Program-made: the position numbers and the translations under genes
Part shown: piece by piece, positions 1-64,000 of the stretch
How the letters are laid out: each line of letters opens with the position of its first letter
Numbering within the stretch: position 1 is the stretch's first letter
Notes under the pieces: generated by a model
Told to the model about the DNA's origin: nothing
What the model saw: only the letters and a program-made list of their open reading frames with translations
The model's database searches: none
Assembly (NCBI RefSeq): GCF_026914265.1
Contig: NC_069127.1
Location: forward strand, 1,617,682 to 1,681,681
Origin: Mya arenaria
Lineage: Eukaryota
Direction: 5' to 3'
Length of the DNA stretch: 64,000 nucleotides

Positions 1-127
1 AGTAGACCATTTATTTACATATTATATATCCTGACCAACCTACCCTATATTGTTATTCCCCGGCAGTGATATCAGAAACAGCAATTAATTAATTAATTAA
101 AAAAAAATAAAAAAATAAAAAAAAATT

Positions 128-146
128 GGGGGGGGGGGGGGGGGGG
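128..146. repeat. homopolymer G19 preceded by an A-rich (TTAA/A)n tract (61-127)
   Basis: The sequence is ...ttaattaattaattaaaaaaaaataaaaaaataaaaaaaaattgggggggggggggggggggaaac. Confidence 0.9.
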
Positions 147-210
147 AAACAGAAGGTGATTGATGAAGGAATTATTTCATTATATAATAAACATATGGTT
201 GCACTCCTAC

Positions 211-345
211 CTGGCAGGCATGACAATGAACGTCCTTGGCTTGCTGGTCCACGATCATGCCCGCCCCACAGCCCACATTGGGACAGAAGACGCCCCCCGC
301 CTGTATCACACACTCCTCCGCTCCAAAGTCCTTGTAACGCTCATA
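211..345 (-). CDS. PRKN: parkin IBR exon
   Basis: Acceptor ccttgccttcag|TAT, donor CCAG|gtagga. The peptide YERYKDFGAEECVIQAGGVFCPNVGCGAGMIVDQQAKDVHCHACQ matches human [44 protein letters not shown]. Downstream exons (RING2) lie beyond the window start. Confidence 0.85.
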
Positions 346-3179
346 CTGAAGGCAAGGAAGGATAAATGTTTAAATGTTATGTTTAAATGTATGATAATTA
401 GCTTTGTAACAACTATACTTGTACATGGCAGACTGCCTTGATTTCATATTAAGGGTAATATTTTCGCTAGTAGAGTATTTACTGAGCTATTGACTTAAAT
501 ATGCTTACATGCAAATACTTAACCAAAGGGTGACATTGATACTAGGGTGAGTACCGGGTAGTATAGCTCTCCTTATTGCTAAAAATCATCAAAAAGGGAA
601 CTTACATATTTAAAACAATCTACAGCATTTCCCACAAATAAAGGCTTTAGAAAACAACTCTATAACCTTAATTTGTCATTTTCTAAATTACATTTCCCAT
701 TATTTGTGGATTTGAAAGATATGAAAGTCAAACCTGTACTTTTCCCAGCAGTTGAAAATGATGAATGTCTCGAATGAGGGAGTTGTCACAACCCACTGAA
801 ATTTTCCACGTATGTAAATATATTAATGACTTAACCAGCTTATATATATTTCATACTAACATTCACATACATCTTATAAAGGAGACATATGTATGTTTAT
901 CAGAAAAGGTACATGACTTTGTATATACATGTAGCTTATTGTCCACTGAAACAAACAGAAATGACATCATGAATACTTTTTAATGTGCATGACTATGTCT
1001 TCACAATAGTGAGTACAGACACAGAGTGATGGCAGAAGGAAACGTCTTCTGACATAATTTCCCTTAAAACTTGATCGCTTTAAGTACTAAATAGTAAGTT
1101 CATGAAATCTAGGTCAAGGTCACAGTGGTACCTGGACAGGGAAGAGAGTAGCCGATGTCAGGGTCAGCCACAAATGAGCGCCGGTCAAGGTTGGTCTGAG
1201 CGTATGTGGTGAAGCAGTCAACACACACTACATGTTTATCCCCACATGGGTACACCAGGATAGGACTCCTGAAACAGGAACATATCCCAGTGCAAATATC
1301 TACATCAATGTATCAATATGTATTCTGATTTCAACTACAAAATGTAGAAAATGAGGCATACAGAAATGCTTATCAAAATAATAGTTGTGCCATAAGGATT
1401 TAGCGTCCTTTATAGATGTATGCATGATGTATCAATCAACTAAACTAAAAATATATTTAATTTAATTGGTCACACAGTCATGCTCTTAAAAGGTGTTCCA
1501 GAGTATTGATTAAATCAAACAGATCCAAAATGATAAGAATTTCTTCCTTAGACAGGATTTGCCATGTACAGGAAGCAAGCTTATGTTCATCTCTAAGTGA
1601 ATGACTGTCTTAAAAACATAATGTACCTAAATGATACAATTACCTGATATCGGTACATATGACACACTCGATGTCCCGTGTGTTTGGTTTCACATGTCGG
1701 AGCGGGGCACACTCTTCATCACCATCATGACTACCACACTTGAAGTAAAATTGCTGAAACATTTATAAATATAGAATTGTATAGAAGTATAAATATTGAC
1801 AAACACATTATGGATTCTCATCATATACTCATAGACAACAGCAACAAACATGAGCGCCAAATGTAACAAAATACAGCCATTACATTTTTTATGACACCAA
1901 GTTTGGTGATAACTGGCATATAAGGCGTATTTAGAGAGCAGACACTGTAAATTACAGTTTTTGCCAATTTAAAGGTCATACCTCTTGAGGGAATGACAGA
2001 GACATTGTGCCAAACCACATTCTGACCGCATTTGGTGATATTTAACAAATGCTTCTGAAGTAATTGATCAGACAACATACTTGACCCCGCCAGACTTACA
2101 TAATTGAAAACTATAATAGGTCCTGTTCTATGCCCAGGCATTAAGAAAGCTAAATGAATGAAACAATCAATATAATGACAATTTAGTTGTTGATTGATTA
2201 CTTTGCATAATACATATTGCGTACATGTACAAATATAAATGTTATATTTGCATTTAGATTTTCATATAGGATATGAATACTTTAAGAGAATGAATATATT
2301 GACATGATTAAAGAACACATTAGCACCATGAACCTACAGCAGGTTGGTTACTATCACAGTCCTTGCAGAGTCCCTGGAGACGGCCAGCAGTTAACACATC
2401 AGCCCAGCTTCCAGGCTCCTATAATAAAATATGTTTTATATTACGGGTTGAAACACTGTTTTCACTGCTCTAAAATGCAATGATGTCACAATAAATAAAT
2501 ACTGAATATTATGGAAACATGCACAAATTGATAATTATGTACATATAGAATATTATGGTAGCACACACAAGTTTATAATTATGTACAATGAGGAATTTGA
2601 TGGTAGCATGCACAAGTTTTTAATTTTGGGCTTACATCATTTTATGATTAAAGCATGCAAAAGTTTATAGTTACTTACATATGGAATTTTATAAAATGTA
2701 CATGTATATAATTACATGCAATATTGAATATTATGATAATAAACAAAAGTTCATAAATACAACTAAGACCTCTTGCTTACATAAGAAAGATCTTTATCAT
2801 TCTTTCTTTTATCAATATTTAGTTACAGACTTGCTTACCTGACACATAAGTATAGCACCTTGTTTGCAAGTTTGGCATCTCATCCTTAGTTTGCCAGGGT
2901 AAAGTCCTCCACAAACCTTGCAATACACAAAGTACTGCTTGAGAAAAGAGTCCTCTGTAAAAAGGGTAAAATACTATAAGTACTTAATCATGAACAGTGT
3001 ACAAGAGATTACTTCACTTTATAATATGATGAGTACATTACATTAATAATATTGTGGGCAGTCTTTGTAACATGGACAATGGAAATTAAAAAATCATTTT
3101 AAAAGGTTTCACAAATAACAAAATCTAATGTACATGTATTCAACCAACAGACTAAGTACTTTAGATATATATATATATC

Positions 3180-3223
<44 letters not shown>

Positions 3224-4388
3224 GAGTCCCTTAATAGACAATAAAACAGAGCTGTACTAACTTTGACCACTCTTTACAGTTCTTGGTTCTACATCCAGAG
3301 AAACAGGTGAACAGCCAGACTTTTTCTTTTCAAACACATGCAAAACACTGCCTGCACAAAGGTTCAAGTCCTAAAATGGCAGAAAAGTGAAAAAAGTGTA
3401 ACAATGCTAAATGTATTTAAAAAAAAATGAAACATTGAATATGAAAGTTGACACACAACAATTAAGAGCATATAATGCCACTGAATGAACTGGAATTTGC
3501 TGCTAGCTGTACAGTAATTTGCATGGCTATGGATAGCTGTTTGACCATCATAGGTGATATTAAAAATGAAGTCAAAGGGCAACATTCAAATGCACATTTT
3601 CTGTCATTACATATGAATATTTATAAATGTACAGTCGAAACCCCTTGGCTTGATATTCTAGGGACCAGCCAAAATACTTTGAGCCTTGCGAATATCAAGC
3701 CAAGCGGGATTCTTCATCAGCCTTCTAAATATGTATTTATCTTTGCTATGTTATATAAAGTCATGTTTACCTTGTTTCCTACGTTATGTCCGCTGATTAA
3801 GAGTATTTATTGAATAACATGTTTTTTTCCTAATTTATGTATGCTAACAAATAAAAATAAAAACACATATACATGAAAACAATTAACATAGCTCATAAAT
3901 ATAAACATAGTTTAAACATATAGACAGCATAAATACATAATTCTGGCCACCTGGCTTGCACTCTGACTCTTTGTCACCAGCAATGGATCTGGCCCATATG
4001 TGTTCTTTTATTTTTCAACCAAATAAAGTAAAATAAATATTCTGTGGAATTCTAAAGTCATCCGTAATTTAATATTTAGATTTATATCCACTCTCAACAG
4101 TCTCTTCAAAGTTACACTAAGGGTATTACACATACATGTGTCAGTACATGTGTACATGTACATTCTACACCATGTTTAACAAAAAGTTTATATAAAATAT
4201 TCACTTGCCTGTATGTTTATATCATTCTCCAGTATTTTACCACAAAATAATAAATTAAAGTCTGAAGGACTTCTGGAAAGAGTACAAGACACAATCTTTT
4301 TTATATCAGCTACATTTTCAGCTCCTGAAATGTCAATCACTTTTGAATTCTCCTTCGAAAACCTCACATTAATGAAGTGTGCCATCAT
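211..4388 (-). CDS. PRKN: parkin-like RBR E3 ubiquitin-protein ligase gene (multi-exon; 3' exons lie beyond window start)
   Basis: Minus-strand exons encode peptides that align with human parkin. UBL: HFINVRFSKENSKVIDISGAENVADIKKIVSCTLSRSPSDFNLLFCGKILENDINIQ. RING0: DSFLKQYFVYCKVCGGLYPGKLRMRCQTCKQGAILMCQ and EPGSWADVLTAGRLQGLCKDCDSNQPA. Then QFYFKCGSHDGDEECAPLRHVKPNTRDIECVICTDIR, followed by RING1: SPILVYPCGDKHVVCVDCFTTYAQTNLDRRSFVADPDIGYSLPCP. Then VGCDNSLIRDIHHFQLLGKVQ, followed by IBR: YERYKDFGAEECVIQAGGVFCPNVGCGAGMIVDQQAKDVHCHACQ. Splice phases are consistent across the exons called below. The linker between UBL and RING0 is unresolved. Confidence 0.8.
734..795 (-). CDS. PRKN: parkin RING1-IBR linker exon
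   Basis: Acceptor aaaatttcag|TG, donor GTACAG|gtttga. The peptide VGCDNSLIRDIHHFQLLGKVQ matches human [22 protein letters not shown]. Confidence 0.75.
1132..1268 (-). CDS. PRKN: parkin RING1 exon
   Basis: Acceptor gtttcag|G, donor CCAG|gtacca. The peptide RSPILVYPCGDKHVVCVDCFTTYAQTNLDRRSFVADPDIGYSLPCP matches human [46 protein letters not shown]. Confidence 0.85.
1644..1753 (-). CDS. PRKN: parkin RING0 C-terminal / RING1 N-terminal exon
   Basis: Acceptor tgtttcag|CAA, donor ATATCAG|gtaatt (phase 2). The peptide QFYFKCGSHDGDEECAPLRHVKPNTRDIECVICTDI matches human [38 protein letters not shown]. Confidence 0.8.
2338..2418 (-). CDS. PRKN: parkin RING0 exon (part 2)
   Basis: Acceptor ttattatag|GAG, donor GCT|gtaggt. 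The peptide EPGSWADVLTAGRLQGLCKDCDSNQPA matches human [28 protein letters not shown]. Confidence 0.7.
2839..2954 (-). CDS. PRKN: parkin RING0 exon (part 1)
   Basis: Acceptor ttttttacag|AG, donor TGTCAG|gtaagc. The peptide DSFLKQYFVYCKVCGGLYPGKLRMRCQTCKQGAILMCQ matches human [35 protein letters not shown]. Confidence 0.8.
3181..3226. repeat. (GA)n microsatellite, about 23 units, in a parkin intron
   Basis: The sequence is agagagagagagagagagagagagagagagagggagagagagagag. Confidence 0.95.
3278..3351 (-). CDS. PRKN: candidate parkin linker exon (low confidence)
   Basis: Acceptor tttgtgcag|GC, donor ACT|gtaaag. The only open frame gives (x)SVLHVFEKKKSGCSPVSLDVEPRT, which would join the RING0 exon in frame through a NAGNAG acceptor. 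The linker is not conserved, so there is no similarity anchor. Confidence 0.3.
3634..3715. mobile_element. tiny MITE (about 82 bp) of a dispersed family; second copy at 53083-53250
   Basis: Terminal inverted repeat ccccttggcttgatattc ... gaatatcaagccaagcggg. The internal sequence is about 80 percent identical to 53085-53170 (cagtcgaaccccgttggctcgaattcctagggactggc...). Confidence 0.6.
4209..4388 (-). CDS. PRKN: parkin exon encoding the ubiquitin-like (UBL) domain N-terminus; start codon at 4388
   Basis: The ATGATGGCACACTTC... ORF gives MMAHFINVRFSKENSKVIDISGAENVADIKKIVSCTLSRSPSDFNLLFCGKILENDINIQ, which matches human [57 protein letters not shown]. The exon ends at CAG|GCAAGT, a consensus GC-AG donor. 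An alternative GT donor 4 nt downstream (A|GTGAAT) cannot be excluded. Confidence 0.7.
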
Positions 4389-4702
4389 CTCATGGATAAA
4401 GTTTGAACTACTAAAAGTACTATTTATATTAAATACTGTAACACTAACAGTGGCTGACAGTCATGTATCATTGTATGTCCATGTTGTTTCAGGGTATCAC
4501 TGAGTAAATTATGATGTGTTTTTTCGGTTTTTACAAATATTCTTATACAATACTGCATTATGCGAATCAAGCAATGATAAATCGATAAAGATCAGTGAAG
4601 TAGCCCTTTAACTGTTCAATTAAGTCTATTCGACATTCTGTCATTGAGTAAGAAAATGACAAATTTAAATGTAAGGGGGGCAACTGTGTTGAGTGAGTTA
4701 GT

Positions 4703-4712
4703 GTCACGTGAC
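4703..4712. promoter_or_regulatory. palindromic E-box GTCACGTGAC in the PRKN/TRPA1 head-to-head intergenic region
   Basis: A perfect 10-bp palindrome containing CACGTG. It lies 315 bp upstream of the parkin ATG (4388, minus strand) and about 100 bp upstream of the candidate TRPA1 5'UTR exon donor (4811). Confidence 0.35.
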
Positions 4713-5098
4713 CCTACATGGAGAAATTGTGAACAGTTGTCGGTGAATTTCGCAAGAAATAACATTGCGATATTTTAAAATCATTTCATGTATATGAAGG
4801 CATTATCAAGGTAAGAGGAAATAAAAATAATTTCATAATTTGCCAAATATTGGCATTTATATGATAAAGAAATCTTGATGAGTATTACTCAGTAAAAAAA
4901 ATGCTTATTAAATTAGCGTTGTCAACACAGCTGTAAAATAAGGTAAAATAACACTGATTTAACTTTATAAAAAGTTGTCAGTTTCGTTGAAAACAGGAAG
5001 ATTATATGCGCTGTAATATTTGATTATTTTTTTCAGTATAAAGCTCTGATAAACTTTCGAAGACGACTTCTGTTGCGCCCCACCCACTCTCTCCTACA

Positions 5099-5113
5099 AT
5101 GGATGAGTTTCAG
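5099..5113 (+). CDS. TRPA1: TRPA1-like exon 1 (ATGGATGAGTTTCAG, MDEFQ), donor gtgagt
   Basis: Kozak-like context (cctacaATGG) and the perfect donor GTGAGT at 5114. An acceptor tttttttcag at 5036 implies a non-coding exon further upstream, with a candidate donor CAAG|gtaaga at 4811. Confidence 0.6.
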
Positions 5114-8100
5114 GTGAGTGCACACAGAACAGGTGCTAAATATAGACCACACTAGTACTAGTTTCAGACCCAACCCAGGGGTATGATAATAATGACATTT
5201 GATAGTATCTATATGAATATGTCATTGAAGATGAATCTCTCGGCTGATTGCTCCTTATGGAGATCAGACTTCCCATGCAATTTTAAACAACTTGGTAATC
5301 ACACACCTTATATGATTTAAATACCTTGAAATTACTAGGCCATTTTAATGCTGTCAAAGATTTCATATAAAATATACTTTGTTACATTTTCCCTGTAAAA
5401 CTCAACAAATTCATAACAAGAAGTGAATGTGATCTGTGATCGAAATATGTTTAATATATGACAAATAAACTAATTTATTAGAGGTTATTAAAATTTATTG
5501 ATATATGAAATTTAGATACAGATAATAAGATATATAACATTTTCTGTTGAGGATTCAACGTTAACCTTCTTAGAAATGACTGTTGTTTGTACGACTTCTC
5601 AAGATAATGTTTATCATGTGGTACACATAGCAGAATTCATCAACATAGTTGATAATCACTTATTAAATAAAATGTCTATACATTAATTAGTCAAGTTGTT
5701 ATTTAAAAATATAAGAAGTACATTTATTATTTTGATTTCTTAGTTTAAACAAATGAACAGATTAAAGAGAATTGTTCATGGTTTGTATAATTAACTTCTT
5801 ACGAAAAAGAAATGTTACATAATAAAGTGAAGCAAATAATTAGTGTTAAAACTAAGATACTGACAGCTGGAATCCTTCAACAAATGCTGATATTTGCTCA
5901 AATATTTGAACACCACAATTTTGAAAAACATTAGCAGTGTGATTCCCCAAAGTGTTGCTGTGTGATTAGTTGATCACTTTATTAAATGTGATGTTAACAA
6001 TGTCTTTGATAAAGGTTAAAATATCAATCTTGTGTTGTCTTTGTGACTGAGAGGTTAAAGCTTCATTTTTCTAATTTTTTCCTGACTGTACAGTGTACTA
6101 GCATGGGTTCGCTCCCCACGAAAACCAGAATATTTTTTAATACTCTTATTGGTTTTTTTTCTACAATTTCGGTATCAAAGAGTGAAATAATAATAAAATA
6201 AGTGTTTTCAGATGCATTTTGGGAAAACTAGTTTTGGTCCAAAAACATAAGCGAGTCCCTTTAAAATGATAATAATAATGAAATTATAAAGTTTAAAAGT
6301 TGAAATTCTTGAAAAAAAATGCATATTTATAATCAAATAACAGAATATAAATGAGATCATATTTATTTTGTGTATAAATATAACAAAAACAACTGATTTG
6401 TAATCTAATGAATCAAAGAATCAGACTTTTGCATGTAGAGGCATTCTTTTTTGGGGGGACTTATTCTAATGATGTCTGCTTTGACTACAGGACATGAAGC
6501 TGCCTCAGGGCAACTACCGGTCCACTATAAATGTTGGGTCAGATTCCGGCCGACCCCAGGTAGAGATGACGGACCTGCCAACAGAGAAGCCTAGGGCCCC
6601 AGTGGACGAGCCATTTCCACTACCAGAGATCCCTCACCTTCCCAGGGTTGAAACAGGTCATGATGTCATGAACCTTACACTGCATCAGGTATGTCACTAT
6701 CTGTACTGTGCATTAAACAAAATAGCAAGGCAGTATCTATTAGTGCTGCAAGATAGCCATCTATATGAATGGAATATCCACTATACTCCCTGCAATTTTG
6801 AAATTCATCCTCAAATTTAGACTAAAGTCAACTTGTTTTACTTTGAGTCAAATTTATGTGCAACTCAAGTTACCTGTGTTGGGGGAAAATGGAACTAACT
6901 GCAAATTGCTATGTTGTTACCATGAAAATCAAACCCTCACTCTGCAGACAAAAACACTTCCATATTGCTATAAAAGCTGGCTTAATCATCGGTCAGTTAG
7001 AATGTGGGGCTCTTTATAAATATTAAAAATGAAGTCAAAGTTTATTTGGAATATTTTTTTTACCCCAGTGTGCAAGAAATGGGGATGTAAAGAGCTGCAA
7101 GATCTTGTTGAGCAACATGGGCGGGAATGTGAAGAAAAAGATAAATGTTCGAGATGAAGATAACCTCACCCCGCTCCACTACGCTGCACGATACAACCAG
7201 CTCAACGTCCTCAAACTACTCATTGATAACCATGCAGGTTTATTATTTTTAAAAATCTTATAAAACTAAAATGTAACACAACATAGTTTAGTAGAGGATG
7301 TGCCCATTTCTAAACATTATATTAATTTTAAAGAAGGCAATGAGTATTACATATTAATGTTGATGGATTATTTTGGAGACTGATGATTTATCGGGAACAT
7401 AAATAAAGACTTGATATTCATGATTGTTTTTTTATGTCATTGTTTTGAAAATCAGATGACCATCTAGATGAACACAGTTTGTGCTTGGATATATTTTATT
7501 GAAAAAGACTATAAACTAGTGTAAATAAGTGGTGTCTTCTGCAGATTTGAATGCACGTGATGATGAGGACCTGACAGCCCTGCACTATGCTGCCCGATTT
7601 AAGAGGGAAACCAAGAACAGACGAGTGGATGGAGATGAAGACCAACCACAGGTATGTACTGTCAGGCAGGGCAGGAGTGTCCTGTCAGGTAGGGCAGGTA
7701 TATACTGGGGAGGTATGTACCGTCAGGTAGGGCAGGTATGTTCAAGGAAGAAGGATGGGTATGTACTGTAAGGTAGAGCAGGTATGTACTGCCAGGTAGG
7801 GCAGGTATGAACTGCCAGGTAGGGCAGGTATGTACTGCCAGGAAGGGCAGGTATGTACCGTCAGGTGGGCAGGTATGTACTGTCAGGTGGAGCAGGTATG
7901 TACTGTCAGGTAGGGCAGGTATGTACTGCCAGGAAGGGCAGATATGTGCTGTCAGGAAGAGCAGGTATTTTCTGCCAGGTAGGGCAGGTATGTACTGTCA
8001 TGTGGAGCAGGTATGTACTGTCATATGGAGCAGGTATGTACTATCAGGTAGGGCAGGTATGTACTGTCAGGTGGAGCAGGTATGTACTGTCAGGTAGGGC

Positions 8101-11100
8101 AGGTATGTACTGCCAGGAAGGGCAGGTATGTACTGTCAGGTAGGGCAGGTATTTTCTGCCAGGTAGGGATGGTATGTAGTCAGGAAGGGCAGGTATGTAC
8201 TGTCAGGTGGAATATGTATGTGCTGTCAGGTAGGGCAGGTATGTACTGCCTGGTTGAGCAAGTATGTACTGTCAGGTCATGTTTGGGTGGTAGTCGGTGT
8301 TTACAAATGACCATAGGGTATAAAAGGTCATGTGGGGGTGGTAGACTGTTTTGACACATGGCTGTCAGATAAAAGAGGTCATGTAGGTTGTTATACATGA
8401 CTATCAGGTTCAAGAGGTCATGAATGTGTGGTAGTCACTTGTTACACATGGCTGTCACATATAAGAGGTCATGAAGGAGTGGTAGTCACTTGTTACACAT
8501 GGCTGTCACATACAAGAGGGCGTGAAGGGGTGGTAGTCAGTTATCACACATGGCTGTCAGCTACAAGAGGTCATGAAGGGGTGGTAGTAAGTTATCACAC
8601 ATGGCTGTCAGCTACAAGAGGTCATGAATGGGTGGTAGTCAGTTATCACACATGTCTGTCAGCTACAAGAGGGCATGAATGGGTGGTAGTCACTTGTTAC
8701 ACATGGCTGTCACATATAAGAGGCCATGAAGGGGTGGTAGACAGTTATCACACATGGCTGTCACATACAAGAGGCCATGAAGGGGTGGTAGTCACTTGTT
8801 ACACATGGCTGTCACATACAAGAGGGCATGAAGGGGTGGTAGTCAGTTATCACACATGGCTGTCACATACAAGAGGCCATGAAGGGGTGGTATTCACTTG
8901 TTACACATGGCTGTCAGCTACAAGAGGTCATGAAGGGGCAGAAGTCAGTTATCACACATGGCTGTCACATACAAGAGGCCATGAAGTGGTGGTATTCACT
9001 TGTTACACATGGGTGTCAGCTACAAGAGGTCATGAAGGGGCAGAAGTCAGTTATCACACATGGCTGTCACATACAAGAGGTCATGAAGGGGTGGTAGGCA
9101 GTTATCACACATGACTGTCACATACAAGAGGCCATGAAGGGGTGGTAGTCAGTTATCACACATGGCTGTCACATACAAGAGGTCATGAAGGGGTGGTAGT
9201 CAGTTATCACACATGACTGTCACATACAAGAGGTCATTAAGGGGTGGTAGTCAGTTATCACACATGGCTGTCACATACAAGAGAGTAAAGCCCATAACTC
9301 TAATAATTGTAAACTTTTTTCACCTTTTTTGATTGAACCCCACCCCCAGTCAATTGTTGATGTTTGCTCATATTTCTGGGTTATTTCCTACTTTGAGTAG
9401 CAGTTATATAAGTATACAGTTATATAAGTACTCTCCTATTCCTTGTCAGGAGAATGGCGGTATGCCCCACAGTGACACAGCTGAGGACCTGGAGTCCCAG
9501 ACAAGCGTAATATCGTACCTTGTGACAAAAGGCTCAGATGTGAACGTGCGTGACCTTTATGGACAGACACCGCTACACTATGCCTGCATGAGAGCCAACG
9601 AGGTCGCCTGTCGTGAGCTGCTGAAGTACAGACAAGTCAACATTGAGGTGTGTCAATCTAGACTTCTGAGTTCCTAGAAAACAAGTTTTCTTAAAGCATA
9701 CAAAATTCAAATGAGATTCATCAATATCAATTTAAAAATAATTGCTCTTATACACAGCTTTTGTTTTTTAATTCAGTAGCTGTCAGGTGTGTTAAAGATA
9801 TAAGTGTACATAATATAAAATGAAAAATCATCGTTAATTGACAATTAAAAGCCCATTAGCTGCCACTTTAATGTAATCAAATGTAAATCATACATTTCAA
9901 AATATATAAATGGGATATGTTGTAATATGAGATTATTTCATAAAAGTATTCTTAGAAAGAAAAATTCACAGTTAAACTGTAAAAAAAAATGCTTTGATGG
10001 CTGCAGGGATCGAACCCTGGTCCTTTCGTTCAGCAGGTGGGAAATAATAAAATGCTTGTTTATTAAAATGTCATCCCTTCCAATTAATGGCCAGACTGCT
10101 GGCCTTTATAGACATCTTGATTGATGAACATCTTTGCTTCCTACCCCTTTCCTATATGCCTGGCGCCTGGCATGAAAGCAATTAGTACCCATTATTCAAT
10201 AGCTGCTGCATCACAGCAACTGGCCAAATCAGAACAAGACCCTTGTGAGACTTGAAACGTCATCAGGTGGATGGCTTTACCAACATGCAACAGTGACAGA
10301 TGACTGCATAATGTTTTATGGAACTTATTAATACAAATTATAGTTTTGCGAGAATTTAAAATATTAGAGAAATAGTTGCTGTATTCAAACTTTTATGTTA
10401 CTGTGAGTTACTTGAACATACTTTTGTCAACTAATTTCTCTAGTCAGCAGGTCAATAAGAGGTGTTTAAATGGCCTAATGCAATCAGTAATTCATTTATT
10501 TATTGGTAAATATAAACAAATACACAGGTTATACAAGAGTGTACCGCTTAAATGTATTGCATTATAATTGTCAATACTGTGGCAATTATGAAATGTTATT
10601 GTACACCAACAAGTGGCTGTATTCCTTCTTTATGAGATAATAACCAGAATGAACCTTGTTCACTAGGCAGCAGACAAGCAGGGTATGACACCCCTACACA
10701 TGGCCTCCTCCCACCATCAGACACTCATCGTGAAGATGTTGATCCGATCAGGGGCTAATCTGCGATGTAAAGATGACGAGGACACGACTCCCCTACATGC
10801 TGCGTGTACGGAGGGCAGCATCGAGATTGTGCGCAAGCTGTTCAATGCAGGTGCTAAATTGGATGGATGGGTGACAATCCAAAGTGTAAGAGTCATTTTA
10901 TATTATTTAGATAACAGGAAAGTATTATACCACGTGTTTGCTTTTTTACTTTTTTAACCTAGTTTTTTTTTGTGTCATTTCAATTTTGCAGATTTTGCTA
11001 TCCAGTATGGTCTGACAACTGATAGCTTTTGAGGATTGGTTAATCTCCGAACTATTTTGATTTCATTAAGAACATCCTTGTGATTTGATATATCATGTTT

Positions 11101-14100
11101 GTAATAAATGTTCACATATTTCTTTGGTACTTATAAATAATTTGTTAAATAATGATGCATTTAATTAAACAAATGTTCATTAGATTTTCCAGTTCCTTCT
11201 TATGTTAGTGAATGTTGTAGGAATTGTTCTTCTTTGTTTACAGATGGTAACAGACAAGGACATTGATGGGAACACATGTCTGAGTCTGGCAGTGGAGAAC
11301 GGCCATTATGAGGTGGTCAAACTGTGTCTTGAGAAACGTAAGTAGCTGTGTGCTACATTATAATCTGAATCACATTTGTTGCATTTTATGTAACCATATG
11401 TATCTTCACCAAAAGAAATAGAAATGATAAAATATATATTTTAATATTAAGTAAGCTTATCAACTAATCTGAGTGTCAGCTTGTCAATTGTGTTTAAGGT
11501 CATTCAAGTGTAAAAGGTTCAGATATAGCATGTATGAGATATACCCAAATAAGAGGCAATTCTGTGTAGTTAGCTCACTACTACCACTGACAATCCTAAC
11601 ATGCTATTTGTCATTCAGGAGCTGATGTGAACACCCCTAACACTATCTACATGTATCCGCTGCACCTTGCCGCGGTGAACGGGGACCTACGTATTGTACG
11701 CCTGCTCATAGAGCACAATGCTCGTATTGACGCCCTCAACAACGAGCAGGCTACGCCACTGCACAAGGCCGCTCAGTACAACCACATACAGGTGGTCGAG
11801 TTTCTTGTGGACAGGTGAGCAGGTCATTATTAAACAGGCCAAGGTTGAATTTCTTTCAACTTTTTTGGCAGAATTTTATCTTTTTAACTTTTGGTATTTT
11901 TCAGCATAGAATTATTTTGTGTATTGTTTACTATTTGTATGATTAGTATTGTCATAATTATCATTTCAATTTCATTCTTACAAAAAATGGGAAACAAATG
12001 TGACAGTAGTGAGATAAGTGTTAAACTCCAGTCAAAGTTGTCATAGCAATAATACTTAAATCAACAGCACAAACTCATCCATTGTGAGGGGGAGATTGAT
12101 CTAGTTGTAAGTTGTCTGACTCGATTCCACAGGAGAAAGTTCTCGTGGCCTCTAAAAAAAGGCACCAGCTATAGTCAATCTAAAATAATGTAAACTAACT
12201 AAGCTCTGCACCACAGGGAAGCTGACATTGAGCGTCGCGATGAGGAGAACTACACGCCATTGTTACTGGCTAGCGTGTACGGACGTGCACCCACTGTTGA
12301 CCTTCTCATCCAGAAGGAGGCTGATATCTCTGCTGTCGACAAGAATGACAAGACAGCCATTTTTCTAGCAGCTGAGGAGAACCAGCTGTCTGCGCTGGAG
12401 GTTTGAATAAAATTGATGTAAATTAGTGTTTACCATTCACAAGTATTGAACAAGGGGAAGATTTTGTTTTCATTTCTTCAAAGTGTTATCTTCTGCAAGT
12501 ATCATATTTCATTATTAAATTTTATAAAATGAAGATAATTTGTATTGGTCTTTAGCAAGATAGATACTGGTGAATGTGTTGAATATACAATGTATGTTGT
12601 ATATGTGTACATTCATGTATTTCAGGCTTTGTTGAAGTATGACCCAGTGAAGAATCTCATTAACACCAGTGATCGCTATGACAACGATCCTCTCCACATT
12701 GCTGCCATGAAGGGTTATCTGCATATTGTCAGGGTGTGTGGCAAATGATGTTATGTCTTAATATTCAAGATTTATAAGATCTACATGAACACTGTCATCA
12801 TAATGTATTTGTATTCTGTTAACAATCAGCAAATGACTGTTTACAATCTAACCACAAATTGATCTTACAAAGTGGAATTTTGGAGTATGATATATAAAGT
12901 GCATACCCTACGGTACCTTGTTGGTGCCTGATTGTATTGTGGGACATGCTGTACATGTTTTTAAGAACTCTTCCATATTACAGTGCCTGTTGAAGAATGG
13001 TGCCGATCTGGACAGTAAGAACGAGGAGGAGCAAACCCCGCTTCACCTGGCTGCTAAGTTTGGGAGAACCAAGTATGCTATTACTTTTATTATTACATCA
13101 TAAATGAACATGCCATCATAAAATAACATCATTATATATATATGATCTGAGAGTAAAATAGAAATTTGTTACTGCTGCTGTTTCTTTCATGCACAGTTGG
13201 TGCATTTTTCTTAAGTTAAATATTATTTGTTCACTGAACTATCTGTTTTTTTGGAGTAAAAGTTTTACCAAACAATCAGTTAATTTTTGTTTCTTGCACT
13301 GTTTGAATTAGGATGTTGATACATAGAAGTACGTGTTTCCTATCTACCCTTTAGCATAGTACGTGAGCTGGTGACACAGGATAAGAACTCTGTAAATGAC
13401 GAAGATGAGAGTTCCAACACGGCCCTTCATCTTGCGGCACTTGCAGGTCACGCCAAAGTCGCGGAGGTCCTGCTGGAGTTCGGAGCTGATGTTGCTGCAA
13501 GGTATGTAGACATGCTCAAACAGTGACTAGAAAAACACATTCAAATTGTCTCTCTCCCTGTTCAAATGAGACTGGAAGCCAGTTGCATAGAGGTAGCACT
13601 TTTTAAAGTACCACATATGAGCCCCATTTACCTAAAGCAATACCCAGATCATAAAAGGGCTTATAGAACAATTTAATTAATAAAAAAGAGTTTTACGGCT
13701 CATTTCAAATGCAAATTTTCTATGCGACGCTATTCACATGGCAGCACAATTGTAGCCATGGGAACCTATGATTATGAGCAGTTTTGAGAAAATTATAAAA
13801 TATAACACTGGTGTGTGTTTTAGGAATGTGAGTATGTGGACCCCACTGGACTGTGCGGCAGCCAAGGGTTGGATGAAGACGGCAAAGGTTCTCCTGGAAG
13901 CTGACTCCCCTATTGACCCTATGGACAAGGCAAAGGTATGATGGCTTAACTAGGGTTGGGATGGACAAGGCAATGGTATGATGGCTTAACTAGGGTTGGG
14001 ATGGACAAGGCATAGGTATGATGGCTTAACTAGGGTTGGGATGGACAAGGTAAAGGTATGATGGCTTAACTAGGGTTGGGATGGACAAGGCAAAGGTATG

Positions 14101-17100
14101 ATGGCTTAACTAAGGTTGGGATGGACAAAGGAAAGGTATGATGGCTTAACTAGGGTTGGGATGGACAAGGCAAAGGTATGATGGCTTAACTAAGGCTGGG
14201 ATGGACAAGGTAAAGGTATGATGGCTTAACTAGGGTTGGGATGGACAAGGCAAAGGTATGATGGCTTAACTAGGGTTGGGATGGACAAGGCAATGGTATG
14301 ATGGCTTAACTAGGGTTGGGATGGATAAGGCAATGGTATGATGGCTTAACTAGGGTTGGGATGGACAAGGCAATGGTATGATGGCTTAACTAGGGTTGGG
14401 ATGGACAAGGCAAAGGTATGATGGCTTAACTAGGGTTGGGTTGGACAAGGCAAAGGTATGATGGCTTAACTAGGGTTGGGATGGACAAGGCAAAGGTATG
14501 ATGGCTTAACTAGGGTTGGGATGGACAAGGCAAAGGTATGATGGCTTAACTAGGGTTGGGATGGACAAGGTAAAGGTTTGATGGCTTAACTAGGGTTGGG
14601 ATGGACAAGGCAAAGGTATGATGGCTTAACTAAGGTTGGGATGGACAAGGCAAAGGTATGATGGCTTGACTAGGATTGGCATGGACAAGGCAAAGGTATG
14701 ATGGCTTGACTAGGGTTGGGATGGACAAGGCAAAGGTATGATGGCTTAACTAGGGTTGGGATGGACAAGGCAAAGGTATGATGGCTTAACTAAGATTGGG
14801 ATGGACAAGACAAAGGTATGATGGCTTAACTAGGGTTGGGACGAAAAAGGCAATGATATGATGGCTTAACTAGGGTTGGGATGGACAAGGCAAAGGTATG
14901 ATGGCTTACCTAAGGTTGGGATGGATAAGGCAATGGTATGATGGCTCAACCAGGGTTGGGATGGACTGAGGTTTTCTTTTAAACTATAAGAGTGAGATTG
15001 AGCTGAATTATCCTGGTTTCATTTAAGTGAAACATACCACAAGTGTCATCCTTTTTACGATGTCACACTGAGAGCAAAAGTATGAAATTAAATGAAAAGT
15101 AAATAAAACTTACCTTCACATATATGCATGTAGCACATAACATATAAGTGTTTCTTCTTATTTGTAGACAACACCCCTTCACTTAGCTGCCAGATATGGT
15201 CACGTCGAGGTTATCAACCTTCTCCTTGACTGGGACGCCGATGTGGAACAACGAGACTCCGATGGCAACAACTGCCTTGATCTTGCAATCGACCATAACA
15301 ACTCGTATGATATTTGCTTTGTTTTCTTTGTGTAAAACTCATCTAGGCCATATAAAATTGTTTTTATGTTTAGGGTCAATCCTTATTATGAAAACTTATA
15401 TAGCTTTCCTGAAAAATCAGACAAACCCCCCCAAAAAACATTACTAAATGAGTGACATCCTATGTAGATTCTCAATTGTCAGATTGTATTTCCACTGCAA
15501 AATGGGTTCAAATTAAACTTGTAATTAAGTGTGTTGATCATGGGAGTCAAACAGAATGCTTCTTTTTCTGATATCAAACGCCAAGAATATTAGAACAAAC
15601 TATGAAGCATGTGGTTTACACTTGTGTTCTATAGTTGGAATAATAGACAAAGGTGATTAAAAATCTTCAGCAACATTGATGATCATATAAAATGTTTTTC
15701 AATCGTGAAGACACTAAACATAGAAACGATTGGGTATGGGTCTCTGTGTTTACCCCGGTACTTAAAGTTTTCTTTCACTTTTACACTGATGTTATTGCAT
15801 TATTGTATATAACCACTCAACTAACATTAAGGATCCATAACTGGGCATAAACAATCTTTGATGTTGAAATTGCATACTAACATATTTTGATGCAGAACAC
15901 CTGATTTCTAACAATTATCTGTTTCGTAGATTGTCAACAAACATGTAGAGTGACATGTTCTCTAATGTAACAATTTAATCAACAACTACAATGAAATTCA
16001 TAAACAAGTTCATTTTATAAATGACCAGTTGTTTATTTTGAAGAATAAATAAAATACAAGATTGCACTAGTTCAAAATGACTGCCATTCCAGGAATGTAG
16101 CGACCGCGATCATCAAGTCTGACTACTGGCATGAGGCCCTACGCAACCACACCCTGGACCTCATTACCAACAGACATGACACGCCCATGAGGAAACTCAT
16201 CAGGAAAATGCCAGGCAAGACAAATGTCTTATACATGTATATGCCAGGATTGCTTATAAGGACTTTTATTTAAAGTATCAGGGTTCGAATTTAACTTTGA
16301 GGAGCACTCGCAAAATTTAGCGAGTGCATTTTGAGGCAACTCGCAAAATGACAAATCAACTTGCAATTTCATTATTTGCTTTATTCCCTTATAATATTGT
16401 CTTATTAAAGTAGGAATTAACACCTAAGACATATTATGAATATTAAAAAGTATCAATCTTGAGTGACTCGACTACTAGAACTTGTTGATGGCTTATTCTA
16501 TTTGGGGGTTATGGAAAGACTCGTCTGATGCTAGCAGCTTTTTGATAACAAAGCTGTCCAATAATTTGACATTGTTCACTTTGTATATTTACCCTCGCCA
16601 TCGGTTAATTTAAGACCCATTCGACAAGCACGCTACATATTTCATTAAGTCTATAAGTATTAAAAACAATAAAATAATAAATTTAAAATAAAAAAGCAAC
16701 AGTAAATGTAGCGTTGATACTTTGGACCATGAAATATATCGATCAACGAAGTCTATTCATTTTGACAGGATGATGGGGTTTACATATAGTGCGCAAAAGC
16801 GCTAAATTTAGCCAATGATTGAGCTAGGTGATTACGTCATTCGTATTTACTTTGTATTATGCACACCTCGGAGCATCCCGGAAAGATTCGAGATAAAACT
16901 TGGCCTTTTCCGTATTTGTTCTATTTTTGTAAACCTACTTGAGCGTGACTCCGTACTGTCTTCTTTATACCGGTAGTGTAAACATGCCACTTATAGGCTG
17001 TTTACACTCGACTACATATCGGAATTAAGTTCATGTTTATTCTACTTTCCTTTTAACATTTTGTGGTCTAGAAAAGCCACTCGCAGAATTTTGCGAGCTT

Positions 17101-20100
17101 GAATAAAAGTCACTCGCAATTTCCAAATGTCGCTCACATTTTGTGAGTATGCGAGTCTAAATTCGAACCCTGAGTATTACAGAACCATCTTCAGTTAAAA
17201 TTGTACCATTCCCTGCATTTCAACAATTTCCTTAACTGTTTTTTTTTCCACTGGAAGAATCAGTTATGGTTAATTTATATTCTGCTTTTAAAATATCATA
17301 TTATTATACATAAATTTAAGTTTTTAAGTACCGGTAAATGATTTCTCATCACCCTGTCTAAAATATGGAAAAATCTATGACCTTTAATAAATTATGAATA
17401 ACTGTTAATGTTGATCATTTCTGGAACTTGTTTTGAAAGAGTTTGTCAACATTTGAACTGCTGTTTAGTCATCTGATATTCATGCATGGATGCTTCCTTT
17501 CAGTCTAAACTGTACTATACTATAACATACATATGTTATTTATTAAATAAGGCTCATGAATAATTGTATGTGTATATCAGACGTAGCTGAGGAGGCTTTC
17601 AATCGGTGTATGGAGGGTAACAAAGAGAATATGGAGAGTCCCAACTACTCAATCACCTTCAACTACGAGTTCCTTGATGACCTTTACTCCATGCTCAGTT
17701 GGAGCGAGAAGGGAACCAGCGACTCAGGATCCTCAGATGGTAACATACTAGGAGATATCAAAATTTACATGAGCTCTTATGTTCTGGTTAATACGATTAC
17801 AGTTACTAAATTATAATTGTCATGTTGGAGTTAATATTCCCATATTTTATGAAATCTACAATGGTACAGAACTGGAACACAAAGTTCATGAACAAAATAT
17901 TTCCTGAGATTAGAATTCTGTGAATCAGATGCATCACTTGTTGGGAGAGGCCATCATTTTTCTAGGAAAGGTTACTATGAGTTTGACCTTTAAACTATTG
18001 ACCCTAATAATCAAAAGAGTTATTGACTAACCATGACAAATTTGCATACCAAATGACTGTACTAGTCGTTCAAAAGTTACCAAGAGGAAATGAGTGTGAC
18101 AAGAACGTCAACACCAGACAAAGTAGTCCCCCTGTGTCTGCAATGCTTCGCAGGTGACAGAGACATGCTGAACATGAAGCTCTCTCAGTACTTGCCTCTA
18201 GTTTACTCAGTAAGATTTGTTTCTCCAGGGAGTCTGTATGATGATGAAGATCACCTGACAAAGAAGGCACTGCCCTACACCACAGACTCCGGAACATTCA
18301 AGAAGAACCATCCTCTCATGATCATGGTAAATGTTTTGTATGTTGGATTTAGTCTGCTAAAATTTATAATTAAAAAGACCATAAATTTTCATTGACTCCA
18401 TTTTTAGTTCTTGTAACATTATATTTTTTTACTTTTTTAGAGTCTACCTCTCCTTGAAGTTATTCTCTCACAGTTGCCAATGTCAACATTGATAAACATA
18501 CCACATACAGCAAACTCATGGGCCTTAATAGTATGAAAAAGAAATTTGTCAAATATTTACTATTATGAAAAAGTGGAAGTTAATATAACGTCTGAATTAT
18601 AAAGAATACTTCAGCTTTTGAATACAATTAATGAAAATAAAAGAAACATTGAAGAACTATTTTAGTCAGTACCTTCTCTTGTTACCAGGTGAACACAAAG
18701 CGGGAAGACTTGCTAGCTCATCCCCTTGTTACCGCTCTGCTGCGCTACAAGTGGACCAAGTTTGGACGCACATTCTACTACATCAACTTCTTTGTTTATG
18801 CCATCTTTCTCACCTTCCTGACCGGATACGTGGTCTCCACAGATGCTCCCTACATGATCAAGTGAGTGGTCGGTGCTAAAGTGTAAAATTGACCATTACT
18901 CTGTTTCTAAATGTTGCTGACTGTTAGATATATCATTGCCATCCAGTATTGTTATAGTAAAATACATCTACAAAAAGTCCGTACTTCCAGAAAACATAAC
19001 CAAAGAATATAATGAATCAGGGTCCACATGCATTTGTTTGTACAGGGTAAGCATATTACGGAATTAGTAAACCTCTCCATTGGTTTAACAGTTATGAATA
19101 TTTATATCAGGTTGATTCATGGTAATGTCAATTGCTTAGGGAAAAATTGTTTGGTTTATTTTAATGAACTATTTCTATGGTACGGACAGTTGAAAATACT
19201 GCTTTTAGCCGATATCGCAAGCTGTGCAATAATTTGTACATCAAAATTACGATAACACAAGAGTTAAACACTAGTTTTTACAGTGATTCATGCATGTTTC
19301 ACCATCCATAAACTTAAAGCAGGGGAATGGTTGAGTAGGCTGTCTCTGTGACAGCTGATAATATTGAAAAGAAATCAGTTTTTAAATCTTCTGCTATATA
19401 TAATATTTGATTGTGCGCGGAAAAATTGTTTATTTTTGCTAAATAATCTTAATTTCAATATAGATATAAAAACTCTTAGTTAATCAGATGGGTGATCCCA
19501 AAATATATATTTCCTAAAAAAATCATTGGAATATGTTGCAAAAATCTTGGTTCTACAGTATGTGGGGCATGTAGTTGTCTTATATCTCATCAACTAAATA
19601 ATCATGCCGTTTCAGTGTTTCTGAAATTACTGGAACTACATCAGGAGGCAGCGACTGCCAGCGACTGTCTGACAGTGGTAAATACAAGCAGGACTGGTTT
19701 TCAAAGATAGGGAAATATGCAATCATCGTTCTAGCTGCATGGAACGTGTTACGAGAGGTATTCATTTGAGTCTTTGAGATTTTGCTTGATGTTTCTTTTA
19801 ATTGCAACATAAGAAAACATGTAGTCAAATCCTTATCATACATGTTCCAGTTAATCAAAAACAGCTTTTATAACAGGAAGTAATTGCTTCAAAGTTGCAT
19901 AGTAACAACAACTTATTTTGATTAAAAGATTGATAAAGAGCAATGCATAACAGTCATAGAGATTTTTATAAATTTTACTGAATTAAGAATTAACCACAAA
20001 ATTATTTCTCCCCATTTGACACCAGAAAGCTAAAAATTGTTTGTTGGTCAGGACAGTCGTTGCCTGCATATTCCAAAAACTTCACACCATTGTTAATTTT

Positions 20101-23100
20101 AATAATTTGTGTTTGCAGTTACTCCAAATCTACCAGGCAAAGCTGAACTACGTGAGCTGGGAAAACCTGATTGAGTGGGTCACCTACGTCACCTCGCTGT
20201 TGTTTGTGATCGACTTCGAGGCATGTCAACAGTCTACAGGATATAGAACTGTAAGACAAATAACTGTTTAATGGCTGAAGAATATAATTTGAATGTATCA
20301 CTTTACATGATGGCGTTATTTTTAATAAAATAATCTATGTTCTATAAATAGGTATTTTAACTATGAGCTGTTTGTATTTTGCTGTAGAGGTGGCAGTGGA
20401 ACATTGGCACGGCAGCCATATTCCTGGCATGGATCAACCTCGTGCTGTTCGCTCAGAAGTTCCCACGGTTCGGAATCTACGTTGTCATGTTCAAGGACAT
20501 TCTGAAGACTTTCATCCAGTTCTTCGTAGTCTTCTTTCTCTTCATTATAGCCTTTGCCCTCGCGTTCTACTGTCTGCTACAGAATCAGGTCAGCTGACAA
20601 TATACATACAGATAATTGATGTCAATTCCCCAATGCAACACTTATTGACAACGTTAATAAGCTTGTCTGTTTTTCAAAGTAAAATGTCAAGTTATTGTCA
20701 AAGCCTTGGTGCTTTAGTTAGCGTAAACAAGTTAAATCTTGTCCATAACTCAAAAAACAGTCAGGATATTTACATGAAACAAAGCAGACATGTTTCCAGT
20801 GGCAATACGCTGATATGGATCAAGGGCCATAACTCTAGCCTAATAAACATCATGTAATGCCCCTTATCGACTGAAAGAAACAGACATGCATAGGCACCGC
20901 TTCCGACACTCTTGCCTGCTGTTTTCTGGTGTCCTTTGGACTCCACATCTGAGTTTTATGGGAAACATGGAATGTTAAAAGTAGTTAGAAAGTTTACTCT
21001 TTTAGAATTTTAGGCGTCTGATGTAGAGACCCCATATGATTTCAATATATGATTTGAAAGTTTTTTTTCTGTGCAGAAAAAGAATATGTAGAATTATAAT
21101 AACAATATTATCCCAAGCAAGCTTTGTTCTGCTTTAAAATGTCCAATTGCCATTGAAATAATGAGCAAAATTACAAACTGTTATACCTTAGGAATTATAT
21201 ATAACGCTGTTTTCGTCATTTATTTGAAAATGTATCACCAAGAATCAAAATTTAACATTATGATTAAGAAGCTATCAGAGAACTAGCTTATTAACTTTTG
21301 TGAGTCTTCCTCTTTCTTTTAACAGCCAGCCTTTGGAAGTGTGTGGAAGTCGTTGATTAAGACGTCAGTGATGATGATCGGAGAATTTGAGTATGATGGT
21401 ATCTATGTGGAAGGGGAAGTGTTCTACAAAGTGCTGGCATACATACTGTTTGTTGTATTCATGGTTGTCATGTCCATCATCATCATGAACTTACTGGTAA
21501 GAATACAATTAGTGTTGATGTTTAACTGTCTTGAGCAGTAAGAAATTTAATTTTACCAGAAACATAACATACTTATATGAAGGTTGCGACTAGTCTTGTG
21601 ATGTAGGGGTCCCACACCAGAGGTTGTCAGTTTGTTCCTCACCAGGGGAACCTTCTCTTGGTGGCTCAAAAAGGACATCAGAACTTGCCTCAATTTCTCG
21701 CAATATCTTAAGTGTAACAGATTTAAGTATCATATTTCATAATGCCGAACTATTGTCTGAAACTTAATTTTATAAACAAAAGAAAAGTTATCGTGAATAA
21801 GTAAAGTAATATACTCTAAAAGTCTCAAAAGAGAACTTCAAAAGCAGAAACTTACACAATTCATACCAAATCAAAAATAGTGAGCTCAGCTTCATCATGT
21901 TATACAAGACTTAGGATTGGTTGAGAAAGTGGGGCCTGGTTTCTACCTAGGGAGATTCATGTCAGCTTATACCTGTGTTCTTGATCAAGCTTAAACAAAA
22001 TATTATAAACTAACATACTAAAATAAGATCATGGTTAAAGTTTTGACAATCATATTACAGAAGTTAACTGTACAGCTATTTGATGTATCATTACCTTATC
22101 ATGATGGTTTTTTCGATTTCTAAAGAATGTTTATTCTACAATTATAAAATTAATTTCTTCTCAGTTTTATTTGAGTATTTTCATTGAACAGTATTTTCAT
22201 TGAACAGTTGGAATCGAAAGTCATATTTCACTTTAATGACTGACTGTATAGAATGTACAAATGCAACAAGAATTGAGTACAATGTGTGTCAGAGAGAAAT
22301 GTCAGATTAACCAATAATGAATGTTTCAAATATCCCACAAATGACTGGCCACTAATCACGCCCCCTGTTTTTGTGGTGTACAGGTGGGTCTGGCCGTAGA
22401 CAACATCAAGGAGGTGCAGGAGCAGGCTGAGCTGACCAGGAAGGGCATGCAGGTACGGTATACAACTCACATCACTCTGGCTAAAGTTTATATTGTGGTG
22501 ATAGTGACAGAGAAGGATGCGCTTTTTTATCTTCATAATCTATATTATATACTATCTTAAACAATATACTGACTTGCATTTGCAATTTTAGGTGCAAAAG
22601 TGCTTTCATAATTATAATGGTAATCTATCATTAGTTATAAATTTATAATGGTCGAGCACAGCAATAAAAGTTTGACTCCTATGAGCAGTTTTGCATATTC
22701 ATTATTTTACGTTTGACTCCTATTACATATTTTGCATATCAACTGTTAATTAATGTAGCCACTTTAAGACAACTGTTTCTCCTATGCAACATTTACCTTT
22801 AAATCTGCAATAGGTCGAACTGGCGTTGGATGTGGAACGAATGGTGCCAGACTTTTTCCGCCGTAAGTTTGTTGTGCGGAAGGACACACTGCGACCTAAC
22901 GAAGGAATCAGCTTCTTCTTTAACAAGGCATTCGGTCTCGCAAGCTACGGACTCACAGCACAGACCATCTATAAGGCACTCAATCCCGAACTCGTAAGTT
23001 GGTAGTTGTTATGAATGTGCTTGTAGAATGGAGCCTCTGGATTATTTCGTGTTTCTGTTTATCAACTTCATGAGCTAAACTACATGTACTTAATGGTGTG

Positions 23101-23778
23101 GATGTGCCAAATGCATCCCTGTATTGTCTTCCAACTATGTTTTGTTGGGGTTTTTGAGGTGAAAAGATCAAATATGTAACTATCAATTAAACAACCATTT
23201 ACTATTAATTTAGTCAATTAAACAATCAGCTGGATACTGTTTTGTTTGTAAATGACAGAACAACATTATTGAATGACCCAATGAATTCCCTGAAGAACCT
23301 CGCCAACATGTTGGGTTGCCCCAGTTTTTTCAATGGTGACAAATTGTTTTATTTCAGGAAGTAATTTTTTTATTTTTTGTTTTTGCACATTTTTCGAAGG
23401 TTTAATATTGTAATGCCATTATTAATTTAATCATTGGCACACATCAGCATTATATTAGCATTCTGATTGATAAGCAAATGTTAAATCTTTTCAAAATGTA
23501 ATGAATTTTTCAGTATAGTGCCTTTTACCTATTGATTTAATGATTATATCTAAAACATGAACACCTGCATGCAGGATGAGCTAGAGGCAGTGAAGGAGAG
23601 CCAGGAGAAGCTACAGAACACCATAAACAAGATGCGCTACAACAACAAGGAGATGAAGGGCCAACTCAACAATCTCGAGGGGATGATGAAGGCTCTCATG
23701 TCTGCGCAAGGCGTCACATGGCATGATGAAGATTTCCAGGAGTCAGAGGAGATCAGCCCCATGGGAGCCTACTCATAG
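5099..23778 (+). CDS. TRPA1: TRPA1-like transient receptor potential ankyrin cation channel gene, 25 coding exons, about 1227 aa
   Basis: Exons 3-14 encode ankyrin repeats ([256 protein letters not shown]). Exons 16-24 align colinearly with the human TRPA1 pre-S1 to TRP-helix region (DVAEEAFNRCMEGNKENMESPNYSITFNYEFL; VNTKREDLLAHPLVTALLRYKWTKFGRTFYYINFFVYAIFLTF; RWQWNIGTAAIFLAWINLVLFAQKFPRFGIYVVMFKDILKTFIQFFVVFFLFIIAFALAFYCLLQNQ; PAFGSVWKSLIKTSVMMIGEFEYDG...FMVVMSIIIMNLL; VGLAVDNIKEVQEQAELTRKGMQ; VELALDVERMVPDFFRRKFVVRKDTL). The C-terminal exon is coiled-coil-like. Summed exon length is 3684 nt (divisible by 3), with consistent phases at every junction. Confidence 0.85.
6491..6688 (+). CDS. 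TRPA1: TRPA1-like exon 2 (DMKLPQGNYRSTINVGSDSGRPQVEMTDLPTEKPRAPVDEPFPLPEIPHLPRVETGHDVMNLTLHQ)
   Basis: Acceptor tgactacag|, donor CAG|gtatgt. The length is 198 nt and it is phase 0. Confidence 0.7.
7069..7237 (+). CDS. TRPA1: TRPA1-like exon 3 (ankyrin repeats)
   Basis: Acceptor ttaccccag|, donor GCAG|gtttat. Peptide [56 protein letters not shown]. Confidence 0.8.
7545..7651 (+). CDS. TRPA1: TRPA1-like exon 4 (ankyrin)
   Basis: Acceptor tcttctgcag|, donor CACAG|gtatgt. Peptide [36 protein letters not shown]. The donor is the first unit of a 23-bp minisatellite. Confidence 0.8.
7652..8276 (+). repeat. 23-bp minisatellite (about 27 units, caggtatgtactgtcaggtagggca) that starts exactly at the exon 4 donor of TRPA1
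   Basis: The real donor CACAG|gtatgtactgtcagg is followed by tandem copies that each contain CAGGTATGT. Confidence 0.95.
8327..9276 (+). repeat. 51-bp minisatellite (about 19 units) in the same TRPA1 intron
   Basis: The unit is acacatggctgtcacatacaagaggtcatgaaggggtggtagtcagttatc. The ORFs at 8428..9114 and 8879..9097 are translation artefacts. Confidence 0.95.
9448..9645 (+). CDS. TRPA1: TRPA1-like exon 5 (ankyrin)
   Basis: Acceptor ttccttgtcag|, donor ATTGAG|gtgtgt. Peptide [66 protein letters not shown]. Confidence 0.8.
9985..10035 (-). other. tRNA-related SINE-like 3' end (T-arm CAGGGTTCGATCCCTG followed by a T9 pol-III terminator)
   Basis: The minus strand reads ...cctgctgaacgaaaggaccagggttcgatccctgcagccatcaaagcattttttttt. 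No complete cloverleaf could be found upstream. Confidence 0.3.
10667..10870 (+). CDS. TRPA1: TRPA1-like exon 6 (ankyrin)
   Basis: Acceptor gttcactag|, donor GATGG|gtgaca. The donor was chosen because exon 7 must start in phase 0. Peptide [68 protein letters not shown]. Confidence 0.7.
11244..11337 (+). CDS. TRPA1: TRPA1-like exon 7 (ankyrin)
   Basis: Acceptor tttgtttacag|, donor GAGAAAC|gtaagt. Peptide MVTDKDIDGNTCLSLAVENGHYEVVKLCLEK. Confidence 0.75.
11619..11814 (+). CDS. TRPA1: TRPA1-like exon 8 (ankyrin)
   Basis: Acceptor ttgtcattcag|, donor GACAG|gtgagc. Peptide (R)[64 protein letters not shown]. Confidence 0.85.
12217..12400 (+). CDS. TRPA1: TRPA1-like exon 9 (ankyrin)
   Basis: Acceptor ctgcaccacag|, donor CTGGAG|gtttga. 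Peptide (R)[61 protein letters not shown]. Confidence 0.85.
12626..12733 (+). CDS. TRPA1: TRPA1-like exon 10 (ankyrin)
   Basis: Acceptor tgtatttcag|, donor GTCAGG|gtgtgt. Peptide [36 protein letters not shown]. Confidence 0.85.
12984..13072 (+). CDS. TRPA1: TRPA1-like exon 11 (ankyrin)
   Basis: Acceptor ccatattacag|, donor ACCAA|gtatgc. Peptide [29 protein letters not shown]. Confidence 0.8.
13355..13501 (+). CDS. TRPA1: TRPA1-like exon 12 (ankyrin)
   Basis: Acceptor ctaccctttag|, donor GCAAG|gtatgt. Peptide (N)[48 protein letters not shown]. Confidence 0.8.
13824..13935 (+). CDS. TRPA1: TRPA1-like exon 13 (ankyrin)
   Basis: Acceptor gtgtgttttag|, donor GGCAAAG|gtatga. Peptide (R)NVSMWTPLDCAAAKGWMKTAKVLLEADSPIDPMDKAK. 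The exon end and donor are re-copied about 26 times in the downstream 40-bp array. Confidence 0.8.
13936..14962 (+). repeat. 40-bp minisatellite (about 26 units) that re-copies the last 15 nt of TRPA1 exon 13 plus its donor
   Basis: The unit is ATGGACAAGGCAAAG|gtatgatggcttaactagggttggg, and the first unit is the genuine exon-intron junction. Confidence 0.95.
15168..15304 (+). CDS. TRPA1: TRPA1-like exon 14 (ankyrin)
   Basis: Acceptor cttatttgtag|, donor AACTC|gtatga. Peptide [45 protein letters not shown]. Confidence 0.8.
16093..16214 (+). CDS. TRPA1: TRPA1-like exon 15; ends at a GC-AG donor (CCAG|gcaaga)
   Basis: Acceptor tgccattccag|. Peptide (S)NVATAIIKSDYWHEALRNHTLDLITNRHDTPMRKLIRKMP. 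The only donor that keeps the frame into exon 16 (DVAEEAFNRCME, matching human VAKVVLDRCMK) is AG|GCAAGA, a GC-AG consensus. No in-frame GT alternative exists. Confidence 0.7.
16278..17173. mobile_element. MITE-like non-autonomous DNA transposon (896 bp) in TRPA1 intron 15
   Basis: Terminal inverted repeats tcagggttcgaatttaa... and ...ctaaattcgaaccctga. There are subterminal reiterated motifs (actcgcaaaat, cactcgcaatttcc, gcgagtgc). The element is flanked by GTA on both sides, a possible 3-bp target-site duplication. It has no coding capacity. Confidence 0.7.
17581..17739 (+). CDS. TRPA1: TRPA1-like exon 16 (pre-S1 linker)
   Basis: Acceptor gtgtatatcag|, donor GATG|gtaaca. The peptide (D)VAEEAFNRCMEGNKENMESPNYSITFNYEFLDDLYSMLSWSEKGTSDSGSSD matches human LDRCMKKSNEDPKSPDYFVEMDFKYLQ. 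Confidence 0.85.
18154..18326 (+). CDS. TRPA1: TRPA1-like exon 17
   Basis: Acceptor tgcttcgcag|, donor ATCATG|gtaaat. Peptide (G)DRDMLNMKLSQYLPLVYSVRFVSPGSLYDDEDHLTKKALPYTTDSGTFKKNHPLMIM. Confidence 0.75.
18689..18861 (+). CDS. TRPA1: TRPA1-like exon 18 (pre-S1/S1)
   Basis: Acceptor ttgttaccag|, donor ATCAA|gtgagt. The peptide VNTKREDLLAHPLVTALLRYKWTKFGRTFYYINFFVYAIFLTFLTGYVVSTDAPYMI matches human VQNNRIELLNHPVCKEYLLMKWLAYGFRAHMMNLGSYCLGLIPMTILVV. Confidence 0.85.
19616..19757 (+). CDS. TRPA1: TRPA1-like exon 19 (S1-S2 loop/S2)
   Basis: Acceptor gccgtttcag|, donor CGAGAG|gtattc. Peptide (N)VSEITGTTSGGSDCQRLSDSGKYKQDWFSKIGKYAIIVLAAWNVLRE. Confidence 0.8.
20119..20250 (+). CDS. TRPA1: TRPA1-like exon 20 (S3)
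   Basis: Acceptor gtgtttgcag|, donor AGAACT|gtaaga. The peptide LLQIYQAKLNYVSWENLIEWVTYVTSLLFVIDFEACQQSTGYRT matches human AGQIFQQKRNYFMDISNVLEWIIYTTGIIFVLPLF. Confidence 0.8.
20388..20588 (+). CDS. TRPA1: TRPA1-like exon 21 (S4-S5)
   Basis: Acceptor ttttgctgtag|, donor AATCAG|gtcagc. The peptide RWQWNIGTAAIFLAWINLVLFAQKFPRFGIYVVMFKDILKTFIQFFVVFFLFIIAFALAFYCLLQNQ matches human QWQCGAIAVYFYWMNFLLYLQRFENCGIFIVMLEVILKTLLRSTVVFIFLLLAFGLSFYILLNLQ. Confidence 0.9.
21326..21496 (+). CDS. TRPA1: TRPA1-like exon 22 (pore helix/S6)
   Basis: Acceptor ctttcttttaacag|, donor TTACTG|gtaaga. The peptide PAFGSVWKSLIKTSVMMIGEFEYDGIYVEGEVFYKVLAYILFVVFMVVMSIIIMNLL matches human DPFSSPLLSIIQTFSMMLGDINYRESF...FVPIVLMNLL. 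Confidence 0.9.
21685..21945. mobile_element. MITE family copy A (about 260 bp) in TRPA1 intron 22
   Basis: Ends cctcaatttctcgcaa... and ...gagaaagtggggcctgg. The interior (aaaaatagtgagctcagcttcatcatgttatacaagacttagg...) is homologous to 29090-29160. Confidence 0.55.
22384..22452 (+). CDS. TRPA1: TRPA1-like exon 23 (S6 end/TRP-like helix)
   Basis: Acceptor tggtgtacag|, donor ATGCAG|gtacgg. The peptide VGLAVDNIKEVQEQAELTRKGMQ matches human IGLAVGDIAEVQKHASLKRIAMQ. Confidence 0.9.
22814..22993 (+). CDS. TRPA1: TRPA1-like exon 24
   Basis: Acceptor atctgcaatag|, donor GAACTC|gtaagt. The peptide VELALDVERMVPDFFRRKFVVRKDTLRPNEGISFFFNKAFGLASYGLTAQTIYKALNPEL matches human VELHTSLEKKLPLWFLRKVDQKSTIVYPNKPRSGGMLFHIF. 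Confidence 0.85.
23575..23778 (+). CDS. TRPA1: TRPA1-like terminal exon (C-terminal coiled coil), stop TAG at 23776-23778
   Basis: Acceptor cacctgcatgcag|. Peptide DELEAVKESQEKLQNTINKMRYNNKEMKGQLNNLEGMMKALMSAQGVTWHDEDFQESEEISPMGAYS*. A candidate AATAAA lies at 24327-24332. Confidence 0.8.
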   Translation, partial: DELEAVKESQEKLQNTINKMRYNNKEMKGQLNNLEGMMKALMSAQGVTWHDEDFQESEEISPMGAYS

Positions 23779-24326
23779 TGTGGAAAATCTCCTAGTGGAG
23801 AGTATTCCTAGTGATAAGTACTCAAGGTCACAACAAATACTGGCAGGCAAGGGTAGTCACTCTTACAGACTGGTAGTGATTGCACAATACCGGTAATGTT
23901 GATTTGATTGTGATTTGGTGAATTTTCTGCAATTAATTTTATACACAGGAATGTCTTTTTTATTTTCTCCCATTTCGATTAGTATCGAGGTATGCTGTAT
24001 GTTTAAACCTAGGACTAGGAGTTTAGTGCTCAGGTACTGAAGTGATAACTTGTTGTGCCTGAAGTGTTGTGTGGGTATATTTAAGTGCCAATACTGAACA
24101 ATTACAAGGTTGGGGTGGTCTAAACCTTTTTTGTTTTTCTGTGCTATGATATTTTAAGCACTATATATTATTTTTTGTTAAATAATTTTAACAATTATGA
24201 TTGCATTTTCTTTATTATTTTTGGGTCCATACATAACTATCTTGACTAACTTTTGTTTCAAGTTCGTACCAATTTTCGAAGTTATATTAGATTTACACCT
24301 GACAGTTTTATTTGCTTTTGATTTCT

Positions 24327-24332
24327 AATAAA
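24327..24332 (+). terminator. candidate polyadenylation signal AATAAA for the TRPA1-like gene
   Basis: This is the first canonical AATAAA in a plausible position, about 550 bp after the stop codon. No EST support is possible here. Confidence 0.3.
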
Positions 24333-27290
24333 TTGGAACAGTTTCAGTTTATGATTTGTGGCCCTTTCCCAGTTTTCTTACAGTTCTTGTCTGCTATTTG
24401 CTCATTGTTGTTTGCATTTTTCATTTTTATTTTTTTTACTTATTTTCCTTTTTTATTTATTGTTTATTTACAATGCAATCCTTGAAGTATAGAGAGGCAT
24501 GTTTATATATTAATATCAAAATTCATAAATGACATTGCCATCATGGCATAACTTTATATAACACCTAGGACCAATAACTTCAATCCTACTCCCAGATAAC
24601 AGTTACTTTGGTTCGAACTCCTGGTGTGGCATCATATATGAATAGCGTTGTAAAGTGACCTTGTTAAATAGCAAGGACTTCTGTATTTTAAGGTATTAAT
24701 ATTTTGATACATATTTATGATACAAATAAAATATCAAATTTTTGGTCATCCAATACAAAATCTATTAAACTCCTGTAGCATTGTCTTTGTACAAAATTGC
24801 CATGCTATATGTTATATAGTTTTTTAGATGATTGTTAGTGTTTGCTTGTATTGTATTGCATTAGAGATGAAAATTATTGTATTAGCACCTGTAAGTGACT
24901 GAATGTTAATTATTTGTTAAATCTAGCAACCAAATGTCTAGAGTCTCCACTGCTGATGTTGCCGTCTGGCCTTCTTGTGTTTTCTACAGCATTATCATGA
25001 TTCTGTTCATTTTTATAGATATTTATTGATTATGTTGTAAAGTATATGATATTATTTTTCTTAATATTTAACCAAATTATTAGGAAAATTACGTTTTCTT
25101 TTGATTTGATCATGTAAAATGTATTTTTGTACAAAAATGTAATAAGAAATCCTTTACGGTTGTTATGGTGATGTGGTCCTGGACAATCTATGTCTTAGAC
25201 TTTACCAGGAAATGAAATTGACAACAGTATGAATACCACTCATTTATATTCTGAAAAACTTCGGCTGTATTGAAACTTTCAAACGTACAACAGTTATGTA
25301 TGAATTGTCCAATTCAAAATACCCATTAAAACAGGGGCGCTGGAAGTAGAATGACATTGGGGTGGCAAAGGGGGGTGGGGGAGGTGCTGTCGCCCTTGAT
25401 TGTTTTAGATGGGGGTGGGATACCAATACAAAAAGGGTAATTTTTGGTTAACTCTAATAATCGAAATTCTGATTAAAAAAGGCTGTAATGGTACACATTT
25501 TATTTACATAAAATGATCATTGAATTCATGGATCAATAACACAGTTATCAATAGCATACATTCATGGATTCTTTTTACTGGAGGATCAGTTTGGAAATTT
25601 GAAACTGCTTGGTTGATTAAGTGTAGCCATATTAACATTATAAACAACTGTGAAGAATATAAATGAAATCATCTTTTTGATATATATTGCCTTTAGCAAG
25701 TTAAAGGAATTCAAGTTTGTATTTTCTTTTTCTTTTCTTTGATGTATTTTAAACTGAATATGTATAATATAACCATTGAATATGTTAAACAACCAATCAT
25801 AATTCATGTTACATGTAATCTGTCATATAACTGGGTCAGTACATATATCTGTTTGGTAATTTCCTAGGGGTATATTCCATAGATTGTTATTTGTGTACAT
25901 GTAGTATAACTGTATATGACCTTGTATTTGAACATTGATGAACACGTTTATCAGAACCTGCAATAGCACCCAACCCACATATTCACAGTATGGTTGGGGA
26001 ATTTTCGACCAGGTAGGATATATAGGGGACTTTTCATCAAGAATCTAAGAAACTATTTAATATTGTACCTACGAAGGATTTCAAACAGTGCAGAACTAGT
26101 CTTGAAAAAATCTCTTATAAGGTATGAATATGCTTGGGCGGTTTTTGATGAAATGGCCCCATCATCTTCATCAGCTACAGGTGTGTAAATGAAAAAGAAA
26201 TCATAATTTCAAACATCATTTTTCAAATACATTGAACTTTTTCTGTGTTCATGTTCCATTTAGATTGTTGCTTAGGAGTGAATATTTTAGATAAATGGAT
26301 TATAAATATATGAATAGATATTTGGATTTGTTTAAGTTTGAAAATCTGTTGTATAAGTCTGCGCATTATGTGTAAGTTATTATTGCTGACAAATAAAGAT
26401 GCACTCTTACTCCCAAATAAGATTTACTTCAATCAAAAATATTGTTTTAATATTCCAAAAAGGATGAATAAATGTCAAAAACAACTGTTCTTATGAAGGA
26501 TGTGGAGTTTAATTTGAAAGAAATTTGCATAGAACACGGTATTTCTACCTTATGAGACTATAGTAGACCTAGTTAATCTTTTAGCATTTACCAATCATTT
26601 AATATTTTTGGGCTTCCTGCTGTTAAATCCACGGTTACAATCTTGTTATCAGTAATTAATATTTTCCATAAATGCATTATTTAGTAAAAAGTTAAAGGTT
26701 TATCAGTCAAAATTTATATTTGTTATACATGTGTATGTATTGATTTTGAATAAGAGTGTCACTTTAATGATATCAAATACACCTTGCATAATTGTTTTCA
26801 CACATCTTCAATCTTCATCTTCTGTGATATTTCCTCAATGGCCTGTAAGGGTTAGTGATCTGACTTATGTGTATGTTTTTCTTAACTTCTGTACATGTAT
26901 TCATGTATTTGCTCAGTGAAACAGTTTAGAAATCTTTGCAATGAATTCATAGAATTGTTTACTCAGTATGTTGACTATACATGTACCATTCAGGAATCAG
27001 TGCTGTTAACTTAATGAATAACTTACATACTTTCATTCAACTGTTCTTGATATCTTTGTTAAACCATATATACTTTACACAGTATATTTAATTTTCTTTT
27101 TTTTCTGTATATAACATACTGATTGTCTTGTTAAAACCAAACTATTTTGGTGCATTTAAATGGTTTACATTTTTACCAATATACCATTTCTGTCTGTGCT
27201 TAGAAACTAAGGTATATACACCCGTCTTCTGTCCATGAACAGGTTCTGCATAAAATGTGTCAGCTTTTATTTTTGGTTTTGCCAAAGCCT

Positions 27291-27318
27291 TGGTGTTGTT
27301 GTTGCTGTTGTTGTTGGT
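27291..27318. repeat. (GTT)n microsatellite
   Basis: The sequence is tggtgttgttgttgctgttgttgttggtg. Confidence 0.8.
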
Positions 27319-27399
27319 GACGGCATAGTGTCGTTGCGCAAAAACATTAACGTTGGGCATATCTGGGCACACCTGTTGCCAGAAATGATACACTCACAG

Positions 27400-27866
27400 A
27401 AATGTCCATAACTCTGACTTGGACACACATTTTCAGTAAGGTCCATAACTCTGACTTGGACACACATTTTCATCAAGGTCCATAACTCTGACTTGGACAC
27501 ACATTTACAGTAAGGTCCATAACTCTGACTTGGACACACATTTACAGTAAGGTCCATAACTCTGACTTGGACACACATTTACAGTAAGGTCCATAACTCT
27601 GACTTGAACACACATTTTCATCAATGTCCATAACTCTGACATGGACACACATTTTCAGTAAGGTCCATAACTCTGACTTGGACACACATTTACAGTAAGG
27701 TCCATAACTCTGACATGGACACACATTTACAGTAAGGTCCATAACTCTGACTTGGACACACATTTACAGTAAGGTCCATAACTCTGACTTGGACACACAT
27801 TTTAAGCAAGGTCCATAACTCTGACTTGGACACACATTTTCAGCAAGGTCCATAACTCTGACTTAG
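27400..27866. repeat. 37-bp minisatellite (about 13 units; ggtccataactctgacttggacacacattttcagtaa)
   Basis: The repeat lies in the intergenic region. The ORFs at 27267..27578, 27542..27763 and 27802..28026 are repeat artefacts. Confidence 0.95.
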
Positions 27867-28900
27867 TAACTGTTGAATTATGTCCCTTTTTCGACTGAAA
27901 TAAAGAACAGATGAGTGATTGCATTTCTGTGTTGCTGCTCTTGTTAATATGATATCCATAATTAATATTGAAAGGCAGGGATGCCATTGCAAAATGTAAG
28001 AAAGTAACACAGTATGTGGTAAACATTGATTGAACAATTGTTCAATCATCATGATTTCTACCTCAAACTTGAATATGCAAAGATAATGTGTATATAATTA
28101 TGTTCAACAAGATCAAGAGCAACATTTAGTCTTATGTTAATTATATGAATGATATAATAGAATAATTGTGTACCAAAACTTTTTATTATAATCACATTAT
28201 CATTTATTTAATGGTGGAAAATGCCCCAGTTCGGCGAAACATGACTTTTACACATAACACACCAGAGTATCATTACCACTAATATTAACATGAATATAAG
28301 CAGCAATTAACAGGCAAAATAAACAGTTCCCATCAATTACAAATGGCGATTTTTCAGTATAGAGGCGTTTCTTCCCCCATTAAATTGATGTAATGTTTGG
28401 AGCCCACAGATGCACAGAGATCTGCATTATAAACCTGTTGTTAATACAGTCATTGTCTTGTAGTATGTACAACGTGTTCAGCGTTCTATGGGTTTGTATA
28501 TTTACGCTGTGTTTTATGGCAGTTAATGTTTCTCACCATAGTAATTTGATTTACTCAAATACGAGGGTATTTTATTCTTATAGAATACTTGTGTTAGTTT
28601 TGAGGTCTTTGATAGACAATATAGCAGCTCCACGTTTCTACTATTATATTTTGTTTTTATCGAGACCATGTACCTTGAACAAGTCTTTATAAACTATTGT
28701 TGTATTTTCCATATCATGTTTACTACATATTTGTCCCTTTGTATGATGCATATACGAGATGTAGTAGTTTGTAGTTTTCATATTTTCAGGTATATATATT
28801 TCTTTATTTACATGTAGTAAGTTATATTGTACAGATATTCTAAATAAAATTTAACAAAACGCGAGTTTATCCTCATATTAAGTGTGTGTCTGTGAACACC

Positions 28901-29157
28901 CAGGCCCCAATTTCTCAAACCTTCTTAAGCTTAACAGTCTTAAGTAGCTTATTTCAATTAGCTAAAATACATACTTAAATTGGATTTTGATAAATGAAAA
29001 ATAACTTGTGATTATCATAAAGATAGTTCCTATCTAGAGTATAAAAAACTCTTAAAGAAATAAACATTACGCAAATTAATGAAAAACAAAAATAGTGAGC
29101 TTAGCTTAATCCTGTTATGGGGGACTTAAAAAGTTTCGAGAAATTGGGGCCAGGTTC
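28901..29157. mobile_element. MITE family copy B (about 257 bp)
   Basis: A perfect 14-bp terminal inverted repeat ggccccaatttctc ... gagaaattggggcc. The interior is homologous to copy A at 21685-21945. Confidence 0.6.
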
Positions 29158-29701
29158 TAAACATCAGGATTAATCCTAAAATCAGGATTTAGGGCTTTTA
29201 ACTTCAGGCTATTGTACTGTTGTAAAGATTATTCTTATGCTCGGGTATCTGCATCAAAAACGGAAGGAAGTATCTTGAAACGACTATAATGACATTTTGA
29301 AAAGCCCCGTAACTCTGCTTATGGCATGAATCCCTCGTACTCAAACAGACCCCGTACATGTTTCAGGGTTTACCATTATCTGCTGTTAGACCCCCCACCC
29401 ACCTAATACAGGTTTTGGCGGAGACAATACGCCCATGCTATGATGTGTAGCAAGTTTCGTAACTCTGGTTTTAATATTTGTTGAGTGTTTGCCCTTTGCA
29501 TACATGTAGTTAACCGTTAAAGTAGCCGCGATGGCGTCCACTTACGGGACTATTGGTTGATCCTTCCTTGCATTATGGATCATTCAGAAGCTACTTGGTG
29601 TAAAAATAGTCCAAAATAAACAAACGTCGCATGAATCTGTATTTATGCATGTAATTTGCAAAAATCGCCAACAAGATAACAGTCAGACATAAACGAGCCC
29701 G

Positions 29702-29923
29702 CTATCCGACTAGCTGTGAGTTCGAGGGCGTCATGGTATCCGTGGTGATTTTAAAGTTCCGGAAATACGTGTACGTGTCGTGTGGGCTGGCCCAAGAGCT
29801 GTCGCCGCCCCCGAAGAACGTGGAGAAGAAGAGCCCGTCTATGTCGAAGCCCGTGTTGTCCCGCATTATGATGTCAGTCACATGCACCTCCGCGTGCCCG
29901 TCCACCCACAGCTTGATGTAGCC
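29702..29923 (-). CDS. lyase-like gene exon 6 (terminal), stop at 29702-29704
   Basis: Acceptor tttctccacag|GGC. Peptide GYIKLWVDGHAEVHVTDIIMRDNTGFDIDGLFFSTFFGGGDSSWASPHDTYTYFRNFKITTDTMTPSNSQLVG*. Confidence 0.7.
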   Translation of the reverse strand, partial: GYIKLWVDGHAEVHVTDIIMRDNTGFDIDGLFFSTFFGGGDSSWASPHDTYTYFRNFKITTDTMTPSNSQLVG

Positions 29924-32900
29924 CTGTGGAGAAATGTAGTAGTTACATGGTTAAATACATTTTAACACAAACATCGTTACGCTATTAACACATCTATGGT
30001 TTTAGTAGTATATCTCGTAGTTTGTATCCAAAACTTCATAATATATATCAAATGTGTCGAGTGCTTTACATGTACACTCAAAGTATAAGGTTTTCATGAA
30101 TACTGTTATAGAGAGGTTGGCAAAACTCGAACAAGTTCATCACTACTCTCATATACGGAGCTACTGAATTAGAAAGTACTTGACAATGGCACCTTTTGTC
30201 CCGAGTGTGCATTAAGGTGGACCTCTTGGCGGATGTGATGCCATTTGTGGTGGTGGAAGCGCCAGGCACCCCGCCCAAGCTCGATGCCCGTGGAGGGCGT
30301 GCAGTGCACGTGCATGTAGGAGGCAGTGCTTGAGTGGTCGTACTTGCCGCACCATGTGTCGAAGGACGGTTCTTGGTTATGGGTCACGTACGTGTACACC
30401 TGAAAAGTTGGAACGCGCCATGTTTTAGGTCCTGTGTTTCTGGGACCGGGGCCTTTCTGGATGGTAAGAATGCGTCTTTTTGACTTAATTGGACATTCAA
30501 AATTTGCGTATAAATTAAAAAAATGACTTATAAAGTAGACAGAAAAAAAACCAGGTGGGATAGCCTTTGTTTCTTAAAGAGAACAACAACTCTTCAATTA
30601 CATATAAAAAGAGAATTGGTTGGCCAACTTTTATTCGTCGGTTTCTTTTTTCAAACTTAAGATTGGGAAATTTATTTTTACAGTTGATTTTTTATATATA
30701 TATATTGGCATTAGGAATTCTGCCCCAAATTGCTCAGAACAAGATTGACGTCTTATTCAAATGACAGTTCATCGAAGGACAAGGCTAGTAGCAAACACAA
30801 CCATTTAGTCATTCATGCTGTTCCATGTTCCATCACCTAATATAACATATCACCTCGCCATCCCCTAGCGGCCGCCACATGAGCCGTGTTGAGAAGCAGG
30901 TGTCCTTTATCCGACCGCCTGAGCAGTCACGGGTGCCGCCCCACAGTCCGGGCAGCTTGCCCCCACGATTCCAGCTAAACGAGTCTGGGAAATACACCTG
31001 CAATTGTGAACATATTTATTTACTGGTGGAATGCTTTGATTTACTTTTAAATACATGTACGCTGTTCATGTACATTGATTTTGTTCGAGTCTTTGTTTCA
31101 CAAACCTAAGACCTAAATTGGTAGGATGGAAGAGCCTTGTGTTCGATTAGCGCTTGTTTGAATAACGGTCGATGCGTTCTTGTATATACTTCAGAAAAGC
31201 ATGATAAGTCAGAAGTCACTGGAATACTCGAGTAACAACTAATGTAGTTAATTCTCGTGGATAGCGTTGATAAATACGGTATGTCGTGGTTGGTCGTGTC
31301 GTGGTTGGTCGCGTACTCTTCCCGTTCTCAAGTGTGTGGATGGTGTGGGTATGTCGTGGTTGGTCGCGTACACTTTCCGTACTCGAGTGTGTGGATGGTG
31401 TGGGTATGTCGTGGTTGGTCGCGTACTCTTCCCGTTCTTGAGTGTGTGGATGGTGTGGGTATGTCGTGGTTGGTCGCGTACTCTTCCCGTTCTTGAGTGT
31501 GTGGATGGTGTGGGTATGTCGTTGTTGGTCGCGTACACTTCCCGTTCTTGAGTGTGTGGATGGTGTGGGTATGTCGTGGTTGGTCGCGTACACTTCCCGT
31601 TCTCGAGTGTGTGGATGGTGTGGGTATGTCGTGGTTGGTCGCGTACACTTCCCGTTCTCCAGTGTGTGGATTGTGTGGGTATGTGGTGGTTGGTCGCGTA
31701 CTCTTCCCGTTCTCGAGTGTGTGGATGGTGTGGGTATGTCGTGGTTGGTCGCGTACACTTCCCCTACTCGAGTGTGTGGATGCTGTGGGTTTGTGGTGGT
31801 TGGTCGCGTTCTCTTCACGTAGTCGAGTGTGTGGATTGAGTGGGTATGTCGTGGTTGGTCGCGTACTCTTCCCATTCTCGAGTATGTGGATGGTGTGGGT
31901 ATGTGGTGGTTGGTCGCGTACACTTCCCGTACTCGAGTGTGTGGATGGTGTGGGTATGTCGTGGTTGGTCGCGTACACTTCCCGTACTCGAGTGTGTGGA
32001 TGGTGTGGGTATGTCGTGGTTGGTCGCGTACACTTCCCGTTCTCGAGTGTGTGGATGGTGTGGGTATGTCGTGGTTGGTCGCGTACTCTTCCCGTTCATG
32101 AGTGTGTGGATGGTTCTCGAGTGTGTGTATGGTGTGGGTATGTGGTGGTTGGTCGCGTACACTTCCCGTTCTCGAGTGTGTGGATGGTGTGGGTATGTCG
32201 TGGTTGGTCGCGTACTCTTCCCGTTCTTGAGTGTGTAGATGGTTCTCGAGTGTGTGGATGGTGTGGGTATGTCGAGGTCGGTCGCGTACTCTTCCCGTTC
32301 TCGAGTGTGTGGATGGTGTGGGTATGTCGAGGTCGGTCGCGTACACTTCCCATTCTCGAGTATGTGGATGGTGTGGGTATGTGGTGGTTGGTCGCGTACT
32401 CTTCCCGTTCTTGAGTGTGTGGATGGTTCTCTAGTGTGTGGATGGTGTGGGTATGCCGAGGTCGGTCGCGTACTCTTCCCGTACTCGAGAATGTGGATGG
32501 TGTGGGTATGTCGTGGTTGGTCGCGAACTCTTCCTTTTCTTGAGTGTGTGGATGGTTCTCGAGTGTGTGGATGGTGTGGGTATGTCGAGGTCGGTCGCGT
32601 ACTCTTCCCGTACTCGAGTGTGTGGATGCTGTGTGTATGTCGAGGTCAGTCGCGTACACTTCCCATTCTCGAGTATGTGGATGGTGTGGGTATGTGGTGG
32701 TTGGTCGCGTACCCTTCCCGTTCTTGAGTGTGTGGATGGTTCTCGAGTGTGTGGATGGTGTGGGTATGTCGAGGTCGGTCGCGTACTCTTCCCGTACTCG
32801 AGTGTGTGGATGGTGTGGGTTTGTGGTGGTTGGTCGCGTACACTTCCCGTTTTCGAGTGTGTGGATGGTGTGGGTATGTCGAGGTCGGTCGCGTACTCTT

Positions 32901-34410
32901 CCCGTTCTCGAGTGTGTGGATGGTGTCGGTATGTCGTGGTTGGTCGCGTACACTTCCCGTACTCGAGTGTGTGGATGGTGTGGGTATGTCGTGGTTGGTC
33001 GCGTACTCTTCCCGTTCTCGAGTATGTGGATGGTGTGGGTATGTGGTGGTTGGTCGCGTACACTTCCCGTTCTCGAGTGTGTGGATGGTGTGGGTATGTC
33101 GTGGTTGGTCGCGTACACTTCCCGTACTCGAGTGAGTGGATGGTGTGGGTATGTCGTGGTTGGTCGCGTACTCTTCCCGTTCTCGAGTGTGTTGATGGTG
33201 TGGGTTTGTGGTGGTTGGTCGCGTTCTCTTCACGTAGTCGAGTGTGTGGATGGTGTGGGTTTGTCGTGGTTGGTCGCGTACACTTCCCGTACTCGAGTGT
33301 GTGGATGGTGTGGGTATGTCGTGGTTGGTCGCGTACTCACCTCGTACTTATGCAACTCGTACACGAATGTGAGGAGGGTGTGTCTATATGGTGGTTTGTC
33401 GTATACTTTCTCCGTTATTGTACAGATGGTGTTGTTATGACGTGGTTGGTCGGTTACTCACCTCGTACTCGAGTGTTAGTGTAGTGTAGGTATGTGAAGC
33501 CACGGAACTCGGCGTGCCGTAGAACTGGGCGCCCCTGTGGCGACCGCTCCCGGAGTAACTACCTGAAACATGTGTTATAAGTATTCATTTGTCAAGGAAA
33601 ATATGACTGTTCGTGACCGAGCTGGGTACTTAAAAGTTACTCAACGATACTGATAGCTAAATAGTAACTCTACGAGACAGGCATAACGACGTTGGACATG
33701 TCTCACGTTACATTAACTTTAAGGTGCATTAATTACTTCCATGAATATACCAGTTGCACCGTACCTTTTGCATAAAAGACCCTGAGGACGTACTGTCCGG
33801 AGTGCTCGGGGTCCTCTGCAAGTGTGAGCGAGTCGTCCGCGCCTATGCCAAACTTCCCCTGGGTGTCCGTCATGTGGAAGCCCTGCTGCAGTACGTCTGT
33901 GATGTCTTTGTTCGACGTCTCGTGGCTCCAGCTCCACAGCGTCGTGCCTTGAATGGTGCAGACAGTTGCCGTCAAAACTGGCTAACGTCGATACCCAAAG
34001 CACATGCATTTACGTTTAACATATCGCTTTAAAGTGATAATCGATTAGTGAGTTGTATTGTGGGTTCCCACGATGAAATGTAATCCTTATTGATACCCAT
34101 TCCAAAAAAAAAATACATCATAAAGGCCTCTCGGGTTCGATATGATGCAAACCTCGGCCGAGTGGTCCCAGGTTCGATACATTGCGGACCTCGGTCTACA
34201 AGTCGGACTTGTTTACCAACATCATAGAAACGATGGATACTGGGACAAAACTTCGTTCCACCGCTTGTAATAAACTTCAAACTAAACCACTATTGAATCG
34301 AATAAGTTAAATGCCACCAACACTGCTGGTTGTAACGCCAATAAGACTAGAAACTTACCATGCCCTCCACGCACCAATACAAACAACAGTATAAATTGAA
34401 ACTGCATCAT
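29702..34410 (-). CDS. secreted polysaccharide-lyase-like protein (resembles the PL14 / heparin-lyase-I-like Polysacc_lyase family; tentative), 6 exons, 312 aa
   Basis: The six exon models below sum to 939 nt with every junction in phase. The deduced protein is MMQFQFILLFVLVRGGH|VLTATVCTIQGTTLWSWSHETSNKDITDVLQQGFHMTDTQGKFGIGADDSLTLAEDPEHSGQYVLRVFYAKG|GSYSGSGRHRGAQFYGTPSSVASHTYTTLTLEYE|VYFPDSFSWNRGGKLPGLWGGTRDCSGGRIKDTCFSTRLMWRPLGDGE|VYTYVTHNQEPSFDTWCGKYDHSSTASYMHVHCTPSTGIELGRGAWRFHHHKWHHIRQEVHLNAHSGQK|GYIKLWVDGHAEVHVTDIIMRDNTGFDIDGLFFSTFFGGGDSSWASPHDTYTYFRNFKITTDTMTPSNSQLVG*. It has an N-terminal signal peptide and a C-terminal FFGG motif. The W/G/H-rich core recalls mollusc PL14 alginate lyases and fungal/bacterial heparin-lyase-like proteins. 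The family call is made from memory, not from a search. Confidence 0.6.
30193..30399 (-). CDS. lyase-like gene exon 5
   Basis: Acceptor aacttttcag|GTG, donor CAAAAG|gtgcca. Peptide VYTYVTHNQEPSFDTWCGKYDHSSTASYMHVHCTPSTGIELGRGAWRFHHHKWHHIRQEVHLNAHSGQK. Confidence 0.7.
30854..30997 (-). CDS. lyase-like gene exon 4
   Basis: Acceptor ttcacaattgcag|GTG, donor GGCGAG|gtgata. Peptide VYFPDSFSWNRGGKLPGLWGGTRDCSGGRIKDTCFSTRLMWRPLGDGE. Confidence 0.7.
31280..33470. repeat. 2.2 kb satellite, 55-bp unit (about 40 units), inside intron 3 of the lyase-like gene
   Basis: The unit is ctcgagtgtgtggatggtgtgggtatgtcgtggttggtcgcgtacacttcccgtt. Two subfamilies are present (gtcgtggttggtcgcg versus gtcgaggtcggtcgcg), and some units carry a 22-bp internal duplication. 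It decays towards exon 3 (33462). All ORFs at 31216..33484 on both strands are artefacts. Confidence 0.95.
33462..33562 (-). CDS. lyase-like gene exon 3
   Basis: Acceptor tgtttcag|GT, perfect donor GAG|gtgagt. Peptide GSYSGSGRHRGAQFYGTPSSVASHTYTTLTLEYE. The downstream intron holds the 2.2 kb 55-bp satellite. Confidence 0.65.
33765..33977 (-). CDS. lyase-like gene exon 2
   Basis: Acceptor ttagccag|TT, donor AAAG|gtacgg. Peptide VLTATVCTIQGTTLWSWSHETSNKDITDVLQQGFHMTDTQGKFGIGADDSLTLAEDPEHSGQYVLRVFYAK. Confidence 0.65.
34359..34410 (-). CDS. lyase-like gene exon 1 (signal peptide MMQFQFILLFVLVRGGH)
   Basis: ATGATG start codons at 34410 and 34407, then a hydrophobic core, then a perfect donor G|gtaagt. 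A TATAAAT motif lies about 45 bp upstream on the minus strand at 34455-34461. Confidence 0.65.
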
Positions 34411-34930
34411 CGACAGATGACTTTAATTATGATTCGCCGCTGCAAAATGCTTTAATTTATATCTGAAGGAAAACTAGGCCAGAGAATAGGTGAGAAGTTC
34501 ATACGTAGAAGTACACCGTCTACGGCCCTATGGAAATAGATACGACACTACACTTATAGAATTTCTGAATGCTTAATATATCGCGTCCCTTTCGTCGTAC
34601 ATGTTCATTATTAATAAGTTAGTACCAACAGCCACTAGTTTTTTCTCCTTTAGATTGCGTATAGCAATCATTGGATTAACCAATCAATAATCATTTTTAC
34701 TAACTTTAACCAAACCAAAGAATTAGTCAGTTTTACTCAATTGTGGGTTATGTTATTGAAACAGTTATCAATGGCGGCCCAGAAAAGTGGCGCTTTTATT
34801 GGGACATTCCCTCCCCCTCGATATCCGAAACAAATATCCGGTGCTTTACTTGATACAGTGGTTCGGATCATGGTTCTAGAAAGAACAAGTAATACCAAGA
34901 TACATTGTGTTTGTATCAACAGGTTCTTGT

Positions 34931-35090
34931 GGATGTCTAGAAGTTTGTTAAAGGCCTTCCACAATGCAAAAGTTGTTTGGAGGACCAAAGCAAAAAATGT
35001 CTAAAAATGTGGATGTCTAGAAGTTTTGTAAAGGGTCATCCACAATGCAAAATTTGTTTGGAGGACAAAGCAGAAAAATGTTTAAAAATG
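34931..35090. repeat. roughly 80-bp tandem duplication (2 copies)
   Basis: The copy ggatgtctagaagtttgttaaaggccttccacaatgcaaaagttgtttggaggaccaaagcaaaaaatgtctaaaaatgt is repeated with about 90 percent identity. Confidence 0.85.
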
Positions 35091-36259
35091 TAAAAAAAAA
35101 ATAATAATAATAATTTCGAGGTTCAGTACAAGCCAAACCTATAACCGTTGCAACATGTGTAGCTGTAAAAGAAGTTTAGCAAAATTTACGAAAGATTTCA
35201 TTAGATTTCCAACAATAAAGCCTTTGCAATTTTTAAGAAATGTCTTTATACAAAATGAATGTTTTTGTGTCCAAATAGTCAGTTCTACCCAATCACCAAT
35301 GTTTTGAGGCTTCGCTACTTGGTAGAGAGCTATTTGCATTATTTAACCAGAAAATGATCTTAATCCACTTTTTTACATTATTTTATTGAAAATCTTTCAG
35401 GTTTGGAAAATAATATCAAGAACCTTCAAGACATTCTTGGGTAGGGAGTCTTGGACATTGTGACACAAAACAGTTATTTTGTCGACAGACTTTCCCTAGA
35501 AATTGCAAAATTAATGCTTTTTGTTCCTAGATCTGATCAAATATTCTTACGTAAAACTTGGTCAACCCCTTATTAGCCCAAAATATTTCGCAATTGATGT
35601 TTGGTTTAATGACGAAAAAAATTGTTCATCAAACCATACAAGACATGAATATTTAATACGTTTTAATGTTGGTCTCGCCGACCTACTTTTGCACTATGGA
35701 AAGCCATTAGATATAATATACACATGTATAAAGGACCTATCTCACGAGTGCACGTTAAAACTCAATAAACATTGCATGGCTCTTTGAAATATTTACAGCT
35801 CTATTTATAATGCTGTGAGAGAAAGAAACTGTATATCGAGGCCATTTTTCTCATTGATCAGTAGAACAATTGAATGATAACATGATACATTGTTAACGAT
35901 TGACGGTGTTCTTTGTAGTGCGCATTTAATACATAATAATTTGTAAACACGGAAAAATGGTTAAATTTCAGAATCATTCATGCCATGCTATAATACGCTT
36001 ATCAAGTTTAATAGAAGGATCTCTTAAGTTATATTTGGTGTTCGCACTTATTTGTGGGACAATGAAAATCGTGGAATTACTCCATTTACTATAGCTCCAT
36101 ATTATGTAGAAAAAATGTGACGGTGAATACAATATTTATTTTCATAGAGCATATTTTGTCAGTGTATGTGACTCGGTACAGTCGTTTTTTCATAGATCAC
36201 CCTGCCCTGTTCGCATGTGCGAAAAAACTACGATTGGCAGTTAAGGTCCCGTTTTTCTC

Positions 36260-39200
36260 AATAAGCACCGTTTCCCTTTTCTCCGTTAGCATCGTGTCTC
36301 TATTCTCCGTTAGCACCGTGTCCATTCTCCGTTAGCATCGCGTACCTATTGTCCGTTAGCACAGCACCGTGTCCCTATTGTCCGTAATCACCGTGTCCCT
36401 TTTCTCTGTTAGCACCGTGTCCCTATTGTCCTTAGCAACGTGTCCCTATTGTCCGTTGGCACCGTGCCCCTTTCTCCGTTAGCACCGTGTCCTTATTGTC
36501 CGTTGGCACCGTGACACTATTGTCCGTTAGCACCGTGTTCCTATTGTATGTAGGCACAGTGTCTCTATTGTCCGTTAGCACCATGTCCCTTTCTCTGTTA
36601 GCACCGTGTCCCTATTGTCGGTTGGCACCGTATCTCCATTGTCCGTTAGCACCGTGTTCCTATTGTCCGTAGGCATAGTGTCCCTATTGTCCGTTAGCAC
36701 CGTGTTCCTTTCTCTGTTAGCAACGTGCCCCTATTATCCGTTGGCACAGTGTCTCTATTGTCCGTTGGCACTGGTACCTATTGTCCGTTAGCACGGTGTC
36801 CCTGTTGTCCGATAGCACCGTGTCCCATTCTCCGTCAGCACGGTGTCCCTGTTGTCCGTAAGCACGGTGTCCCTTTCTCCGTTAGTACCGTGTCCCTGTT
36901 GTCCGTTAGCACCGTGTCCCTATTGTCCGTTGGCACCGTGCTGCTATTATCCATTGGAACCGTGCCCCCTATTGTTCGTTGGCACCGTGCCCCCTGTTTT
37001 CCGTTGGCACCGAGCCCCTATTGTACGTAAGAACCGTGTCCCTATTGTCCGTTGGCACTGTTTCCCTATTGTCCTTTAGCACCGTGCCCCTATTGTCCAT
37101 TAGCACCGTGTCCCAATTGTACGTTAGCACCGTGTCTCTATTCTCCGTTAGCACCGTGTTCCTCTTGTACGTTAGCACCGTGTCCCTGTTGTCCGTTAGC
37201 ACCGTGTCCCTGTGTTTCCGTTGGCACCGAGCCCCTATTATCCGTTAACACCGTGTCCCTATTGTCCGTTGGCACCGTGCCGCTATTATCCGTTGGCACC
37301 GAGCCGCTATTATCCGTTTGTACCGTGCCCCTATTGTACGTAAGCACCGTGTCCCTATTGTCCTTTGGCACCGTGACGCTATTATCCGTTGGCGCCGTGC
37401 CCCCTGTTTTCCGTTGGCACCGAGCCCCTATTGTCCGTTGGCTCCGAGACCCTATTGTCCGTTGGCACCGTGCCACTATTATCCGTTGGCACCGAGCCGC
37501 TATTATCCGTTGTCACCGTGCCCCTATTGTCCGTTAGCACCGTGTCCCTATTGTCTTTTGGCACCGTGCCGCTATTATCCGTTGGCACCGTGCCCCCTGT
37601 TTTCCGTTGGCACCGAGCCCCTATTGTCCGTTAGCACCGTGCCGCTATTGTCCGTTGGCACCGTGCCGCTATTGTCCGTTGGCACCGAGCCGCTATTATC
37701 CGTTGGCACCGAGCCGCTATTATCCGTTGTCACCGTGCCCATATTGTCCGTTAGCACCGTGTCCCTATTGTCCTTTGGCACCGTGCCGCTATTATCCGTT
37801 GGCACCGTGTCCCCTGTTTTCCGTTGGCACCGAGCCCCTGTTGTCCGTTAGCACCGTGTCCCTATTGTCCGTTGGCACCATGCCGCTATTATCCGTTGTC
37901 ACCGTGCCCATATTGTCCGTTAGCACCGTGTCCCTATTGTCCTTTGGCACCGTGCCGCTATTATCCCTTGGCACCGTGTCCCCTGTTTTCCGTTGGCACC
38001 GAGCCCCTGTTGTCCGTTAGCACCGTGTCCCTATTGTCCGTTGGCACCATGCCGCTATTATCCGTTGGCACCGAGCCGCTATTATCCGTTGTCACCGTGC
38101 CCCTATTGTACGTTAGCACCGTGTCCCTATTGTCCTTTGGCACCGTGCCGCTATTATCCCTTGGCACCGTGTCCCCTGTTTTCCGTTGGCACCGAGCCCC
38201 TGTTGTCCGTTAGCACCGTGTCCCTATTGTCCGTTGGCACCATGCCGCTATTATCCGTTGGCACCGAGCCGCTATTATCCGTTGTCACCGTGCCCCTATT
38301 GTACGTTAGCACCGTGTCCCTATTGTCCTTTGGCACCGTGCCGTTATTATCCGTTGGCACCGTGCCCCCTGTTTTCCGTTGGCACCGAGCCCCTATTGTC
38401 CGTTAGCACCGTGTCCCTATTGTCCGTTGGCACCGTGCCGCTATTGTCCGTAGGCACCGAGCCGCTATTATCCGTTGGCACCGAGCCGCTATTATCCGTT
38501 GTCACCGTGCCCATATTGTCCGTTAGCACCGTGTCCCTATTGTCCTTTGGCACCGTAACGCTATTATCCGTTGGCACCGTGTCCCCTGTTTTCCGTTGGC
38601 ACCGAGCCCCTGTTGTCCGTTAACACCGTGTCCCTATTGTCCGTTGGCACCGTGCCGCTATTATCCGTTGGCATCGAGCCGCTATTATCCGTCGGCACCG
38701 AGCCGCTATTGTCCGTTGGCAACGTGCCCCCTATTGTCCGTTTGCACCGTGTCCCTATTGTCCTTTGGCACCGTGCCCCCTATTGTCCGTTAGCACCGTG
38801 TCCCTGTTGTCAGTTGGCACTTAGCCCCTATTGTCCGTTAGCATGATGTCCGTTTCTCCGTTAGCACCGTGTCCGTTTCTCCGTTAGCACCGTGCCCCTT
38901 TCTCCGTTGGCACCGTGCCCCTATTGTTCGTTAGCACCGTGTCCCTATTGTCCGTTAGCACCGTGTCCCTATTGTCCGTCGGCACCGTGCCCACTATTGT
39001 TCGTTGGCACCGTGCCCCCTGTTTTCCGTTGGCACCGAGCCCCTGTTGTCCGTTAGAACCGTGTCCCTATTGTCCGTTGGCACTGTGTCCCTATTGTCCT
39101 TTAGCACCGTGCCCTTATTGTCCATTAGTACCGTGTCCCAATTGTCCGTTAGCACCGTGTCTCTATTCTCCGTTAGCACCGTGTTCCTCTTGTCCGTTAG

Positions 39201-40315
39201 CACCGTGTCTCTATTGTCCGTTAGCACCGTGTCCCTATTCTCTGTTAGCACTGTATCCCTATTGTCCGTTGGCACTGTGTCCCTATTGTCCGTTAGCACC
39301 GTGTCCCTATTCTCTGTTAGCACTGTATCCCTATTGTCCGTTGGCACTGTGTCCCTATTGTCCGTTAGCACCGTGTCCCTATTCTCTGTTAGCACCGAAA
39401 GTCTATGTTCGTACGCACCGTGTTCCTATTGTCGGTATGCACAATGTCTCTTTTGTCCGTTAGCACTGTGTCCCTATTTCCGTTAGTACCGTGTCCCTAT
39501 TCCCTGTTAGCACCATGACTCTATTGTCCGTAAGCACCGTGTTCCTATTGTCCGTAGGCACAGTGTCTCTATTGTCCGTTAGCACTGTGTCCCTATTGTT
39601 TGTTAGCACCATTTCCCTATTCTGCGTAAGCACCATGCCCCTCTTATTGGTAAGCACCGTATCCCTATTCTCCGTTAGCACCCTGTCCCTTTTTTCCGTT
39701 CGCACCATATCCCTTTTTCTGTTAGCACCCTGTCCCTTTTTCCGCTAGCACCCTGTCCCTTTTTTCCGTTAGCACCCTGTCACTTTTTTCCGTTAGCACC
39801 CTGTCCCTTTTTTCCGTTAGCACCCTGTCGCTTTTTTCCGTTAGCACCCTGTCCCTTTTTTCTGTTAGCACCCTGTCCCTTTTTTCTGTTAGCACCCTGT
39901 TCCTTTTTTCCATTAGCACCCTGTCCCTTTTATCGTTAGCACCGTGTCGCTTTTTCCATTAGCACTGTGTCTCTTCTCTGTTAGCACCGTGTCCCTATTG
40001 TCTGTTAGCACTGTGTTCCTATTATCCGTTAGCACCGCGTCCCTATTGTCCTTTAGCACCGTTTCCCTATTCTCCGTTAGCACCGTGCCCCTCTTGTTTG
40101 TTAGCACTGTATCCCTATTCTCCGTTACACCCTGTCCCTTTTTTCTGTTCGCACCATATCCCCTTTTCCGTTAGCACCCTGTCACTTTTTTCTGTTAGCA
40201 CCCTGTCCCTTTTTTCCGTTAGCACCGTGTCCCTTTTTTCCGTTAGCACCGTGTCCCTTTTTTCGTTAGCACAATGTCTCTTCTCTGTTAGCACCGTTTC
40301 CCTATTCTGCAGCAC
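36260..40315. repeat. roughly 4 kb satellite of 24-bp units (ccgttagcaccgtgtccctattgt) with a 193-bp (8-unit) higher-order repeat in its centre
   Basis: There are more than 160 units. In the central block (37300-38650) the units alternate among ccgttggcaccgtgccgctattat, ccgttggcaccgagcccctgttgt and ccgttagcaccgtgtccctattgt, giving a 193-bp periodicity that is visible in the ORF-track spacing. The distal part (39700-40310) shifts to 25-bp ccgttagcaccctgtcccttttttc units. All ORFs inside are artefacts. Confidence 0.95.
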
Positions 40316-40844
40316 CCCATCCATTATGAAACCTGTTTTAAACCCTAAACATGTACTTTCATTGGCTATCCTAGATGGCATGATTAGAATTTCATACATT
40401 ACACACAAACATACAGGAAATACATATACACGCCCGCAAATATGCACACAAACACGCACACACACGCGTATTTGTCTAGTTAATCTCACATCAAAACAGA
40501 GCCATGACAAAGTTTAGATTTGCAAGTAAAAATATTGTTTGTTTTAGCATTTTTTATTTTCTAGGCATTAAATAAACATTCCTACAATATATAAATAAAC
40601 ATAAATGTGGGGTACATGAGCTTTTTCTATTGTTTGTAAATGAAAGCATGTATATGGAGCATAGCACAATTATTGTATGTGTATAACATTTCAAACCTAA
40701 AGCAGAGTTCAACAGGGAAACTACATATAAAAAAATACAAGAAAACTTGGTACCAACATGTTCCATGTACAAGAAAACCGTGTAACTAATACTCGAAACA
40801 TGTACGTACATCTATAATTAACTAGAGACTGCTTTTTTGAAAAA

Positions 40845-42105
40845 GCGCATGTCTCCCCCATTGTGTGGTCGTAGGTGAGAAATAATCAATGATGGACATG
40901 AAATTTGTACTTCCTCCCTACCAAGTTTGGTGAACCTAGGTCAAACCATTCTCAAGATATTGAGCGGAAATGTTTTTTACATTGGGGGTCGCCGCGACCT
41001 TGACCTTTGACCTAGTGACCCCAAAAACAATAGGGATCTTCTACACCTCATGACCAACCTCCCTACCAAGTTTGGTGAACCTAGGTCAAACCGTTCTCAA
41101 GATTTTGAGCAGAAATGTTTTTTATATTGGTGGTCGCCGCGACCTTGACCTTTGACCTAGTGACCCCAAAAACAATAGGGATCCTCTACACCTCATGACC
41201 AACCTCCCTACCAAGTTTGGTGAACCTAGGTCAAACCGTTCTCAAGATTTTGAGCAGAAATGTTTTTTATATTGGGGGTCGCCGCGACCTTGACCTTTGA
41301 CCTAGTGACCCAAAAAACAATAGGGATCCTCTACACCTCACGACCAACCTCCCTATCAAGTTTGGTGATCCTAGGTCATGCGGTTTTCCAGTTATCGATC
41401 GGAAACGAACAAAGCATTCTCCTGATATTGCACGGAAATATTTTTTTACATTAGAGGTCACAGCGACGTTGACCTTTGACCTTGTGACCCCCCAAAATAT
41501 AGGAGTTTTCTAAACCTCATGATCAACCTCCCTACCAAGTTTGGTGAACCGAGGTCAAACCATTCTCAAGATATTGAGCGGAAATGTTTTTTACATTGGG
41601 GGTCGCCGCGACCTTGACCTTTGACCTAGTGACCCCAAAAACAATAGGGATCTTCTACACCTCATGACCAACCTCCCTACCACCAAGTTTGGTGAACCTA
41701 GGTCAAACCGTTCTCAAGATATTGAGCGGAAATGTTTTTTACATTGGGGGTCGCCGCGACCTTGACCTTTGACCTAGTGACCCCAAAAACAATAGGGATC
41801 TTCTACACCTCATGACCAACCTCCCTACCAAGTTTGGTGAACCTAGGTCAAACCGTTCTCAAGATTTTGAGCAGAAATGTTTTTATATTGGGGGTCGCCG
41901 CGACCTTGACCTTTGACCTAGTGACCCCAAAAACAATAGGGATCCTCTACACATCACGACCAACCTCCCTACCAAGTTTGGTGATCCTAGGTCATGCGGT
42001 TTTCCAGTTATCGATCGGAAACGAAGTGTGACGTACGGACTGACGGACTACCGGACTGACGGACAGGGCAAAAACAATATGTCTCCCCCAGAGAGGGGGA
42101 GACAT
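40845..42105. mobile_element. composite non-autonomous element: roughly 145-bp satellite-like array (8 units) + ACGG-like microsatellite + G5/C5 palindromic end (Helentron-associated, pearl/MgE/DTC84-like)
   Basis: The left boundary is gcgcatgtctccccca (40845). The array runs 40914-42030 with unit ctccctaccaagtttggtgaacctaggtcaaaccgttctcaagatattgagcggaaatgttttttacattgggggtcgccgcgaccttgacctttgacctagtgaccccaaaaacaatagggatcttctacacctcatgaccaac and is organised as [A A A B]x2. The microsatellite tacggactgacggactaccggactgacggac lies at 42032-42065. The right end is the perfect palindrome atgtctcccccagagagggggagacat (42079-42105). Confidence 0.65.
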
Positions 42106-42509
42106 AATTATGTAGGTAACTTAAATACCATAGTTATACTATCTATGCACGTCATTTGAAAGTTTCATTAGGAACTCTGATTATCCGCAATACTCCTGTG
42201 TTCCTGTTCTATCCTCGGGATTCTACTCATCACATTCCTAATGTCCTGCGTGTAAATAAAGCAGAATTGTGTACAAAAATGCTACCAGGAACAATCACAA
42301 TTTGGCAACCAGTATACATCAGTCCACCTTACATCGAGACTTACAGTATACATCAGTCCACCTTACATCGAGACTTAAACGTTTCTAGGGAAATCCTTAA
42401 ACCCAACAACCTCTTGCATGACATGTACTTTCATATTCGATTGAAGCGTCCAATAATATCACAATATGCTGTTAATAAATTAACCATCTATATATATAAT
42501 GCCACACTG

Positions 42510-42785
42510 CTATGAGACGGCCGTGGATGTGACGGGAATGACAACACCCTGTTTTTGTAGGACCCGTAAAACTTCAAGGATAGAATCCAGTTCCACGCGA
42601 AACCGCTGTATCTCGTTGTTCTTTGTCTCCACGATGTCCCGCCATTTGTCCACCTCACGTTCAGTTTCTATAGACGCTGCCTGTCGAGAGTTGAGTATAA
42701 TGTCCTGCAGCTCTTTCTCACGTTGTGCATGCTTAGTTTCTATCTGCACTATTTTCTCTTGTAAAGACTCAAAATGCCGCATTTC
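42510..42785 (-). CDS. coiled-coil gene terminal exon: EMRHFESLQEKIVQIETKHAQREKELQDIILNSRQAASIETEREVDKWRDIVETKNNEIQRFRVELDSILEVLRVLQKQGVVIPVTSTAVS*
   Basis: Acceptor tctctttgtgtttcgcag|GAA. The stop codon TAG lies at 42510-42512 on the minus strand. Confidence 0.8.
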   Translation of the reverse strand, partial: EMRHFESLQEKIVQIETKHAQREKELQDIILNSRQAASIETEREVDKWRDIVETKNNEIQRFRVELDSILEVLRVLQKQGVVIPVTSTAVS

Positions 42786-45700
42786 CTGCGAAACACAAAG
42801 AGAAAAATATGAATTTGTTACTTGGCTACATACTTTATAATTATGTGCACTTAAGAGGCCAGAATGTGAGATTGTGAGCATCTTCTTAAATATTGTAACC
42901 AATATGTGTCTATAAAAATCATGGTATAGGCTGGATCCTGAGCTATTGGAATGGAACATGCACATGTGTTACTTACTAAACAGAGGACTGTGAAGCCAAC
43001 ACAAATGCTCGTCTGTGGTTTTCAGTTGCGAGGGCATAACTGAACAATGATTAAAGACAGAGTGATGGCCCTTGCTATACATGTGTGTACTGTCTTTCTC
43101 ATGTTGACAGCAATGTTAGCAATATGTCTAGCAAACTCCAGTTGAATAATTCAAACAATTTTTATTGATGGCCATAGTTAAAGTGTTTGCACAACAACCT
43201 CAACAATAGACAGACATGACAATATCGCCAACTTTTAAAAAACAGACAAGATAAACATAGCAATATTTAAAACATGAAATTGATATTGTTTGACATATTT
43301 TTCATTATTTTATTTTTTTTATGTATTTTATACATACACTTACTGGAGCTATGAATAAATAAACACTATAAAGTCTTACCGGAGTGTGAGATTTCTTTGC
43401 CTCTTTGAGGTCCCTGTGTAATGATTTGAGTGTTTCCTCAAGACGTGTCTGTTTGATGCGCAACATAGACGCTGCCTCTGCCTCAACCTCGAGTCGAGCT
43501 TGCTGCTCTCTCAGGTGTTTGATCATCACCTAGACGACAAAGAGGGTAAAAAATGTATGAAATATCCTAATGAACTACTGAAGATATGAATCTAATGCTA
43601 GGAGTATCTGAGGAGCTAGAGTTCTACTTTTATCCAGCTGAGGTAGATCAAGAAATCAGTTAATAAAACCAGGGCAGTAGTATCATCACAATTTACATAA
43701 CAGTCGAAAGAGGATGACCTTCATGAGAATGACTTTACAAATTTCTAGACAAAGAAATAAAAAAAGTTAAAAGAGTATTAGACAAAAAGAATACTTTTAA
43801 CTGACAAACGCTATGCACAAATATGAAACTAATTCTTAAACCACAACCTACCTCCTGAGTATCAACCTTGCTCTGCAATTCCGCCATCCTTGACGTTGAG
43901 TGTTCCAGGGCGTTCTGGGCAAGGAGACGCTTCACTTCCTGTTGGTGGGAGTCTCGCTGCTGTTCAAGACGTTCCTCGTATGCCTCCTGTGTACGGCGGA
44001 GTGCAGCCTCCCCCTCTGCCACAGCACGCTGGATGTCCACCCGACACTGACTAACTTCCAACTGTACCCGCTCCACCTGACAAATCACAAGCATAGTTTG
44101 TATGAACAATGATATCCAATAGTGCCCAGTTTACAATTTGCCCCAATATATTATTTTTTTCATTATATCAAGTATGCAATAAAAACAAAGAAATAAAGCA
44201 TTAATGTCACAATATCAAATGTGTTGATCGAAAGTTCTTAATTCATAATCCTAACTGTTCCCTCAGGCTATTGCTATATAAACACTATGTCTATAAACAC
44301 ACTATGGCTATATACAGGCATACATATCATAGACACTCATAACATATTTTTTGCACAGAATTTCATGTCCTTTCCATTGATATTTTACATCATAATAACA
44401 TTCATACCTTCATTTTGAGGTTATCATTTTCCTGGATGACCTCAGATATGTGTGTGTCCTGGAAGACCTTGGCGTCATATGTCTTCCCCTGTAGTTCAGA
44501 CGCCGAGGGAAGGGACGTAAACTCAGCTGCATCATCTCCCTTGTTACCTCCCCTGGCACCCAGCTTCCCGCGCTTGCCTGACAAATACACAGATAAAGTG
44601 TTATGATCATGCAACAACAAGGTTAGTAATGAATAACCAGCATGGTTGTTAAGAAAACAACTTCTGTAGTAAACAAAATTGACCAATTCAATAAGTACAT
44701 ACAGAAAGCTCACACCAGTGTCTGTTGGATTGTTTTTAGAACTTTAGAACTTAGAATCATTATTCCTTATCGCTCATTTATAAAGTAAATCATCTTTAAA
44801 ATTGGTAAAATCTATAATCTATATACCGGTCATCCGAATTAACCAAACTTTCTGTCATGTTTACCATTATCGCCAGTGATCGCGAGTTGTCTGTCCTTGC
44901 GTAGGCGATCTAGAGATTTCTGAAGGACCTGAATGTCATGGTCCTTACCCTCCACCTCCAACTGGAGAGTCTTAACAAGGGCACGCAACTCTGCCTCCGT
45001 CTCCTTTGTCTGAGACTCTGCTTTAGCTGCAAAGAAAGCCAAATAAACTGAAAATATTTTAACAACAGCAGTCATAGACTGTCATATCCCCAGCAGAATG
45101 AAGGATAGGATCCAGTTCACCTTTTGTTAAAGGATACCAATGAACAATAACAAAGCGCAATTACTCACAAAAAATGCATGCAGCAAAAGTTATGGTTCCT
45201 GTGCACTGCACTTCTCCTCAATTTGATCTATCTGTATGTGAAGTCAATTTCTTGAAGGCTATGTATGAAATTTAACAAAGCCCAATAACTAAAAACTAGA
45301 GCTGTCACAGGAGTGACGAATACCCCCAAATGCCGCCTGGACACATGAATGGCAAACCATTCCTTTGAAAAGAGGCCATAACTCCAAGGTTACTGCACAC
45401 TGCATCTTCTTTTATCATGCATGTCTTGTTTTATTTAAATCTGTTGAGTAATTTAGAAGTTACACTGCTGACAAGAAAAACTCTCCTTTCATGAGTTATC
45501 GTCCGGAAACCGTTTTTCTATTTTTAGTAACAGTGACCTTGACCTTGGCCCCACCAGCCCCAACATCGAACTTGACCTGTACATGTATCTTCTGATGTTA
45601 CACCTGTGTACCAAAAATTGTTCAAATCTGTCTAGCCTTTCATGAGTTATCGTCCGGAAACCGTTTTTCTATTTTTAGTAACAGTGACCTTGACCTTGGC

Positions 45701-48700
45701 CCCACCAGCCCCAATATCAAACTTGACCTGTATCTTCTGATGTTACACCTGTGCACCAAAAATTAATCAAATCTGTCTAGCCTTTCATGAGTTATCGTCT
45801 GGAAACCATGAAAACCGACAGACCGACCGACCGACAGACCGACCGACAAGCTCACTCCTATATACCCCCTCAAACTTCGTTTGTGGGGGTATAAAAATGC
45901 AGCTAGAGTTGGAGTTTTTGTGCACTGCACTTTTCTTCAAAGAAATATACCTGAATATAAAGTTTGAAGTCAATTCCTCAAAGACTTTTCGAGTTATGCT
46001 CCAGACAAAAAAATAAGTATGAAAATTAACAAAGGGCAATAATTTTAAAACAAATGCCAGCAGAATTATGTTTTTTGTGCACTGGACTTATCCTTTATGA
46101 GATCTCTCTCCATATGGAGTTTGAAGTCAATACCTGAAACACTTTTCAAGTTATTCTCCAGACAAGATTGCCTGGATGACTCACTTACCTACCATTACTA
46201 TATCCCCTTTGCCCTTGGCAGGGGATAAAAATATTTATCAGTACCATTATTCAATACATTCATTTGCTTTAGGAATCCCACCCAAGACAGATTCATGCAT
46301 ATCTCCCTAAAATACATAAACATGAGTGGCAATGTTATACAATCTCAAACTCTAAAATGCATATTATGAGAGTCAGTTTTGTCAAACAACAATAAAAACT
46401 AGTTACACATATGGCTAGTCAGACTACAAAAACAGCTAACTTTAGCAAAGCCATGAAATTACCATCAGATTTCTTGGCCTTAGATGCCTCTGCAATGAGC
46501 CTGTCAACCTCAGTCTGAAGGTCGCGGATCTGCTGCTTGTATCTTTCCCGCACGCTCTCCAGCTCACGCTCCAGAGCCACAGAGTGGGTGTGCGGGTGAA
46601 CATGGTCGGCTTGGCCCTGGTAGATGGATAGCTGAATCTCAAGCTCCTTGATACGCTCCTCATACTGCACCTGGAATGTAAGACCCTGGGTTGAATACAT
46701 GGAGATATACAGATACAGGTCACCAAGCAAGATTTCATACTAACTCACATATCGCAGTCCATGGATGAACCCTTTTGCTTTTAGGAATACTCATTAAGCA
46801 AGGAAGAATCAACTGTACTATTTCTGAAAACATACCATTCAGACACGCACTATTCAGATGCAAGCTTGAATACCATGTTATCATATTGGGAAATTTTGCA
46901 TGAGCACAACACCCAGACACACTAAAATTTAACACTGAAATAAAGCTGAATTTAGTTATACATGTGATAAAACAGTACCATTACATTGTTTTATATAACT
47001 ATTATCTAGCCAAGATACCAACATTCCACTCTGACAGGTGGTATCTTTGCTTGACTCTGCCATGCAGTGTCTTCATCTCCTGGGGTTGTATTCAACATTG
47101 TTCTTGTCCTTGTTCTTTGACACGCCTCAGTAATTCCACTCAGTCCATTGGCCAGTTATTTTTACAATCCAATCAAAACACTTGGATTCTAATCCTAAAG
47201 CTGCACGCTCACAGATTGAACGTTTAGACAACTTTTTTACTTTTTGTCTTGGAATGAGCCAATTTTTGCGAAAATCCATGGAAACCAGTTACATAAGACT
47301 GCTGACAAAAAATTAGTTCGCAGATTTTTATATTAAAGTTCAAAAATTGATGTTTTATGCATTTTCCTTAAACTGTTAGTAAAGGTTTAAGCAATAAAAC
47401 ATAATTTTCGAACGGAAATATGAAAATCTAGGATCTGATTTTTTGTCAGCAATTTTATATCATTGGTTTGAAGATATTTACGCAAAAATTTGCTTTTTCC
47501 CAGACAAAAAATAAAAAAAATGTAAAAATGGAATATCTGTGAGAGGCAGCTTTAACATCAAATAAAAATCTAAGGTAGTTATTGAATATAGCCCCAGATC
47601 TAATTGTTAATTTCCATAGTGAAATAAGCTGGCGATCACATACCTTGACACTATGGTACTTCTGTTCCACTCCACGGAGCAAGGTGTTTGTCTCTGTGTC
47701 TTTGCCCTCCAACTCCTTTTCTAGCTTGCTAACCCTGCTCTCCAGTACCTCTGTGTATGCTGTCCGCTGGTTGGCCTGCACATAGTTATTACATGTATTG
47801 GGTTACTATAGATTTGAATGGATAAAGGGGTGGTTTAATGTTTGGTTTTAGGCTTTGTGACTCAAGAAAATTTGTTTTTTTTGTAGGGTAGGCATAAACT
47901 GTAATTATTTACAGTAGCATATAATAATATCCAGAAATTGTTGCAATAATCAGATAGATCTTTGATTTGCGTACAAAATGCAACAATCAACTACATGTTC
48001 AACATGGACGATCAAATTTGCCAAATGGAAGTATGCCCAATGGTATAGTACATCCTCTATCTCTGTTACCCCACACAGCCATGTGGGGACAAAAGGTATG
48101 GCATACCTGGTTGTTGGTGTCGCCTGCAGCTGCCGCAGTCATCATAAGTGATTGGAGGGAGTTTGGATTGCGACGCTTCAGGATTGCCTCCATCTCCTTC
48201 ACCTATACACAAGGACAACAAACAATTAACAAAAATTTTGTGCTAAAATCACAAAGGTACATTTCAGGCTTTTTCTCTCCAATATACTATCATACAGGCC
48301 AATGAAACTTTTATAAATTAATCTTAATGTTGTCCATTAAGTTATAAATTATAATACGTATTTTGAAGACTGTTTAAACCTGTGTTAAACGTTCAGCAAA
48401 TAACACCCTGTGGAAACATTTAGGGTTACCTGTCTCTGAAGGTCCTGTATTTTCTTGGTGTCTCCTGCTCTCTCCCGCGCCCGCACCTTGCTATCCTCCA
48501 CACGCTTACCAGACTGGTAATAGAATAAACATGTTAACACATGAACCCATCTCAATAACATGTGTTTGAACAAATCAAGAATTTCAGTTAAATGTGAAAT
48601 GTCAAAAACTAAATTGAAAGTCTAACATCCAAAATAAATATTGCATAAACTGATTTTTAAAATTGATTTTCTTACTACTCAGAAATATAATATCAATTAT

Positions 48701-51700
48701 TGGATCATACAATATGTGTGTTGATTTAATGTGTGGCACCTCTAGCCCTGACTTTATTCTTATTTATCTGTTCACACATCAGCTTAAAAGTCATGCTCTG
48801 ATTGTCAAGAATGTCACAATAATTTTTTTTGAGGTATATTTGTATACACTATTATTCATGTGTACAATTATTAGTCAACATGATAAATAACTTCAATTTA
48901 TAAATCATACTACTATAAGAGTTTTTACTGTACTGACATCATGACATCATGTTATATAATAACTAATTGTAAAATCGACAAAAAAAAAAAAAGCCTTGTT
49001 TTGTTTTACATTGAAATAATCGCATGTTGAGAGTGTCAACAATTCGTTATACTGAAAACCACATCACACCACTCACCTCAGTTTGTAGTTCTTCCAACCT
49101 CATCTTGAGTCTGTGTATCTCGTCCTCGCGGGCCTTGACCTTGCGGGCCCCCTTGTCTAGTAACTCCTGGTTCTCTGCATACCACTTCAATTTCCCCTTC
49201 AACTTCTCCACCTCACCCTGGTACTGCCGCTCCAGTGCCTGATGTAGGAAAATAAATGATGAGCACGTATAAACTTGTATGTCAAATAGTTAACTTTAAA
49301 GGTATATTTGAAGGAGATTATTACTTGTTGTGTGGTGTTAACCATAATGGTCCAAGGTTGCTAATGTTAATTTAATGGTTGAAACAACTTGAATATTTAA
49401 AATTCATTTTTCTTTTCTGATCTAACATTATCACAGGTTTCAAAAAAACTAGCCCTGTTATTGAAGTGATAATCAACTTCATCTTTAGACCTCAGACACA
49501 AACGAAACCCTACATATCATGTAGATAGACCTCCCACACAAACCAACTGCACATACCATGGCCTCCTCAGACTTGAGGGTCTTGTTCTGTTCTATTGTTT
49601 TCTGCAGCTGTTCTCTCTCCAACACAAGTTTTTCAACATGTTTCTCAAGCTCAGTGCGCGAGTGCTGCAGGACGCCCATCTCCCGTGACAAGGCGTCACA
49701 TGTTTGCTACAAATTCATAGCAAAGTTATGATAAAGTTTTATAGGTTGAGGTGCCAAAATTATACTTCAAACAAAAAGCATATAAAACCATTCTGCAGTC
49801 ACAGTATTTTGTCTCGCACCCAGGATGTAAAGGGGGTAGGATGACATTGAACAATTGTTATGTGTTTCACTTCATGAAAGGGATCACATATGCAATATAA
49901 TATATATATATGTAGAATTTATCACTATTGCTATATTGAACTTTTAAAATTTGAATGTACAACAGCTAACATCCTATGAAAAGAATAATATTAATCAGCA
50001 TTATGACCAAATGATTGCCACCACAGCCAATTTGCCCCACCCTTGCCTATGTGCCCCACCCTAGCCTATGTAACCTACCCTAGCCTGTCCAAGCTCTCCC
50101 TCCAGGTGTGCTACGGCCTCGCCTGTATTCCCTGCAGCGAGCCTCTGCTGTGCAGCTGGCCCCGTTATCAGCCCCTTGTTCTGGTACTCAGCCTCCTTCT
50201 TTTCAAGCTGGGTCCTGGAACCGGTACATGAACATGTAATGCTTATTTAGGACAATGGTGAAACATGACATGATACTTGTACATCTGTCTCTGACTTTAA
50301 GCAATGTCAACTATCAAATAGGCATTTTTACTACAATTTTGTTCCACTCTATGAAACTACATTGTTCATGGATTGTAACATTCTGTATAGGAATATGGAA
50401 GTGTTGACTGCTGCAAACTAATGTTTTAATTTTAACTTGACAAAACTAATGCAATAAAACAAAATGAAAAAAAAATGTTCTAAAAGCAACAAACTTGGAG
50501 AGCTTAGCGTATACAGTAAAACAAGACAGGGTTAAAGGGTTATAGACAGGGGAAAATAAATGGGAAGCACAAATCAACTTTATATAAGTAATTAGACATT
50601 TCACTCAATTAATTACACTAATATATAAATTTGACTTAACATTAAGACATTTTTCTAGCCATTTAAGAAAATTTAGCATTGTTCTGATCAAATCACAGCA
50701 ACTCAAACCATACTTACAGCCTCTCTTTATCAATTTTTATTTTTCTACAAAATGAAAAGACACAATGGGCAACACAAACAGAACATTCTTAGGCCTACTG
50801 GTACCAGTACCACATATATCACATTGAAATCATACAACAAGTCTTATAGTAGTAATTAAACATCCATGTAGCTGAAAATGTCAGCACAGTTACTGTTAAT
50901 TATCACCAGGATTGCACTAGGTAATGCAACATGCAAGCAGTTTGCGTCACATGCTGCTTTACATGCTGTAAATGAATCCAAAGTACATGTGCAAGGACAC
51001 CCCTGAACTCCCTGAGGTTTTGTGCAGCTCGTGTGTGGAGTTACTATAACACTCCTTAAGCCCTTAATATCTGAGGTTTGGGGCCGCAATGAGGACATCC
51101 CTGCACCCTTGTACTGGATGATTTGAGGCCCCTGTAAGACTGGCTGGACGACTTCTGTACGTCAAGTACCTGAGGTTTGTTGAATCTGTGATGACACCCC
51201 TGCAAACCCCATACCATTGGCCACTGTGAGGACACACCTGTATCTCCCATACTAATGATTTGTGGCCTCTTTGAGGAGACCCCTGTATCTCCCATACCAA
51301 TGGTCTGTACAATACCCTGTACCTGAGGTTTGATGACTGCGACACTTTACTAGAGCATCCTGCACCCCTGTATCCAAGGTTTGTGGCCTTTTTGAGGAGT
51401 TACTTGAACACCCCTACATTCCATACATGAGGTCTGCAGTCTCTGTAAGGACACTCTTGCGCCCGATGTATGTGGCCTGTGTAAATACACCCCTGAACCT
51501 CTGCCCTTCATACCGGAAGTTTGCACCTGCCCTACCCCCTTTGTACCAGAGGTTAGCAGCCTTCTGTGAGCCCCCCCCCAACTTTTTAGCAGAGGTTTGC
51601 ATATACATCCTCCCCCTCATATCAGAGGTTTGCAGCCGTCTGTGAGGCCATACCTGCCACCCCCCTTTCGTACAAGAGGTTTGAGTCCATCCCTGCCCAC

Positions 51701-54700
51701 ATTCCTTTCATACTGGTGGTTCGCAGCCTTAGTGAGGCCATCCCTGTCCCTCCCCCACTCTTTATAACAGAGGTTAGTGGCCTCTGTGAGGTCAACCCTG
51801 CACCCCGCATACCTGAGGTTAGCTGCTTCTGTGAGGAGTTTCTGATTCTCCTGGAACATCTGGTCCTCCAGCTGCTTGCTCTGCTGACGGAGATTCTTCA
51901 TCTCATTGTACAGACGCTTGTTCTCCTATATACGAACAAGCATGGGAAAGTGAGGGAATATTTGGTAAAAATATCAATAGGGATTTCTTACTTCTGCAAC
52001 CTGTGTCTCTGTGTCAATGATTTTGGCCAAAACCCATTGTTTCTTTTTGTTTACAAAATGTTCATAAAAAACATTACTGTTAACACCAATTAGGACTGTT
52101 TTCATTATATCTACTAACAACTTTACAATGTGGTAAGTTTTCTTACACTGTAACCCTGCCCTGTGTGTTCATACCTGCTGGTACCCAGCTATGAGTGTTT
52201 CTTGCTCCTTGACTTCCTTCTGTAGTCCCTCAAGCTGGTCCTTATCGAGACCCTCCAAGGGTTCCCCTGCCAGCACTCGTCTCTTAACCACACCATCACC
52301 CTCACCAGATATCTGGACATGAGAAAAATCATGATATTTGTTAATGCAAGTTTAACTGATTTGGTAAACACTTTGAAAAACATATCATCAATGAAATTTG
52401 GCAATAGAAAATAAAGGTTGAACCTAAAAGAATATATGCATTTTTTATATGACTATATGTTTTCAAAGCTGTTAGTTAATAGGGGTAAGCAGTAAGTCCT
52501 AAACTTCAGAAAGGCTATGGCACAAATAAAACTTTTTAACCATTTCATGAAAAATGACATTAATATATGTATAGACAAATGCTACATGTATTCTACAGTA
52601 CTATGTTTACATTAAACTCAGTCAAGGTCTATGCCAAGCCATGCACCAACACATGCACTGACCTTGGCCTTGAACACAACCACACACACTGACCTTGAAC
52701 ACCCACACCCGCGCTGACCTTGGCCTTCAACAACCCCACATGAACACTGACCTTTGCCTTCAACAACCCACACACACACTGAACTTGGCCTTGAACACCC
52801 CCCCCCACACACACACACACCGACCTTGAGCACCCACACACACACACACACTGACCTTGGCCTTGAGCACAAAGTTCTCTTGTCTGAGTTCAGCCAACTG
52901 CTGTTCATACTCCAGTTTCTGTCCCTCCAGCTGCCGCTCATAGCTCCGTGCCTGGGATTCCAACTCGCCTAGGGAATGGGTACACAAAAAATAACAGTTG
53001 AAATGCAAATAATGACCATAGAGCAAATTTATCATGCAAAGAATAACAGTCATGCAGCAATGCAGCAAATAAATTACTACAGTCGAACCCCGTTGGCTCG
53101 AATTCCTAGGGACTGGCTACATAACCTCGAGCCTCGGAAATTTTGAGCCAAGAGGGAATGTTTACATTCAGTATATAGAAATAGGTCCCTTACATCCAGT
53201 TCGAGCCAACGAGGAATTCGAGCCAAGCGAGTTCGAGCCAACAGGGTTCAAATGTCCTCACATTATAACATTTTTGCAGCATATATCATTCATGCAGCAA
53301 AAAAATGCCACGCAGCAAATAATTATAATGAAACAAATTAAATAAAGAACTAAACATATACTTTGAGAATCTATAACTGACAGAAATTTTAATTAAATTG
53401 TTAGTCGTAAGGAACAAAAACAATTAACTAAATATTTAACAGTAACAAACAGAATGTGTGGCTCATGACTGAGTTTGTAATAAAATATTATTTGTCATGA
53501 ATAAGTACAACATATCTTCAAACACACAAAATAAATCACTTTAGAACAACCAAATACATTCCAGGACCTTTAAGGCTGGCTATAACCTGGTCCTTATCTT
53601 CCTCTGGCTGTTCCTTCTCCTTAAAACTGGCTGACACTGAGGGCTCATCCTCTGAATACTTCACCTGCACAAAATTTCAAGATATTGTATATGTTGGATA
53701 TTTTTTATGTTAAAATACTCTCTTTTATTGAAGATATCTATTATGGAAAGAAATGTATTGAACAAAACTGTGCAACATTTTCAATTAATTAAATATTCTT
53801 AATGATTACATCAAATACAGAATATTTTCAAACAAATACCATTTACATTCTTACATTATCTCTAATCACAAACAAAAGCTGATTTGGGTATAAATTCAAA
53901 GAAAACAAAAGTAACCAAACAAATGCTCCACCCGTCCACGGACAGTACCTGTGGTGCCGGCATGCCAGCAAAATGGTCTTTGATATACTTGGCAAAGGAC
54001 TCAACAGATGCATCCAGCTGAGTTGCTGCCATGGTCCCCAGCTTCACCTGCCGTGATGACTGGCTCCCTGCATGATGGAAACTTACTGTGATATTTGTTT
54101 TCAAGTACCAATATCAATGGCCCTTATTGATATGCCAATATACTCACACCAAGAGCTCCATTGAATAAAAATTCCAACACTTAATAATTTTTTTTTTTTT
54201 TTCTCACTTTCAGTGATTTGTGCATTCTCATAAAATGGAATATTTTGACAAAAAGCATGACTGGAGATGAATAACACTGAAATCTTCAACACAAGCTGAT
54301 ATTGTCTGACAATGCATTATTCTGTATATTAGTTAACATACCAATGATTTTGTTCTTGGCTATTTCTGCAGGGCTCCATAGCTTTTGAGACAGCCCCTTC
54401 TTGGTCTTTTTCCCCTCCACATCGGAAGGGCCAGCCCTGCCGACCTTGGCTGGGGACTGGGCTGGGGAGGCACTAGTGTCCTTATATCCTGAAGATTAAA
54501 ACATCAAGTATGGAATAACAGAAAATATTTACAAAACTGAATCAAATTATATTGCCTTAGAATGATAATCAAAGGTCAAGCGAAGAACTGATATAAGAAA
54601 ACTAATCATTCCTGTTTAAGTACTGATAAAATAAAGCAATTCTTTGTATGCTGTTGTATTACGGCCTCTGCACATTATCATAATAATATAACAGCCAGAG

Positions 54701-57700
54701 TATCAACCTTCCTGAGTGCCATGTGACCTGGAGTACCCAAGCAGTTCCTTCTCACGGTCCCTATTTTTGTCCCGTGGAGGTTTTGGGGGGCTGAATGGCT
54801 GACCGTATCCTGAACTCTTCACGGCCTTGTGCTTCCACTTCAGTGTTTCAGAATAGTCTGAAAACACAATTGGAACACGATCGTATTGCGTCTTTCAGAA
54901 AACATTTACATAATGTAGTATTGGCAATGCTAAGTTAGTGTAATTTTTTTTGTGTGTGTGTGTTTATGCTAAATGAGCGCAAGAGGGTAAATGAGCAAAT
55001 CTATGAAAATAATACTGAAAATCAGTTTAATTCTATACAAAAAGTCCCAAAATGTAAATATTTTAAAGTGGAATACTTAAGAGCTCTCACTCATTCAGTG
55101 TTTTCAAAAAAAGTGTGTAAGTAGAATCATGCATAATAAAGAAAATATCACAACAGAAAGTCAATAAAGGTAAAAAGGTCAAGAAAAATTAATTCAAGGG
55201 GCTATATTCACATAACATATTAGTGAAAAACCAGCAATGTTTCACAATAATTTCCAACAAAATGCTTTATGAATATTGCCCCAGAGGTACACTGAGGTAC
55301 CGTGGTAAATGTCATGTTGTATCTAACTAACACTTACCAATTTTCATGGGAGATGAGGACCGGGATCTGTCAAGTGTAGATCCAAGGCCCTTCTTTCTAC
55401 CATCTTTTGGTGATTTACCCTTGCCGGACCTCTTTTTCTCATCCTTCCCCACCTTCTTCTTACCCCTGCCCCTCTCTGTCACACTCTGCCAGCAGACAAC
55501 AATAACTTACAAGATACATTATACAGAATCCTTTATTTAATGTTTGATATATAATCATACACAAACAAATAACAACAGCTCTATTAGCTAATATCTGAAA
55601 GAAAGACTGACTAAACATATACTGTGTGCAACATGTAATTCAGTTGTAAAACAGTTATAACATGTGCTTTTAAAAAATAATGTTTAATGTTAAGGATGTT
55701 GCTTGGATTTAAAATTGTTCTATCAAACTGGAATTTCCCAATTCAATACCATTTTACACCCAGGAAAGGATGAACATGTTTTCTTGTAAGAACAGAATAT
55801 CCATTACTATGTTCATCACAAAAGAACCTTAAAACTTTTTATTAAATGGGATATGAAAATATGAAGGAAAAGTATGACAATGTTAAGTTAAGCATGAAGT
55901 TTAAGAAACAAAAATTGCATTGTATAAAAGTTTCAGAAAGAAAGTTTCAGAATCTCATCCAGCTTTTTTACACTTATGAAATGCATTTTTTTGGTCAAAA
56001 ATTAAATTGTTAAGGCCGAGTGATTCAGATAGGGATGAGATCTTAAAGCACATCTCGTCATATCCCTAGTAATGTGAACAAAACTATAGTTGGTTTATAC
56101 TAACTCGTTTTAGCTTGATTTTGCACAATTTTGAAAGATAATATTAATCATTCTAGTCCCTTTTCTAGGCAGAAAACAGTATCGTGTCCTTTTTGAGAGG
56201 TCATGGTTACGCCACTAGACCACTCTCACCCTGGTGAGGATCGAACCCATGACCTCTTGTGTGAGAGGCAGTCAGCTATACCACTAGACCACTCTCACCC
56301 TGGTGTGGATCGAACCCATGACCTCTTGTGTGAGAGGCAGTCACCTATACCACTAGACCACTCTCACCCTGGTGTGGATCGAACCCATGACCTCTTGTGT
56401 GAGAGGCAGTCACCACTCGACCACTCTCACCCTCAAACACTAGTTAGCCACACACTGTGCACAATATGATTCATTGTTGTTACGTAACTGTTAAATGTTT
56501 TGCATGCATGTACGATCAAAGAAATACTTACCACATTTACAATTAATCATCATCAACATGGGTTTTTAAATTTAAGTTAGGGACACACATGTCAGTAAAT
56601 AACATTGGTTACCAGACATCGAACACCATTAATATTTCACACACTGCATCAACTTGCATGGCAATAAACTTACATGTCTCGCTTGAAAAGCTGGGTCTTC
56701 CGACTAAATAAAACATTTATTTCTGCATAACACATGCAAATAAAATAACGTAAGATGCACTTTTACCAAAATGTATAAAATTCAAAATGAAAATAAAGAT
56801 TACTTTAGTATTTAGGTCACATATATGTATATAAGTCCAATGGAGGCCAGTATCCCACATAACTAAACATTCAATGTTGTTATGTCAAATGACCCAATAA
56901 AAAAATGAACTAATAATACACATTTAATTTACATTCAATTTACATAGTTTTTATGATAGTTTAAATTTTTTATAGAACCTCCAGTAAGAGTCACCCACCA
57001 CTTCAATAACAGGTTGGTACATCTCAGTATCCTCTGTGTGGGACGTGTCAAATCCCCCCCGGTACGAACTGTCGCCACGTTGTGAACTGTATGAATTCTC
57101 TCCTCCTCTGTACAAAAAACAACAGGTTAATTACAAGCACAATTGTCCCGTCCAGTCAAAGTATAAATATATGTCTGCTAGAAACTAAACACTTTTTCTT
57201 GTCACTTTGGATTTTTACTTGTGATATTGGAAACTTTCCTACAAAAAGACACCAAATGCTGTATAAATCAAAACGAGTTCATTTATGAAAGAATTTTTGT
57301 CACTTTTCAACACTTTCAACCATTTTTTCCCTGATCTTATGGAACAAAGTGCCAATGAAAGAAACAACAGGCATTTTTCGCATTCAAAAGATTACCATAT
57401 AACAGTAAGATATTGGGCCTAAGACAACGATGTATGTTGGGAGGCCTATTTCCGTGAGCACAGCAAAGTACAATGGCGCCCTACATGAAACAGAAAGGGC
57501 ACACCTTAACCACAGGCCAAGGAAGCCCGCTCCATTTCCTGTAGATTGTCAAAACTGGAGACTAACTTATTTGTGTTTGTTAGTGCGTTCACCAGAATTG
57601 ATATACATAAACTTATTGAACAACAACTTTTGAAAAATCCTCAACTGTCATTGGTGCCCTCGAAAACTGCAAACATAACGTATATGCTACCTTTTACTAC

Positions 57701-60700
57701 TGACACTAGCTTAACAAGGAAGCCATTGGTGGAAAAAAGACTGACTGAAATATACTCTATAAATAAAACTATTTTGGGTGCATTCGTGAGAACTGATCTA
57801 CGTTGAAAAAATGAACTGAAAATTTGAAAAATCCTGGACTGTCATTGGCCAACACTTAAACACAAACACCAAATTATATCAGTAATTACCAGTTTCTCAT
57901 GACAAAATATTACCTCTGTGAGTTTTCCCCCCTGTTGTTGTTGGAGTAGTCGATGTCGTGGGCAGGGTTGGCAGGTGACAGGTTAAACCCACGTGCTTCT
58001 TCTATCTCCATAGCAACATTCCTTTGACGCTCCAAACCTCCAGAAAAAAGTCAAGAAAACATGTACATATAACAAAGCAATTATTAACCTCTTGAGTGCA
58101 CCATTCTCAACAGATCTCTGCAGTTTACATTTTGCCATCAGTGTGTTTTGAAAAGGCTACAGACAACAATATGCAGGAAAGGTTACCCAGTTGTGCAATA
58201 CTCATCACATGTTTGTATAATTCTATATACTTTATATAAATCATATAACATATTTTACGAAATTTGTTGAGAATGTGACAAATGAATACAAAGGGTTCAA
58301 TTTGTATTTAACACAGGTTTAAAAGAAATTTAAAGTATTTCCAGAGATGCATGCTATTGTGTACTTACTTCCCCTGGGAGACTTGGGGCTGAGACTGCGG
58401 TCCGCTCCTGATTTACTCTCGAAATCTTCTAGTTCCTTCATGATCTCAGTCAGGTTACGTTGTTTTGCTGGGATAGGCAACAATGATCATGTTAGTGCTT
58501 TATTTGAACAATAAACTTTGATAAATGAGCATGCATGTATATCTAAAAGGCAATTAGTTTTGGGCATGACAATCATACTCTAGGGAGATTATGATTGGTG
58601 ATTAGTAAGTTCTTTCTTACTAAATGGAAGAACTTAGTGTAAAAAATACAGTTTTAGGGGTTCTAACAGCTTATAATTGTCAATCCTTAAAAAAGCCTGG
58701 GGTCAATTAGAGAACAACGGTTTCTAGCCCAAAGCAGGGTAAAGGGGCTTTGATCAGTTTTGAAATTGTTTCCAAAATCATTTATATTCATTTCAAGGTA
58801 CTTCCTTCCTTGATTCCTTCTGTTTTGATGCAACTCTTTGAGCAAAATACAATCATAACTACTACAATAGTCTTCAATAGTCATAACTGTATTCTGATGA
58901 TGTCAGGTGAGCAGTTTTAAATAACTGGCTGTTATACGCCAAAAACAAGGACTTATGAACAAGTGAACAAAGCCAACAAAGTGCTAAGTGTGTGGTACCT
59001 GAGTTAGACTTGAGAAGTTTTTTCACCAGGTCCTCAGTTCCCTTACCCCCACTGTGAAAGGAGAGCTCAAGCTGGCTGTCGTTGCCGAGGGTGGCCGATG
59101 CCCCCACACGCTCTAGAGCCTTTCGGAAATCCTCGATCTCCTGGCTTGTGTTGGTACCTATAAGACCTGTTGATGAATAGTTATATATCTTTTATGTTGA
59201 TTAACATGATAAATAGATGACACTTTAAATGAAAATTGGCAGTTCATATACGGTAATTGTTACGGTACATTCAATTTGATTCATTTTCTACATTACTTAT
59301 ATATTGTGATTTACATGTCATATATTCCATGATCCATGATTTTTAAATTAAATCTCTTTTTTTTTATAATGTCTTCTATAATCGGTAACAGCAACAAGGG
59401 AAAAACAATTCCAAAGGTGTATAGAGATCAATTAAGTAGCCATTATTTGATCTACACATGAAAAAGAGTCCTATTTTACCATACATCTATATTAAATAGG
59501 CTAAAAATAATCTCCTTAAGCTTTCAGAAACATACTGGTACTTTCAGTTTGGGTACTGAAGTAATAATAAAATAACCAAATTATACATGAACTCAAAATA
59601 TAGGCCATCCTGTTGCATCAAGATTCACAAGACGTTAGTTCACTACAAGAGCATCATAAGCGAGATGCCGATGCTTTTCTACCTTTCTGCCATTGCCTTT
59701 TTTAACATGTAGAACTAGGTTTTAAGGGAACTTCTTAAATGATTGATTAGTTATGCCAAGGCTATATGTTTAGAAAGACTATGACAGTGCTTACAATGAC
59801 ACAAGCTTTCATAATACCACAACTTCATCTCTTTAAAACAACAAACAAGTCAATAATATGAATGGGCCCATTATTTCTACCCAGCTTCTAAAAGTTTTAA
59901 AGACATCCTGGCATGTTCTGACATGAATACGAACCAGTGTCTACTTTGAGTGTATCAGGCCCACTGTTATACGCTGGGAACCGAGACCCCTGGCTGTCTG
60001 TCTCATCCAATGTGGCCTCACGGAGCGTGCTGCGGCCCACCTTGGGTGACGTTGTTGTGTTCATTGTAGACTCCAGCGAGTCCATCAGTGAAACTGGAAC
60101 AGAGAACCAGGTTTTATTCAGTCTTATGTAAAATCTTACAACTGATCTTACACCTGTTAAATTCAAATTGATTTAATTTACAAAATACTTACAAAACATT
60201 TTATACACTGTGTTTGGTTCCGACTATAAAGTAACATAGAACACAGGCGCAAAAATTCTCTAGAAATGAAAAAGAATACTTCAAAAAGTTAGAAAGAGAA
60301 GATAAACATTTTTTTTTTAAATCCCTTAAGAAAACACTTACTCTACCATAAAAAATTAGTTCGGGTCCAATTCTTTACTATTTTTATTTCTTTCAAAATT
60401 AAGAAAATATCATTTTTTGGAAAAAGGTATATGTTTTTCCTTCGGGAATATCCGAAAAACAGCACCTACACTGGAACATTTAAGTGCACTGTCTGCTCAA
60501 ACACTATCTTACCTTTAGACAGCATACTGGGCTTTTGTTCAGAGTGCTCCTGGAAAATAAAGCATTTTCTTTCATTTTCATTTGTTTAACTTTATAAAGC
60601 ATTGCTTCACCAAAAACCAGAACCAACTTAAGATTGTGAATCAGGAATGCAAAAGAAGATTAAAATGCAATTTTAGCCCAAACAATCTTATATAGGCCCA

Positions 60701-63700
60701 TCTTGTTTTCCGGCAACTATAAGAGCATGAAATCCACACCAGATATCTTGATTCATTGTAGCTGTTTTTATTTGTTGCTAATAACATAAGCACCTAGAAC
60801 AAATGCCAACACTTGTCTTTTCTTTTTAACTTCAACAATTATTTTAGACAGAGTTTTGAGCATTGCTATATATATGCATATTGTCTATAGATGTGTTCCA
60901 AGTTTTATTTCAGAATGTTTTATTGTTATAGCAAATAAAGTTTTTGCACAAGGATATTATTAAAGGGGCTTTTGTTTGATGGCTGGATAAAATATTTTAT
61001 TATTTAATTAATGCTGCTAATAAAAAAGAAGGCAAAAATCACAAGTGATATTTTTCCCATGAGGATGTACCTTCTCTGACTGTAGCTGTGTGTGCGGTCG
61101 CTCTGTCTCCTCCTCCTCGTCCTCTATATCCTTCAGTGCTGCGAGTGTAGCTGCGTTGCGTGCTGCTCCCTCAGGAGACAGCGTCTGGGCCGTGGCACTC
61201 AGCTCCTGGTTCAGTCGCCCATAGTCCACAGTCCCGTCAGCATTATTCTCTAAATCCTGCAAGATAGAGGACAGAACAGTGCAATGGGTTATATAGATCA
61301 CAGGATTTATCTTACTCAAAGAAAAGGTATCCCTACAACCTTAACTCTAACATTATTTTAACACAAACTGGTCTTACACTGTGCAGACTACTCATTGACT
61401 ACAATCTTCGACTTAGTTTCTCAAATCATCGCCAGTATTCAAGACTATATACTTCTGTCAAGGAACTGGTACATCCTGCTTTGAGTTCTAACATATTTAG
61501 CCATTTCCTTCAGTTCACTCTGTATATAGTTGGCACCAAGGTCACAACTGACTGCAGAAGTTTCAGCAAATTCTAATAAAATGTTAAAAATGCAGTGGAT
61601 TGTTTTTTACATTCCCTCTTAACTAAGTATTTCCATAATACAATAATCAGGTAAACGTCTGAAAAATCACTGTCTTTATTTTGTTACAGTAACACAGACA
61701 TGGCCGGCAGGATGTAGCTTATTCATAATCCCAGAACATCCTTCGACTAGTCCTTACCCTGAAAAACTTTTCCTTGTCAGCCAGTTCATCGAGTGTGTCC
61801 ATCCCCAACTTTCCTTGGTGGCCTTTCTCCTCAAGTAAATCTTCTACAATAGGGAACATACATTGTTTGCCCACAGCAAAAATTGCTTTTGAATCTGGTG
61901 AAGATCATATTTTAAGAGGCATTGAGAAATATGCCCTGGTGGAGATTGAATCTGTAACCTCTTTGTTCAAACAAACAAGTTCTTGGATGAGAGACTGGTT
62001 TACCACTACACCACCTTCACAGGGGAGGAGATCCAAACTGCAACCTCTTGGGTTGAAGATGGACATCTATACCACTAGACCATTCTCAGACAAACATTGT
62101 ATACTTTGTTATATGTATATATAGAAGATATTTGTTAACTTCAGTGTAAGATCTTATATTATTTCACAAGTGTCATAGTAAAACATTATTTCAAGAGTGG
62201 CGAAGCCAGGAGTGAAAATATATTTCTATGAACAGCAAGTAAAATGATATACGATTTTACGCTGTAATCAACAAATTCTCCGTTTTTTTAATGCTAATAT
62301 TTGGAGTTTAATTTGTATTTTAATTTATTAAAAAAATAGTGTTTCTACGCTGCTACGTGTAAGATGCCCCTCATGTCAAGTTTTGATAGCTAATGAGGAA
62401 GCTGCCATTTTTAAGTTATATTTAATTTCTTTTATTGTATGGTTTATGAAAAGCACATTTTGCCATTTCAATGAGGCGAAATCAAGTATACAAGACCCTT
62501 GATTAAAACTGAAAATAAATAATCAGAAAAAGCAATTTTAGAGGAACTATTTGACGTCAATAGTGATTTAAAACTACTGCGCTTTATTATGTCAGTAAAC
62601 AAAGTCTCACGGACTTGGCGGTGAAATGTACAAAACTGCGTTTTCTATGGCAATTTTCCACAAATTGATAATTTTAGATATGCAAGAAAAAATATCAATC
62701 TTATTTTTCCGGTCCGGATAAAAAAATCCGACCCCCGATCCTGGCACACTGCATGGCCGGTAACTCGGTTGGATTTTTCAATCTGTACTGAAAACACATG
62801 ATCGATATTTAAAAGCTGCGTGTGTTACCTGTGTTGAAACTGTCCATGCTGTCTGCAGGTAGATGAACGCGAGGCCTGGAACATTAAAACATGCATAGAT
62901 ACAGTTACAGTCACAGGGGGCTATTCCTCAATTGTACAGTCAGTTAATAAATTATCAGTCAGCATATCTTCAAGATAATTGAATAAAACTGGTCAATTTA
63001 ACACAAATTGGTAGATTTAATACAAGTTGCTCTACGTATAATCTGATTTTTACGTTTAAAAATGTCAAATAAGGTCATCTAGAAATTTATACAAGGACGT
63101 TGTTGATCATAAGAAGGAAACTCCACAAACCTGTCTCCCTGCCCATGGTTATTATGGTGATGGTGATCTTCTTCCGACTTCTCTGAGACTGAAAAAATGG
63201 AAAAAGGTTAAACAATAAACAGATGGTAGGAAAGAGAATCTCAACAAAAGACCTTGCCAGAATTACTCACCACAGTGATATTTTGTACATATGAATGTTT
63301 TTATGCTATGGTACACTGTACCTCTTTCCCTGTTCTGTCCAATGTATAAGAACTGGAGAGGTGGATAATCAGACAAAAATTGTTATCGATAACTGAAGTG
63401 AAATGGGTTTTAGCCAGGTTTTCAAAAGGACAGGGTGCTAACAGATAAAGGGGCATTTGTATCAGACTGTGAAGAACTTGAAAATTATGACTTGGAAATG
63501 TTAGGAATTGTGTTTAGTTGAAGTCATATTCCGTTTCAATAACCAAACATGTAAAATTTGTATGTATTTATAACCACACTATAAGTTTAATCAGAACAAA
63601 AGAAAGGCAGAAGGGTGCTACCAAGAGAGGACAAGGTATAGCACTCTTCCACAACTCTTGTGTTAAAACCGTATTTTAAATACCAATGTTTTATTTATTT

Positions 63701-64000
63701 TAAAATTAGCCCAACATTTATTACGACTGAAGTATAAATTCAAAACATTTACAGCGTACATGGGTATTTATGCATTTTTTAGTAAAATTATTATGTTTGA
63801 TCAACCAATTATGGATGATCATCGCACCATCACTACTAGACAAAAGTAATTATGCTTTATAACACCAGGTGTATTACATTCATTCACCAGTTCACCATTA
63901 CTGTTATGAATATCAATTAAGAGTATTCTTTTATTTATATCACAAGCGTATATCGGAGTAAACTGAATAGTAGATACTCACTGTCATCTAAGGAGTCCTT
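42510..64000 (-). CDS. long coiled-coil protein gene (32 or more exons, more than 1360 aa; 5' end beyond window end); centrosomal-type architecture, identity unresolved
   Basis: Thirty-two minus-strand exons have canonical GT-AG sites and fully consistent phases (listed below). The N-terminal roughly 500 aa is Ser/Pro/Lys-rich and low-complexity with a His run (SEKSEEDHHHHNNHGQGDRPRVHLPADSMDSFNTEDLLEEKGHQGKLGMDTLDELADKEKFFRDLENNADGTVDYGRLNQELSATAQTLSPEGAARNAATLAALKDIEDEEEETERPHTQLQSEK). The C-terminal roughly 850 aa is continuous heptad-rich coiled coil (for example GELESQARSYERQLEGQKLEYEQQLAELRQENFVLKAK; ENKRLYNEMKNLRQQSKQLEDQMFQENQKLLTEAANLR; ALERQYQGEVEKLKGKLKWYAENQELLDKGARKVKAREDEIHRLKMRLEELQTE; VERVQLEVSQCRVDIQRAVAEGEAALRRTQEAYEERLEQQRDSHQQEVKRLLAQNALEHSTSRMAELQSKVDTQE). 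It ends ...ILEVLRVLQKQGVVIPVTSTAVS*. A CEP131/AZI1-like identity is possible but unverified. Confidence 0.75.
43380..43529 (-). CDS. coiled-coil gene exon 31: VMIKHLREQQARLEVEAEAASMLRIKQTRLEETLKSLHRDLKEAKKSHTP
   Basis: Acceptor tctttgtcgtctag|GTG, donor ACTCCG|gtaaga. Confidence 0.8.
43852..44076 (-). CDS. coiled-coil gene exon 30: VERVQLEVSQCRVDIQRAVAEGEAALRRTQEAYEERLEQQRDSHQQEVKRLLAQNALEHSTSRMAELQSKVDTQE
   Basis: Acceptor tgatttgtcag|GTG, donor CAGGAG|gtaggt. Confidence 0.8.
44408..44577 (-). CDS. coiled-coil gene exon 29: (G)KRGKLGARGGNKGDDAAEFTSLPSASELQGKTYDAKVFQDTHISEVIQENDNLKMK
   Basis: Acceptor gtgtatttgtcag|GC, donor ATGAAG|gtatga. Confidence 0.75.
44865..45026 (-). CDS. coiled-coil gene exon 28: (A)KAESQTKETEAELRALVKTLQLEVEGKDHDIQVLQKSLDRLRKDRQLAITGDN
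   Basis: Acceptor ctttctttgcag|CT, donor GATAATG|gtaaac. The upstream intron (45027-46462) carries a Helentron-like composite element. Confidence 0.8.
45480..45895. mobile_element. second composite element of the same architecture (2 units of about 148 bp + (GACC)n microsatellite + G5/C5 hairpin), in intron 27 of the coiled-coil gene
   Basis: Units start at 45487 and 45637 (cctttcatgagttatcgtccggaaaccgtttttctatttttagtaacagtgaccttgaccttggccccaccagcccc...). The microsatellite gaccgaccgaccgacagaccgaccgac lies at 45815-45848. The hairpin is tataccccctcaaacttcgtttgtgggggtata (45860-45892). It shares the gaccttgacctt core and the gttatcg..cggaaac motif with the element at 40845-42105. Confidence 0.6.
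46463..46670 (-). CDS. coiled-coil gene exon 27: VQYEERIKELEIQLSIYQGQADHVHPHTHSVALERELESVRERYKQQIRDLQTEVDRLIAEASKAKKSD
   Basis: Acceptor ttacattccag|GTG, donor TCTGATG|gtaatt. Confidence 0.8.
47644..47775 (-). CDS. coiled-coil gene exon 26: ANQRTAYTEVLESRVSKLEKELEGKDTETNTLLRGVEQKYHSVK
   Basis: Acceptor aactatgtgcag|GCC, donor GTCAAG|gtatgt. Confidence 0.8.
48107..48202 (-). CDS. coiled-coil gene exon 25: VKEMEAILKRRNPNSLQSLMMTAAAAGDTNNQ
   Basis: Acceptor ccttgtgtatag|GTG, donor AACCAG|gtatgc. Confidence 0.75.
48430..48513 (-). CDS. coiled-coil gene exon 24: SGKRVEDSKVRARERAGDTKKIQDLQRQ
   Basis: Acceptor ttattctattaccag|TCT, donor GACAG|gtaacc. Confidence 0.75.
49077..49238 (-). CDS. coiled-coil gene exon 23: ALERQYQGEVEKLKGKLKWYAENQELLDKGARKVKAREDEIHRLKMRLEELQTE
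   Basis: Acceptor ttcctacatcag|GCA, perfect donor ACTGAG|gtgagt. Confidence 0.8.
49557..49706 (-). CDS. coiled-coil gene exon 22: QTCDALSREMGVLQHSRTELEKHVEKLVLEREQLQKTIEQNKTLKSEEAM
   Basis: Acceptor tgaatttgtag|CAA, donor GCCATG|gtatgt. Confidence 0.75.
50079..50214 (-). CDS. coiled-coil gene exon 21: (R)TQLEKKEAEYQNKGLITGPAAQQRLAAGNTGEAVAHLEGELGQAR
   Basis: Acceptor ccggttccag|G, donor GCTAGG|gtaggt. Confidence 0.7.
51060..51812 (-). repeat. degenerate 40-60-bp tandem array (about 14 units) that re-copies the tail and donor of coiled-coil gene exon 20
   Basis: The genuine junction CTCACAGAAGCAGCTAACCTCAG|gtatgcggggtgcagggttgacc is followed on the minus strand by successive decaying copies (ctcacagaNgctgcNaacctcNggta...gcagggatg), each keeping an AACCTCAGGTA-like pseudo-donor. 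The ORFs at 51056..51901 are artefacts. Confidence 0.8.
51813..51925 (-). CDS. coiled-coil gene exon 20: ENKRLYNEMKNLRQQSKQLEDQMFQENQKLLTEAANL(R)
   Basis: Acceptor cttgttcgtatatag|GAG, donor CCTCAG|gtatgc. The exon tail and donor are the founder of the roughly 750-bp degenerate array at 51060-51812. Confidence 0.75.
52175..52312 (-). CDS. coiled-coil gene exon 19: ISGEGDGVVKRRVLAGEPLEGLDKDQLEGLQKEVKEQETLIAGYQQ
   Basis: Acceptor tttctcatgtccag|ATA, donor CAGCAG|gtatga. Confidence 0.75.
52620..52855 (-). repeat. GT-rich roughly 25-40-bp tandem array that re-copies the exon 18 tail (CAAGGCCAAG|gtcagtgtgtgtg) of the coiled-coil gene
   Basis: There are at least six copies of (t)tcaaggccaaggtcagtg(tg)n on the minus strand, directly abutting the real donor at 52855. 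Confidence 0.8.
52856..52968 (-). CDS. coiled-coil gene exon 18 (start of coiled coil): (G)ELESQARSYERQLEGQKLEYEQQLAELRQENFVLKAK
   Basis: Acceptor cccattccctag|GC, donor GCCAAG|gtcagt. The donor sequence is re-copied in the downstream GT-rich array. Confidence 0.75.
53083..53250. mobile_element. MITE (about 168 bp) of the family seen at 3634-3715, in intron 17 of the coiled-coil gene
   Basis: Terminal inverted repeat tcgaaccccgttggctcgaattc ... gagttcgagccaacagggttcaa. It has internal ttcgagccaa reiterations. Confidence 0.6.
53568..53664 (-). CDS. coiled-coil gene exon 17: VKYSEDEPSVSASFKEKEQPEEDKDQVIASLK
   Basis: Acceptor gaaattttgtgcag|GTG, donor TTAAAG|gtcctg. Confidence 0.65.
53949..54085 (-). 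CDS. coiled-coil gene exon 16: (V)SFHHAGSQSSRQVKLGTMAATQLDASVESFAKYIKDHFAGMPAPQ
   Basis: Acceptor aaatatcacag|TA, donor CACAG|gtactg. Confidence 0.7.
54342..54488 (-). CDS. coiled-coil gene exon 15: (G)YKDTSASPAQSPAKVGRAGPSDVEGKKTKKGLSQKLWSPAEIAKNKII
   Basis: Acceptor tgttttaatcttcag|GA, donor TCATTG|gtatgt. Confidence 0.7.
54708..54857 (-). CDS. coiled-coil gene exon 14: (D)YSETLKWKHKAVKSSGYGQPFSPPKPPRDKNRDREKELLGYSRSHGTQE
   Basis: Acceptor tgtgttttcag|AC, donor GGAAG|gttgat. Confidence 0.65.
55338..55485 (-). CDS. coiled-coil gene exon 13: SVTERGRGKKKVGKDEKKRSGKGKSPKDGRKKGLGSTLDRSRSSSPMKI
   Basis: Acceptor ttgtctgctggcag|AGT, donor AAATTG|gtaagt. Confidence 0.7.
56207..56440. repeat. 69-bp tandem repeat (3.4 units) with tRNA-like motifs, in intron 12 of the coiled-coil gene
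   Basis: The plus-strand unit is ccactagaccactctcaccctggtgtggatcgaacccatgacctcttgtgtgagaggcagtcacctata. Its reverse complement contains GGTTCGATCC (T-loop-like) and TCTAGTGGTATAG (D-loop-like) but does not fold into a full cloverleaf. The ORF at 56203..56469 is an artefact. Confidence 0.7.
56674..56703 (-). CDS. coiled-coil gene micro-exon 12: SEDPAFQARH
   Basis: Acceptor tgttttatttag|TCG, perfect donor GACAT|gtaagt. The length is 30 nt and it is phase 0. Confidence 0.5.
56999..57107 (-). CDS. coiled-coil gene exon 11: (R)GGENSYSSQRGDSSYRGGFDTSHTEDTEMYQPVIEV
   Basis: Acceptor ttttttgtacag|A, donor GAAGTG|gtgggt. The donor was chosen to match the phase of the next exon. Confidence 0.55.
57914..58037 (-). 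CDS. coiled-coil gene exon 10: (S)LERQRNVAMEIEEARGFNLSPANPAHDIDYSNNNRGENSQ
   Basis: Acceptor tttttctggag|GT, donor ACAGAG|gtaata. Confidence 0.65.
58369..58467 (-). CDS. coiled-coil gene exon 9: (A)KQRNLTEIMKELEDFESKSGADRSLSPKSPRG
   Basis: Acceptor cctatcccag|CA, donor GGGGAA|gtaagt. Confidence 0.7.
58999..59157 (-). CDS. coiled-coil gene exon 8: (G)TNTSQEIEDFRKALERVGASATLGNDSQLELSFHSGGKGTEDLVKKLLKSNS
   Basis: Acceptor cttatag|GT, donor AACTCAG|gtacca. Confidence 0.65.
59935..60093 (-). CDS. coiled-coil gene exon 7: (V)SLMDSLESTMNTTTSPKVGRSTLREATLDETDSQGSRFPAYNSGPDTLKVDT
   Basis: Acceptor ctctgttccag|TT, donor GACACTG|gttcgt. Confidence 0.65.
60513..60549 (-). CDS. coiled-coil gene exon 6: EHSEQKPSMLSK
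   Basis: Acceptor ttattttccag|GAG, donor CTAAAG|gtaaga. Confidence 0.6.
61071..61256 (-). CDS. coiled-coil gene exon 5: DLENNADGTVDYGRLNQELSATAQTLSPEGAARNAATLAALKDIEDEEEETERPHTQLQSEK
   Basis: Acceptor ctctatcttgcag|GAT, donor GAGAAG|gtacat. Confidence 0.7.
61758..61843 (-). CDS. coiled-coil gene exon 4: (E)DLLEEKGHQGKLGMDTLDELADKEKFFR
   Basis: Acceptor ccctattgtag|AA, donor TTCAGG|gtaagg. Confidence 0.65.
62829..62875 (-). CDS. coiled-coil gene exon 3: PRVHLPADSMDSFNT
   Basis: Acceptor ttaatgttccag|G, donor ACACAG|gtaaca. Confidence 0.6.
63131..63188 (-). CDS. coiled-coil gene exon 2: (I)SEKSEEDHHHHNNHGQGD(R)
   Basis: Acceptor ccattttttcag|TC, donor GACAG|gtttgt. Confidence 0.6.
63982..64000 (-). 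CDS. coiled-coil gene exon (partial, runs off window end): KDSLDD, donor A|gtgagt
   Basis: The donor GTGAGT sits at 63976-63981. Its phase-1 end joins the next exon in frame. Confidence 0.5.

Follow-up and report, generated by a model that had tools for sequence, protein, structure and literature searches.

Whether a tandem repeat that begins exactly at a 5′ splice site was generated at that junction or landed there as a dispersed satellite, and how an exon is spliced when copies of its own donor follow it, are the questions raised by a minisatellite in an intron of a TRPA1-like gene. Herein, we followed up a sequence-only reading of this locus in the window, that is, the whole 64-kb stretch of DNA analysed, in whose coordinates all positions are given.

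The host gene was modelled with 24 coding exons, comprising 3606 nt without stops and encoding 1201 aa. Pfam matches to Ank families followed by PF00520 (residues 862-1066) indicated a long N-terminal ankyrin-repeat domain and then a six-transmembrane ion-transport domain, collinear with TRPA1. The best PDB matches were to human TRPA1 (E = 1e-114), with 6wj5 spanning residues 508-1105; the named protein matches were to "TRPA1 homolog", and protein searches gave a top identity of 81% (one exon) and 60-75% with Tegillarca. These results bear out the TRPA1 assignment of the sequence-only reading, and the gene encodes a TRPA1-like channel, probably of a bivalve mollusc. Considering that several TRPA paralogues exist in molluscs and that orthology was judged by sequence similarity, we use the label "TRPA1-like". 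Rfam gave no match anywhere in the 64-kb window.

The array-bearing junction, previously assigned to exon 4, is the end of coding exon 3 in our model and would be that of exon 4 only given one upstream 5′UTR exon. Coding exon 3 (7545-7651, plus strand; 107 nt; acceptor tgcag|AT), delimited by frame continuity, the 24-exon model, and the orthologous exons in the metagenomic relative L001 and in Tegillarca granosa, ends in ...DLNARDDEDLTALHYAARFKRETKNRRVDGDEDQPQ, and the orthologous exons end in the same phase. The site GTATGT at 7652-7657 (plus strand) was taken as the probable authentic donor because its GT is the first past exon 3, leads in phase 0 to 9450, and fits the stop-free 24-exon model. 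With the exon bases it reads CAG|GTATGT, matching the U1-complementary consensus CAG|GTAAGT at 8 of 9 positions. Intron 3 closes with a unique 3′ part (9284-9449, plus strand) that carries a polypyrimidine tract and the acceptor ccttgtcag|, followed by coding exon 4 (9450-9647, plus strand; ENGGMPHSDTAEDL...YRQVNIE), to which the orthologous ORFs P0001-P0005 were 65-81% identical. Neither L001 nor Tegillarca matched the codons that close exon 3 (QPQ), and the loop differed in length between species.

From this junction onward, a 23-bp minisatellite of about 28 head-to-tail units occupies 7649-8281 (plus strand; consensus CAGGTATGTACTGTCAGGTAGGG). TRF called it as two period-23 segments, 7655-7698 (1.9 copies) and 7707-8277 (25.0 copies, 80% matches), and unit-by-unit dissection resolved 28 units from 7649 to 8281. 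Allowing up to three mismatches, the consensus 23-mer gave 20 matches, all within 7649-8235, and none in 100 shuffles. Unit 1 (CAGGTATGTACTGTCAGGCAGGG, 7649-7671), which agrees with the consensus at 22 of 23 positions, consists of the last 3 bases of exon 3 (CAG) and the first 20 bases of the intron; the array stands in exact register with the exon end. The earlier description of about 27 copies beginning at the donor was thus confirmed, the dissected units being in register with the inferred site. Its further claim that every unit contains CAG|GTATGT held for the reiteration of donors but not for the exact 9-mer, which was found in only 17, the real donor included. The 32 donor-like GT sites of the array comprised these 17 (16 besides the inferred real donor), 11 copies of CAG|GTAGGG, and 4 other variants, and the GTATGT hexamer occurred 22 times. 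The GC skew of the array was +0.46, and the sequence upstream of the unit donors was G-rich (37.5% G, 13.9% C). A role of the units as recursive splice sites (ratchet points) was rejected, as GGGCAG|GTATGT is present in them but lacks an upstream pyrimidine tract.

A second, 51-bp minisatellite of about 20 units, the first three of which are degenerate, directly adjoins the first at ...CTGTCAG|GTCATG and extends over 8275-9283 (plus strand; TRF and in-register comparison). The adjacency noticed earlier therefore stands, whereas the start moves: the array had been placed at 8327-9276, is in register from about 8275, and was called by TRF at 8411-9283. It held almost no donor-like sites, its GC skew was +0.26, and its self-similarity was slightly higher at lag 102 than at the basic period (0.912 vs. 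0.886). The two units were correctly described as unrelated, their comparison not rising above shuffles (p ~0.13). Repeats make up about 1632 of the 1798 nt of intron 3, that is, 91% where more than 85% had been stated; the 23-bp array enlarges to 1.8 kb an intron that is small in relatives, measuring about 0.4-0.8 kb.

The sequence-only reading had proposed a search for other copies of the 23-mer, and within the 64-kb window none turned up beyond the array itself. Scanning of JGI metagenome contigs likewise revealed no copy in repeat form; two single, nonrepeated matches lay in bacterial-looking, GC-rich contigs and were attributed to chance. L001 and Tegillarca granosa share this intron in position and phase (~424 and ~833 nt, respectively), and neither ortholog contained a tandem repeat, indicating that the 23-bp array is local and derived.

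Besides the 23-bp array, the window contained four more donor-junction arrays, making five in three genes. The second lies in intron 12 of the same TRPA1-like gene (13921-14966, plus strand; 40 bp, 26 copies; TRF and unit comparison). Coding exon 12 (13824-13935, plus strand) ends in ...CCTATGGACAAGGCAAAG| (PMDKAK), and the 40-bp unit consists of its last 15 nt, ATGGACAAGGCAAAG, encoding MDKAK, plus gtatgatggcttaactagggttggg. Unit 1 matched the consensus at every position, a TGA stands in frame at intron positions +4 to +6, and the array closes with the partial unit ATGGAC. It had a GC skew of +0.57 and 25 reiterated copies of the junction, 17 of them with the exact donor 9-mer. The Tegillarca ortholog of exon 12 ends in CCTATGGACAAGGCCAAG|gttagt and lacks the array, the exon part of the unit being conserved coding sequence there. 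P0105/L007 was rejected as an orthologous exon-12 junction: the gene is more distantly related, its exons are merged, and its intron sits elsewhere (LLLD|gtaagt). Among the 23 TRPA1 introns, reiteration of the donor junction was confined to introns 3 and 12 (24 and 25 times, respectively). Neither the 23- nor the 40-bp array showed higher-order periodicity, no lag outscoring the basic period, and comparison of the 40-bp unit with the 23- and 51-bp units gave no pair scoring above shuffles.

The other three arrays lie on the minus strand. In a polysaccharide-lyase-14-like (PL14-like) gene, in which PF21294 matched a neighbouring exon and the next exon carried the motif GGKLPGLWGG...CSGG, the exon at 33462-33562 ends in ...ACACTCGAGTACGAG|GTGAGTAACC and is followed by a 55-bp array of ~35 copies (31282-33482; TRF 35.4, and alignment). 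Its first, diverged unit consists of the exon end and donor, copy 2 retains GAG|GTGAGT, and the GT has disappeared from the interior units (GGGAAGAGT); the sense strand is C/A-rich. In a coiled-coil protein gene, the exon at 52856-52968, bounded by ORF and phase only, ends in ...CTCAAGGCCAAG|GTCAGTGTGTG. Here 7 units of 25-37 bp (52645-52867) each restart (C/T)T(C/G)AAGG(CCAAG)GTCAGTG.... The next exon of this gene (51813-51925; ...CCTCACAGAAGCAGCTAACCTCAG|GTATGCGGGG) leads into an old and degenerate array (50998-51836), which was uncalled by TRF and recognized from copy scores against shuffles. It holds 12 diverged copies that each combine ~24 exon nt with the donor region; AG|GT has been lost from most of them, and 8 of the 12 outscored the best of 100 shuffles (28). 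The units of these four sister arrays include 12 to ~24 nt of clear exon sequence, compared with 3 nt in the 23-bp unit. In addition, the TRPA1 ortholog of another relative, L008, carries an array of 83 bp with 26.6 copies at a different junction from those in the window, its unit including 66 nt from the counterpart of exon 17. All five window arrays and that of L008 are on the donor side. The window also contained transposon-like tandem repeats, with units of 145-151 bp (40913-41994 and 45485-45807) or with a tRNA-like unit of 69 bp (56212-56414).

The uniqueness of the 23-mer in the window, the repeat-free orthologous introns, the four sister arrays, and the ancestral coding part of the 40-bp unit together support a local generation of the 23-bp array from the exon/intron junction rather than the landing of a dispersed satellite. 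Our preferred reading, to which we give a probability of roughly 78%, is that the array is a junction-spanning ("mirage"-type) minisatellite that was seeded at this junction, expanded, and is silent and most likely functionless. A short segment reaching from the end of exon 3 across the donor and ~20 bases into intron 3 would have been duplicated in tandem, likely by replication slippage between short direct repeats, and growth to about 28 copies may have proceeded by unequal exchange or gene conversion. The array would be tolerated because the spliceosome chooses the most upstream donor, the one nearest the exon's acceptor, through either exon definition or 5′-to-3′ scanning; with the first donor chosen, all downstream copies remain intronic. 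Since its unit includes just 3 exon bases, junction-first and array-first origins are inseparable from this array alone, and the distinction falls to the sister arrays.

It is unlikely that the array has instead been selected for a function, as a set of U1 snRNP sites strengthening exon definition, in shielding the transcript from premature cleavage (telescripting), or as regulated alternative donors. Such a role would fit the density of donor-like sites, which was 50/kb in the array (32 good sites in 640 nt) against 0.94/kb in the other introns, and the weak donor of the upstream intron (CAG|GTTTAT), with which a short exon could need stronger definition. However, use of nearly all downstream copies would cause a frameshift or end at 7769, where a stop lies in frame 117 nt into the array. 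Only the pseudo-sites at 7727 and 7736 give in-frame, stop-free extensions (+25 and +28 aa, respectively), which would fall in a variable acidic loop, and in human IFI6 and CBS splicing does occur at the initial one or two pseudo-sites (PMC1557585). Of the columns of the 40-bp array, those of GTATGA varied least (2 of 156 cells vs. 33 of 884), but with Fisher p = 0.15 this difference was not significant. In the older arrays, namely in the PL14 interior and in most of the 12 coiled-coil copies, the pseudo-donors have decayed or given way to other sequence, and in relatives the orthologous exon is followed by an intron without the array. RNA of the array region was predicted to fold more stably than shuffles (z = -5.0), which could also be read as a sign of function. 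The predicted structure gave no convincing distinction of the real site from the pseudo-sites, and masking of the latter by structure was rejected.

Still less probable is a capture of the donor, in which the array arose from purely intronic sequence and the end of the exon was subsequently shifted to the CAG|GT of the first unit. The mere 3 bases common to exon and unit agree with it, as do the unmatched QPQ end and the variable loop. It is at odds with the conserved position and phase of the intron in relatives, with the ancestral state in Tegillarca of the coding part of the 40-bp unit, and with the 12-66 nt of coding sequence clearly held by the four other arrays and that of L008; a single process for all six cases is also more economical than two. 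Least probable is the chance insertion, beside the donor, of a dispersed satellite or of a repeat carried by a transposon: transposon-like tandem repeats do occur in the window, and the search for the 23-mer covered the window and the metagenome contigs, but neither held a second array, the register with the exon end is exact, and the units of the five other junction arrays are different and locus-specific, each derived from the exon end at its own junction.

Returning to the junction-seeded, neutral minisatellite, clustering at donors is not what tandem repeats placed at random would produce: of the eight large arrays in the window, five are located at donors (P ~1e-6 to 1e-7, post hoc binomial). 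Neutral tolerance does not by itself account for this, which points to some further bias. Junctions with G-runs just past the donor and a strong G skew of the sense strand may be prone to amplification, and a selectively protected first unit may keep re-seeding the array. A GGG run was present in the first 40 intron nt of both array-bearing TRPA1 introns and in 0 of the 21 others, and ordinary introns had a GC skew of about 0. However, the G-run idea fails at the C/A-rich PL14 array. We suggest, tentatively and with more doubt than confidence, that junction-spanning minisatellites recur systematically in this lineage, probably a bivalve one, through a process linked to 5′ splice sites. This could be amplification nucleated by G-runs or skewed sequence beside donors, or else the arrays could be kept alive by the protected "master" first unit.

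Taken alone, the 23-bp array is one more case of a known curiosity and most likely functionless. The many equivalent donors at two exons of one gene nevertheless offer a natural test of first 5′ splice site choice, in an organism far from the mammals in which choice among repeated 5′ splice sites was studied. If the lineage-wide feature is true, the "mirage" phenomenon extends to molluscs and many natural arrays with up to ~26 identical competing donors become available; a genome rich in such repeats would allow the junctions that undergo amplification, and the reasons for it, to be surveyed genome-wide. Junction arrays are also traps for gene prediction and RNA-seq junction mapping.

Among known systems, the Rogers model, in which an intron is gained when a segment with AGGT is duplicated in tandem (PMC3265369, PMC4974935), shares with our case a duplicated AG|GT segment that yields extra splice signals. 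That model creates an intron, whereas here the intron already exists in L001 and Tegillarca and the acceptor lies outside the array, in the unique sequence, and intron creation was therefore rejected. A closer parallel is the 37-bp VNTR in IVS7 of human F7, whose first monomer spans the boundary with 4 exon and 33 intron nt (Borensztajn et al. 2006, PMC1557585). As at our locus, the authentic donor is followed by reiterated, there identical, pseudo-donors; experiments showed that the most upstream site alone is used and that donor choice follows 5′-to-3′ scanning (PMC1557585), whereas first-donor use at the 23-bp array is inferred from the frame, the stop at 7769, and the orthologous exon ends. 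In F7 the donor is weak (TGG|gtgggt) and the repeat has 5-9 copies, compared with ~28 units here, 17 of which carry the strong CAG|GTATGT.

Further junction minisatellites are the 12-nt repeat of human IFI6 (6-16) and those of CBS IVS13, LMNB2, and PDGF intron 4 (PMC1557585, citing Turri et al. 1995). IFI6 resembles our array in reiterating the donor from the exon boundary at a similar copy number, with an authentic site and 25 pseudo-sites, the first two of which are used constitutively (PMC1557585). Its 12-nt unit keeps the frame, whereas the 23-nt unit shifts it and the array soon meets a stop.

The amphioxus "mirages" are boundary tandem duplications in Adh3, the globins BflGb6 and BflGb9, troponin C, and PGBD5, reported without disturbance of splicing (PMC3087553, PMC3902484), and their cause is still unknown (PMC3087553). 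They share with the present arrays boundary-spanning units (10 to ~160 bp), occurrence in several genes per genome, and array edges excluded from homogenisation. They differ in being known from cephalochordates rather than from what is most likely a bivalve mollusc, in duplicating both 5′ and 3′ exon boundaries where the arrays here and in L008 are on the donor side only, and in having copy numbers below those found here (26-35). The 23-bp array thus joins the known class formed by the F7, IFI6, and CBS junction VNTRs and the amphioxus "mirages"; of more interest is that such arrays cluster at donors here.

A 23-bp minisatellite opens intron 3 of the TRPA1-like gene. In the sequence 7545-9600, an ankyrin-repeat exon begins with tgcag|ATTTGAATGCACGTGAT and ends with GACCAACCACAG|GTATGTACTG, and the 23-bp repeat follows directly. 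TRF split it into two calls, 7655-7698 (1.9 copies) and 7707-8277 (25.0 copies, 80% matches), and a dissection keeping the register gave 28 units across 7649-8281. Unit 1 (7649-7671) is one base off the consensus and consists of CAG, the last three bases of the exon, plus the first 20 bases of the intron, which bears out the sequence-only reading that the array starts at the exon donor. With up to 3 mismatches allowed, the consensus CAGGTATGTACTGTCAGGTAGGG had 20 matches, all in 7649-8235, and 100 shuffles gave 0. Units 2-6 and 24-28 have degenerated around a homogeneous interior, a common pattern in tandem arrays. The heptamer GGGCAGG in the unit is the same as in the human minisatellite 'core', which Jeffreys reportedly described in 1985 as GGGCAGGAXG.

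A 51-bp array (TRF: 8411-9283, 17.1 copies, 88%) follows. Its register could be traced back to about 8275, so that it meets the 23-bp array directly, at ...CTGTCAG|GTCATG...; no kinship between the 23- and 51-bp units was detectable (p ~0.13 against shuffles). It had been noted as an unrelated repeat at 8327-9276, and only these limits need to be widened. Tandem repeats make up about 1632 nt (91%) of the 1798-nt intron, in line with the earlier figure of more than 85 percent, and the unique 166 nt lie ahead of the acceptor ccttgtcag|GAG.

The host gene was identified from plus-strand ORFs with ankyrin-like (~6.5-15.3 kb) and ion-channel (18.6-22.5 kb) similarity. The gene model, with splice sites curated by hand, has 24 coding exons across 6494-23778; its 3606 nt encode 1201 aa and contain no internal stop. 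Pfam returned ankyrin families and Ion_trans (residues 862-1066), human TRPA1 gave the best solved structures (E = 1e-114, collinear match), and among the named database matches for the transmembrane region, from Dreissena, Ciona and others, the label was 'TRPA1 homolog'. For the N-terminal part, a Tegillarca granosa protein was the nearest named match, with 60-75% identity per exon, which makes a bivalve source probable. The exon bearing the 23-bp array is coding exon 3, and can be called 'exon 4' only given one untranslated upstream exon. At the intron 14 donor (16215) we observed a GC donor, CCAG|GCAAGA; since this is the only frame-preserving junction for coding exons 14 and 15, a GC-AG intron is probable. 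The annotated Tegillarca protein KUTeg_007393 (P0019) has no coding exon 3 ortholog, a good phase-matching one is present in the Tegillarca genome (15986-16094 of the locus L009; GCA_029721355.1, CM056596.1), and the model ends after ~345 aa with TRPA1 exons going on downstream. This annotation is thus probably broken up or wrongly spliced.

The first GT past exon 3, at 7652, appears to be the authentic donor. It joins 9450 in phase 0 (...DQPQ|ENGGMPHSD...), with the complete model stop-free, and the exon 3 orthologs of a metagenomic relative (L001; ...GATGATGAAGAT|gtaagc) and of Tegillarca (...GATGGAACT|gtaagt) share this end phase. Using an approximate donor matrix, suited to ranking only, and a cut-off of 2.5 bits, slightly under the median of the real donors of the gene (3.0 bits), we counted 32 GT sites at or above the cut-off in the array, a density of donor-like sites of 50 per kb versus 0.94 per kb in the other introns of the gene. 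Of these sites, 17, the real one included, carried the real 9-mer CAG|GTATGT and 11 carried CAG|GTAGGG. The exact donor recurs, but not in every unit as had been proposed. Read-through from exon 3 meets a stop at 7769, and in-frame, stop-free extensions were possible only from 7727 (+75 nt) and 7736 (+84 nt); the remaining pseudo-donors shift the frame or include this stop. The donor upstream of exon 3, at 7238, is a weak CAG|GTTTAT with 6/9 U1 matches, the lowest class in the gene, and exon 3, with its very strong donor, is therefore preceded by an intron whose donor is weak.

A dispersed satellite that happened to land at a donor would recur elsewhere, and the search for other copies favored local generation, as the sequence-only reading had suggested: none was found outside the array in the 64-kb window, and JGI metagenome contigs held only two isolated matches, both in non-repetitive, bacterial-looking sequence. 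The orthologous intron 3, identical in position and phase, is ~424 nt in L001 and ~833 nt in Tegillarca, with no tandem repeat in either, and in two more relatives the 470-790 nt preceding the next exon held no array. Being unique in the window and lacking a counterpart in the introns of relatives, the 23-bp array is derived and lineage-specific.

Among the 23 TRPA1 introns, the intron's own donor junction was reiterated in introns 3 (24 times) and 12 (25 times) and in 0 of the other 21. Intron 12 contains a plus-strand 40-bp minisatellite (13921-14966, 26 copies, 93% matches); of all arrays in the window, this one derives most clearly from a junction. Its unit comprises the last 15 nt of coding exon 12 (ATGGACAAGGCAAAG, coding for MDKAK) and gtatgatggcttaactagggttggg, including the donor, and unit 1 equals the consensus exactly. 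Tegillarca has the same exon 12 end (CCTATGGACAAGGCCAAG|gttagt) without the array; the exon part is therefore ancestral coding sequence, and it was the junction that served as template for the array. At 14961-14972, the array breaks off in an incomplete unit, ATGGAC, beyond which the sequence is unique; an origin through slippage between ATGGAC direct repeats spaced 40 bp apart would produce such an end. Use of any pseudo-site in this array would take in an in-frame GTA TGA.

Junction arrays were also present in two minus-strand genes. The exon of the PL14-like (polysaccharide-lyase-14-like, alginate-lyase-like) gene at 33462-33562 ends ...ACACTCGAGTACGAG|GTGAGTAACCGACCAACCACG, and a 55-bp array of ~35 copies (31282-33482, minus strand) is in register with this exon end and donor; the 2 kb at 31282-33338 can be aligned in register to the exon end. 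GAG|GTGAGT is kept in copy 2, and the GT is gone from interior units. In the coiled-coil gene (~42.5-62 kb; only weak coiled-coil matches in Pfam), behind each of two consecutive exons lie degenerate tandem repeats of that exon's end and donor. The first exon and its array (52645-52968, minus strand; exon end ...CTCAAGGCCAAG|GTCAGTGTGTG) show six further units, each restarting with exon-derived words; the next (50998-51925, minus strand; ...CCTCACAGAAGCAGCTAACCTCAG|GTATGCGGGG) shows 12 degenerate copies across ~800 nt, forming the older of the two arrays, and was not called by TRF.

Beyond the window, the TRPA1 ortholog of a relative (L008, ENA ERZ25073293, the 1.1-Mb contig ctg32770l) carries an 83-bp array of 26.6 copies at 4750-6952, whose unit joins 66 nt from the exon-17 ortholog to gtaagtttttacataac, donor included. 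Each unit also has an acceptor-like ...tgcag|T, so that 57-nt pseudo-exons are conceivable. The Tegillarca TRPA1 locus also has large intronic arrays, but their starts lie 38 and 145 nt past the donors, and they do not span a junction.

The window holds other repeats as well. A very large 24-bp array at 36253-40308 (~169 copies, ~4 kb), with the minus-strand unit GGGACACGGTGCTAACGGAGAAAA, separates the PL14-like gene from the coiled-coil gene; it may be intergenic or junction-derived, and no exon was seen to adjoin it. The tandem repeats at 40913-41994, 45485-45807 and 56212-56414, with 145-151-bp units sharing ...GACCTTGACCTTTGACC... and a 69-bp tRNA-like unit, look transposon- or SINE-derived and different in kind from the junction arrays.

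Random placement of arrays is not a credible explanation. Two of three TRPA1 arrays start at one of the 23 donors of the gene (probability ~0.003), and five of the eight large arrays in the window sit at donors (~1e-6 to 1e-7), both values being rough and calculated after the fact. On the sense strand, each of the three TRPA1 arrays is rich in G and strongly skewed (GC skew +0.46, +0.26 and +0.57 for the 23-, 51- and 40-bp arrays; ordinary introns ~0), and a GGG run occurs in the first 40 nt of 2/2 array-bearing TRPA1 introns versus 0/21 others. The PL14-like array, C/A-rich on the sense strand, is the exception. Of all results, this recurrence across the window tells the most, and what merits further work is that arrays arise repeatedly at donor junctions of this genome.

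No observation requires a function for the 23-bp array. Pseudo-donors have decayed in the older arrays, which argues against selection for many U1 sites. The donor columns of the 40-bp array were the least variable, but not significantly so (p = 0.15). RNA of the 23-bp array folded more stably than shuffles (z = -5.0), from which nothing specific was concluded. Most likely, the 23-bp array is a by-product of local amplification that is selectively neutral and is tolerated through first-donor choice. The original observation is confirmed, and its interpretation is supported with small corrections.

In the limited literature collection searched, no description of junction-spanning repeats in molluscs was found. 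Such minisatellites are already known elsewhere, and the 23-bp array is a further case. In amphioxus, splicing is reportedly undisturbed by the 'mirages', and the mechanism behind these repeats is stated as unclear (PMC3087553, PMC3902484). Other cases include IFI6/6-16 (an authentic site plus 25 pseudo-sites), CBS, LMNB2 and PDGF (PMC1557585). Exactly such an arrangement was described in intron 7 of human F7 by Borensztajn et al., where the pseudo-sites are functional, yet the most upstream site always wins (PMC1557585). Like the F7 repeat, the 23-bp array is a minisatellite that reiterates a donor from the exon boundary.

Follow-up and report, generated by a model that had tools for sequence, protein, structure and literature searches.

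A 40-bp minisatellite spanning the exon-intron boundary of a TRPA1-like gene, and similar arrays at other 5' splice sites of the same window

Why does an intron of a TRPA1-like gene open with a long series of copies of its own exon end and splice donor, and does this layout have consequences for the transcript? To place the repeats, the exon boundary has to be secured. The window, i.e. the whole stretch of 64,000 nucleotides (64 kb) that was analysed, contains on the forward strand an ankyrin exon at 13824-13935 (NVSMWTPLDCAAAKGWMKTAKVLLEADSPIDPMDKAK; …PIDPMDKAK), supported by the splice model, Pfam Ank matches and the homologue alignment. It is the 11th exon of a partial gene model that begins at approximately 7060, the exons upstream being uncertain. 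Ank families of Pfam are found in the exons, and the matched proteins, named as TRPA1 homologues, contain PF00520; it is on the basis of these homologues that the N-terminal ankyrin repeats and six-helix ion-transport domain of a TRPA1 channel, with TRPA1 as the nearest named relatives, are attributed to the gene. The best protein matches are 55-61% identical (snail, Lingula, Capitella). The sequence-only reading had named an exon end lying elsewhere as fatal to its proposal; the end is upheld by the splice model and by the join DPMDKAK/TTPLHLAA, which aligns without gaps to seven homologues including Capitella, Octopus, coral and Lingula. The junction is canonical and in phase 0 (AAG/GTATGA … tag/ACA), the intron-less homologue L003 reads PIDPMDWGKTTPLH uninterrupted, and the conserved protein results only if the first donor is used.

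The intron carrying the repeats extends from 13936 to 15167 (forward strand, splice model) and starts with the authentic 5' splice site GTATGA at 13936-13941, in the context AAG/GTATGA (splice model, donor table). Over positions 13921-14966 of the same strand, in the single haplotype represented, TRF detects an array with a period of 40, 26.1 copies, 93% matches and no indels (score 1847); in register, the per-unit and donor tables resolve it into 26 full 40-bp units (13921-14960) and a partial unit of 6 nt, ATGGAC (14961-14966). The monomers are arranged head to tail, fall in the 10-100-bp range and lie within an intron, except that the first one spans the exon-intron boundary, as placed by the splice model and the gapless homologue alignment. 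Unit 1 consists of the exon tail ATGGACAAGGCAAAG (M D K A K; 13921-13935, the last 15 nt of the exon) and of the first 25 nt of the intron (GTATGATGGC…), in agreement with the earlier claim that the repeat unit joins the last 15 coding nucleotides to the authentic GT donor. The 3' part of the intron is unique (14967-15167, forward strand, splice model) and ends with the acceptor …tcttatttgtag/, followed by the next exon in phase 0 at 15168-15304 (forward strand; TTPLHLAARYGHVEVINLLLDWDADVEQRDSDGNNCLDLAIDHNN…), which is supported by the splice model, the homologue alignment and an orthologous exon in contigs L001 and L006.

The units differ from their consensus by 0 to 5 mismatches (0 for unit 1), with a mean divergence of approximately 3.6%, and their variants are irregular, some being common to non-adjacent units. 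GT is present in 25 of the 26 units and the 9-mer AAG/GTATGA is identical in 18, the authentic donor among them. The near-identical pseudo-donors expected downstream of the authentic site are spaced by 40 nt as proposed; their number, given before as about 26, is 25, of which 24 keep the GT and 17 the authentic 9-mer. The GTATGA core shows 0.013 changes per site per copy vs 0.029-0.051 in the remaining unit, from small counts. The authentic donor itself is moderate (7/9 consensus matches, simple score of 4.2). Inside the array no ORF of at least 40 aa was found on either strand, the RNA of the junction with the first four to five units was no stabler than shuffles (z = +1.3), and 36 nt of the unit, searched for exact matches in metagenome contigs, had 0 hits there, hence no independent copy of the array; across the whole window, Rfam at gathering thresholds and ARAGORN returned no RNA family or tRNA match. 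Recursive splicing at AAAG/GTATGA was rejected on inspection, since each AG is preceded by purine-rich sequence devoid of a pyrimidine tract.

Translation past the exon end gives …MDKAKV*, i.e. GTA TGA with an in-frame stop, because the donor sequence GTATGA sits in phase 0. It was correctly anticipated that the use of any downstream copy would leave this TGA in the message, and, from the reading frame, the resulting transcripts would be substrates of nonsense-mediated decay. How the spliceosome behaves before such a train of donors is documented in human genes. In F7 (IVS7), IFI6 (6-16, intron 2), CBS (IVS13), LMNB2 and PDGF (intron 4), the first monomer of a minisatellite spans the exon-intron boundary (PMC1557585). 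The F7 intron 7 VNTR has a 37-bp monomer in 5-9 copies, and although its pseudo-sites are functional when tested, the sole site used among 5-9 identical donors is the most upstream one; IFI6 constitutively uses, besides the authentic site, the two nearest of its 25 pseudo-sites (PMC1557585). The TRPA1-like array resembles both, having an authentic donor followed by pseudo-donors, 17 of 25 identical in sequence, and their number is the same as in IFI6. It differs in lying in another gene of a non-vertebrate genome, in an exon contribution of 15 nt vs 4 bp in F7, and in that any downstream choice is predicted to meet an immediate stop, the frame consequence in IFI6 being unstated in the accessible part of PMC1557585. 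By analogy, the first donor of the TRPA1-like intron would be used exclusively.

Contigs of related species bear on the age of the array and on the direction of templating. The orthologous exon peptide is 100% identical in L006-L008 and 95% identical in L004, the intron position is the same in L006 and L004, and the L006 intron at the orthologous position measures just 287 nt. The 40-bp unit is absent from the L006-L008 and L004 contigs. Since the exon tail exists in relatives without the array, it is older than the array, and on this comparison of contigs the exon is the template and not the product of the array, whose origin is recent and species-specific. One relative (A) carries an unrelated G-rich array of 21-23 bp on the same TRPA1 donor, starting exactly at the GT; in these short-read contigs, L006 shows 1 unit and L007 at least 2.1. 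A 49-bp array of 2.2 copies, including 15 nt of exon tail, was found at the exon 8 donor of L008 (2695-2802), and an acceptor-type duplication (73 bp x 2) in relative B (L009, 2506-2652). The short-read contigs of the relatives break within the TRPA1 intron.

The same architecture had been announced at 7652, 51812 and 52855. All three arrays exist; the last two lie on the reverse strand in CEP162 (best protein match 45% identical, Saccoglossus) and not in TRPA1, and two further donor-anchored arrays were found at 50078 and 33461. In the TRPA1-like gene, a 23-bp array (7649-8277, forward strand; TRF, splice model), with approximately 25-27 copies of the unit GGGCAG/GTATGTACTGTCAGGTA, begins at CAG/GTATGT of the exon ending at 7651 (donor 7652); each unit holds two donor-like sites, and the site at 7736 is in frame (+84 nt), without a stop. 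The CEP162 arrays, all on the reverse strand, comprise 7 copies of an approximately 32-bp unit made of the exon tail GTGCTCAAGGCCAAG (VLKAK) and GTCAGTGTGTG (52646-52870, donor G 52855), an old degenerate array of at least 10 units spaced by 33-54 nt with the tail CCTCACAGAAGCAGCTAACCTCAG and GTATGC (51100-51836, donor G 51812), and 3.3 copies of a 19-bp unit starting in the tail …ACAGGCTAGG/GTAGGTT (50025-50090, donor G 50078). A PL14 polysaccharide-lyase intron carries approximately 37 units of 55 bp (31297-33495, reverse strand), composed of approximately 34 nt of exon tail and GTGAGTAACCGACCAACCACG; the template is the exon 33562-33462 (reverse strand, tail …HTYTTLTLEYE), and the GT is lost in most units. 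The product of this gene is nearest to Aplysia 5GMT in a PDB search and resembles Aplysia alginate lyase. Five of the six arrays have a G-rich sense strand (G 31-44% vs C 10-21%), that of the PL14 array being C-rich. The exon tails measure 3, 10, 15, approximately 15, 24 and approximately 34 nt, and the idea that a fixed tail length might be the footprint of a mechanism was therefore rejected. No exon was found adjoining the arrays at 8411-9283, 27396-27864 and 36253-40308, so that an origin from junctions is not general to the arrays of the window.

In total, junction-templated repeats occur at 6 of the 38 modelled donors of the 64-kb window and at 0 of the 38 acceptors, in the TRPA1-like, CEP162 and PL14 lyase genes; among the 11 intronic arrays, six are anchored on donors and none on an acceptor. 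A control with random intronic 24-mers was uninformative, 29% of them having a second copy because arrays occupy much of the intron space, and a placement null was used instead. It expects approximately 0.85 arrays each for donors and for acceptors, vs 6 and 0 observed. For six donor-anchored arrays this gives P ~4e-5, a post hoc value from a single window flagged beforehand for donor-anchored arrays, which becomes 2e-3 when the null probabilities are doubled. The contention that the recurrence exceeds chance is borne out by this null.

The closest parallel for a recurrence across unrelated genes of one genome is found in the amphioxus mirages, minisatellite-like tandem duplications of exon-intron boundaries described in many genes, such as Adh3, TnC, the globins BflGb6/9 and PGBD5 (Canestro et al. 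2002, as cited in PMC3087553 and PMC3902484). According to these two sources, the units measure 10-160 bp, many with splice signals, the arrays vary between haplotypes, splicing and mRNA are visibly unaffected, mirages occur at both 5' and 3' exon boundaries, and their mechanism of origin is called unknown. Like a mirage, the 40-bp unit combines part of an exon with neighbouring intron sequence that contains the splice signal, and six donors in three unrelated genes are concerned. In contrast with the two kinds of boundary in amphioxus, only donors are affected in the window, relative B having one acceptor-type duplication. In humans the arrays are reported gene by gene, as isolated cases, whereas here 6 of 38 modelled donors are involved within 64 kb.

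Taken together, these data lead us to favor, with a probability of roughly 0.75, a boundary-spanning minisatellite born from a junction-spanning duplication, expanded by slippage or unequal exchange, and tolerated. In this scheme, a 40-bp segment (15 nt of exon end and 25 nt of intron start) would have been duplicated in tandem, probably triggered by slippage between two ATGGAC hexamers located 40 nt apart; the termination of the array in the 6-nt partial unit ATGGAC is a signature of such slippage. Replication slippage or unequal exchange could then have driven the growth to 26 units. The most upstream donor would be committed to splicing and the remaining units removed as intron, while the occasional use of a downstream unit would yield GTA TGA in frame and a decay substrate, encoding no altered channel. 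The data themselves show the anatomy, the boundary, which of exon and array was the template, the recent species-specific origin and the recurrence at other donors; slippage as the mechanism, the exclusive use of the first donor and neutrality are what we infer. The array has most likely no function of its own; the loss of GT in the PL14 units and the degenerate CEP162 array at 51.8 kb argue against an obligatory one. Pure neutrality fails, however, to explain the placement, given six of 11 intronic arrays on donors, none on acceptors, and the different array of the relative. Simple slippage is therefore likely to be accompanied by some bias in how arrays arise, grow or persist at 5' splice sites.

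Several other hypotheses could be issued. The donors could be mutational hot spots for the birth or growth of minisatellites in this lineage, duplication being targeted to them and not random; breaks, R-loops or a pausing polymerase, at a junction whose non-template strand is G-rich, are possible causes. The donor excess over the null (6/38 vs 0/38, 0.85 expected, P = 4e-5, or 2e-3 with doubled probabilities), the G-rich sense strand of five arrays, the unrelated array of relative A on the same TRPA1 donor and the L008 exon 8 array are in agreement with it. The statistic is nevertheless post hoc and comes from one window flagged for this very feature, and selection alone could produce the asymmetry, given that an array across an acceptor would lead to mis-splicing; the C-rich PL14 array, the variable exon tails and the acceptor-type duplication of relative B also speak against a donor-targeted process, which we hold as a tentative proposal. 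It is compatible with the tolerated-minisatellite reading as to what the array is and differs from it as to the reason for its location. The reiterated donors could also be selected, a train of U1 snRNP sites strengthening a weak donor or preventing a lengthened intron from being cleaved and polyadenylated too early. The exact 9-mer in 17 of 25 downstream units, the GTATGA core as the least variable part, the merely moderate authentic donor and the over-representation of donor-bearing arrays in the placement null would fit; youth alone, however, predicts a high identity of units, related species with an identical exon do without the array, older arrays lose their GTs (PL14) or degenerate (CEP162, 51.8 kb), and different species have unrelated sequences at the same donor. 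For F7, moreover, the accessible part of PMC1557585 reports neighbouring intronic sequence without an autonomous regulatory element. Such a selection seems improbable to us.

A regulated unproductive splicing, in which a controlled use of pseudo-donors would send part of the TRPA1 output to nonsense-mediated decay, appears equally improbable: the immediate in-frame TGA met from every pseudo-donor suits it, yet this stop follows automatically from GTATGA in phase 0, the array is not conserved in relatives, and the in-frame pseudo-donor at 7736 lacks a stop, so that a stop is no general design. Assemblies easily go wrong over tandem arrays of 1 kb, and the short-read contigs of the relatives do break in the TRPA1 intron; mis-assembly of the array, or of the number of its copies, is nonetheless very unlikely, since the irregular variants partly common to non-adjacent units are unlike those of a collapsed or artificially reiterated array, the window holds five more junction arrays built from different units, and independent contigs of relatives show the same type of structure. 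The array could finally have come first, MDKAK being exonised from an older intronic repeat, or the intron being made by duplication of an AGGT-containing segment according to the Rogers model of intron gain (PMC3265369). The unit does contain AG/GT, the proto-splice site needed by duplication models (PMC3087553), and a tandem duplication with AG/GT makes extra splice signals here as in that model. Unlike in the model, the intron pre-exists, L006 and L004 having it at the same position, and the acceptor lies outside the repeat, in unique sequence 200 nt past the array; neither an intron nor an exon is newly created. Conservation of the exon tail extends across phyla, and relatives without the array keep both this tail and the intron position, which rules out exonisation as well as intron gain by duplication and leaves this order of events a negligible chance.

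As a single case, the TRPA1-like array adds little, since its layout and usual harmlessness are documented for human genes and amphioxus (PMC1557585, PMC3087553). Two observations go beyond the earlier reports: the density and donor-only placement (6 of 38 donors in three unrelated genes, no acceptor), and the building of a different array on the same donor by a related species. The cited sources, in their accessible parts, treat individual genes without genome-wide counts (PMC1557585, PMC3087553, PMC3902484). There is a practical side as well, such arrays being a trap for annotation, in which gene predictors can choose the wrong donor, and points where short-read assemblies break. It is possible, with less than even odds, that the 5' splice sites of this lineage are preferred sites of birth or retention of minisatellites, where a mutational process coupled to transcription or splicing would create arrays repeatedly and independently, even on one and the same donor in sister species. 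Boundary-spanning arrays would in that case form a systematic genome-wide class with a strong bias of donors over acceptors, and not scattered accidents. Extended to the genome, this would provide hundreds of natural test cases for the choice by the spliceosome of the first among identical donors, and would link 5' splice sites to the genesis of tandem repeats, the mechanism of which is called unclear in the amphioxus literature.

The 40-bp minisatellite lies in an intron of a TRPA1-like gene, which extends on the + strand of the window from approximately 7060 to 23800 and codes for ankyrin repeats and, after them, an ion-transport domain. The top protein matches of this gene are named TRPA1 homologues from a snail, Lingula, Octopus, Capitella and Mytilus (50-61% identity), and no protein match above about 61% identity was found for the genes of the window. 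In the splice model derived from the coding segments, the exon ending in MDKAK (13824-13935, + strand) is joined through a phase 0 donor at 13936 (AAG/GTATGA, the slash marking the splice site) to the next exon, whose phase 0 acceptor (tag/ACA) is at 15168. Across this join, the peptide SPIDPMDKAK/TTPLHLAARYGH shows a gapless alignment to seven homologues (annelid, cephalopod, coral, brachiopod and gastropod), Pfam also finds ankyrin repeats across the 13935/15168 junction, and a homologue without the intron, on the metagenome contig L003, reads PIDPMDWGKTTPLH uninterrupted over it. Taken together, the splice model and the gapless joins establish that unit 1 of the array consists of the last 15 coding bases (MDKAK) and the authentic GT donor, as the sequence-only reading had proposed. 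Elsewhere in this gene, the best splice model for the intron after KLIRKMP (window 16215) has a GC donor (ccag/GCAAGA), and the matching donor of a related species (contig L001) is GT (ccag/GTATGA).

Tandem Repeats Finder places the array at 13921-14966 on the + strand (period 40, 26.1 copies, 93% matches, no indels, score 1847). In register, it comprises 26 full units at 13921-14960 (consensus ATGGACAAGGCAAAGGTATGATGGCTTAACTAGGGTTGGG, 0-5 mismatches per unit), then ATGGAC and then unrelated sequence; its left edge is sharp, with no match to the unit upstream of 13921. Unit 1 is exactly the consensus, and divergence is among the highest in the final three units. The GT dinucleotide is retained in 25 of the 26 units, and the nine bases AAG/GTATGA are identical in 18 of the 26 when the real donor is counted; the downstream copies of the donor are termed pseudo-donors below. 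Reading through the donor of unit 1 gives MDKAKV and then a stop, GTA TGA being in frame, so that the in-frame TGA expected from the sequence is borne out by translation. The array holds no ORF of at least 40 amino acids on either strand and matches no Rfam family or tRNA, and its RNA folding is not better than that of shuffled sequence (z = +1.3).

Junction arrays, i.e. tandem repeats templated on an exon tail and its 5' splice site, were sought in the 38 introns modelled in the window, of which 22 belong to the TRPA1-like gene, 14 to CEP162 (- strand, each exon being aligned to the Saccoglossus protein) and two to a PL14 polysaccharide lyase gene (- strand). With a 24-mer probe (-12 to +12) sought inside its own intron, self-copies were found for 6 of the 38 donors and for none of the 38 acceptors. 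Besides the 40-bp array (26 copies, exon part 15 nt), they follow the TRPA1-like donor at G 7652 (+ strand; 23 bp, about 25 copies, the exon sharing CAG only), three CEP162 donors on the - strand, at G 52855 (about 32 bp x 7, with an exon part of 15 nt, VLKAK, plus GTCAGTGTG), G 51812 (at least 10 degenerate units spaced by 33-54 nt, exon part 24 nt) and G 50078 (19 bp x 3.3, exon part about 10 nt), and the PL14 donor at G 33461 (- strand; 55 bp, about 37 copies, exon part about 34 nt), where GT is lost in most units. The recurrence announced at 7652, 51812 and 52855 is therefore recovered by the probe, which adds the junctions at 50078 and 33461. In the 23-bp array (7652-7736), splicing from the pseudo-donor at 7736 would preserve the frame of the next exon and insert 28 residues with no stop among them, unlike the pseudo-donors of the 40-bp array, which all give an immediate TGA. 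The PL14 gene (29700-34000, - strand; Pfam E = 1e-38) is located between the TRPA1-like and CEP162 genes, and among solved structures the Aplysia alginate lyase 5GMT is nearest to its product; polysaccharide lyase family 14 is unusual in animals and may be a clue to the taxon of the host.

The modelled introns contain 11 tandem arrays. If the founding duplication, of unit u, were equally likely to fall anywhere in an ancestral intron (length L0), it would span the donor with a probability of about u/(L0+u), giving 0.85 donor-spanning arrays expected against the six observed (Poisson-binomial P = 4e-5, or 2e-3 with every probability doubled) and, for the same expectation of 0.85, no acceptor-spanning array observed (donor versus acceptor, P = 0.03). 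These P values are indicative only, as the testing was post hoc and the window had been selected for its junction arrays. Within these limits, the recurrence appears to exceed chance.

Not every array of the window is junction-derived, since three have no tie to a junction. The 51-bp x 17 array at 8411-9283 shares its TRPA1 intron with the 23-bp donor array, about 130 nt away, and is intron-internal, without relation to either splice junction of that intron; no adjoining exon was recognised for the array at 27396-27864, nor for the 4-kb array at 36253-40308 (a 24-bp unit, TTTTCTCCGTTAGCACCGTGTCCC, repeated about 169 times and showing a higher-order period of 48 bp). Satellite-like tandem units of 145-151 bp with the common core GTGACCTTGACCTT(T/G)G occur at 40913-41994 and 45485-45807, one set just past the CEP162 3' end and one within a CEP162 intron, and probably form a repeat family derived from a mobile element. 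At 56212-56414, a 69-bp x 2.9 tandem repeat (98% identical) resembles a tRNA T-arm in reverse complement (GGTTCGATCCACACC); ARAGORN called no tRNA in it, and it is possibly SINE-derived.

The orthologous TRPA1-like gene of two related species was obtained by scanning metagenome contigs. In relative A (L006, L007, L008), the exon peptide is 100% identical to that of the window and ends CCCATGGACAAGGCCAAG/GTAGG, and in L006 the 287 nt of intron to the next exon hold no copy of the 40-bp unit; the exon of relative B (L004) is 95% identical and likewise without the unit. Since both relatives have the exon tail and the intron but lack the unit, the exon tail and intron position are old and the array is young. 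These alignments show that the 40-bp array is specific to the species of the window and that the exon is the template of the array, not the reverse.

In relative A, the same TRPA1 donor carries a unit of another sequence, G-rich and 21-23 bp long, which starts exactly at the GT (GTAGGGGCACACCGGGGGGACTG/GTGGG) and is present in one copy in L006 and at least 2.1 in L007; this repeat or intron sequence is found at L007 2409-2458, L006 732-760, L008 4196-4249 and L005 1-85. L007 and L008 stop about 50 nt beyond the exon, within repeat or G-rich sequence, and L005 begins in poly-G of the same intron. At its exon-8 donor, relative A has a 49-bp array of 2.2 copies (L008 2695-2802) made of 15 nt of exon tail (CTGCCCATTGTCAGG) and the donor GTAGGT, with CT instead of GT in copy 2; no array is present at the exon-8 junction of the window. 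The intron that follows the MDKAK exon has yet another array in relative B, of 37 bp and unrelated to the other two, beginning about 45 nt past the donor. A 73-bp x 2.0 duplication of relative B (L009 2506-2652) spans the end of an intron, its acceptor (ttctaacag/) and the first 25 nt or so of the following exon (SIYDEEDQ, versus SLYDDEDH in the window); the contig ends within it, and it is a candidate acceptor-type case. The tendency is thus common to the clade, with a fast turnover of the individual arrays.

Boundary-spanning arrays are already a known kind; the gene is a new one for them, and so, probably, is the host. The layout of the 40-bp array is like that of the F7, IFI6, CBS, LMNB2 and PDGF minisatellites and of the amphioxus 'mirages'. 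In F7 intron 7, the 37-bp monomer (4 bp of exon and 33 bp of intron; 5-9 copies) is spliced solely at the most upstream donor, and in IFI6 (6-16) 25 pseudo-sites follow the authentic donor, the two most proximal being also used; CBS IVS13, LMNB2 and PDGF are further cases (PMC1557585). The 'mirages' of Adh3, TnC, globins and PGBD5 are the same structures, reported to occur at both kinds of boundary and to differ in length by haplotype, the mRNA being unaffected (PMC3087553, PMC3902484).

The best-supported account is a tandem duplication spanning the junction, then expansion through slippage or unequal exchange. The partial unit of 6 nt with which the array ends distally would be explained by slippage involving two ATGGAC hexamers at a distance of 40 nt. 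Commitment of the first donor to splicing would make the array tolerable, and any mis-spliced RNA would in addition contain the in-frame TGA and be removed by nonsense-mediated decay. It probably has no function of its own, since it is absent from the relatives, older arrays of the window lose donors or decay, and the arrays of different species on the same donor have no common sequence. That the repeated donors are maintained by selection as a row of U1 sites, or that they serve regulated unproductive splicing, we consider improbable in each case; that the 40-bp array is an assembly artefact seems more improbable still.

The over-representation of donors and the fact that one donor was used repeatedly speak against an origin that is purely neutral and randomly placed, and these two observations therefore make a donor-specific bias in birth or retention, added to the basic account, a tentative possibility that we do not favor. 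The G-rich sense strand of five of the six junction arrays would fit R-loops or pausing, but the PL14 array is C-rich. The observation made in the sequence-only reading is confirmed, and its interpretation is supported. The aspect that deserves genome-wide attention is the density of the junction arrays and their donor-only placement.

Follow-up and report, generated by a model that had tools for sequence, protein, structure and literature searches.

A six-exon gene for a secreted-type family-14 polysaccharide lyase in Mya arenaria

Gene structure and the minisatellite in intron 3

The window analyzed here is a stretch of 64,000 nucleotides from Mya arenaria (NC_069127.1, positions 1,617,682 to 1,681,681). 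Its minus strand contains, from 34410 to 29702, a six-exon gene that is real and intact. The locus is very probably a single gene (RefSeq LOC128239073) for a secreted enzyme of polysaccharide lyase family 14 (PL14) with a mature form of about 284 residues. RefSeq labels the product "uncharacterized protein", and the 302-residue RefSeq protein maps exactly onto the window. A tblastn search for paralogues within the 64-kb window returned matches to the six exons only, and ARAGORN found no tRNA genes in the same interval.

The gene was rebuilt from the window sequence. The 312-residue model of the original prediction was reproduced exactly (34410-34359, 33977-33765, 33562-33462, 30997-30854, 30399-30193 and 29923-29702), and the motifs KLPGLWGG, CSGG, ELGRGAWRFHHHKWHH and FFGGG named there were all found in the rebuilt translation. 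All introns run from GT to AG, with phases 1,1,0,0,0. The splice sites, phases and signal-peptide exon of that model thus stood, but its exon-2 acceptor, and with it the length of the protein, had to be revised.

Two exon-2 acceptors, at 33947 and 33977, are both in frame. Exact spliced mapping of the RefSeq protein places the acceptor at 33947, and the resulting exon 2 has 183 nt, as it also has in Dreissena, Ruditapes and Mactra. In a tblastx comparison with Dreissena, homology began at 33948/33947, with nothing in the additional 30 nt, and the ten residues contributed by the 33977 acceptor (VLTATVCTIQ) had no counterpart in any homologue. The pyrimidine fraction of the acceptor context was 0.50 at 33977 versus 0.61 at 33947. 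As four orthologues and the RefSeq model agree on 33947, the protein has 302 residues and not 312, and the in-frame 5' extension of exon 2 (33948..33977, minus strand) is most likely intronic.

All six exons lie on the minus strand. Exon 1 (34359..34410, 52 nt) contains the ATG and the signal peptide MMQFQFILLFVLVRGGH(G) and ends in phase 1, exon 2 (33765..33947) starts the mature N-terminus with TTLWSWSHE, and exon 3 (33462..33562, 101 nt) runs from GSYSGSGRHRGAQFYG to LEYE; exons 1 and 3 follow from both the rebuild and the RefSeq protein mapping. Exon 4 (30854..30997, 144 nt) carries K126 (in GGKLPGLWGG), the C137/G140/C146 loop, and S148 and R150 (in CFSTRLMWR). Exon 5 (30193..30399, 207 nt) carries Y162 and Y164 (in EVYTYV), a loop of the heteroconch clade with C176 and C193, and the stretch from ELGRGAWRFHHHKWHH to VHLNAHSGQK. 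Exon 6 (29702..29923, 222 nt) extends from GYIKLWVDG through FFSTFFGGGDSSWASP to LVG, with the TAG stop at 29704-29702. An alternative exon-5 donor at 30223 (GAG/GTCCAC), which also gives 302 residues in an open frame, was rejected because it would remove VHLNAHSGQK. These final ten residues of exon 5 align with VHINTVGKTD of the sea-hare alginate lyase AkAly30 and occur in the RefSeq protein as well as in every orthologue.

A pattern scan identified a TATAAA as putative core promoter (34456..34461, minus strand, 51 nt 5' of the ATG) and an ATTAAA as candidate polyadenylation signal (29470..29475, minus strand, 226 nt past the stop). On inspection, MMQFQFILLFVLVRGGHG shows a hydrophobic core, and its residues at -1 and -3 are small. 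The predicted signal peptide occupies its own exon, homology to mature AkAly30 begins directly after it, and in the AlphaFold model residues 3-12 form a helix at the N-terminus, where the pLDDT is lower. Secretion is plausible in view of the hydrophobic N-terminal exon and the same layout in the orthologues.

Intron 3 contains a minisatellite (31297..33338, minus strand), in which TRF detected about 37 copies of a 55-nt unit. Local alignment of the unit to the exon/intron junction and a blastn comparison of 33339-33461 with the array indicate that it derives from the 3' end of exon 3 and the intron-3 donor. Just one duplicated AGGTGAGT donor is left, at 33342. The array has very few stops in all three minus-strand frames, and the GenBank entry for the same locus, MAR_016716 (337 aa), wrongly translates it and leaves out exons 1-3 and 5. 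We rejected the coding reading and consider the array non-coding because of its 55-nt unit, the junction-derived copies, the lack of anything comparable in homologues, and the RefSeq model, which splices across it. Introns 4 and 5 were also considered as repeat or introner copies, and this was rejected because blastn found no other copy of either in the window.

Family, fold and aligned residues

Judged by its sequence, the product is a secreted-type family-14 polysaccharide lyase. Enzymes of this type are well known from molluscs, and the gene is therefore an ordinary, expected and already annotated family member. The original assignment to the polysaccharide lyases was borne out by PF21294 (Polysacc_lyase_14), which matched with 233.8 bits against a cutoff of 27 (E=2.4e-69) over profile positions 3-215 of 215. 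With this E value and an identical public protein, the gene is far above chance expectation. PF14099, the profile proposed earlier for checking, was also matched above its cutoff, albeit marginally (31.2 versus 29.9 bits, E=2.6e-7) and far more weakly than PF21294. The protein is a superfamily relative of PF14099 (heparinase I PL13/glucuronan lyase PL20), not a member. The profile search gave no stronger match to an unrelated family, and the outcome named earlier as a refutation did not arise.

The top solved structure by sequence was AkAly30 from Aplysia kurodai (5GMT, E=8e-53), with an end-to-end alignment. The AlphaFold2 model (pLDDT 92.2, pTM 0.90) has the jelly-roll fold that had been anticipated, with 5GMT again as the best Foldseek match (E=2e-27, TM 0.74/0.83). 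Next in order came Aly36B (PL36), chlorovirus vAL-1 (PL14; structure 3A0N, E=7e-15), Trichoderma glucuronan lyase (PL20) and heparinase I (PL13); the PL20 and PL13 structures are distant fold matches with 9-11% identity.

Residues K126, S148, R150, Y162 and Y164 of the Mya protein align with K99, S126, R128, Y140 and Y142 of AkAly30. The columns of AkAly30 K99, R128, Y140 and Y142 were invariant (54/54 aligned sequences), and the equivalents of S126, C115, C124 and G118 were found in 50/54 sequences each. All are kept in Mya, where C137, G140 and C146 correspond to C115, G118 and C124. Ogura (2009) and Qin (2017) reportedly described the catalytic roles of the Lys/Ser/Arg/Tyr/Tyr set in PL14 enzymes.

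The polyM specificity of AkAly30 is governed by C115-C124 and G118 (PMC8618178). The glycine and the disulfide cysteines are, however, the consensus of the whole family, including cyanobacteria and fungi, and are therefore non-discriminating for polyM specificity. At the Gly118 position, Mya has Gly140, MyAly of the scallop Mizuhopecten yessoensis and Tegillarca have His, and vAL-1 has Tyr. We used a bulky His or Tyr at this position as a provisional marker of glucuronan lyases, drawn from two enzymes; Mya is without it.

The Mya protein and AkAly30 have several features in common. Both belong to the same Pfam family, share 38-39% identity over the whole mature protein and the jelly-roll fold, and have the K/S/R/Y/Y set and the Cys-x2-Gly-x5-Cys loop. 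In contrast, AkAly30 falls into the gastropod clade and Mya into the heteroconch bivalve clade, the 5-residue GENGEGAY insertion before the Cys loop of AkAly30 is missing in Mya, and Mya has an additional loop of about 14 residues (SFDTWCGKYDHSSTASYMHVHC) with two more cysteines. This insertion is common to the heteroconch clade and absent from every characterized PL14 enzyme. MyAly, a bivalve PL14 protein with 44% identity, similar size and a secreted architecture, has identical residues at the positions aligned to the AkAly30 catalytic set, but differs in its His at the Gly140 position and in lacking the heteroconch loop, and its clade link to Mya has a bootstrap value of just 24%. The chlorovirus CVK2 enzyme vAL-1 (3A0N/3GNE) has the same family and fold, and its residues line up at the K/S/R/Y/Y positions. 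It is, however, a viral cell-wall-degrading enzyme with about 20% identity, without the Cys loop and with the Tyr mentioned above. Full-length vAL-1 carries an additional N-terminal domain.

Orthology, intron positions and origin

Mya arenaria has a public protein entry identical to the product, and identity was 79% to the Dreissena orthologue and 74% to that of Ruditapes. The gene is syntenic with the Dreissena orthologue, with CEP162 adjoining in both. In the window, the 3' exons of CEP162 form the upstream neighbor (42510..44076, minus strand), as identified by tblastx of the Dreissena locus against the window and Pfam annotation of the Dreissena neighbor. The conserved animal synteny around the gene shows that it is not a contamination. 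Synonymous sites were saturated, and we therefore report pN and pS instead of dN/dS; the pN of 0.16-0.24 against such sites points to strong purifying selection.

The position of intron 1 (aa18, phase 1) was common to all seven other molluscs mapped, a comparison from which Tegillarca was left out. Exon 3 has equal length in Dreissena, and the intron-3 position is common to five bivalves. Intron 5 was seen only in Mya, exons 5 and 6 being contiguous in Dreissena, and in Haliotis and Sinanodonta the entire catalytic domain is a single exon behind the signal-peptide exon. In a neighbor-joining (NJ) tree, Mya grouped with Dreissena, Ruditapes, Mactra and Sinanodonta (bootstrap 75-98%), apart from the gastropods. 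All bivalves were monophyletic in this tree, but in just 47/200 bootstrap replicates. The descent of PL14 within molluscs, with introns in common, is clearly vertical.

As stated in the original prediction, the exons are richer in GC than their surroundings (0.57-0.62 for exons 2-6 versus 0.38 for the flanks). Introns without the minisatellite have a GC of 0.34-0.41, and the GC3 of the Mya coding sequence is 0.749. The GC3 of PL14 genes differs between species (Mytilus 0.35, Mactra 0.39, Dreissena 0.63). The GC-rich exons look like GC3 codon bias in a vertically inherited mollusc gene, not like recent foreign origin.

It is possible, though doubtful, that the Mya gene or the molluscan PL14 family as a whole was acquired horizontally from a microbe and that the GC-rich exons are a trace of this event. 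The family is patchy in Metazoa: among animals, the named matches were limited to molluscs and the annelid Owenia, and fungi, ichthyosporeans and cyanobacteria came next. The one-exon catalytic domain of Haliotis and Sinanodonta would also suit a microbial source, as would the NJ tree, in which lophotrochozoans adjoin cyanobacteria. However, this last split had a bootstrap value of just 40%, and the presence of PL14 in ichthyosporeans, chytrids, Mucoromycota and Basidiomycota fits ancient vertical descent with losses equally well. Moreover, the mollusc part of the tree follows taxonomy, introns 1-3 are in common, and the gene sits in conserved animal synteny beside CEP162. The compositional argument is countered by the confinement of high GC to third codon positions (0.75) with introns at background, and by the variation of GC3 between species, which suggests codon bias. 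An ancient horizontal acquisition of PL14 is not demonstrated, the deep branches of the tree being weakly supported.

Catalysis and substrate

The 18-residue signal peptide on its own exon would send the protein into the secretory pathway, most plausibly to the lumen of the gut or the digestive gland. If the enzyme works like PL14 lyases of solved structure, the concave cleft of the beta-jelly-roll would bind a polyuronate chain, and the 1,4-glycosidic bond would be cut by metal-free beta-elimination. Arg150, Ser148 and Lys126 would neutralize and position the C6 carboxylate, and Tyr162/Tyr164 together with Lys126 may abstract H5 and protonate the leaving O4, yielding 4,5-unsaturated oligouronates.

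Which polysaccharide is cut can be stated as a rough split only. The protein has somewhat less than an even chance of being an endo-beta-1,4-glucuronan (cellouronate) lyase (EC 4.2.2.14) comparable to MyAly of the scallop and vAL-1 of the chlorovirus; its targets would then be walls or exopolymers that contain glucuronan and come from green microalgae, fungi or bacteria in the filtered food. MyAly is a PL14 cellouronate lyase (PMC12423752, citing Inoue 2021) and the sole characterized bivalve PL14. Its 44% identity to the Mya protein, the placement of all bivalves together in the NJ tree, and glucuronan lyase activity documented in two PL14 subfamilies argue for this reading, and freshwater orthologues fit a non-brown-algal substrate. 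The bivalve grouping nevertheless had the low bootstrap value given above, and Mya departs from MyAly, Tegillarca and vAL-1 at Gly140 and by the distinct loop insertion of its clade. A polyM-specific alginate lyase (EC 4.2.2.3) that digests the alginate of brown algae, as HdAly of abalone and AkAly30 of the sea hare do, is a minority possibility. AkAly30 is the top PDB match by both sequence and fold, and its determinants C115-C124 and G118 are all kept in Mya. Yet these determinants are family-wide, Mya lies within the heteroconch bivalves and not among the gastropods, and close orthologues occur in freshwater Dreissena (79% identical) and Sinanodonta, where brown-algal alginate is absent. 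Mya is also a suspension feeder, not a kelp grazer. In addition, the one bivalve PL14 that has been assayed, MyAly, is a glucuronan lyase. Some other acidic algal or bacterial polysaccharide is somewhat less likely as the substrate. The residues and tree considered here do not tie the Mya clade robustly to either alginate or glucuronan lyases, and the label "alginate lyase" or "digestive enzyme" is not established for this gene. A literature search on alginate lyase of the bivalve crystalline style found nothing relevant.

A jelly-roll protein that lacks catalytic activity or has a non-digestive function (a lectin or an immune factor, for example) is a very improbable reading, as is a decaying pseudogene. 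Many concanavalin-like folds are lectins, and such proteins were among the lower Foldseek matches. However, the open reading frame is intact, with canonical splice sites throughout and a TATA box, every residue aligned to the AkAly30 catalytic set is kept, and purifying selection is strong.

Few enzymes encoded by animals attack acidic polysaccharides of algae. The PL14 lyases belong to this small group, and almost all of their biochemistry comes from kelp-grazing gastropods. The close orthologues in an infaunal marine clam and in freshwater mussels therefore suggest a role of bivalve PL14 beyond brown-seaweed digestion. Bivalves may use the enzyme on microalgal or bacterial polyuronates, which would bear on sediment carbon turnover and on invasive Dreissena.

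A more speculative and rather improbable proposal is that the PL14 clade of Mya, Dreissena, Ruditapes, Mactra and Sinanodonta is a functionally distinct subfamily. The clade, which is conserved in marine as well as freshwater filter feeders, has its own loop of about 14 residues, and the two extra cysteines may staple this loop. In nature the enzymes would act on something other than brown-algal alginate or plain beta-1,4-glucuronan, with acidic exopolymers or uronans from the cell walls of microalgae or cyanobacteria as candidates. The family would have entered an early lophotrochozoan horizontally, and introns 1, 2, 3, 4 and 5 would have been gained stepwise towards Mya.

We also note that introns accumulate in a nested pattern towards Mya. 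The locus is a small case study in two respects, as its introns are nested on a dated phylogeny and its minisatellite was seeded where an exon meets its splice donor.

Gene model and intron-3 array

The minus strand of 29650-34450 was translated in three frames, and splice junctions were then located. This rebuilt exactly the 312-aa product of the original prediction, a six-exon gene for a polysaccharide-lyase-like protein (34410-34359, 33977-33765, 33562-33462, 30997-30854, 30399-30193 and 29923-29702, minus strand). All quoted motifs were found in the translation, and the splice sites were indeed canonical and the phases consistent (5/5 introns GT..AG; phases 1, 1, 0, 0, 0). The predicted exon-2 acceptor, however, was 30 nt off. 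The best database match to the predicted protein, the 302-aa Mya arenaria RefSeq protein of LOC128239073 (P0001), differed from it solely in missing VLTATVCTIQ, and exact spliced mapping of this protein to the window placed exon 2 at 33947-33765 (183 nt). The same mapping at the orthologous loci of Dreissena, Ruditapes and Mactra returned the identical exon-2 length, 183 nt, in each, tblastx similarity to Dreissena started at 33948/33947, and none of the homologues contained a counterpart of the 30-nt extension. The alignment with mature AkAly30, the PL14 alginate lyase of Aplysia kurodai, started at TTLWSW. These observations therefore support a predicted product of 302 aa, in which TTLWSW follows a putative signal peptide of 18 residues. 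The in-frame upstream AG at 33977 could be a minor alternative acceptor.

A TATAAA lies 51 nt upstream of the ATG and an ATTAAA 226 nt downstream of the stop. An alternative exon-5 donor at 30223 was rejected, as the residues it would delete are conserved. A tblastn search of the whole window with the product matched only the six exons and found no second copy of the gene.

Intron 3 (2464 nt) holds a 2-kb minisatellite (31297-33338; 55-nt unit, about 37 copies). Because the unit aligns across the exon-3/intron-3 boundary (junction 33425-33493), to the final ~31 nt of the exon and the initial ~24 nt of the intron, the array grew out of the exon/donor junction. A single duplicated AGGTGAGT donor survives, at 33342. 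Stops are scarce in the array, with only 1-3 per 680 codons in each of the three minus frames. The GenBank model of the locus, MAR_016716 (P0018, 337 aa; 29702-32350), therefore translates it as an N-terminal repeat region, while exons 1-3 and 5 are dropped. This model is an annotation artefact; of the two public models, only that of RefSeq is consistent.

Family, active site and substrate

The call of a PL14 / heparin-lyase-I-like jelly roll proved right on profile, sequence and structural grounds. Pfam returned PF21294 (Polysacc_lyase_14) with E=2.4e-69 and 233.8 bits against a cutoff of 27; PF14099 scored only just over its own cutoff. The top PDB sequence match was AkAly30 (5GMT; E=8e-53, aligned nearly end to end), followed by the chlorovirus PL14 enzyme vAL-1 and the PL36 enzyme Aly36B. 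An AlphaFold2 model built from a 50-sequence alignment was nearly all beta-strand (mean pLDDT 92.2, pTM 0.90). Foldseek against the PDB again ranked 5GMT first (E=2e-27, TM 0.74/0.83), ahead of Aly36B, vAL-1, the PL20 Trichoderma glucuronan lyase and PL13 heparinase I. The PL14 interpretation is thus supported, and neither of the outcomes that would have counted against it, a lack of any lyase-profile hit or a better match to an unrelated family, was seen. The locus itself is already known, as an "uncharacterised protein" in RefSeq and a PL14-domain protein in UniProt, and molluscan PL14 enzymes are well known.

In order to locate the active site, 54 family members were aligned, with AkAly30 numbering anchored on C115, G118 and C124. 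AkAly30 K99, S126, R128, Y140 and Y142 align with Mya K126, S148, R150, Y162 and Y164, and the Lys, Arg and both Tyr are invariant in 54/54 sequences. We take these five residues to be catalytic, as in structural work on vAL-1 and AkAly30. By analogy with these enzymes, the Mya protein would act by metal-independent beta-elimination, in which Arg, Ser and Lys may neutralise the carboxylate and Tyr and Lys may supply the acid-base chemistry. The anchor residues correspond to Mya C137, G140 and C146, and lie within the specificity loop of AkAly30 (review, PMC8618178).

Mya, Dreissena, Ruditapes, Mactra and Sinanodonta, here called the heteroconch clade, have in common an extra loop of ~14 residues (SFDTWCGKYDHSSTASYMHVHC; Mya residues ~168-196, exon 5, window ~30375-30290). 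The loop carries two additional cysteines, C176 and C193, and AlphaFold modelled a short helix in it (residues 173-180). It is missing from all characterised PL14 enzymes, and also from gastropod, scallop, fungal and cyanobacterial PL14 proteins.

Gastropod PL14 enzymes are polyM alginate lyases. The sole characterised bivalve PL14, MyAly of the scallop, cleaves cellouronate (beta-1,4-glucuronan; PMC12423752 citing Inoue et al. 2021) and shares 44% identity with the Mya protein. A glucuronan-type substrate is a tentative reading for Mya, held at less than even confidence. Against it, Mya has Gly at the AkAly30 G118 position, where the residue is His in MyAly and Tegillarca and Tyr in vAL-1; this argument is qualified by Gly being the consensus of the whole family at that position. 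PolyM alginate is somewhat less probable, and brown-algal alginate in particular sits poorly with the existence of freshwater orthologues (Dreissena, 79% identical; Sinanodonta, 50%). Some other substrate, neither glucuronan-type nor polyM alginate, is less likely still. Since Gly140, the freshwater orthologues and the heteroconch loop leave the substrate divided, we commit only to a putative secreted endolytic polyuronate lyase, and use the labels "alginate lyase" and "digestive" as hypotheses.

Descent and genomic context

Neighbour-joining trees with bootstrap placed Mya in a well-supported heteroconch clade. Support was 98% for Imparidentia, 88% for Imparidentia plus Sinanodonta, 75% for Mya plus Dreissena, and 24% for joining the clade to scallop and Tegillarca. 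Among animals, the named PL14 proteins in two database searches belonged to molluscs (gastropods, bivalves, a chiton) or to the annelid Owenia, and to no other group. Next in similarity, all at ~35-45% identity, were proteins of fungi (early-diverging and basidiomycete), ichthyosporeans and cyanobacteria. The grouping of lophotrochozoans with cyanobacteria had only 40% bootstrap support, so horizontal acquisition stands as a hypothesis for the deep origin. Within molluscs descent is vertical, since the tree mirrors taxonomy and species share introns.

The exons are GC-rich, as had been noticed (exons 2-6, 0.57-0.62; window mean 0.386). This is no evidence of foreignness, because the excess sits at third positions (GC3 0.749 versus GC2 0.459), the introns have background composition, and GC3 of orthologues spans 0.35 (Mytilus) to 0.63 (Dreissena).

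Intron positions were taken from exact spliced mappings at loci L001-L011. Intron 1 (aa18, phase 1) is present in all molluscs mapped. Intron 2 (aa79, phase 1) occurs in the chiton and in all five of the mapped bivalves that are not unionids, and not in Haliotis_ruf_1 or Sinanodonta_1; intron 3 (aa112, phase 0) is found in Mytilus, Ruditapes, Mactra, Dreissena and Mya. Intron 4 (aa160, phase 0; 30400-30853) is confined to Dreissena and Mya, and intron 5 (aa229, phase 0; 29924-30192) to Mya. Totals are therefore nested: one in Haliotis and Sinanodonta, two in the chiton, three in Mytilus, Ruditapes and Mactra, four in Dreissena and five in Mya. The Sphaeroforma gene is intronless. Stepwise gain towards Mya and repeated 3'-biased loss are both possible, and we prefer neither. 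Within the window, blastn found no other copies of introns 4 and 5.

Non-synonymous differences between Mya and Dreissena, Ruditapes and Mactra amount to 0.16-0.24 per site and synonymous sites have reached saturation, a pattern that indicates purifying selection. In Dreissena, CEP162 and the PL14 orthologue share a strand, with the orthologue downstream. Using tblastx of this Dreissena locus (L001), we found 3' exons of a CEP162 orthologue, a coiled-coil protein, at 44076-42510 (minus strand), with gene order and orientation as in Dreissena. Because this neighbour order is conserved, Mya PL14 is a resident animal gene and not contamination. FBXO32, the downstream neighbour in Dreissena, was not found within the window. 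Database searches returned one Mya PL14 locus. Copy number varies among species, with three loci in Dreissena (P0002, P0004, P0005), tandem copies in the chiton (L004, 6256-7832) and four Owenia paralogues on separate scaffolds (including P0121-P0123).

Other repeats in the window

The interval separating the PL14 promoter from the 3' end of CEP162 holds a 4-kb GC-rich minisatellite (36253-40308; 24-nt unit, ~169 copies) with many spurious ORFs and a negative plus-strand GC skew (about -0.20 to -0.29). Other minisatellites (unit lengths 23, 51, 40 and 37 nt) occupy 7707-9283, 13921-14966 and 27396-27864, and GC skew is strongly positive (0.28-0.57) in the intervals holding the first three of these. 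Ankyrin-repeat-like coding pieces lie among them (ORFs 9333-9677 and 15177-15329, plus strand), and the minisatellites are probably introns of an ankyrin-repeat gene.

A separate 69-nt repeat carries a tRNA T-arm-like GGTTCGATCC motif, but ARAGORN found no tRNA in the window. Tandem arrays of 145-151-nt units (40913-41994, 45485-45807, 56212-56414) show weak tblastx similarity to Dreissena L001 near 6151-6232. The 145-151-nt and 69-nt repeats are possibly SINE- or MITE-derived satellites.

Follow-up and report, generated by a model that had tools for sequence, protein, structure and literature searches.

A probable non-autonomous Helentron with a central tandem array downstream of a CEP162-like gene

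Introduction

The window analyzed here (the whole stretch of DNA, 64 kb in length) contains a tandem array framed by short inverted repeats, and the question raised by this locus is whether the structure is a mobile element and, if so, of which class and in which orientation. The sequence at 40822-42105, read on the minus strand (1,284 bp, element 1), is very probably an intact non-autonomous Helentron (HINE). Members of this class were first named pearl, MgE or DTC84 'MITEs' in molluscs, and later Cg_HINE (PMC3879986; PMC7492417). Element 1 is a known kind of repeat-carrying non-coding rolling-circle transposon, and at most a new family member. An earlier note on this DNA had proposed a composite mobile element resembling the non-autonomous pearl, DTC84 and HINE elements, and the order of the modules, which is as published, bears this out (PMC3879986; PMC7492417; PMC4067079).

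Element 1 is located on the minus strand ~400 bp downstream of a CEP162-like gene, the C-terminal exon of which has a best match of 86% amino acid identity. Both HINE sites in the window are non-coding: one is this position 3' of the CEP162-like gene, the other lies within one of its introns.

Limits and modules of the element

On the element strand, element 1 reads TT, the 5' subTIR ATGTCTCCCCC, a 5-nt loop, the IR GGGGGAGACAT, the microsatellite (GTCC/GTCA)n and the array, which is followed by the 3' subTIR GGGGGAGACAT, the 3' palindrome GCTTTTT/AAAAAGC, CTCTAG and TT (Table 1). The plus strand accordingly reads AA, CTAGAG, a subterminal ATGTCTCCCCC, the array, (ACGG/ACTG)n, a terminal GGGGGAGACAT and AA. 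We assign the element to the minus strand because the HINE convention puts the microsatellite in the left flank, beside the 5' subTIR and IR. The span noted earlier, 40845-42105, has the correct right end, but its left end is 23 bp short of the start at 40822, leaving out part of the palindrome (40831-40846) and the terminal CTAGAG (40822-40827).

Table 1. Coordinates of element 1 and its modules, and of element 2, in the window
Feature	Position	Strand	Basis or remark
Flanking AA (TT on the element strand) beyond the 3' terminus	40820..40821	-	read from sequence; target or terminal T
3' terminus CTCTAG (CTAGAG on the + strand)	40822..40827	-	same hexamer ends element 2 and most sister-family 3' ends
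3' palindrome GCTTTTT-ca-AAAAAGC	40831..40846	-	fold; stem position kept across families
3' subTIR GGGGGAGACAT (ATGTCTCCCCC on the + strand)	40849..40859	-	11/11 match to complement of 5' subTIR
Right-flank spacer, array to 3' subTIR	40860..40912	-	absent from array repeats; differs in L121
Central tandem array A1 A2 A3 B4 A5 A6 A7 B8(truncated)	40913..42024	-	TRF, parsing; monomers 144-148 bp, B4 179 bp
Monomer A1	40913-41057
Monomer A2	41058-41202
Monomer A3	41203-41347
B4, long variant (179 bp)	41348..41526	-	divergent monomer 41411-41526 joined to second array-leader copy 41348-41410
Monomers A5 to A7	up to 41963
Monomer B8	41964-42024		61 nt present
Leader end (GAAGTGTGAC) and imperfect microsatellite	42025..42066	-	(ACGG/ACTG)n on +, (GTCC/GTCA)n on the element strand
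Spacer GGCAAAAACAAT, microsatellite to IR	42067..42078	-	identical in L129
IR, inner arm of 5' hairpin, GGGGGAGACAT on the element strand	42079..42089	-
5-nt loop, TCTCT on the element strand	42090..42094	-
5' subTIR ATGTCTCCCCC on the element strand, outermost element sequence	42095..42105	-	L129 similarity stops 2 nt beyond
AA next to the 5' boundary (TT on the element strand)	42106..42107	-	common to L129, flanks unrelated afterwards
Right-flank end of element 1, element orientation: ATGTCTCCCCC..GCGCTTTTTCAAAAAAGCAGTCTCTAG
Element 2, HINE of a different family	45296..45893	-	TRF, hairpin fold

The most conspicuous feature is the hairpin at 42079-42105, which on the plus strand reads ATGTCTCCCCC-agaga-GGGGGAGACAT: an 11-nt perfect inverted repeat, or 12 bp with the flanking T/A. 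It had been described as a perfect 27-bp palindrome; the inverted repeat is real, but its arms enclose the 5-nt, non-palindromic loop AGAGA. Folded as single-stranded DNA, the hairpin reaches -13.3 kcal/mol (z = -6.1), and 0/200 shuffles are as good. Only one other perfect hairpin with arms of >=11 and a loop of <=8 is present in the window, while 18/20 Markov resamplings contain none. A third copy of ATGTCTCCCCC is found at 40849-40859; when <=1 mismatch is allowed, the motif has 4 matches against 0.73 expected, a number reached by 0/100 shuffles. Nothing but TT precedes the 5' subTIR, and the IR is separated from it by a 5-nt spacer, forming a 12-bp stem. HINEs have a 5' subTIR of 11-15 nt and, in the DINE-1/Cg_HINE type, an IR located 1-12 (up to 22) nt downstream of it; element 1 agrees with both.

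At the opposite end, the 3' palindrome extends imperfectly through pairing of GAGAC (40825-40829) with GTCTC (40851-40855). The fold of this region, 40810-40870(-), has an energy of -7.6 kcal/mol and outdoes shuffled sequences by a modest margin only (z = -3.0, 3/200 as good); support for the palindrome comes from its positional conservation across families. It lies 3 nt from the CTCTAG hexamer and thus 9 nt from the 3' end, and the 3' subTIR begins 38 nt from that end. The published HINE ranges for these distances are 8-35 nt for the palindrome and 38-60 nt for the 3' subTIR (PMC4067079). Both distances are within range and fit the HINE definition of that study; each end is bordered by at least two T. 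The right-flank spacer was also considered as a degenerate monomer, a reading we rejected: when the portion that truly belongs to a monomer is set aside, identity in register over 40828-40912 is about random. The spacer is a variable segment, as the related contig L121 differs there.

Element 1 has no coding capacity. The longest ORF in 40822-42105 is 65 aa and repeat-derived, and the database relatives of the element 1 ORFs contain no Pfam domains. Within the 64-kb window there is no Rep/helicase-like long ORF, and no autonomous Helentron is seen there; Rfam (gathering thresholds) and ARAGORN give no matches over the whole window. The window is also extremely rich in unrelated tandem arrays.

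The tandem array and its internal duplication

The array consists of seven full ~145-bp monomers and one truncated monomer. TRF reports 40913-42024 with a period of 145 (x3.2, 96% matches, score 855) and with a period of 148 (x4.0, score 910), in agreement with the ~145-bp tandem repeats noticed earlier. The [A A A B]x2 organization described at the same time is likewise recovered as a repeat of period 614, in which 40913-41409 and 41527-42025 are 97.4% identical over 500 columns, although only 61 nt of the second B are present. Over these 61 nt B4 and the truncated B8 are 98% identical, whereas B and A monomers show 79-85% identity; B8 is cut off at the start of the microsatellite. B4 is an A-like monomer into which 34 nt are inserted, a repeat of the array 'leader'. 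It marks the junction of a ~614-bp internal duplication, which accounts for the order A A A B / A A A B(truncated). Besides the array leader, the duplicated block takes in three A monomers and a portion of the divergent monomer. We also considered B4 as a fixed position-specific variant, as in DTC84; this was rejected, since the fourth monomer from the leader in contig L125 is A-type.

The ACGG-type microsatellite of the earlier note is present as well, though short and imperfect: ~42031-42066 reads ACGT ACGG ACTG ACGG ACTA CCGG ACTG ACGG ACAG, which TRF reports as ACGGACTG x3.8. Left flanks of Cg_HINE carry GTCY/GTCC/GTCK microsatellites (PMC7492417).

Other copies of the same family

A BLAST search of the window with the left-flank and right-flank modules of element 1 found no further copies in 64 kb. 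Three short contigs of the same family were recovered from elsewhere (L121, L125 and L129). L129, an ENA contig, matches element 1 at all 41 nt of the end, GGCAAAAACAATATGTCTCCCCCAGAGAGGGGGAGACATAA, beyond which its flank is unrelated; it carries (ACGG ACAG)n in the place of the element 1 microsatellite and keeps the order of modules. L121 has the same 3' module, with the hairpin and the adjoining subTIR motif ATGTCTCCCCC, while its palindrome reads CTTTTgagAAAAG; its monomers are 77-96% identical to those of element 1. L125 shares the array leader and the junction. Similar termini, whose absence elsewhere would have spoken against a mobile element, are therefore found in both L129 and L121. 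Element 1 appears from these comparisons to be a member of a dispersed multi-copy family with common termini and different flanks.

Comparison among copies also suggests where the exact boundaries lie within the T runs, and that no target-site duplication (TSD) was formed. In the orthologous loci of relatives (L122-L124), exons alone align to the window, with 73-78% nucleotide identity, and the loci are too diverged to provide an empty site. Viral contigs scanned for the monomer core and the hairpin gave 0 matches, and sequence strings searched in the literature returned only unrelated primer matches or nothing. A scan of genome contigs with AAAAGCGCATGTCTCCCCC returned 3 bacterial matches, which we discarded: with both strands of 596 Gb scanned, chance alone should give ~4 for a 19-mer.

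Related families and co-varying termini

A larger set of copies comes from a sister family in JGI metagenome Ga0224511/10; the 120 metagenome loci examined (L001-L120) were selected with the half-site motif AGGTCAAAGGTCA. In 61 metagenome loci, 167 monomers show 69-79% identity to those of element 1. In BLAST searches of all 120 loci with the element 1 flank modules, the microsatellite is the sole match, so the sister family has different termini. We identified 44 5' ends, 37 3' ends (anchored allowing <=4 mismatches across the palindrome-CTCTAG block) and 16 complete copies, with 365-1376 bp between the subTIRs and with unique flanks. The 5' ends read T5, then ATACGCCCGAAGT-GAA-ACTTCGGACGTAT-...(TCCG/TCTG)n, and the 3' ends read CTTCGGGCGTAT-AAT-GCTCCGacatGCGGAGC-TCTAG, then TT. 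Unique flanks start directly after CTCTAG; the two bases that follow the hexamer are T in 37/37 and 36/37 copies. On the 5' side a T run occupies positions -1 to -5 in 39-44/44 copies, and a run of ~5 T is present on one side in 29/44. The sister family thus combines homologous monomers and the architecture of element 1 with different, but internally matching, subTIR/IR/subTIR triads.

The second HINE in the window, element 2, belongs to yet another family. The 5' part on its element strand consists of TTTTT, TATACCCCC, a 15-nt loop, GGGGGTATA and (GTCG/GTCT)n at 45814-45847; the array at 45485-45807 contains 151-bp monomers (x2.2), and the 3' part is composed of GGGGGTAT (45320-45327), GTCAC-tcct-GTGAC (45304-45317), CTCTAG (45296-45301) and TTTTT. 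For its 5' hairpin region, folded as the 66-nt stretch 45845-45910, the MFE is -12.5 kcal/mol (z = -4.4); its 3' palindrome is not significant by itself (z = -0.6). The element 2 monomer has a AAGGTCAAGGTC core and a TTTCCG..GATAACT segment in common with element 1.

L129, element 2 and the sister family all keep the order of 5' subTIR/IR, microsatellite and array. Across the three families (element 1, element 2 and sister), the 5' subTIR, IR and 3' subTIR vary jointly, the 3' stem retains its pairing, and CTCTAG and TT are constant. The position of the 3' stem is kept but its sequence differs: GTCAC/GTGAC in element 2 and GCTCCG/CGGAGC in the sister family (37 copies). Joint change of the termini around a constant CTCTAG and TT is the pattern expected for cis-acting termini.

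A block of half-sites in the monomers

Every monomer of element 1 contains four tandem nuclear-receptor-type half-sites, GGGTCA-ct-AGGTCA-a-AGGTCA-AGGTCG (DR2/DR1/DR0). The motif AGGTCAAAGGTCA occurs 7 times in the window, always in element 1, against 0.11 expected. The block is kept in sister-family monomers that are otherwise ~75% identical, but loci L001-L120 were chosen by that very motif; it is also kept in L129, found independently of the motif, and has a reduced form in element 2. Independent observations of the block are limited to element 2, L121/L125 and L129. This retention could reflect selection on the block, either as a putative host nuclear-receptor binding site or as a cis site for the Helentron machinery, although we regard such selection as unlikely. 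If receptors did bind, HINEs would disperse ready-made multi-site response-element clusters beside genes, here 3' of the CEP162-like gene and inside it.

Proposed mechanism and alternative explanations

By analogy with the Helentron literature, an autonomous Helentron would supply the Rep/helicase(/AP-endonuclease) protein that mobilizes element 1 in trans. Rolling-circle transposition through a single-strand intermediate would be initiated and terminated at cis signals, namely the terminal hairpins and subTIRs, with insertion into T-rich (TT) sites and no target-site duplication. The internal array would change independently, by unequal exchange or slippage.

Several features could also be read as those of a cut-and-paste MITE, whose DDE transposase binds the 11-bp inverted repeats and whose AA at both ends is a 2-bp TSD. 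The 11-nt perfect inverted repeats near both ends and the AA on both sides of the plus strand agree with this reading, as does the published description of DTC84 and pearl (PMC3879986). The ends, however, are asymmetric: one repeat is terminal, and the other lies 27 nt inside, behind the palindrome and the conserved CTCTAG. In addition, the flanking dinucleotide is always T/T rather than a variable duplicated target, and the literature has since moved the class itself to Helentrons, autonomous partners with common termini being known in other taxa (PMC4067079; PMC7492417). A MITE origin is consequently quite improbable. The proposal that the 27-nt hairpin is a Helitron-type 3' hairpin implies a canonical non-autonomous Helitron on the plus strand, with 5'-TC/CTRR-3' termini and insertion between A and T. 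The hairpin is indeed close to the right end, and a CTRR-type CTAG is present at one terminus; the canonical 3' arrangement (CTRR and a 16-20-nt palindrome ~11 nt upstream) even occurs, as CTAG and a 16-nt palindrome, at the left plus-strand end. This CTAG, which falls outside the span noted earlier, and its small hairpin nevertheless differ from the 27-nt hairpin in both end and strand. No CTRR follows the latter, because the element ends directly at GAGACAT, then AA. The hairpin instead corresponds to the 5' subTIR and IR on the minus strand, so that the two ends had been reversed. The 5'-TC is missing in both orientations of element 1, element 2 and the sister family, the 5' ends being TT, ATGTCT (element 1), TTTTT, TATACC (element 2) and TTTTT, ATACGCC (sister family). 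Nor does the anticipated A/T insertion site hold: on the element strand TT borders each end, not A 5' and T 3'. SubTIRs and an IR are features of Helentron/Helitron2 and not of canonical Helitrons (PMC4067079). A canonical Helitron, already contradicted by the L129 boundary and the sister-family ends, is highly improbable.

The remaining explanation is that nothing here is mobile, the structure being a satellite or segmental tandem array of purely local nature whose inverted repeats arose by chance. It draws on the abundance of unrelated tandem arrays in the window and on the flank modules having no second copy inside 64 kb. Yet the same termini are present at other loci with different flanks (L129, L121), equivalent modules frame homologous arrays in dozens of dispersed copies, and chance falls far short of explaining the hairpin and the triple 11-mer; an immobile satellite is scarcely credible.

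Under the preferred assignment to non-autonomous Helentrons, 40822-42105 (minus) is to be masked as HINE/Helentron-N and 45296-45893 as a second HINE, and not as a satellite or a novel element. The three families indicate that cis-termini of Helentrons co-vary, with the 5' subTIR, IR and 3' subTIR shifting together between families and CTCTAG and TT retained, and that one and the same family of central repeats is found, in different hosts, within different terminal 'cassettes'. Array expansion within one copy by higher-order duplication is the first step assumed in models of TE-to-satellite conversion, and it is represented here by a single event. This one local 614-bp duplication is also the sole evidence for the putative role as a source locus for satellite seeding raised in the earlier note. 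Co-varying termini, shared repeats and array expansion are none of them new in kind.

Comparison with known systems

The closest architecture is that of Cg_HINE from Crassostrea gigas (Vojvoda Zeljko et al. 2020, PMC7492417), present in Repbase as Helitron-N*_CGi. The match with element 1 is one of architecture; the supplement text of PMC7492417 does not contain the monomer core strings of element 1. Both have the same modules: an 11-12-nt 5' subTIR, an IR after a 1-12-nt gap, a GTCY/GTCC/GTCK microsatellite, tandem repeats of ~138-181 bp in Cg_HINE, a 3' subTIR, a palindrome and, probably in element 1 too, TT/T-rich insertion, all without coding sequence (PMC7492417). The 145-bp monomer of element 1 is at the short end of the Cg_HINE range, near the 147 bp of CL6, and two consecutive arrays are found in Cg_HINE_10_13 and Cg_HINE_11_12 too (PMC7492417). 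Like the HINEs described here, Cg_HINE also sit in non-coding parts of genes (PMC7492417).

DTC84 of Donax trunculus, pearl CvA/CvE/CvG of Crassostrea virginica and MgE of Mytilus were compared with element 1 by description (PMC3879986). They share with it the succession of L, core repeats, (ACGG/ACGA or ACTG)n and R, an inverted motif of 11 bp in both flanks (terminal in one, subterminal in the other), AA at both ends, ordered repeat variants and a constant array-microsatellite junction (PMC3879986). They differ in being described as MITEs with a TSD (PMC3879986), whereas the evidence from element 1 favors a Helentron; the landmark of the DTC84 core repeats, the palindrome TTGTCCGGACAA, is absent from element 1. 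The Cg170/BIV160 satellites, compared by length alone, have units of ~160-170 bp against the 145-bp monomer. Outside of molluscs, DINE-1 and HINE-Mo (Drosophila and a mite; Thomas et al. 2014, PMC4067079) show the same subTIRs, IR adjoining the 5' subTIR, microsatellite, central repeats, 3' stem-loop and variable-length boundary T runs with, probably in element 1 as well, no TSD, while the 'core' sequence of DINE-1 is missing from element 1. The 3' end of element 1 is the conserved CTCTAG; in PMC4067079 the Phytophthora proto-Helentron (5' TT, 3' CTAG) is the sole element mentioned with an end of this kind.

Structure of the element

Element 1, the repeat-carrying element under study, is an intact HINE (non-autonomous Helentron) whose central array is internally duplicated. 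The features that an earlier note had listed for 40845-42105 are all present in the sequence, and the composite mobile-element class it proposed (pearl/HINE type) is right: the modules match the published non-autonomous Helentron structure one by one. The right end of that span holds, but the left end lies further out, giving 1,284 bp, and the orientation implied earlier is the wrong one, as the element reads on the minus strand. The CTAG terminus, which is CTRR-like, and the 3' hairpin fall partly outside the earlier coordinates; the short palindrome adjoins the former start on its left side, and the hexamer CTAGAG lies further left. The 27-nt sequence at 42079-42105 had been read as a perfect palindrome and a candidate 3' hairpin. 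It does hold an 11-nt perfect inverted repeat, but with a 5-nt loop inside (stem 12 bp including a flanking T/A pair), and it represents the 5' subterminal inverted repeat (subTIR) with its adjacent inverted copy (IR), the real 3' hairpin and terminus being at the opposite end. The structure folds at -13.3 kcal/mol (z = -6.1), and none of 200 shuffles folds as well. Only two perfect hairpins of this kind occur in the 64 kb; Markov resampling produced none in 18 of 20 runs. Apart from this one, a single perfect inverted repeat with arms of 11 nt or more exists in the window, a 22-nt palindrome at 28027-28048. Element 1 has no coding capacity (ORFs ≤65 aa).

Features of the window; element layouts are read on the element strand
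Feature	Position	Strand	Details
Element 1	40822-42105	minus	TT, 5' subTIR ATGTCTCCCCC, loop TCTCT, IR GGGGGAGACAT, 12-nt spacer, microsatellite (GTCC/GTCA)n, leader, 145-bp array, 53-nt spacer, 3' subTIR GGGGGAGACAT, GCG, 3' palindrome CTTTTT-ca-AAAAAG, CAGT, terminus CTCTAG, TT
Hexamer	40822-40827		CTAGAG, AA before it
Short palindrome	40831-40846		GCTTTTT-tg-AAAAAGC
Third ATGTCTCCCCC copy	40849-40859		
TRF array	40913-41378		period 145, 3.2 copies, 96% matches
TRF array	41410-41994		period 148, 4.0 copies
Half-site blocks	40995-41927		GGGTCA-ct-AGGTCA-a-AGGTCA-AGGTCG
Microsatellite	~42031-42066		imperfect (ACGG/ACTG)n
Element 2	45296-45893	minus	TTTTT, 5' subTIR TATACCCCC, 15-nt loop, IR GGGGGTATA, microsatellite (GTCG/GTCT)n, 151-bp monomers x2.2, 3' subTIR GGGGGTAT, hairpin GTCAC-tcct-GTGAC, terminus CTCTAG, TTTTT
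CEP162-like last exon	42510-42788	minus	C-terminal; matches PF27882
Other exon-like segments	43375-43531, 43839-43968, 44395-44480, 46422-46739, 47458-47802, 52763-53116	minus	
Perfect palindrome	28027-28048		TGATTGAACAATTGTTCAATCA
Minisatellite	36253-40308		24-bp unit TTTTCTCCGTTAGCACCGTGTCCC, ~169 copies, 48/72-bp higher order
Unrelated large tandem array	7707-8277		unit 23 bp
Unrelated large tandem array	8411-9283		unit 51 bp
Unrelated large tandem array	13921-14966		unit 40 bp
Unrelated large tandem array	27396-27864		unit 37 bp
Unrelated large tandem array	31297-33338		unit 55/165 bp
tRNA-like repeat	56212-56414	minus	69-bp unit x2.9, GGTTCGATCCAC T-arm-like motif

TRF reports two overlapping arrays in element 1, which parsing by hand and with MAFFT orders, from the left, as A1 A2 A3 B4 A5 A6 A7 B8t. 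The A units measure 144-148 bp and B4 179 bp; B8t has only 61 nt because the microsatellite begins there. Self-BLAST pairs 40913-41409 with 41527-42025 (97.4% identity, 500 columns), and the higher-order period is 614 bp. There are two near-identical A types, A1/A5/A6 (99%) and A2/A3/A7 (98-99%); B4 and B8t share 98% identity over 61 nt, and B units 79-85% with A. What sets B4 apart from A is a 34-nt insertion, a second copy of the array leader (the sequence adjoining the microsatellite), and the B unit therefore marks the junction of a duplicated block composed of the leader, three A units and a portion of a divergent monomer. L125, an ENA metagenome contig with an independent copy of the family, has an A-type unit as its fourth monomer counted from the leader; the twofold AAAB order described earlier is thus present in element 1 but belongs to this copy and not to the family. 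The array evolves apart from the rest of the element, through unequal exchange or slippage, and the 614-bp duplication is one such event.

Every monomer carries four direct nuclear-receptor-type half-sites in DR2/DR1/DR0 spacing; AGGTCA-n-AGGTCA is a DR1 response element. The motif AGGTCAAAGGTCA occurs seven times in the window, always in element 1 (0.11 expected). Of the 79 AGGTCA/TGACCT hexamers in the window, 23 fall in element 1. The block recurs in ENA contig L129 (18-50) and, reduced, in element 2.

Copies and related families

Contigs of the same family were found with repeat-derived ORFs as protein queries, after which the encoding contigs were retrieved. L129 (ERZ27296412) reads ...CGGAAACGAAGTGTGAC-(AGACGGAC)n-AAGGCAAAAACAAT-ATGTCTCCCCC-AGAGA-GGGGGAGACAT-AA; its final 41 nt match window 42067-42107 exactly, and the likeness ends right after ...CATAA, where an unrelated flank begins. 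A further ENA contig, L121 (ERZ27267617), starts with TGCTTTTgagAAAAGCGC-ATGTCTCCCCC, the 3' palindrome and 3' subTIR of element 1, followed by a different spacer and by monomers 77-96% identical to those of the window by register (best 96%). L125 (ERZ27299095) holds 3.5 monomers that closely resemble those of the window and run up to the same leader. Directly after this leader, at the contig end (567-618), stands the Illumina adapter AGATCGGAAGAGCACACGTCTGAACTCCAGTCAC, an assembly artefact in the ENA deposit. Given these copies, with similar termini in L129 (the 41-nt end) and L121 (the 3' module), the unique local satellite that the earlier note had set against its reading does not apply. 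Element 1 has dispersed with conserved ends and T/T flanks and without coding capacity. Self-BLAST of the 64 kb finds no second copy of its flanks inside the window.

Searched once with the monomer core, JGI metagenome contigs yielded 120 loci; these were picked with the half-site motif and so provide no independent evidence for it. Sixty-one of them share the 145-bp period, with monomers 69-79% identical to those of the window; most come from one host-associated sample set (Ga0224511/Ga0224510). The sister HINE family among these loci has 44 recognisable 5' ends, each a unique flank and then a T run (positions -1 to -5 are T in 39-44 of the 44, and 29 copies have exactly five), continuing as ATACGCCCGAAGT-GAA-ACTTCGGACGTAT-TATGGTATGGCG-(TCCG/TCTG)n. 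The 37 recognisable 3' ends read ...CTTCGGGCGTAT-AAT-GCTCCG-acat-GCGGAGC-TCTAG, followed by T (37/37), T (36/37) and unrelated sequence. Sixteen copies are complete, with 365-1376 bp between subTIRs. Because the sister-family ends stop there, sequence comparison places the putative 3' boundary for the whole class at the CTCTAG|TT junction, the same at elements 1 and 2. In three independent sister-family copies (L029, L046, L049) the (TCCG)n tract is broken by an insert of ~75 bp whose ends, …CACTTGTTGGGTAC…GTACCCAACAAATG…, are inverted; this could be a small element nested there or a module specific to one subfamily. Further host-associated metagenomes, outside Ga0224511/Ga0224510, contain the monomer core as well. 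Among their loci it adjoins GTCN-type microsatellites in L037, L060 and L113 and forms 143-145-bp arrays in L041 and L067; the repeat family therefore spans several hosts.

Element 2, 3.2 kb from element 1, has the same anatomy with other sequences and represents a different family. In each of the three families the 5' subTIR, IR and 3' subTIR match one another, and they differ from family to family; the 3' stem is kept while its sequence changes. Such co-variation is as would be expected of cis-acting termini. By extension from PMC4067079, a Helentron Rep/helicase(/endonuclease) would mobilise element 1 in trans through a single-strand, rolling-circle-type intermediate, terminal hairpins and subTIRs would guide initiation and termination, and insertion would occur into TT with no duplication. 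No autonomous Helentron partner lies within the 64-kb window.

Genomic setting

A CEP162/QN1-like gene is represented on the minus strand, between 42510 and ~61340, by exon-like coiled-coil ORFs. For its last exon the nearest public homologue shows only 86% amino acid (75-78% nucleotide) identity, and in orthologous CEP162 loci of relatives the exons alone align with the window (73-78% nucleotide identity). Element 1 shares the strand of the CEP162-like gene and lies downstream of it, ~400 bp past the stop codon (42510-42512). Element 2 falls between exon-like segments at ~44.4 kb and 46.4 kb and is therefore probably intronic. Minisatellites are unusually abundant in the window; a 4-kb array of 24-bp units ends ~500 bp from element 1. 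The 69-bp repeat at 56212-56414 has a tRNA-derived look, drew no call from ARAGORN or Rfam, and may be a tandemised tRNA-SINE fragment.

Comparison with known elements

Element 1 is at most a new family member of a well-described class, known also from sea urchin, insects and mites (PMC3879986; PMC4067079). The original HINE/DINE-1 definition places a subTIR near the 5' end, a palindrome 8-35 nt before the 3' end and two or more T on either side (PMC4067079), all found in element 1. The older pearl/DTC84 layout, L, core repeats, (ACGG)n and R, with AA at both ends and an inverted motif of 11 bp whose copy in L is subterminal and whose copy in R is terminal (PMC3879986), fits equally when element 1 is read on the plus strand. 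The likeness to Cg_HINE of the Pacific oyster holds module for module: its left flank begins with a 5' subTIR of 11-12 nt, from which a gap of 1-12 nt separates the IR, and also carries a GTCY/GTCC/GTCK microsatellite; next come tandem repeats of ~138-181 bp, then a right flank of 3' subTIR and palindrome (PMC7492417). For Cg_HINE, TT is reported as the preferred insertion site, without target site duplication (PMC7492417). Cg_HINEs are reported in non-coding parts of genes (PMC7492417), and the position of element 1 downstream of the CEP162-like gene and that of element 2 in a probable intron fit this.

Follow-up and report, generated by a model that had tools for sequence, protein, structure and literature searches.

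Why does an intron begin with a long series of worn copies of the end of the exon before it, splice donor included? This question was raised by an intron on the minus strand of the window (the whole 64,000-nucleotide stretch of Mya arenaria DNA that was analysed; all positions are its own), in a gene identified by protein homology as a CEP162 homologue. We considered it probable (about 85%) that the array is an old, eroded minisatellite of the "mirage" class, the founder unit of which lay across a CEP162 exon-intron boundary. The phenomenon itself has already been described, in the amphioxus "mirage" minisatellites and in the human F7, CBS, IFI6, and LMNB2 junction repeats.

Exon, intron, and repeat units

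In tblastn searches with CEP162 homologues, the 113-nt exon next to the array ("exon 20" of the preliminary description) showed 50-54% identity. The best CEP162 matches, all vertebrate, were 38-40% identical, and the best matches of TRPA1, also found in the window, were 45-61% identical and came from assorted invertebrates. The start of the CEP162 gene falls outside the window. The exon-intron junction reads CAGCTAACCTCAG|GTATGC (the bar marks the boundary), with the final exon base at 51813 and the donor G at 51812. The exon tail encodes ...ENQKLLTEAANLR, aligned with ...ENQNLFSELASLK / ENQRLLSELAFSK of vertebrate CEP162; splicing from 51813 to 50214 yields ...ANLR|TQLEK, collinear with the vertebrate protein, and the protein alignment showed no insertion in vertebrate CEP162 at this exon end. 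From this collinearity we infer that 51812 is the authentic CEP162 donor in use. The features of the locus, all on the minus strand, were as follows:

51813..51925, minus: CEP162 coding exon, 113 nt, encoding ENKRLYNEMKNLRQQSKQLEDQMFQENQKLLTEAANL(R) (ORF and splice-site chaining; protein alignment)
51792..51838, minus: founder unit U0, comprising the last 26 nt of the exon (CTCCTCACAGAAGCAGCTAACCTCAG), GT (51812-51811), and 21 nt of intron (GTATGCGGGGTGCAGGGTTGA); donor weight-matrix score of 5.0
51450..51791, minus: proximal block, U1-U8, more uniform (unit alignment)
50997..51449, minus: distal block, U9-U18, more eroded (unit alignment)
50215..50996, minus: non-repetitive rest of the array-bearing intron, 33% GC, no G-runs of three or more; the next exon begins at 50214
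51646..51661, minus: strong pseudo-donor GGCAG|GTATGG, G at 51653, in frame; weight-matrix score of 5.2 (5.0 for the authentic donor)

The array occupies the first half of this one intron and consists of 18 contiguous, degenerate head-to-tail units of 30-56 nt, running from 51791 to ~50997 with no gaps between units. U0 joins the exon directly. The extent and unit count proposed in the preliminary description (51060-51925; about 14 units of 40-60 bp) had to be revised: with U0 included, the array spans 51838 to ~50997, 51839-51925 is plain exon, two units lie past 51060, and there are ~18 units of 30-56 nt. The exon contributes ~25-33 nt to each unit. Most units of the proximal block carry CTCTG in place of CTCAG of the exon, a change at donor position -2, and the truncated U3, U5, and U7 alternate with full-length units. 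Pairwise unit scores were ~40 among the full-length proximal units and ~24 among the distal ones. Several distal units retain the exon-like AACCTCAG|GTA, and AGTAACT precedes both U10 and U18, matching -33 to -27 of the exon (AGAAACT) and adding 7 exon bases; U12/U13 represent a recent local duplicate with 84% matches.

Donor-like sites within the array

A role for the array in splicing, as a source of decoy or reserve U1 sites, of G-run intronic enhancers, or of an alternative 5' splice site at 51653, was the alternative that survived best, although we regard it as improbable. At the donor-homologous position, 10 of 15 aligned units still have G at +1 and 14 of 15 have T at +2 (donor GT retention in a second alignment, 0.78), so that GT persists in many units. 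Two GT sites in the array scored 5.2 and 6.3, against 5.0 for the real donor; one of these is in frame with no stop codon, and G-runs are dense in the array. In human IFI6 and CBS, splicing makes use of one or two pseudo-sites at the head of comparable arrays (PMC1557585). Use of 51653 is predicted to add 159 nt (53 codons without a stop), and could give a CEP162 isoform longer by 53 residues.

Against this role, erosion of the units is heavy. An alternative-donor array of the IFI6 type needs a unit divisible by three, whereas unit length here varies irregularly (30-56 nt) and does not keep to multiples of three; most pseudo-donors are out of frame or followed by stop codons. The strong GT sites lie off the donor-homologous position, in the G-rich portion of the unit, where they arose. 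A run of 53 codons is expected to stay open by chance in roughly 10% of cases, and vertebrate CEP162 has no insertion at the point of the array. The donor GT was kept no less often than neighbouring unit positions. Since GT was lost no faster than its neighbours, there was no sign of selection against cryptic donors, and such selection was rejected. The array probably has no function, and is most likely a neutral by-product rather than a working part of the gene. Gene prediction should be approached with caution here, as the array holds donor-like sites as strong as the real donor.

Descent and age of the units

The exon end and the first unit are identical, so the anatomy alone gives no direction, and the intronic repeat might have come first, with the exon end and its donor recruited from one unit (exonisation). 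Comparison with vertebrate CEP162 showed the opposite order, with the exon preceding the array as its source: the exon tail is conserved with the vertebrate protein, and the exon would therefore long predate any recognisable neutral repeat. Exactly three exon-tail positions (12, 15, and 18) set the exon apart from the unit majority; they are three consecutive codon third positions and all synonymous (GAA in the exon vs GAG in the units, GCA vs GCY, and GCT vs GCA). The chance that all three would be third positions is C(8,3)/C(24,3)=0.028, a value that rests on three positions only. Such synonymous-only differences would be expected of a constrained exon lineage, and the array appears to keep an older version of the exon, with the older states retained in its units. 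Exonisation is very unlikely, being contradicted by the location of the copied codons in a block conserved with vertebrate CEP162, by the restriction of exon-unit differences to synonymous third positions, and by the same pattern at four other conserved exon ends (see below).

A dispersed satellite or transposon-borne repeat that landed beside the exon, its likeness to the exon tail being accidental, was given equally little weight. Tandem repeats make up approximately 26% of the window, and a number of its arrays look transposon-derived. On the other hand, copies of the unit are absent elsewhere in the 64 kb on both strands: a unit profile (nhmmer) gave no match with E<1 outside 51453-51836 on either strand of the window. 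In addition, the coding stretch matched is 24-33 nt long, the exon-derived part shows the likeness by itself, and array and exon meet without a seam. A metagenome scan with an exon 23-mer revealed no further copy of the locus. Exact-protein look-ups with the last-exon ORF, using three alternative starts, returned no match, and the window as a whole had no Rfam or tRNA hits.

The origin of the array from the exon tail plus donor on the minus strand, as first proposed, was borne out by several comparisons. AAACCTCAGGTA with up to 2 mismatches had 17 matches in the window on both strands, 11 of them within 51009-51821 on the minus strand; whole-window shuffles (n=100) gave a mean of 6.5, and 0/100 reached 17. 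Within the array, the hits of this motif and of the unit profile kept register, all on a single strand. When U0 was tiled against the whole window, the 17 best tiles all fell in 51040-51880 on the minus strand. Nor were the units only as close to the exon tail as random intronic sequence is, the outcome that would have told against the proposal: 17 of the 18 exceeded the 95th percentile of 3000 control tiles from CEP162. With the exon-derived 26 nt alone, 12/18 units beat the 95th percentile (Mann-Whitney p=7e-10), and the intron-derived 21 nt alone also differed from controls (p=1.5e-7). Chance resemblance in a G-rich, low-complexity intron, which would agree with the failure of TRF to report the array at default settings (loose settings gave a period of 54 and 61% matches), was refuted by the shuffles, tile ranking, and control tiles (p down to 7e-10).

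Divergence was also claimed to increase with distance from the exon. A weak, stepwise form of this gradient stood: mean identity to U0 was 81% in U1-U8 and 74% in U9-U18 (p ~0.02). A smooth gradient did not, and was dropped for a description in two blocks, since the trend of alignment score to U0 with unit index was not significant (rho=-0.15) and that of identity over aligned columns was marginal (rho=-0.44, p=0.067). The unit closest to U0 was the sixth (92%), not the adjacent one, while U0 had the highest mean similarity to the distal units in the pairwise matrix, as would be expected of a conserved ancestor. The data fit two amplification phases better than a smooth gradient, because uniformity is greater among the proximal units, which have CTCTG in common, and two distal units keep 7 extra exon bases. 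The suggestion that this is an older instance of the case seen at TRPA1 agrees with the identity found in the array, from 61% (TRF) to 74-81% with many indels, against 93% matches in the TRPA1 array.

In the derivation from the exon end that we favour, a short tandem duplication would first have taken in the exon's final ~25-33 nt, its 5' splice site, and ~21 nt of G-rich intronic sequence. Replication slippage or unequal exchange may then have multiplied the duplicate, in two phases or more. Older units would have been displaced from the exon, and a variant unit amplified later beside it. The most upstream copy would be the real exon end, under protein selection, which would explain why that end has changed only synonymously, while the intronic copies downstream drift freely. 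The array may be tolerated because the spliceosome takes the most upstream of reiterated donors; copies 3' of a donor would be harmless, whereas copies of an acceptor would be in competition with the authentic site.

Recurrence at donors and relation to known minisatellites

Downstream copies of each junction were scored by a self-similarity statistic (S) for 48 donors and 48 acceptors in the window. Junction arrays were found at 5/48 donors (three in CEP162 and two in TRPA1) and 0/48 acceptors, a contrast that is marginal by itself (Fisher ~0.03, one-sided). This recurrence supports the earlier idea that the array was seeded at the junction. The four sister arrays were as follows:

52640..52870, minus: CEP162, two exons upstream, ~7 copies of a ~32-bp unit, GTGCTCAAGGCCAAG|GTCAGTGTGTG; S=50
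50015..50088, minus: next CEP162 donor, ~4 copies of a 19-bp unit, ACAGGCTAGG|GTAGGTTA; S=23
13921..14966, plus: TRPA1, young, 26 copies of a 40-bp unit, ATGGACAAGGCAAAG|GTATGATGGCTTAACTAGGGTTGGG; S=60
7650..9283, plus: TRPA1, complex, starting exactly at the donor, CAG|GTATGTACTGTCAGGYAGGG; S=36

The unit at 13921-14966 consists of 15 nt of exon tail and 25 nt of intron, with 93% matches, and the array at 7650-9283 has 23-bp units first and 51-bp units farther along. Candidates at donors 52174 (S=16) and 49556 (S=15) were too weak to count. The other large arrays inside the CEP162 and TRPA1 spans do not abut exons.

The five junction arrays were 47-56% GC, compared with an intron background of 32%, and were G-skewed on the coding strand, with 2.5-6.4 G-runs of three or more per 100 nt vs 0.44. 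In the CEP162 array under study, GC was 0.52 vs 0.33 in the remainder of the intron, the GC skew was +0.18, and there were 3.6 such G-runs per 100 nt vs 0.12 C-runs of that size. Ranked by G-richness of the intron start, all five array-bearing introns fell within the top eight (p=3e-4), and G-rich intron starts appear to predispose to junction arrays. Canonical G-quadruplex motifs (four G-runs of three or more, loops of up to 7 nt) were absent from the five arrays. The tendency of unit DNA to form hairpins was rejected as a common cause, since four arrays gave z-scores spread between -2.1 and +2.2 and shared no signal.

Roughly one in ten donors in the window has a junction array, the ages of these arrays differ widely, and acceptors have none. 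Whether donors with a G-rich intron start are recurrent hot spots of minisatellite birth across the genome is a tentative extension, which we hold to be possible but doubtful. If it is true, a specific process would be involved, perhaps linked to transcription or replication and acting on the G-rich non-template strand, and the alternative of random repeat birth filtered by selection would be disfavoured. The CEP162 array matters little alone; its value lies in the series of five donors of different ages within 64 kb. Its erosion suggests that such repeats can last for the time over which the parent exon changes synonymously, and so hold a record of those changes; old arrays, as stores of the ancestral synonymous states of the copied exon, could serve for dating array births and tracing past codon usage.

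According to PMC3087553 and PMC3902484, amphioxus mirages in Adh3, globin (BflGb6 and BflGb9), TnC (troponin C), and PGBD5 duplicate splice sites and leave the mRNA undisturbed; the Adh3 mirage is credited in the former to Canestro et al. 2002 (Nucleic Acids Res 30:2871). Their mechanism was called unclear (PMC3087553), and we found no genome-wide count of mirages in the literature consulted, where they are treated gene by gene. As in amphioxus, the first unit of the CEP162 array lies across the exon-intron boundary, splice signals occur in many but not all units, and several genes of one genome are affected. Unit sizes are also comparable (30-56 bp, and 10-72 bp as quoted there for Adh3). The amphioxus mirages are apparently silent for splicing, as the CEP162 array may be. 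However, most mirages published so far are young and near-perfect (in BflGb6, 81-100% identity), whereas the CEP162 array is strongly eroded and has two age classes, and acceptor-side mirages are known in globins, while none was seen in this window.

The human repeats comprise a 37-bp repeat in F7 intron 7, a 31-bp repeat in CBS intron 13, and those of IFI6 (6-16) intron 2, LMNB2, and PDGF introns; of the 5-9 identical donors of F7 intron 7, all but the most upstream are ignored in splicing (PMC1557585). They resemble the CEP162 array in that the first monomer joins an exon end to an intron start (4 + 33 bp in F7), and in that an authentic donor with a G-rich intron start (UGG/gugggu in F7) is followed by pseudo-donors. 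On the other hand, they are polymorphic and near-identical, and their splicing has been tested, whereas the CEP162 array has low copy identity and is known from one sequence; its exon contribution (26-33 nt) is far longer than theirs. In the Rogers model, introns or exons are created by tandem duplication across AG|GT proto-splice sites (PMC3087553). A segment bearing splice signals was likewise duplicated inside the CEP162 gene, but with no sign of a new intron or exon, the protein alignment being free of insertions.

Jeffreys et al. in 1985 reportedly described GC-rich minisatellites with the core GGGCAGGAXG. The CEP162 array shares with these loci units of tens of bp, high GC, and purine/G strand asymmetry, but the Jeffreys loci are not defined by an exon junction. 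Exact GGGCAGG occurred in only 2 CEP162 units (51698 and 51532), near-variants such as GTGCAGGG being common, and was found 15 times in the TRPA1 array at 7650-9283.

Anatomy of the CEP162 junction array

The DNA is eukaryotic, and the host gene is a CEP162 homologue (38-40% identity to vertebrate CEP162), whose exons span at least 52948-42519 by tblastn. The junction concerned is made up as follows:

51925-51813, minus strand: CEP162 coding exon of 113 nt, terminal sequence ...CTCCTCACAGAAGCAGCTAACCTCAG
51812 (the G), minus strand: authentic donor GTATGC, directly after the exon end CTCCTCACAGAAGCAGCTAACCTCAG
51838 (within the exon) to about 50997, minus strand: founder unit (U0) and 18 further units (U1-U18), in a gapless partition

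U0 consists of 26 nt of exon and 21 nt of intron, and U1-U18, 30-56 nt in length, share the pattern CCTCACAGAGGCYRCAAACCTCWG-GTATG-(G-rich)-GCAGGGRTGK. Slightly more than half of the 1598-nt intron is array, the other 780 nt being ordinary AT-rich intron. A preliminary description had placed a decaying array of about 14 units at 51060-51925; the array is real, but its bounds are 51838-50997 (51839-51925 is plain exon), with approximately 18 copies.

The resemblance of the array exceeded chance by four separate tests. Allowing two mismatches or fewer, AAACCTCAGGTA occurred 17 times on both strands of the window, 11 of them within 51009-51821 on the minus strand, while whole-window shuffles gave a mean of 6.5 and none of 100 reached 17. 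When 60-nt tiles of both strands were ranked against U0, the top 17 all fell within the array. Compared with 3000 control tiles taken from this gene, 17 of the 18 units lay above the 95th percentile; significance was retained by the exon-derived part alone (12/18 units, p=7e-10) and by the intron-derived part alone (p=1.5e-7). The units were therefore closer to the exon tail than random intronic sequence is. A profile built from the units and searched across the 64 kb found nothing outside the array at E<1.

Descent from the exon and history of the units

Because vertebrate CEP162 (...MFKENQNLFSELASLK and ...MFLENQRLLSELAFSK) aligns with the copied codons (...MFQENQKLLTEAANLR), the exon end is ancient, and the repeat descends from it rather than the reverse. 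The repeated exon part differs from the unit majority only at positions 12, 15, and 18, which are the third positions of three successive codons; every difference is synonymous (exon versus units: GAA vs GAG, GCA vs GCC/GCT, and GCT vs GCA). By our arithmetic, the chance of all three mismatches being third positions is 56/2024 = 0.028, and this pattern supports exon-first descent as a second line of evidence. On the simplest reading, silent sites of the exon drifted while its protein was maintained, and the older bases were preserved in the array consensus. In the matrix of pairwise unit scores, the highest mean similarity to the distal units was that of U0, as expected for a conserved ancestor.

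The smooth increase in divergence with distance from the exon, initially proposed, was absent: the score to U0 was hardly related to unit index (rho=-0.15), the closest unit being the sixth, and identity over aligned columns gave rho=-0.44 (p=0.067). Mean identity to U0 instead stepped down from 81% in the proximal block (U1-U8; 51791-51450) to 74% in the distal block (U9-U18; 51449-50997; p about 0.02), and full-length proximal units were mutually far closer than distal ones (mean scores of ~40 vs ~24). CTCTG is common to most proximal units at the place where CTCAG stands in the exon and in several distal units. Two distal units follow the sequence AGTAACT, a match to exon bases -33 to -27; therefore, the older unit extended further into the exon. 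We infer that this one junction was amplified in at least two rounds, the later adjoining the exon. A local duplication of U12/U13 (84% matches) is more recent than both.

Junction arrays recur at G-rich donors

Splice models were built for 26 CEP162 and 22 TRPA1 introns, and every junction was scored for self-copies within 400 nt (junction self-similarity, S). Five donors stood out, each case being borne out by inspection of the sequence, and no acceptor in either gene's models had S>22. In the following list, a slash marks the donor position:

13936, TRPA1 donor, S=60: 26 near-perfect 40-bp copies of ATGGACAAGGCAAAG/GTATGATGG..., read in the sequence
52855, CEP162 donor, S=50: array at 52640-52870, minus strand, at the exon two upstream (...ENFVLKAK), ~7 copies of a ~32-bp unit, CTCAAGGCCAAG/GTCAGTGTG... 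or CTCAAGGCCAAG/GTCAGTGTGTG...
7652, TRPA1 donor, S=36: complex 1.6-kb array at 7650-9283, plus strand, beginning exactly at the donor CAG/GTATGTAC or CAG/GTATGTACTGTCAGG
51812, CEP162 donor, S=24: the array under study
50078 (the G), CEP162 next donor (...GELGQAR), S=23: array at 50015-50088, minus strand, ~4 copies of a 19-bp unit, ACAGGCTAGG/GTAGGTTA

The 50015-50088 unit takes in ~10 nt of exon tail, with ~3 further copies beyond the donor, and the 7650-9283 array contains 23-bp units with ~15 GGGCAGG motifs, followed by 51-bp units. The 52640-52870 array runs into a (GT)n tract. The CEP162 array at 51812 is older than these sister arrays. The two gene spans hold only two other large arrays, 45485-45850 and 56210-56480, neither of which abuts an exon. 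Were arrays to start at random over the 36 kb of the genes, ~4% would be expected within 15 nt of a donor, and we calculated the chance of five of seven lying at donors as about 2e-6. At CEP162 donors 52174 and 49556 (52136-52203 and 49490-49570, minus strand), there may be one or two very eroded junction copies each; S was at background level (16 and 15, respectively), and TRF at loose settings reported 52136-52203.

The GC content of all five arrays was 47-56% (intron background, 32%), with a coding-strand G skew of +0.18 to +0.59. Runs of at least three G numbered 2.5-6.4 per 100 nt, versus 0.44 for the remaining 43 introns; C-runs were almost absent. G made up 40-52% of the first 25 intron nt in the five array introns and 22 ± 9% in the rest (p=3e-4). 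Neither a hairpin-forming tendency nor short-loop G-quadruplex motifs were a shared property of the arrays.

Relation to known systems, tolerance, and other repeats

Junction-spanning repeats are known in human F7, CBS, IFI6, LMNB2, and PDGF (PMC1557585), and amphioxus has "mirage" minisatellites in Adh3, globins, troponin C, and PGBD5 (PMC3087553; PMC3902484), possibly general in cephalochordates and, according to their authors, of unclear mechanism (PMC3087553). The CEP162 array belongs to this class: it is a tandem array, its first unit crosses the authentic exon-intron boundary, and its units repeat the splice signal. Its likeness to the amphioxus mirages is one of resemblance and not evidence of origin. 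It differs from the published cases mainly in age, being heavily eroded and of two age classes, and in its unusually long exon piece (26-33 nt). The kind is already known, and the array is a new, unusually old example of modest importance; except for the smooth gradient, its original interpretation as an older junction-derived instance is right. Three aspects merit a genome-wide test: the local series of five arrays, their association with G-rich intron starts, and the "fossil" signal at synonymous sites.

A short duplication across the junction would have given birth to the array, slippage or unequal exchange would have expanded it, and the copies would have decayed once amplification ceased. 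It would be tolerated because the real donor precedes its duplicates and the spliceosome selects the most upstream site, as demonstrated experimentally among identical donors in human F7 intron 7 (PMC1557585); amphioxus genes with mirages yield normal mRNA (PMC3087553; PMC3902484). Acceptor copies would come before the real acceptor, with which they would compete; this may explain the donor bias. The sequence gives no sign of array function: the units vary irregularly in length, and their donor GT shows no preferential retention or loss. Two GT sites, both of which arose in G-rich unit sequence, match or exceed the real donor in score:

51812, minus strand: authentic donor, score 5.0
51653 (51646-51661), minus strand: candidate pseudo-donor GGCAG/GTATGG, score 5.2, in frame, +159 nt (53 codons) without a stop
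51237, minus strand: candidate pseudo-donor GT, score 6.3, out of frame

The predicted site at 51653 could trap gene predictors or yield a minor isoform.

At loose TRF settings, tandem arrays of at least 60 bp covered 26% of the 64 kb (about 16.4 kb), a minisatellite content unusually high for a genic region. A 4-kb array between the TRPA1 and CEP162 3' ends (36264-40306; ~168 copies of a 24-bp unit, AGCACCGTGTCCCTATTGTCCGTT, 80% matches) has several reading frames open on both strands. An intergenic 2.2-kb G/T-rich array lies at 31279-33499 (period 165 bp, ~13 copies, 85% matches), and 37-bp units including CAGTAAGGTCC lie downstream of TRPA1 (27390-27864, plus strand; 12.8 copies, 93% matches). 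GACCTTGACCTT(T)G occurs in both long-unit arrays, just beyond the CEP162 3' end (40913-42025; 324 bp x3) and within a CEP162 intron (45485-45807; 151 bp x2.2), and the two may belong to a single dispersed element family. The array at 56212-56441 (69-bp unit x3.3, 94% matches) may be a fragment of a tRNA-derived SINE, as suggested by a tRNA-like box, GGTTCGATCC, on its minus strand; neither ARAGORN nor Rfam reported anything there. One CEP162 coding exon contains an imperfect 33-bp tandem duplication (52894-52969, minus strand; 2.3 copies, 70% matches) that corresponds to an 11-residue coiled-coil repeat (..SYERQLEGQ / KLEYEQQLAEL..).
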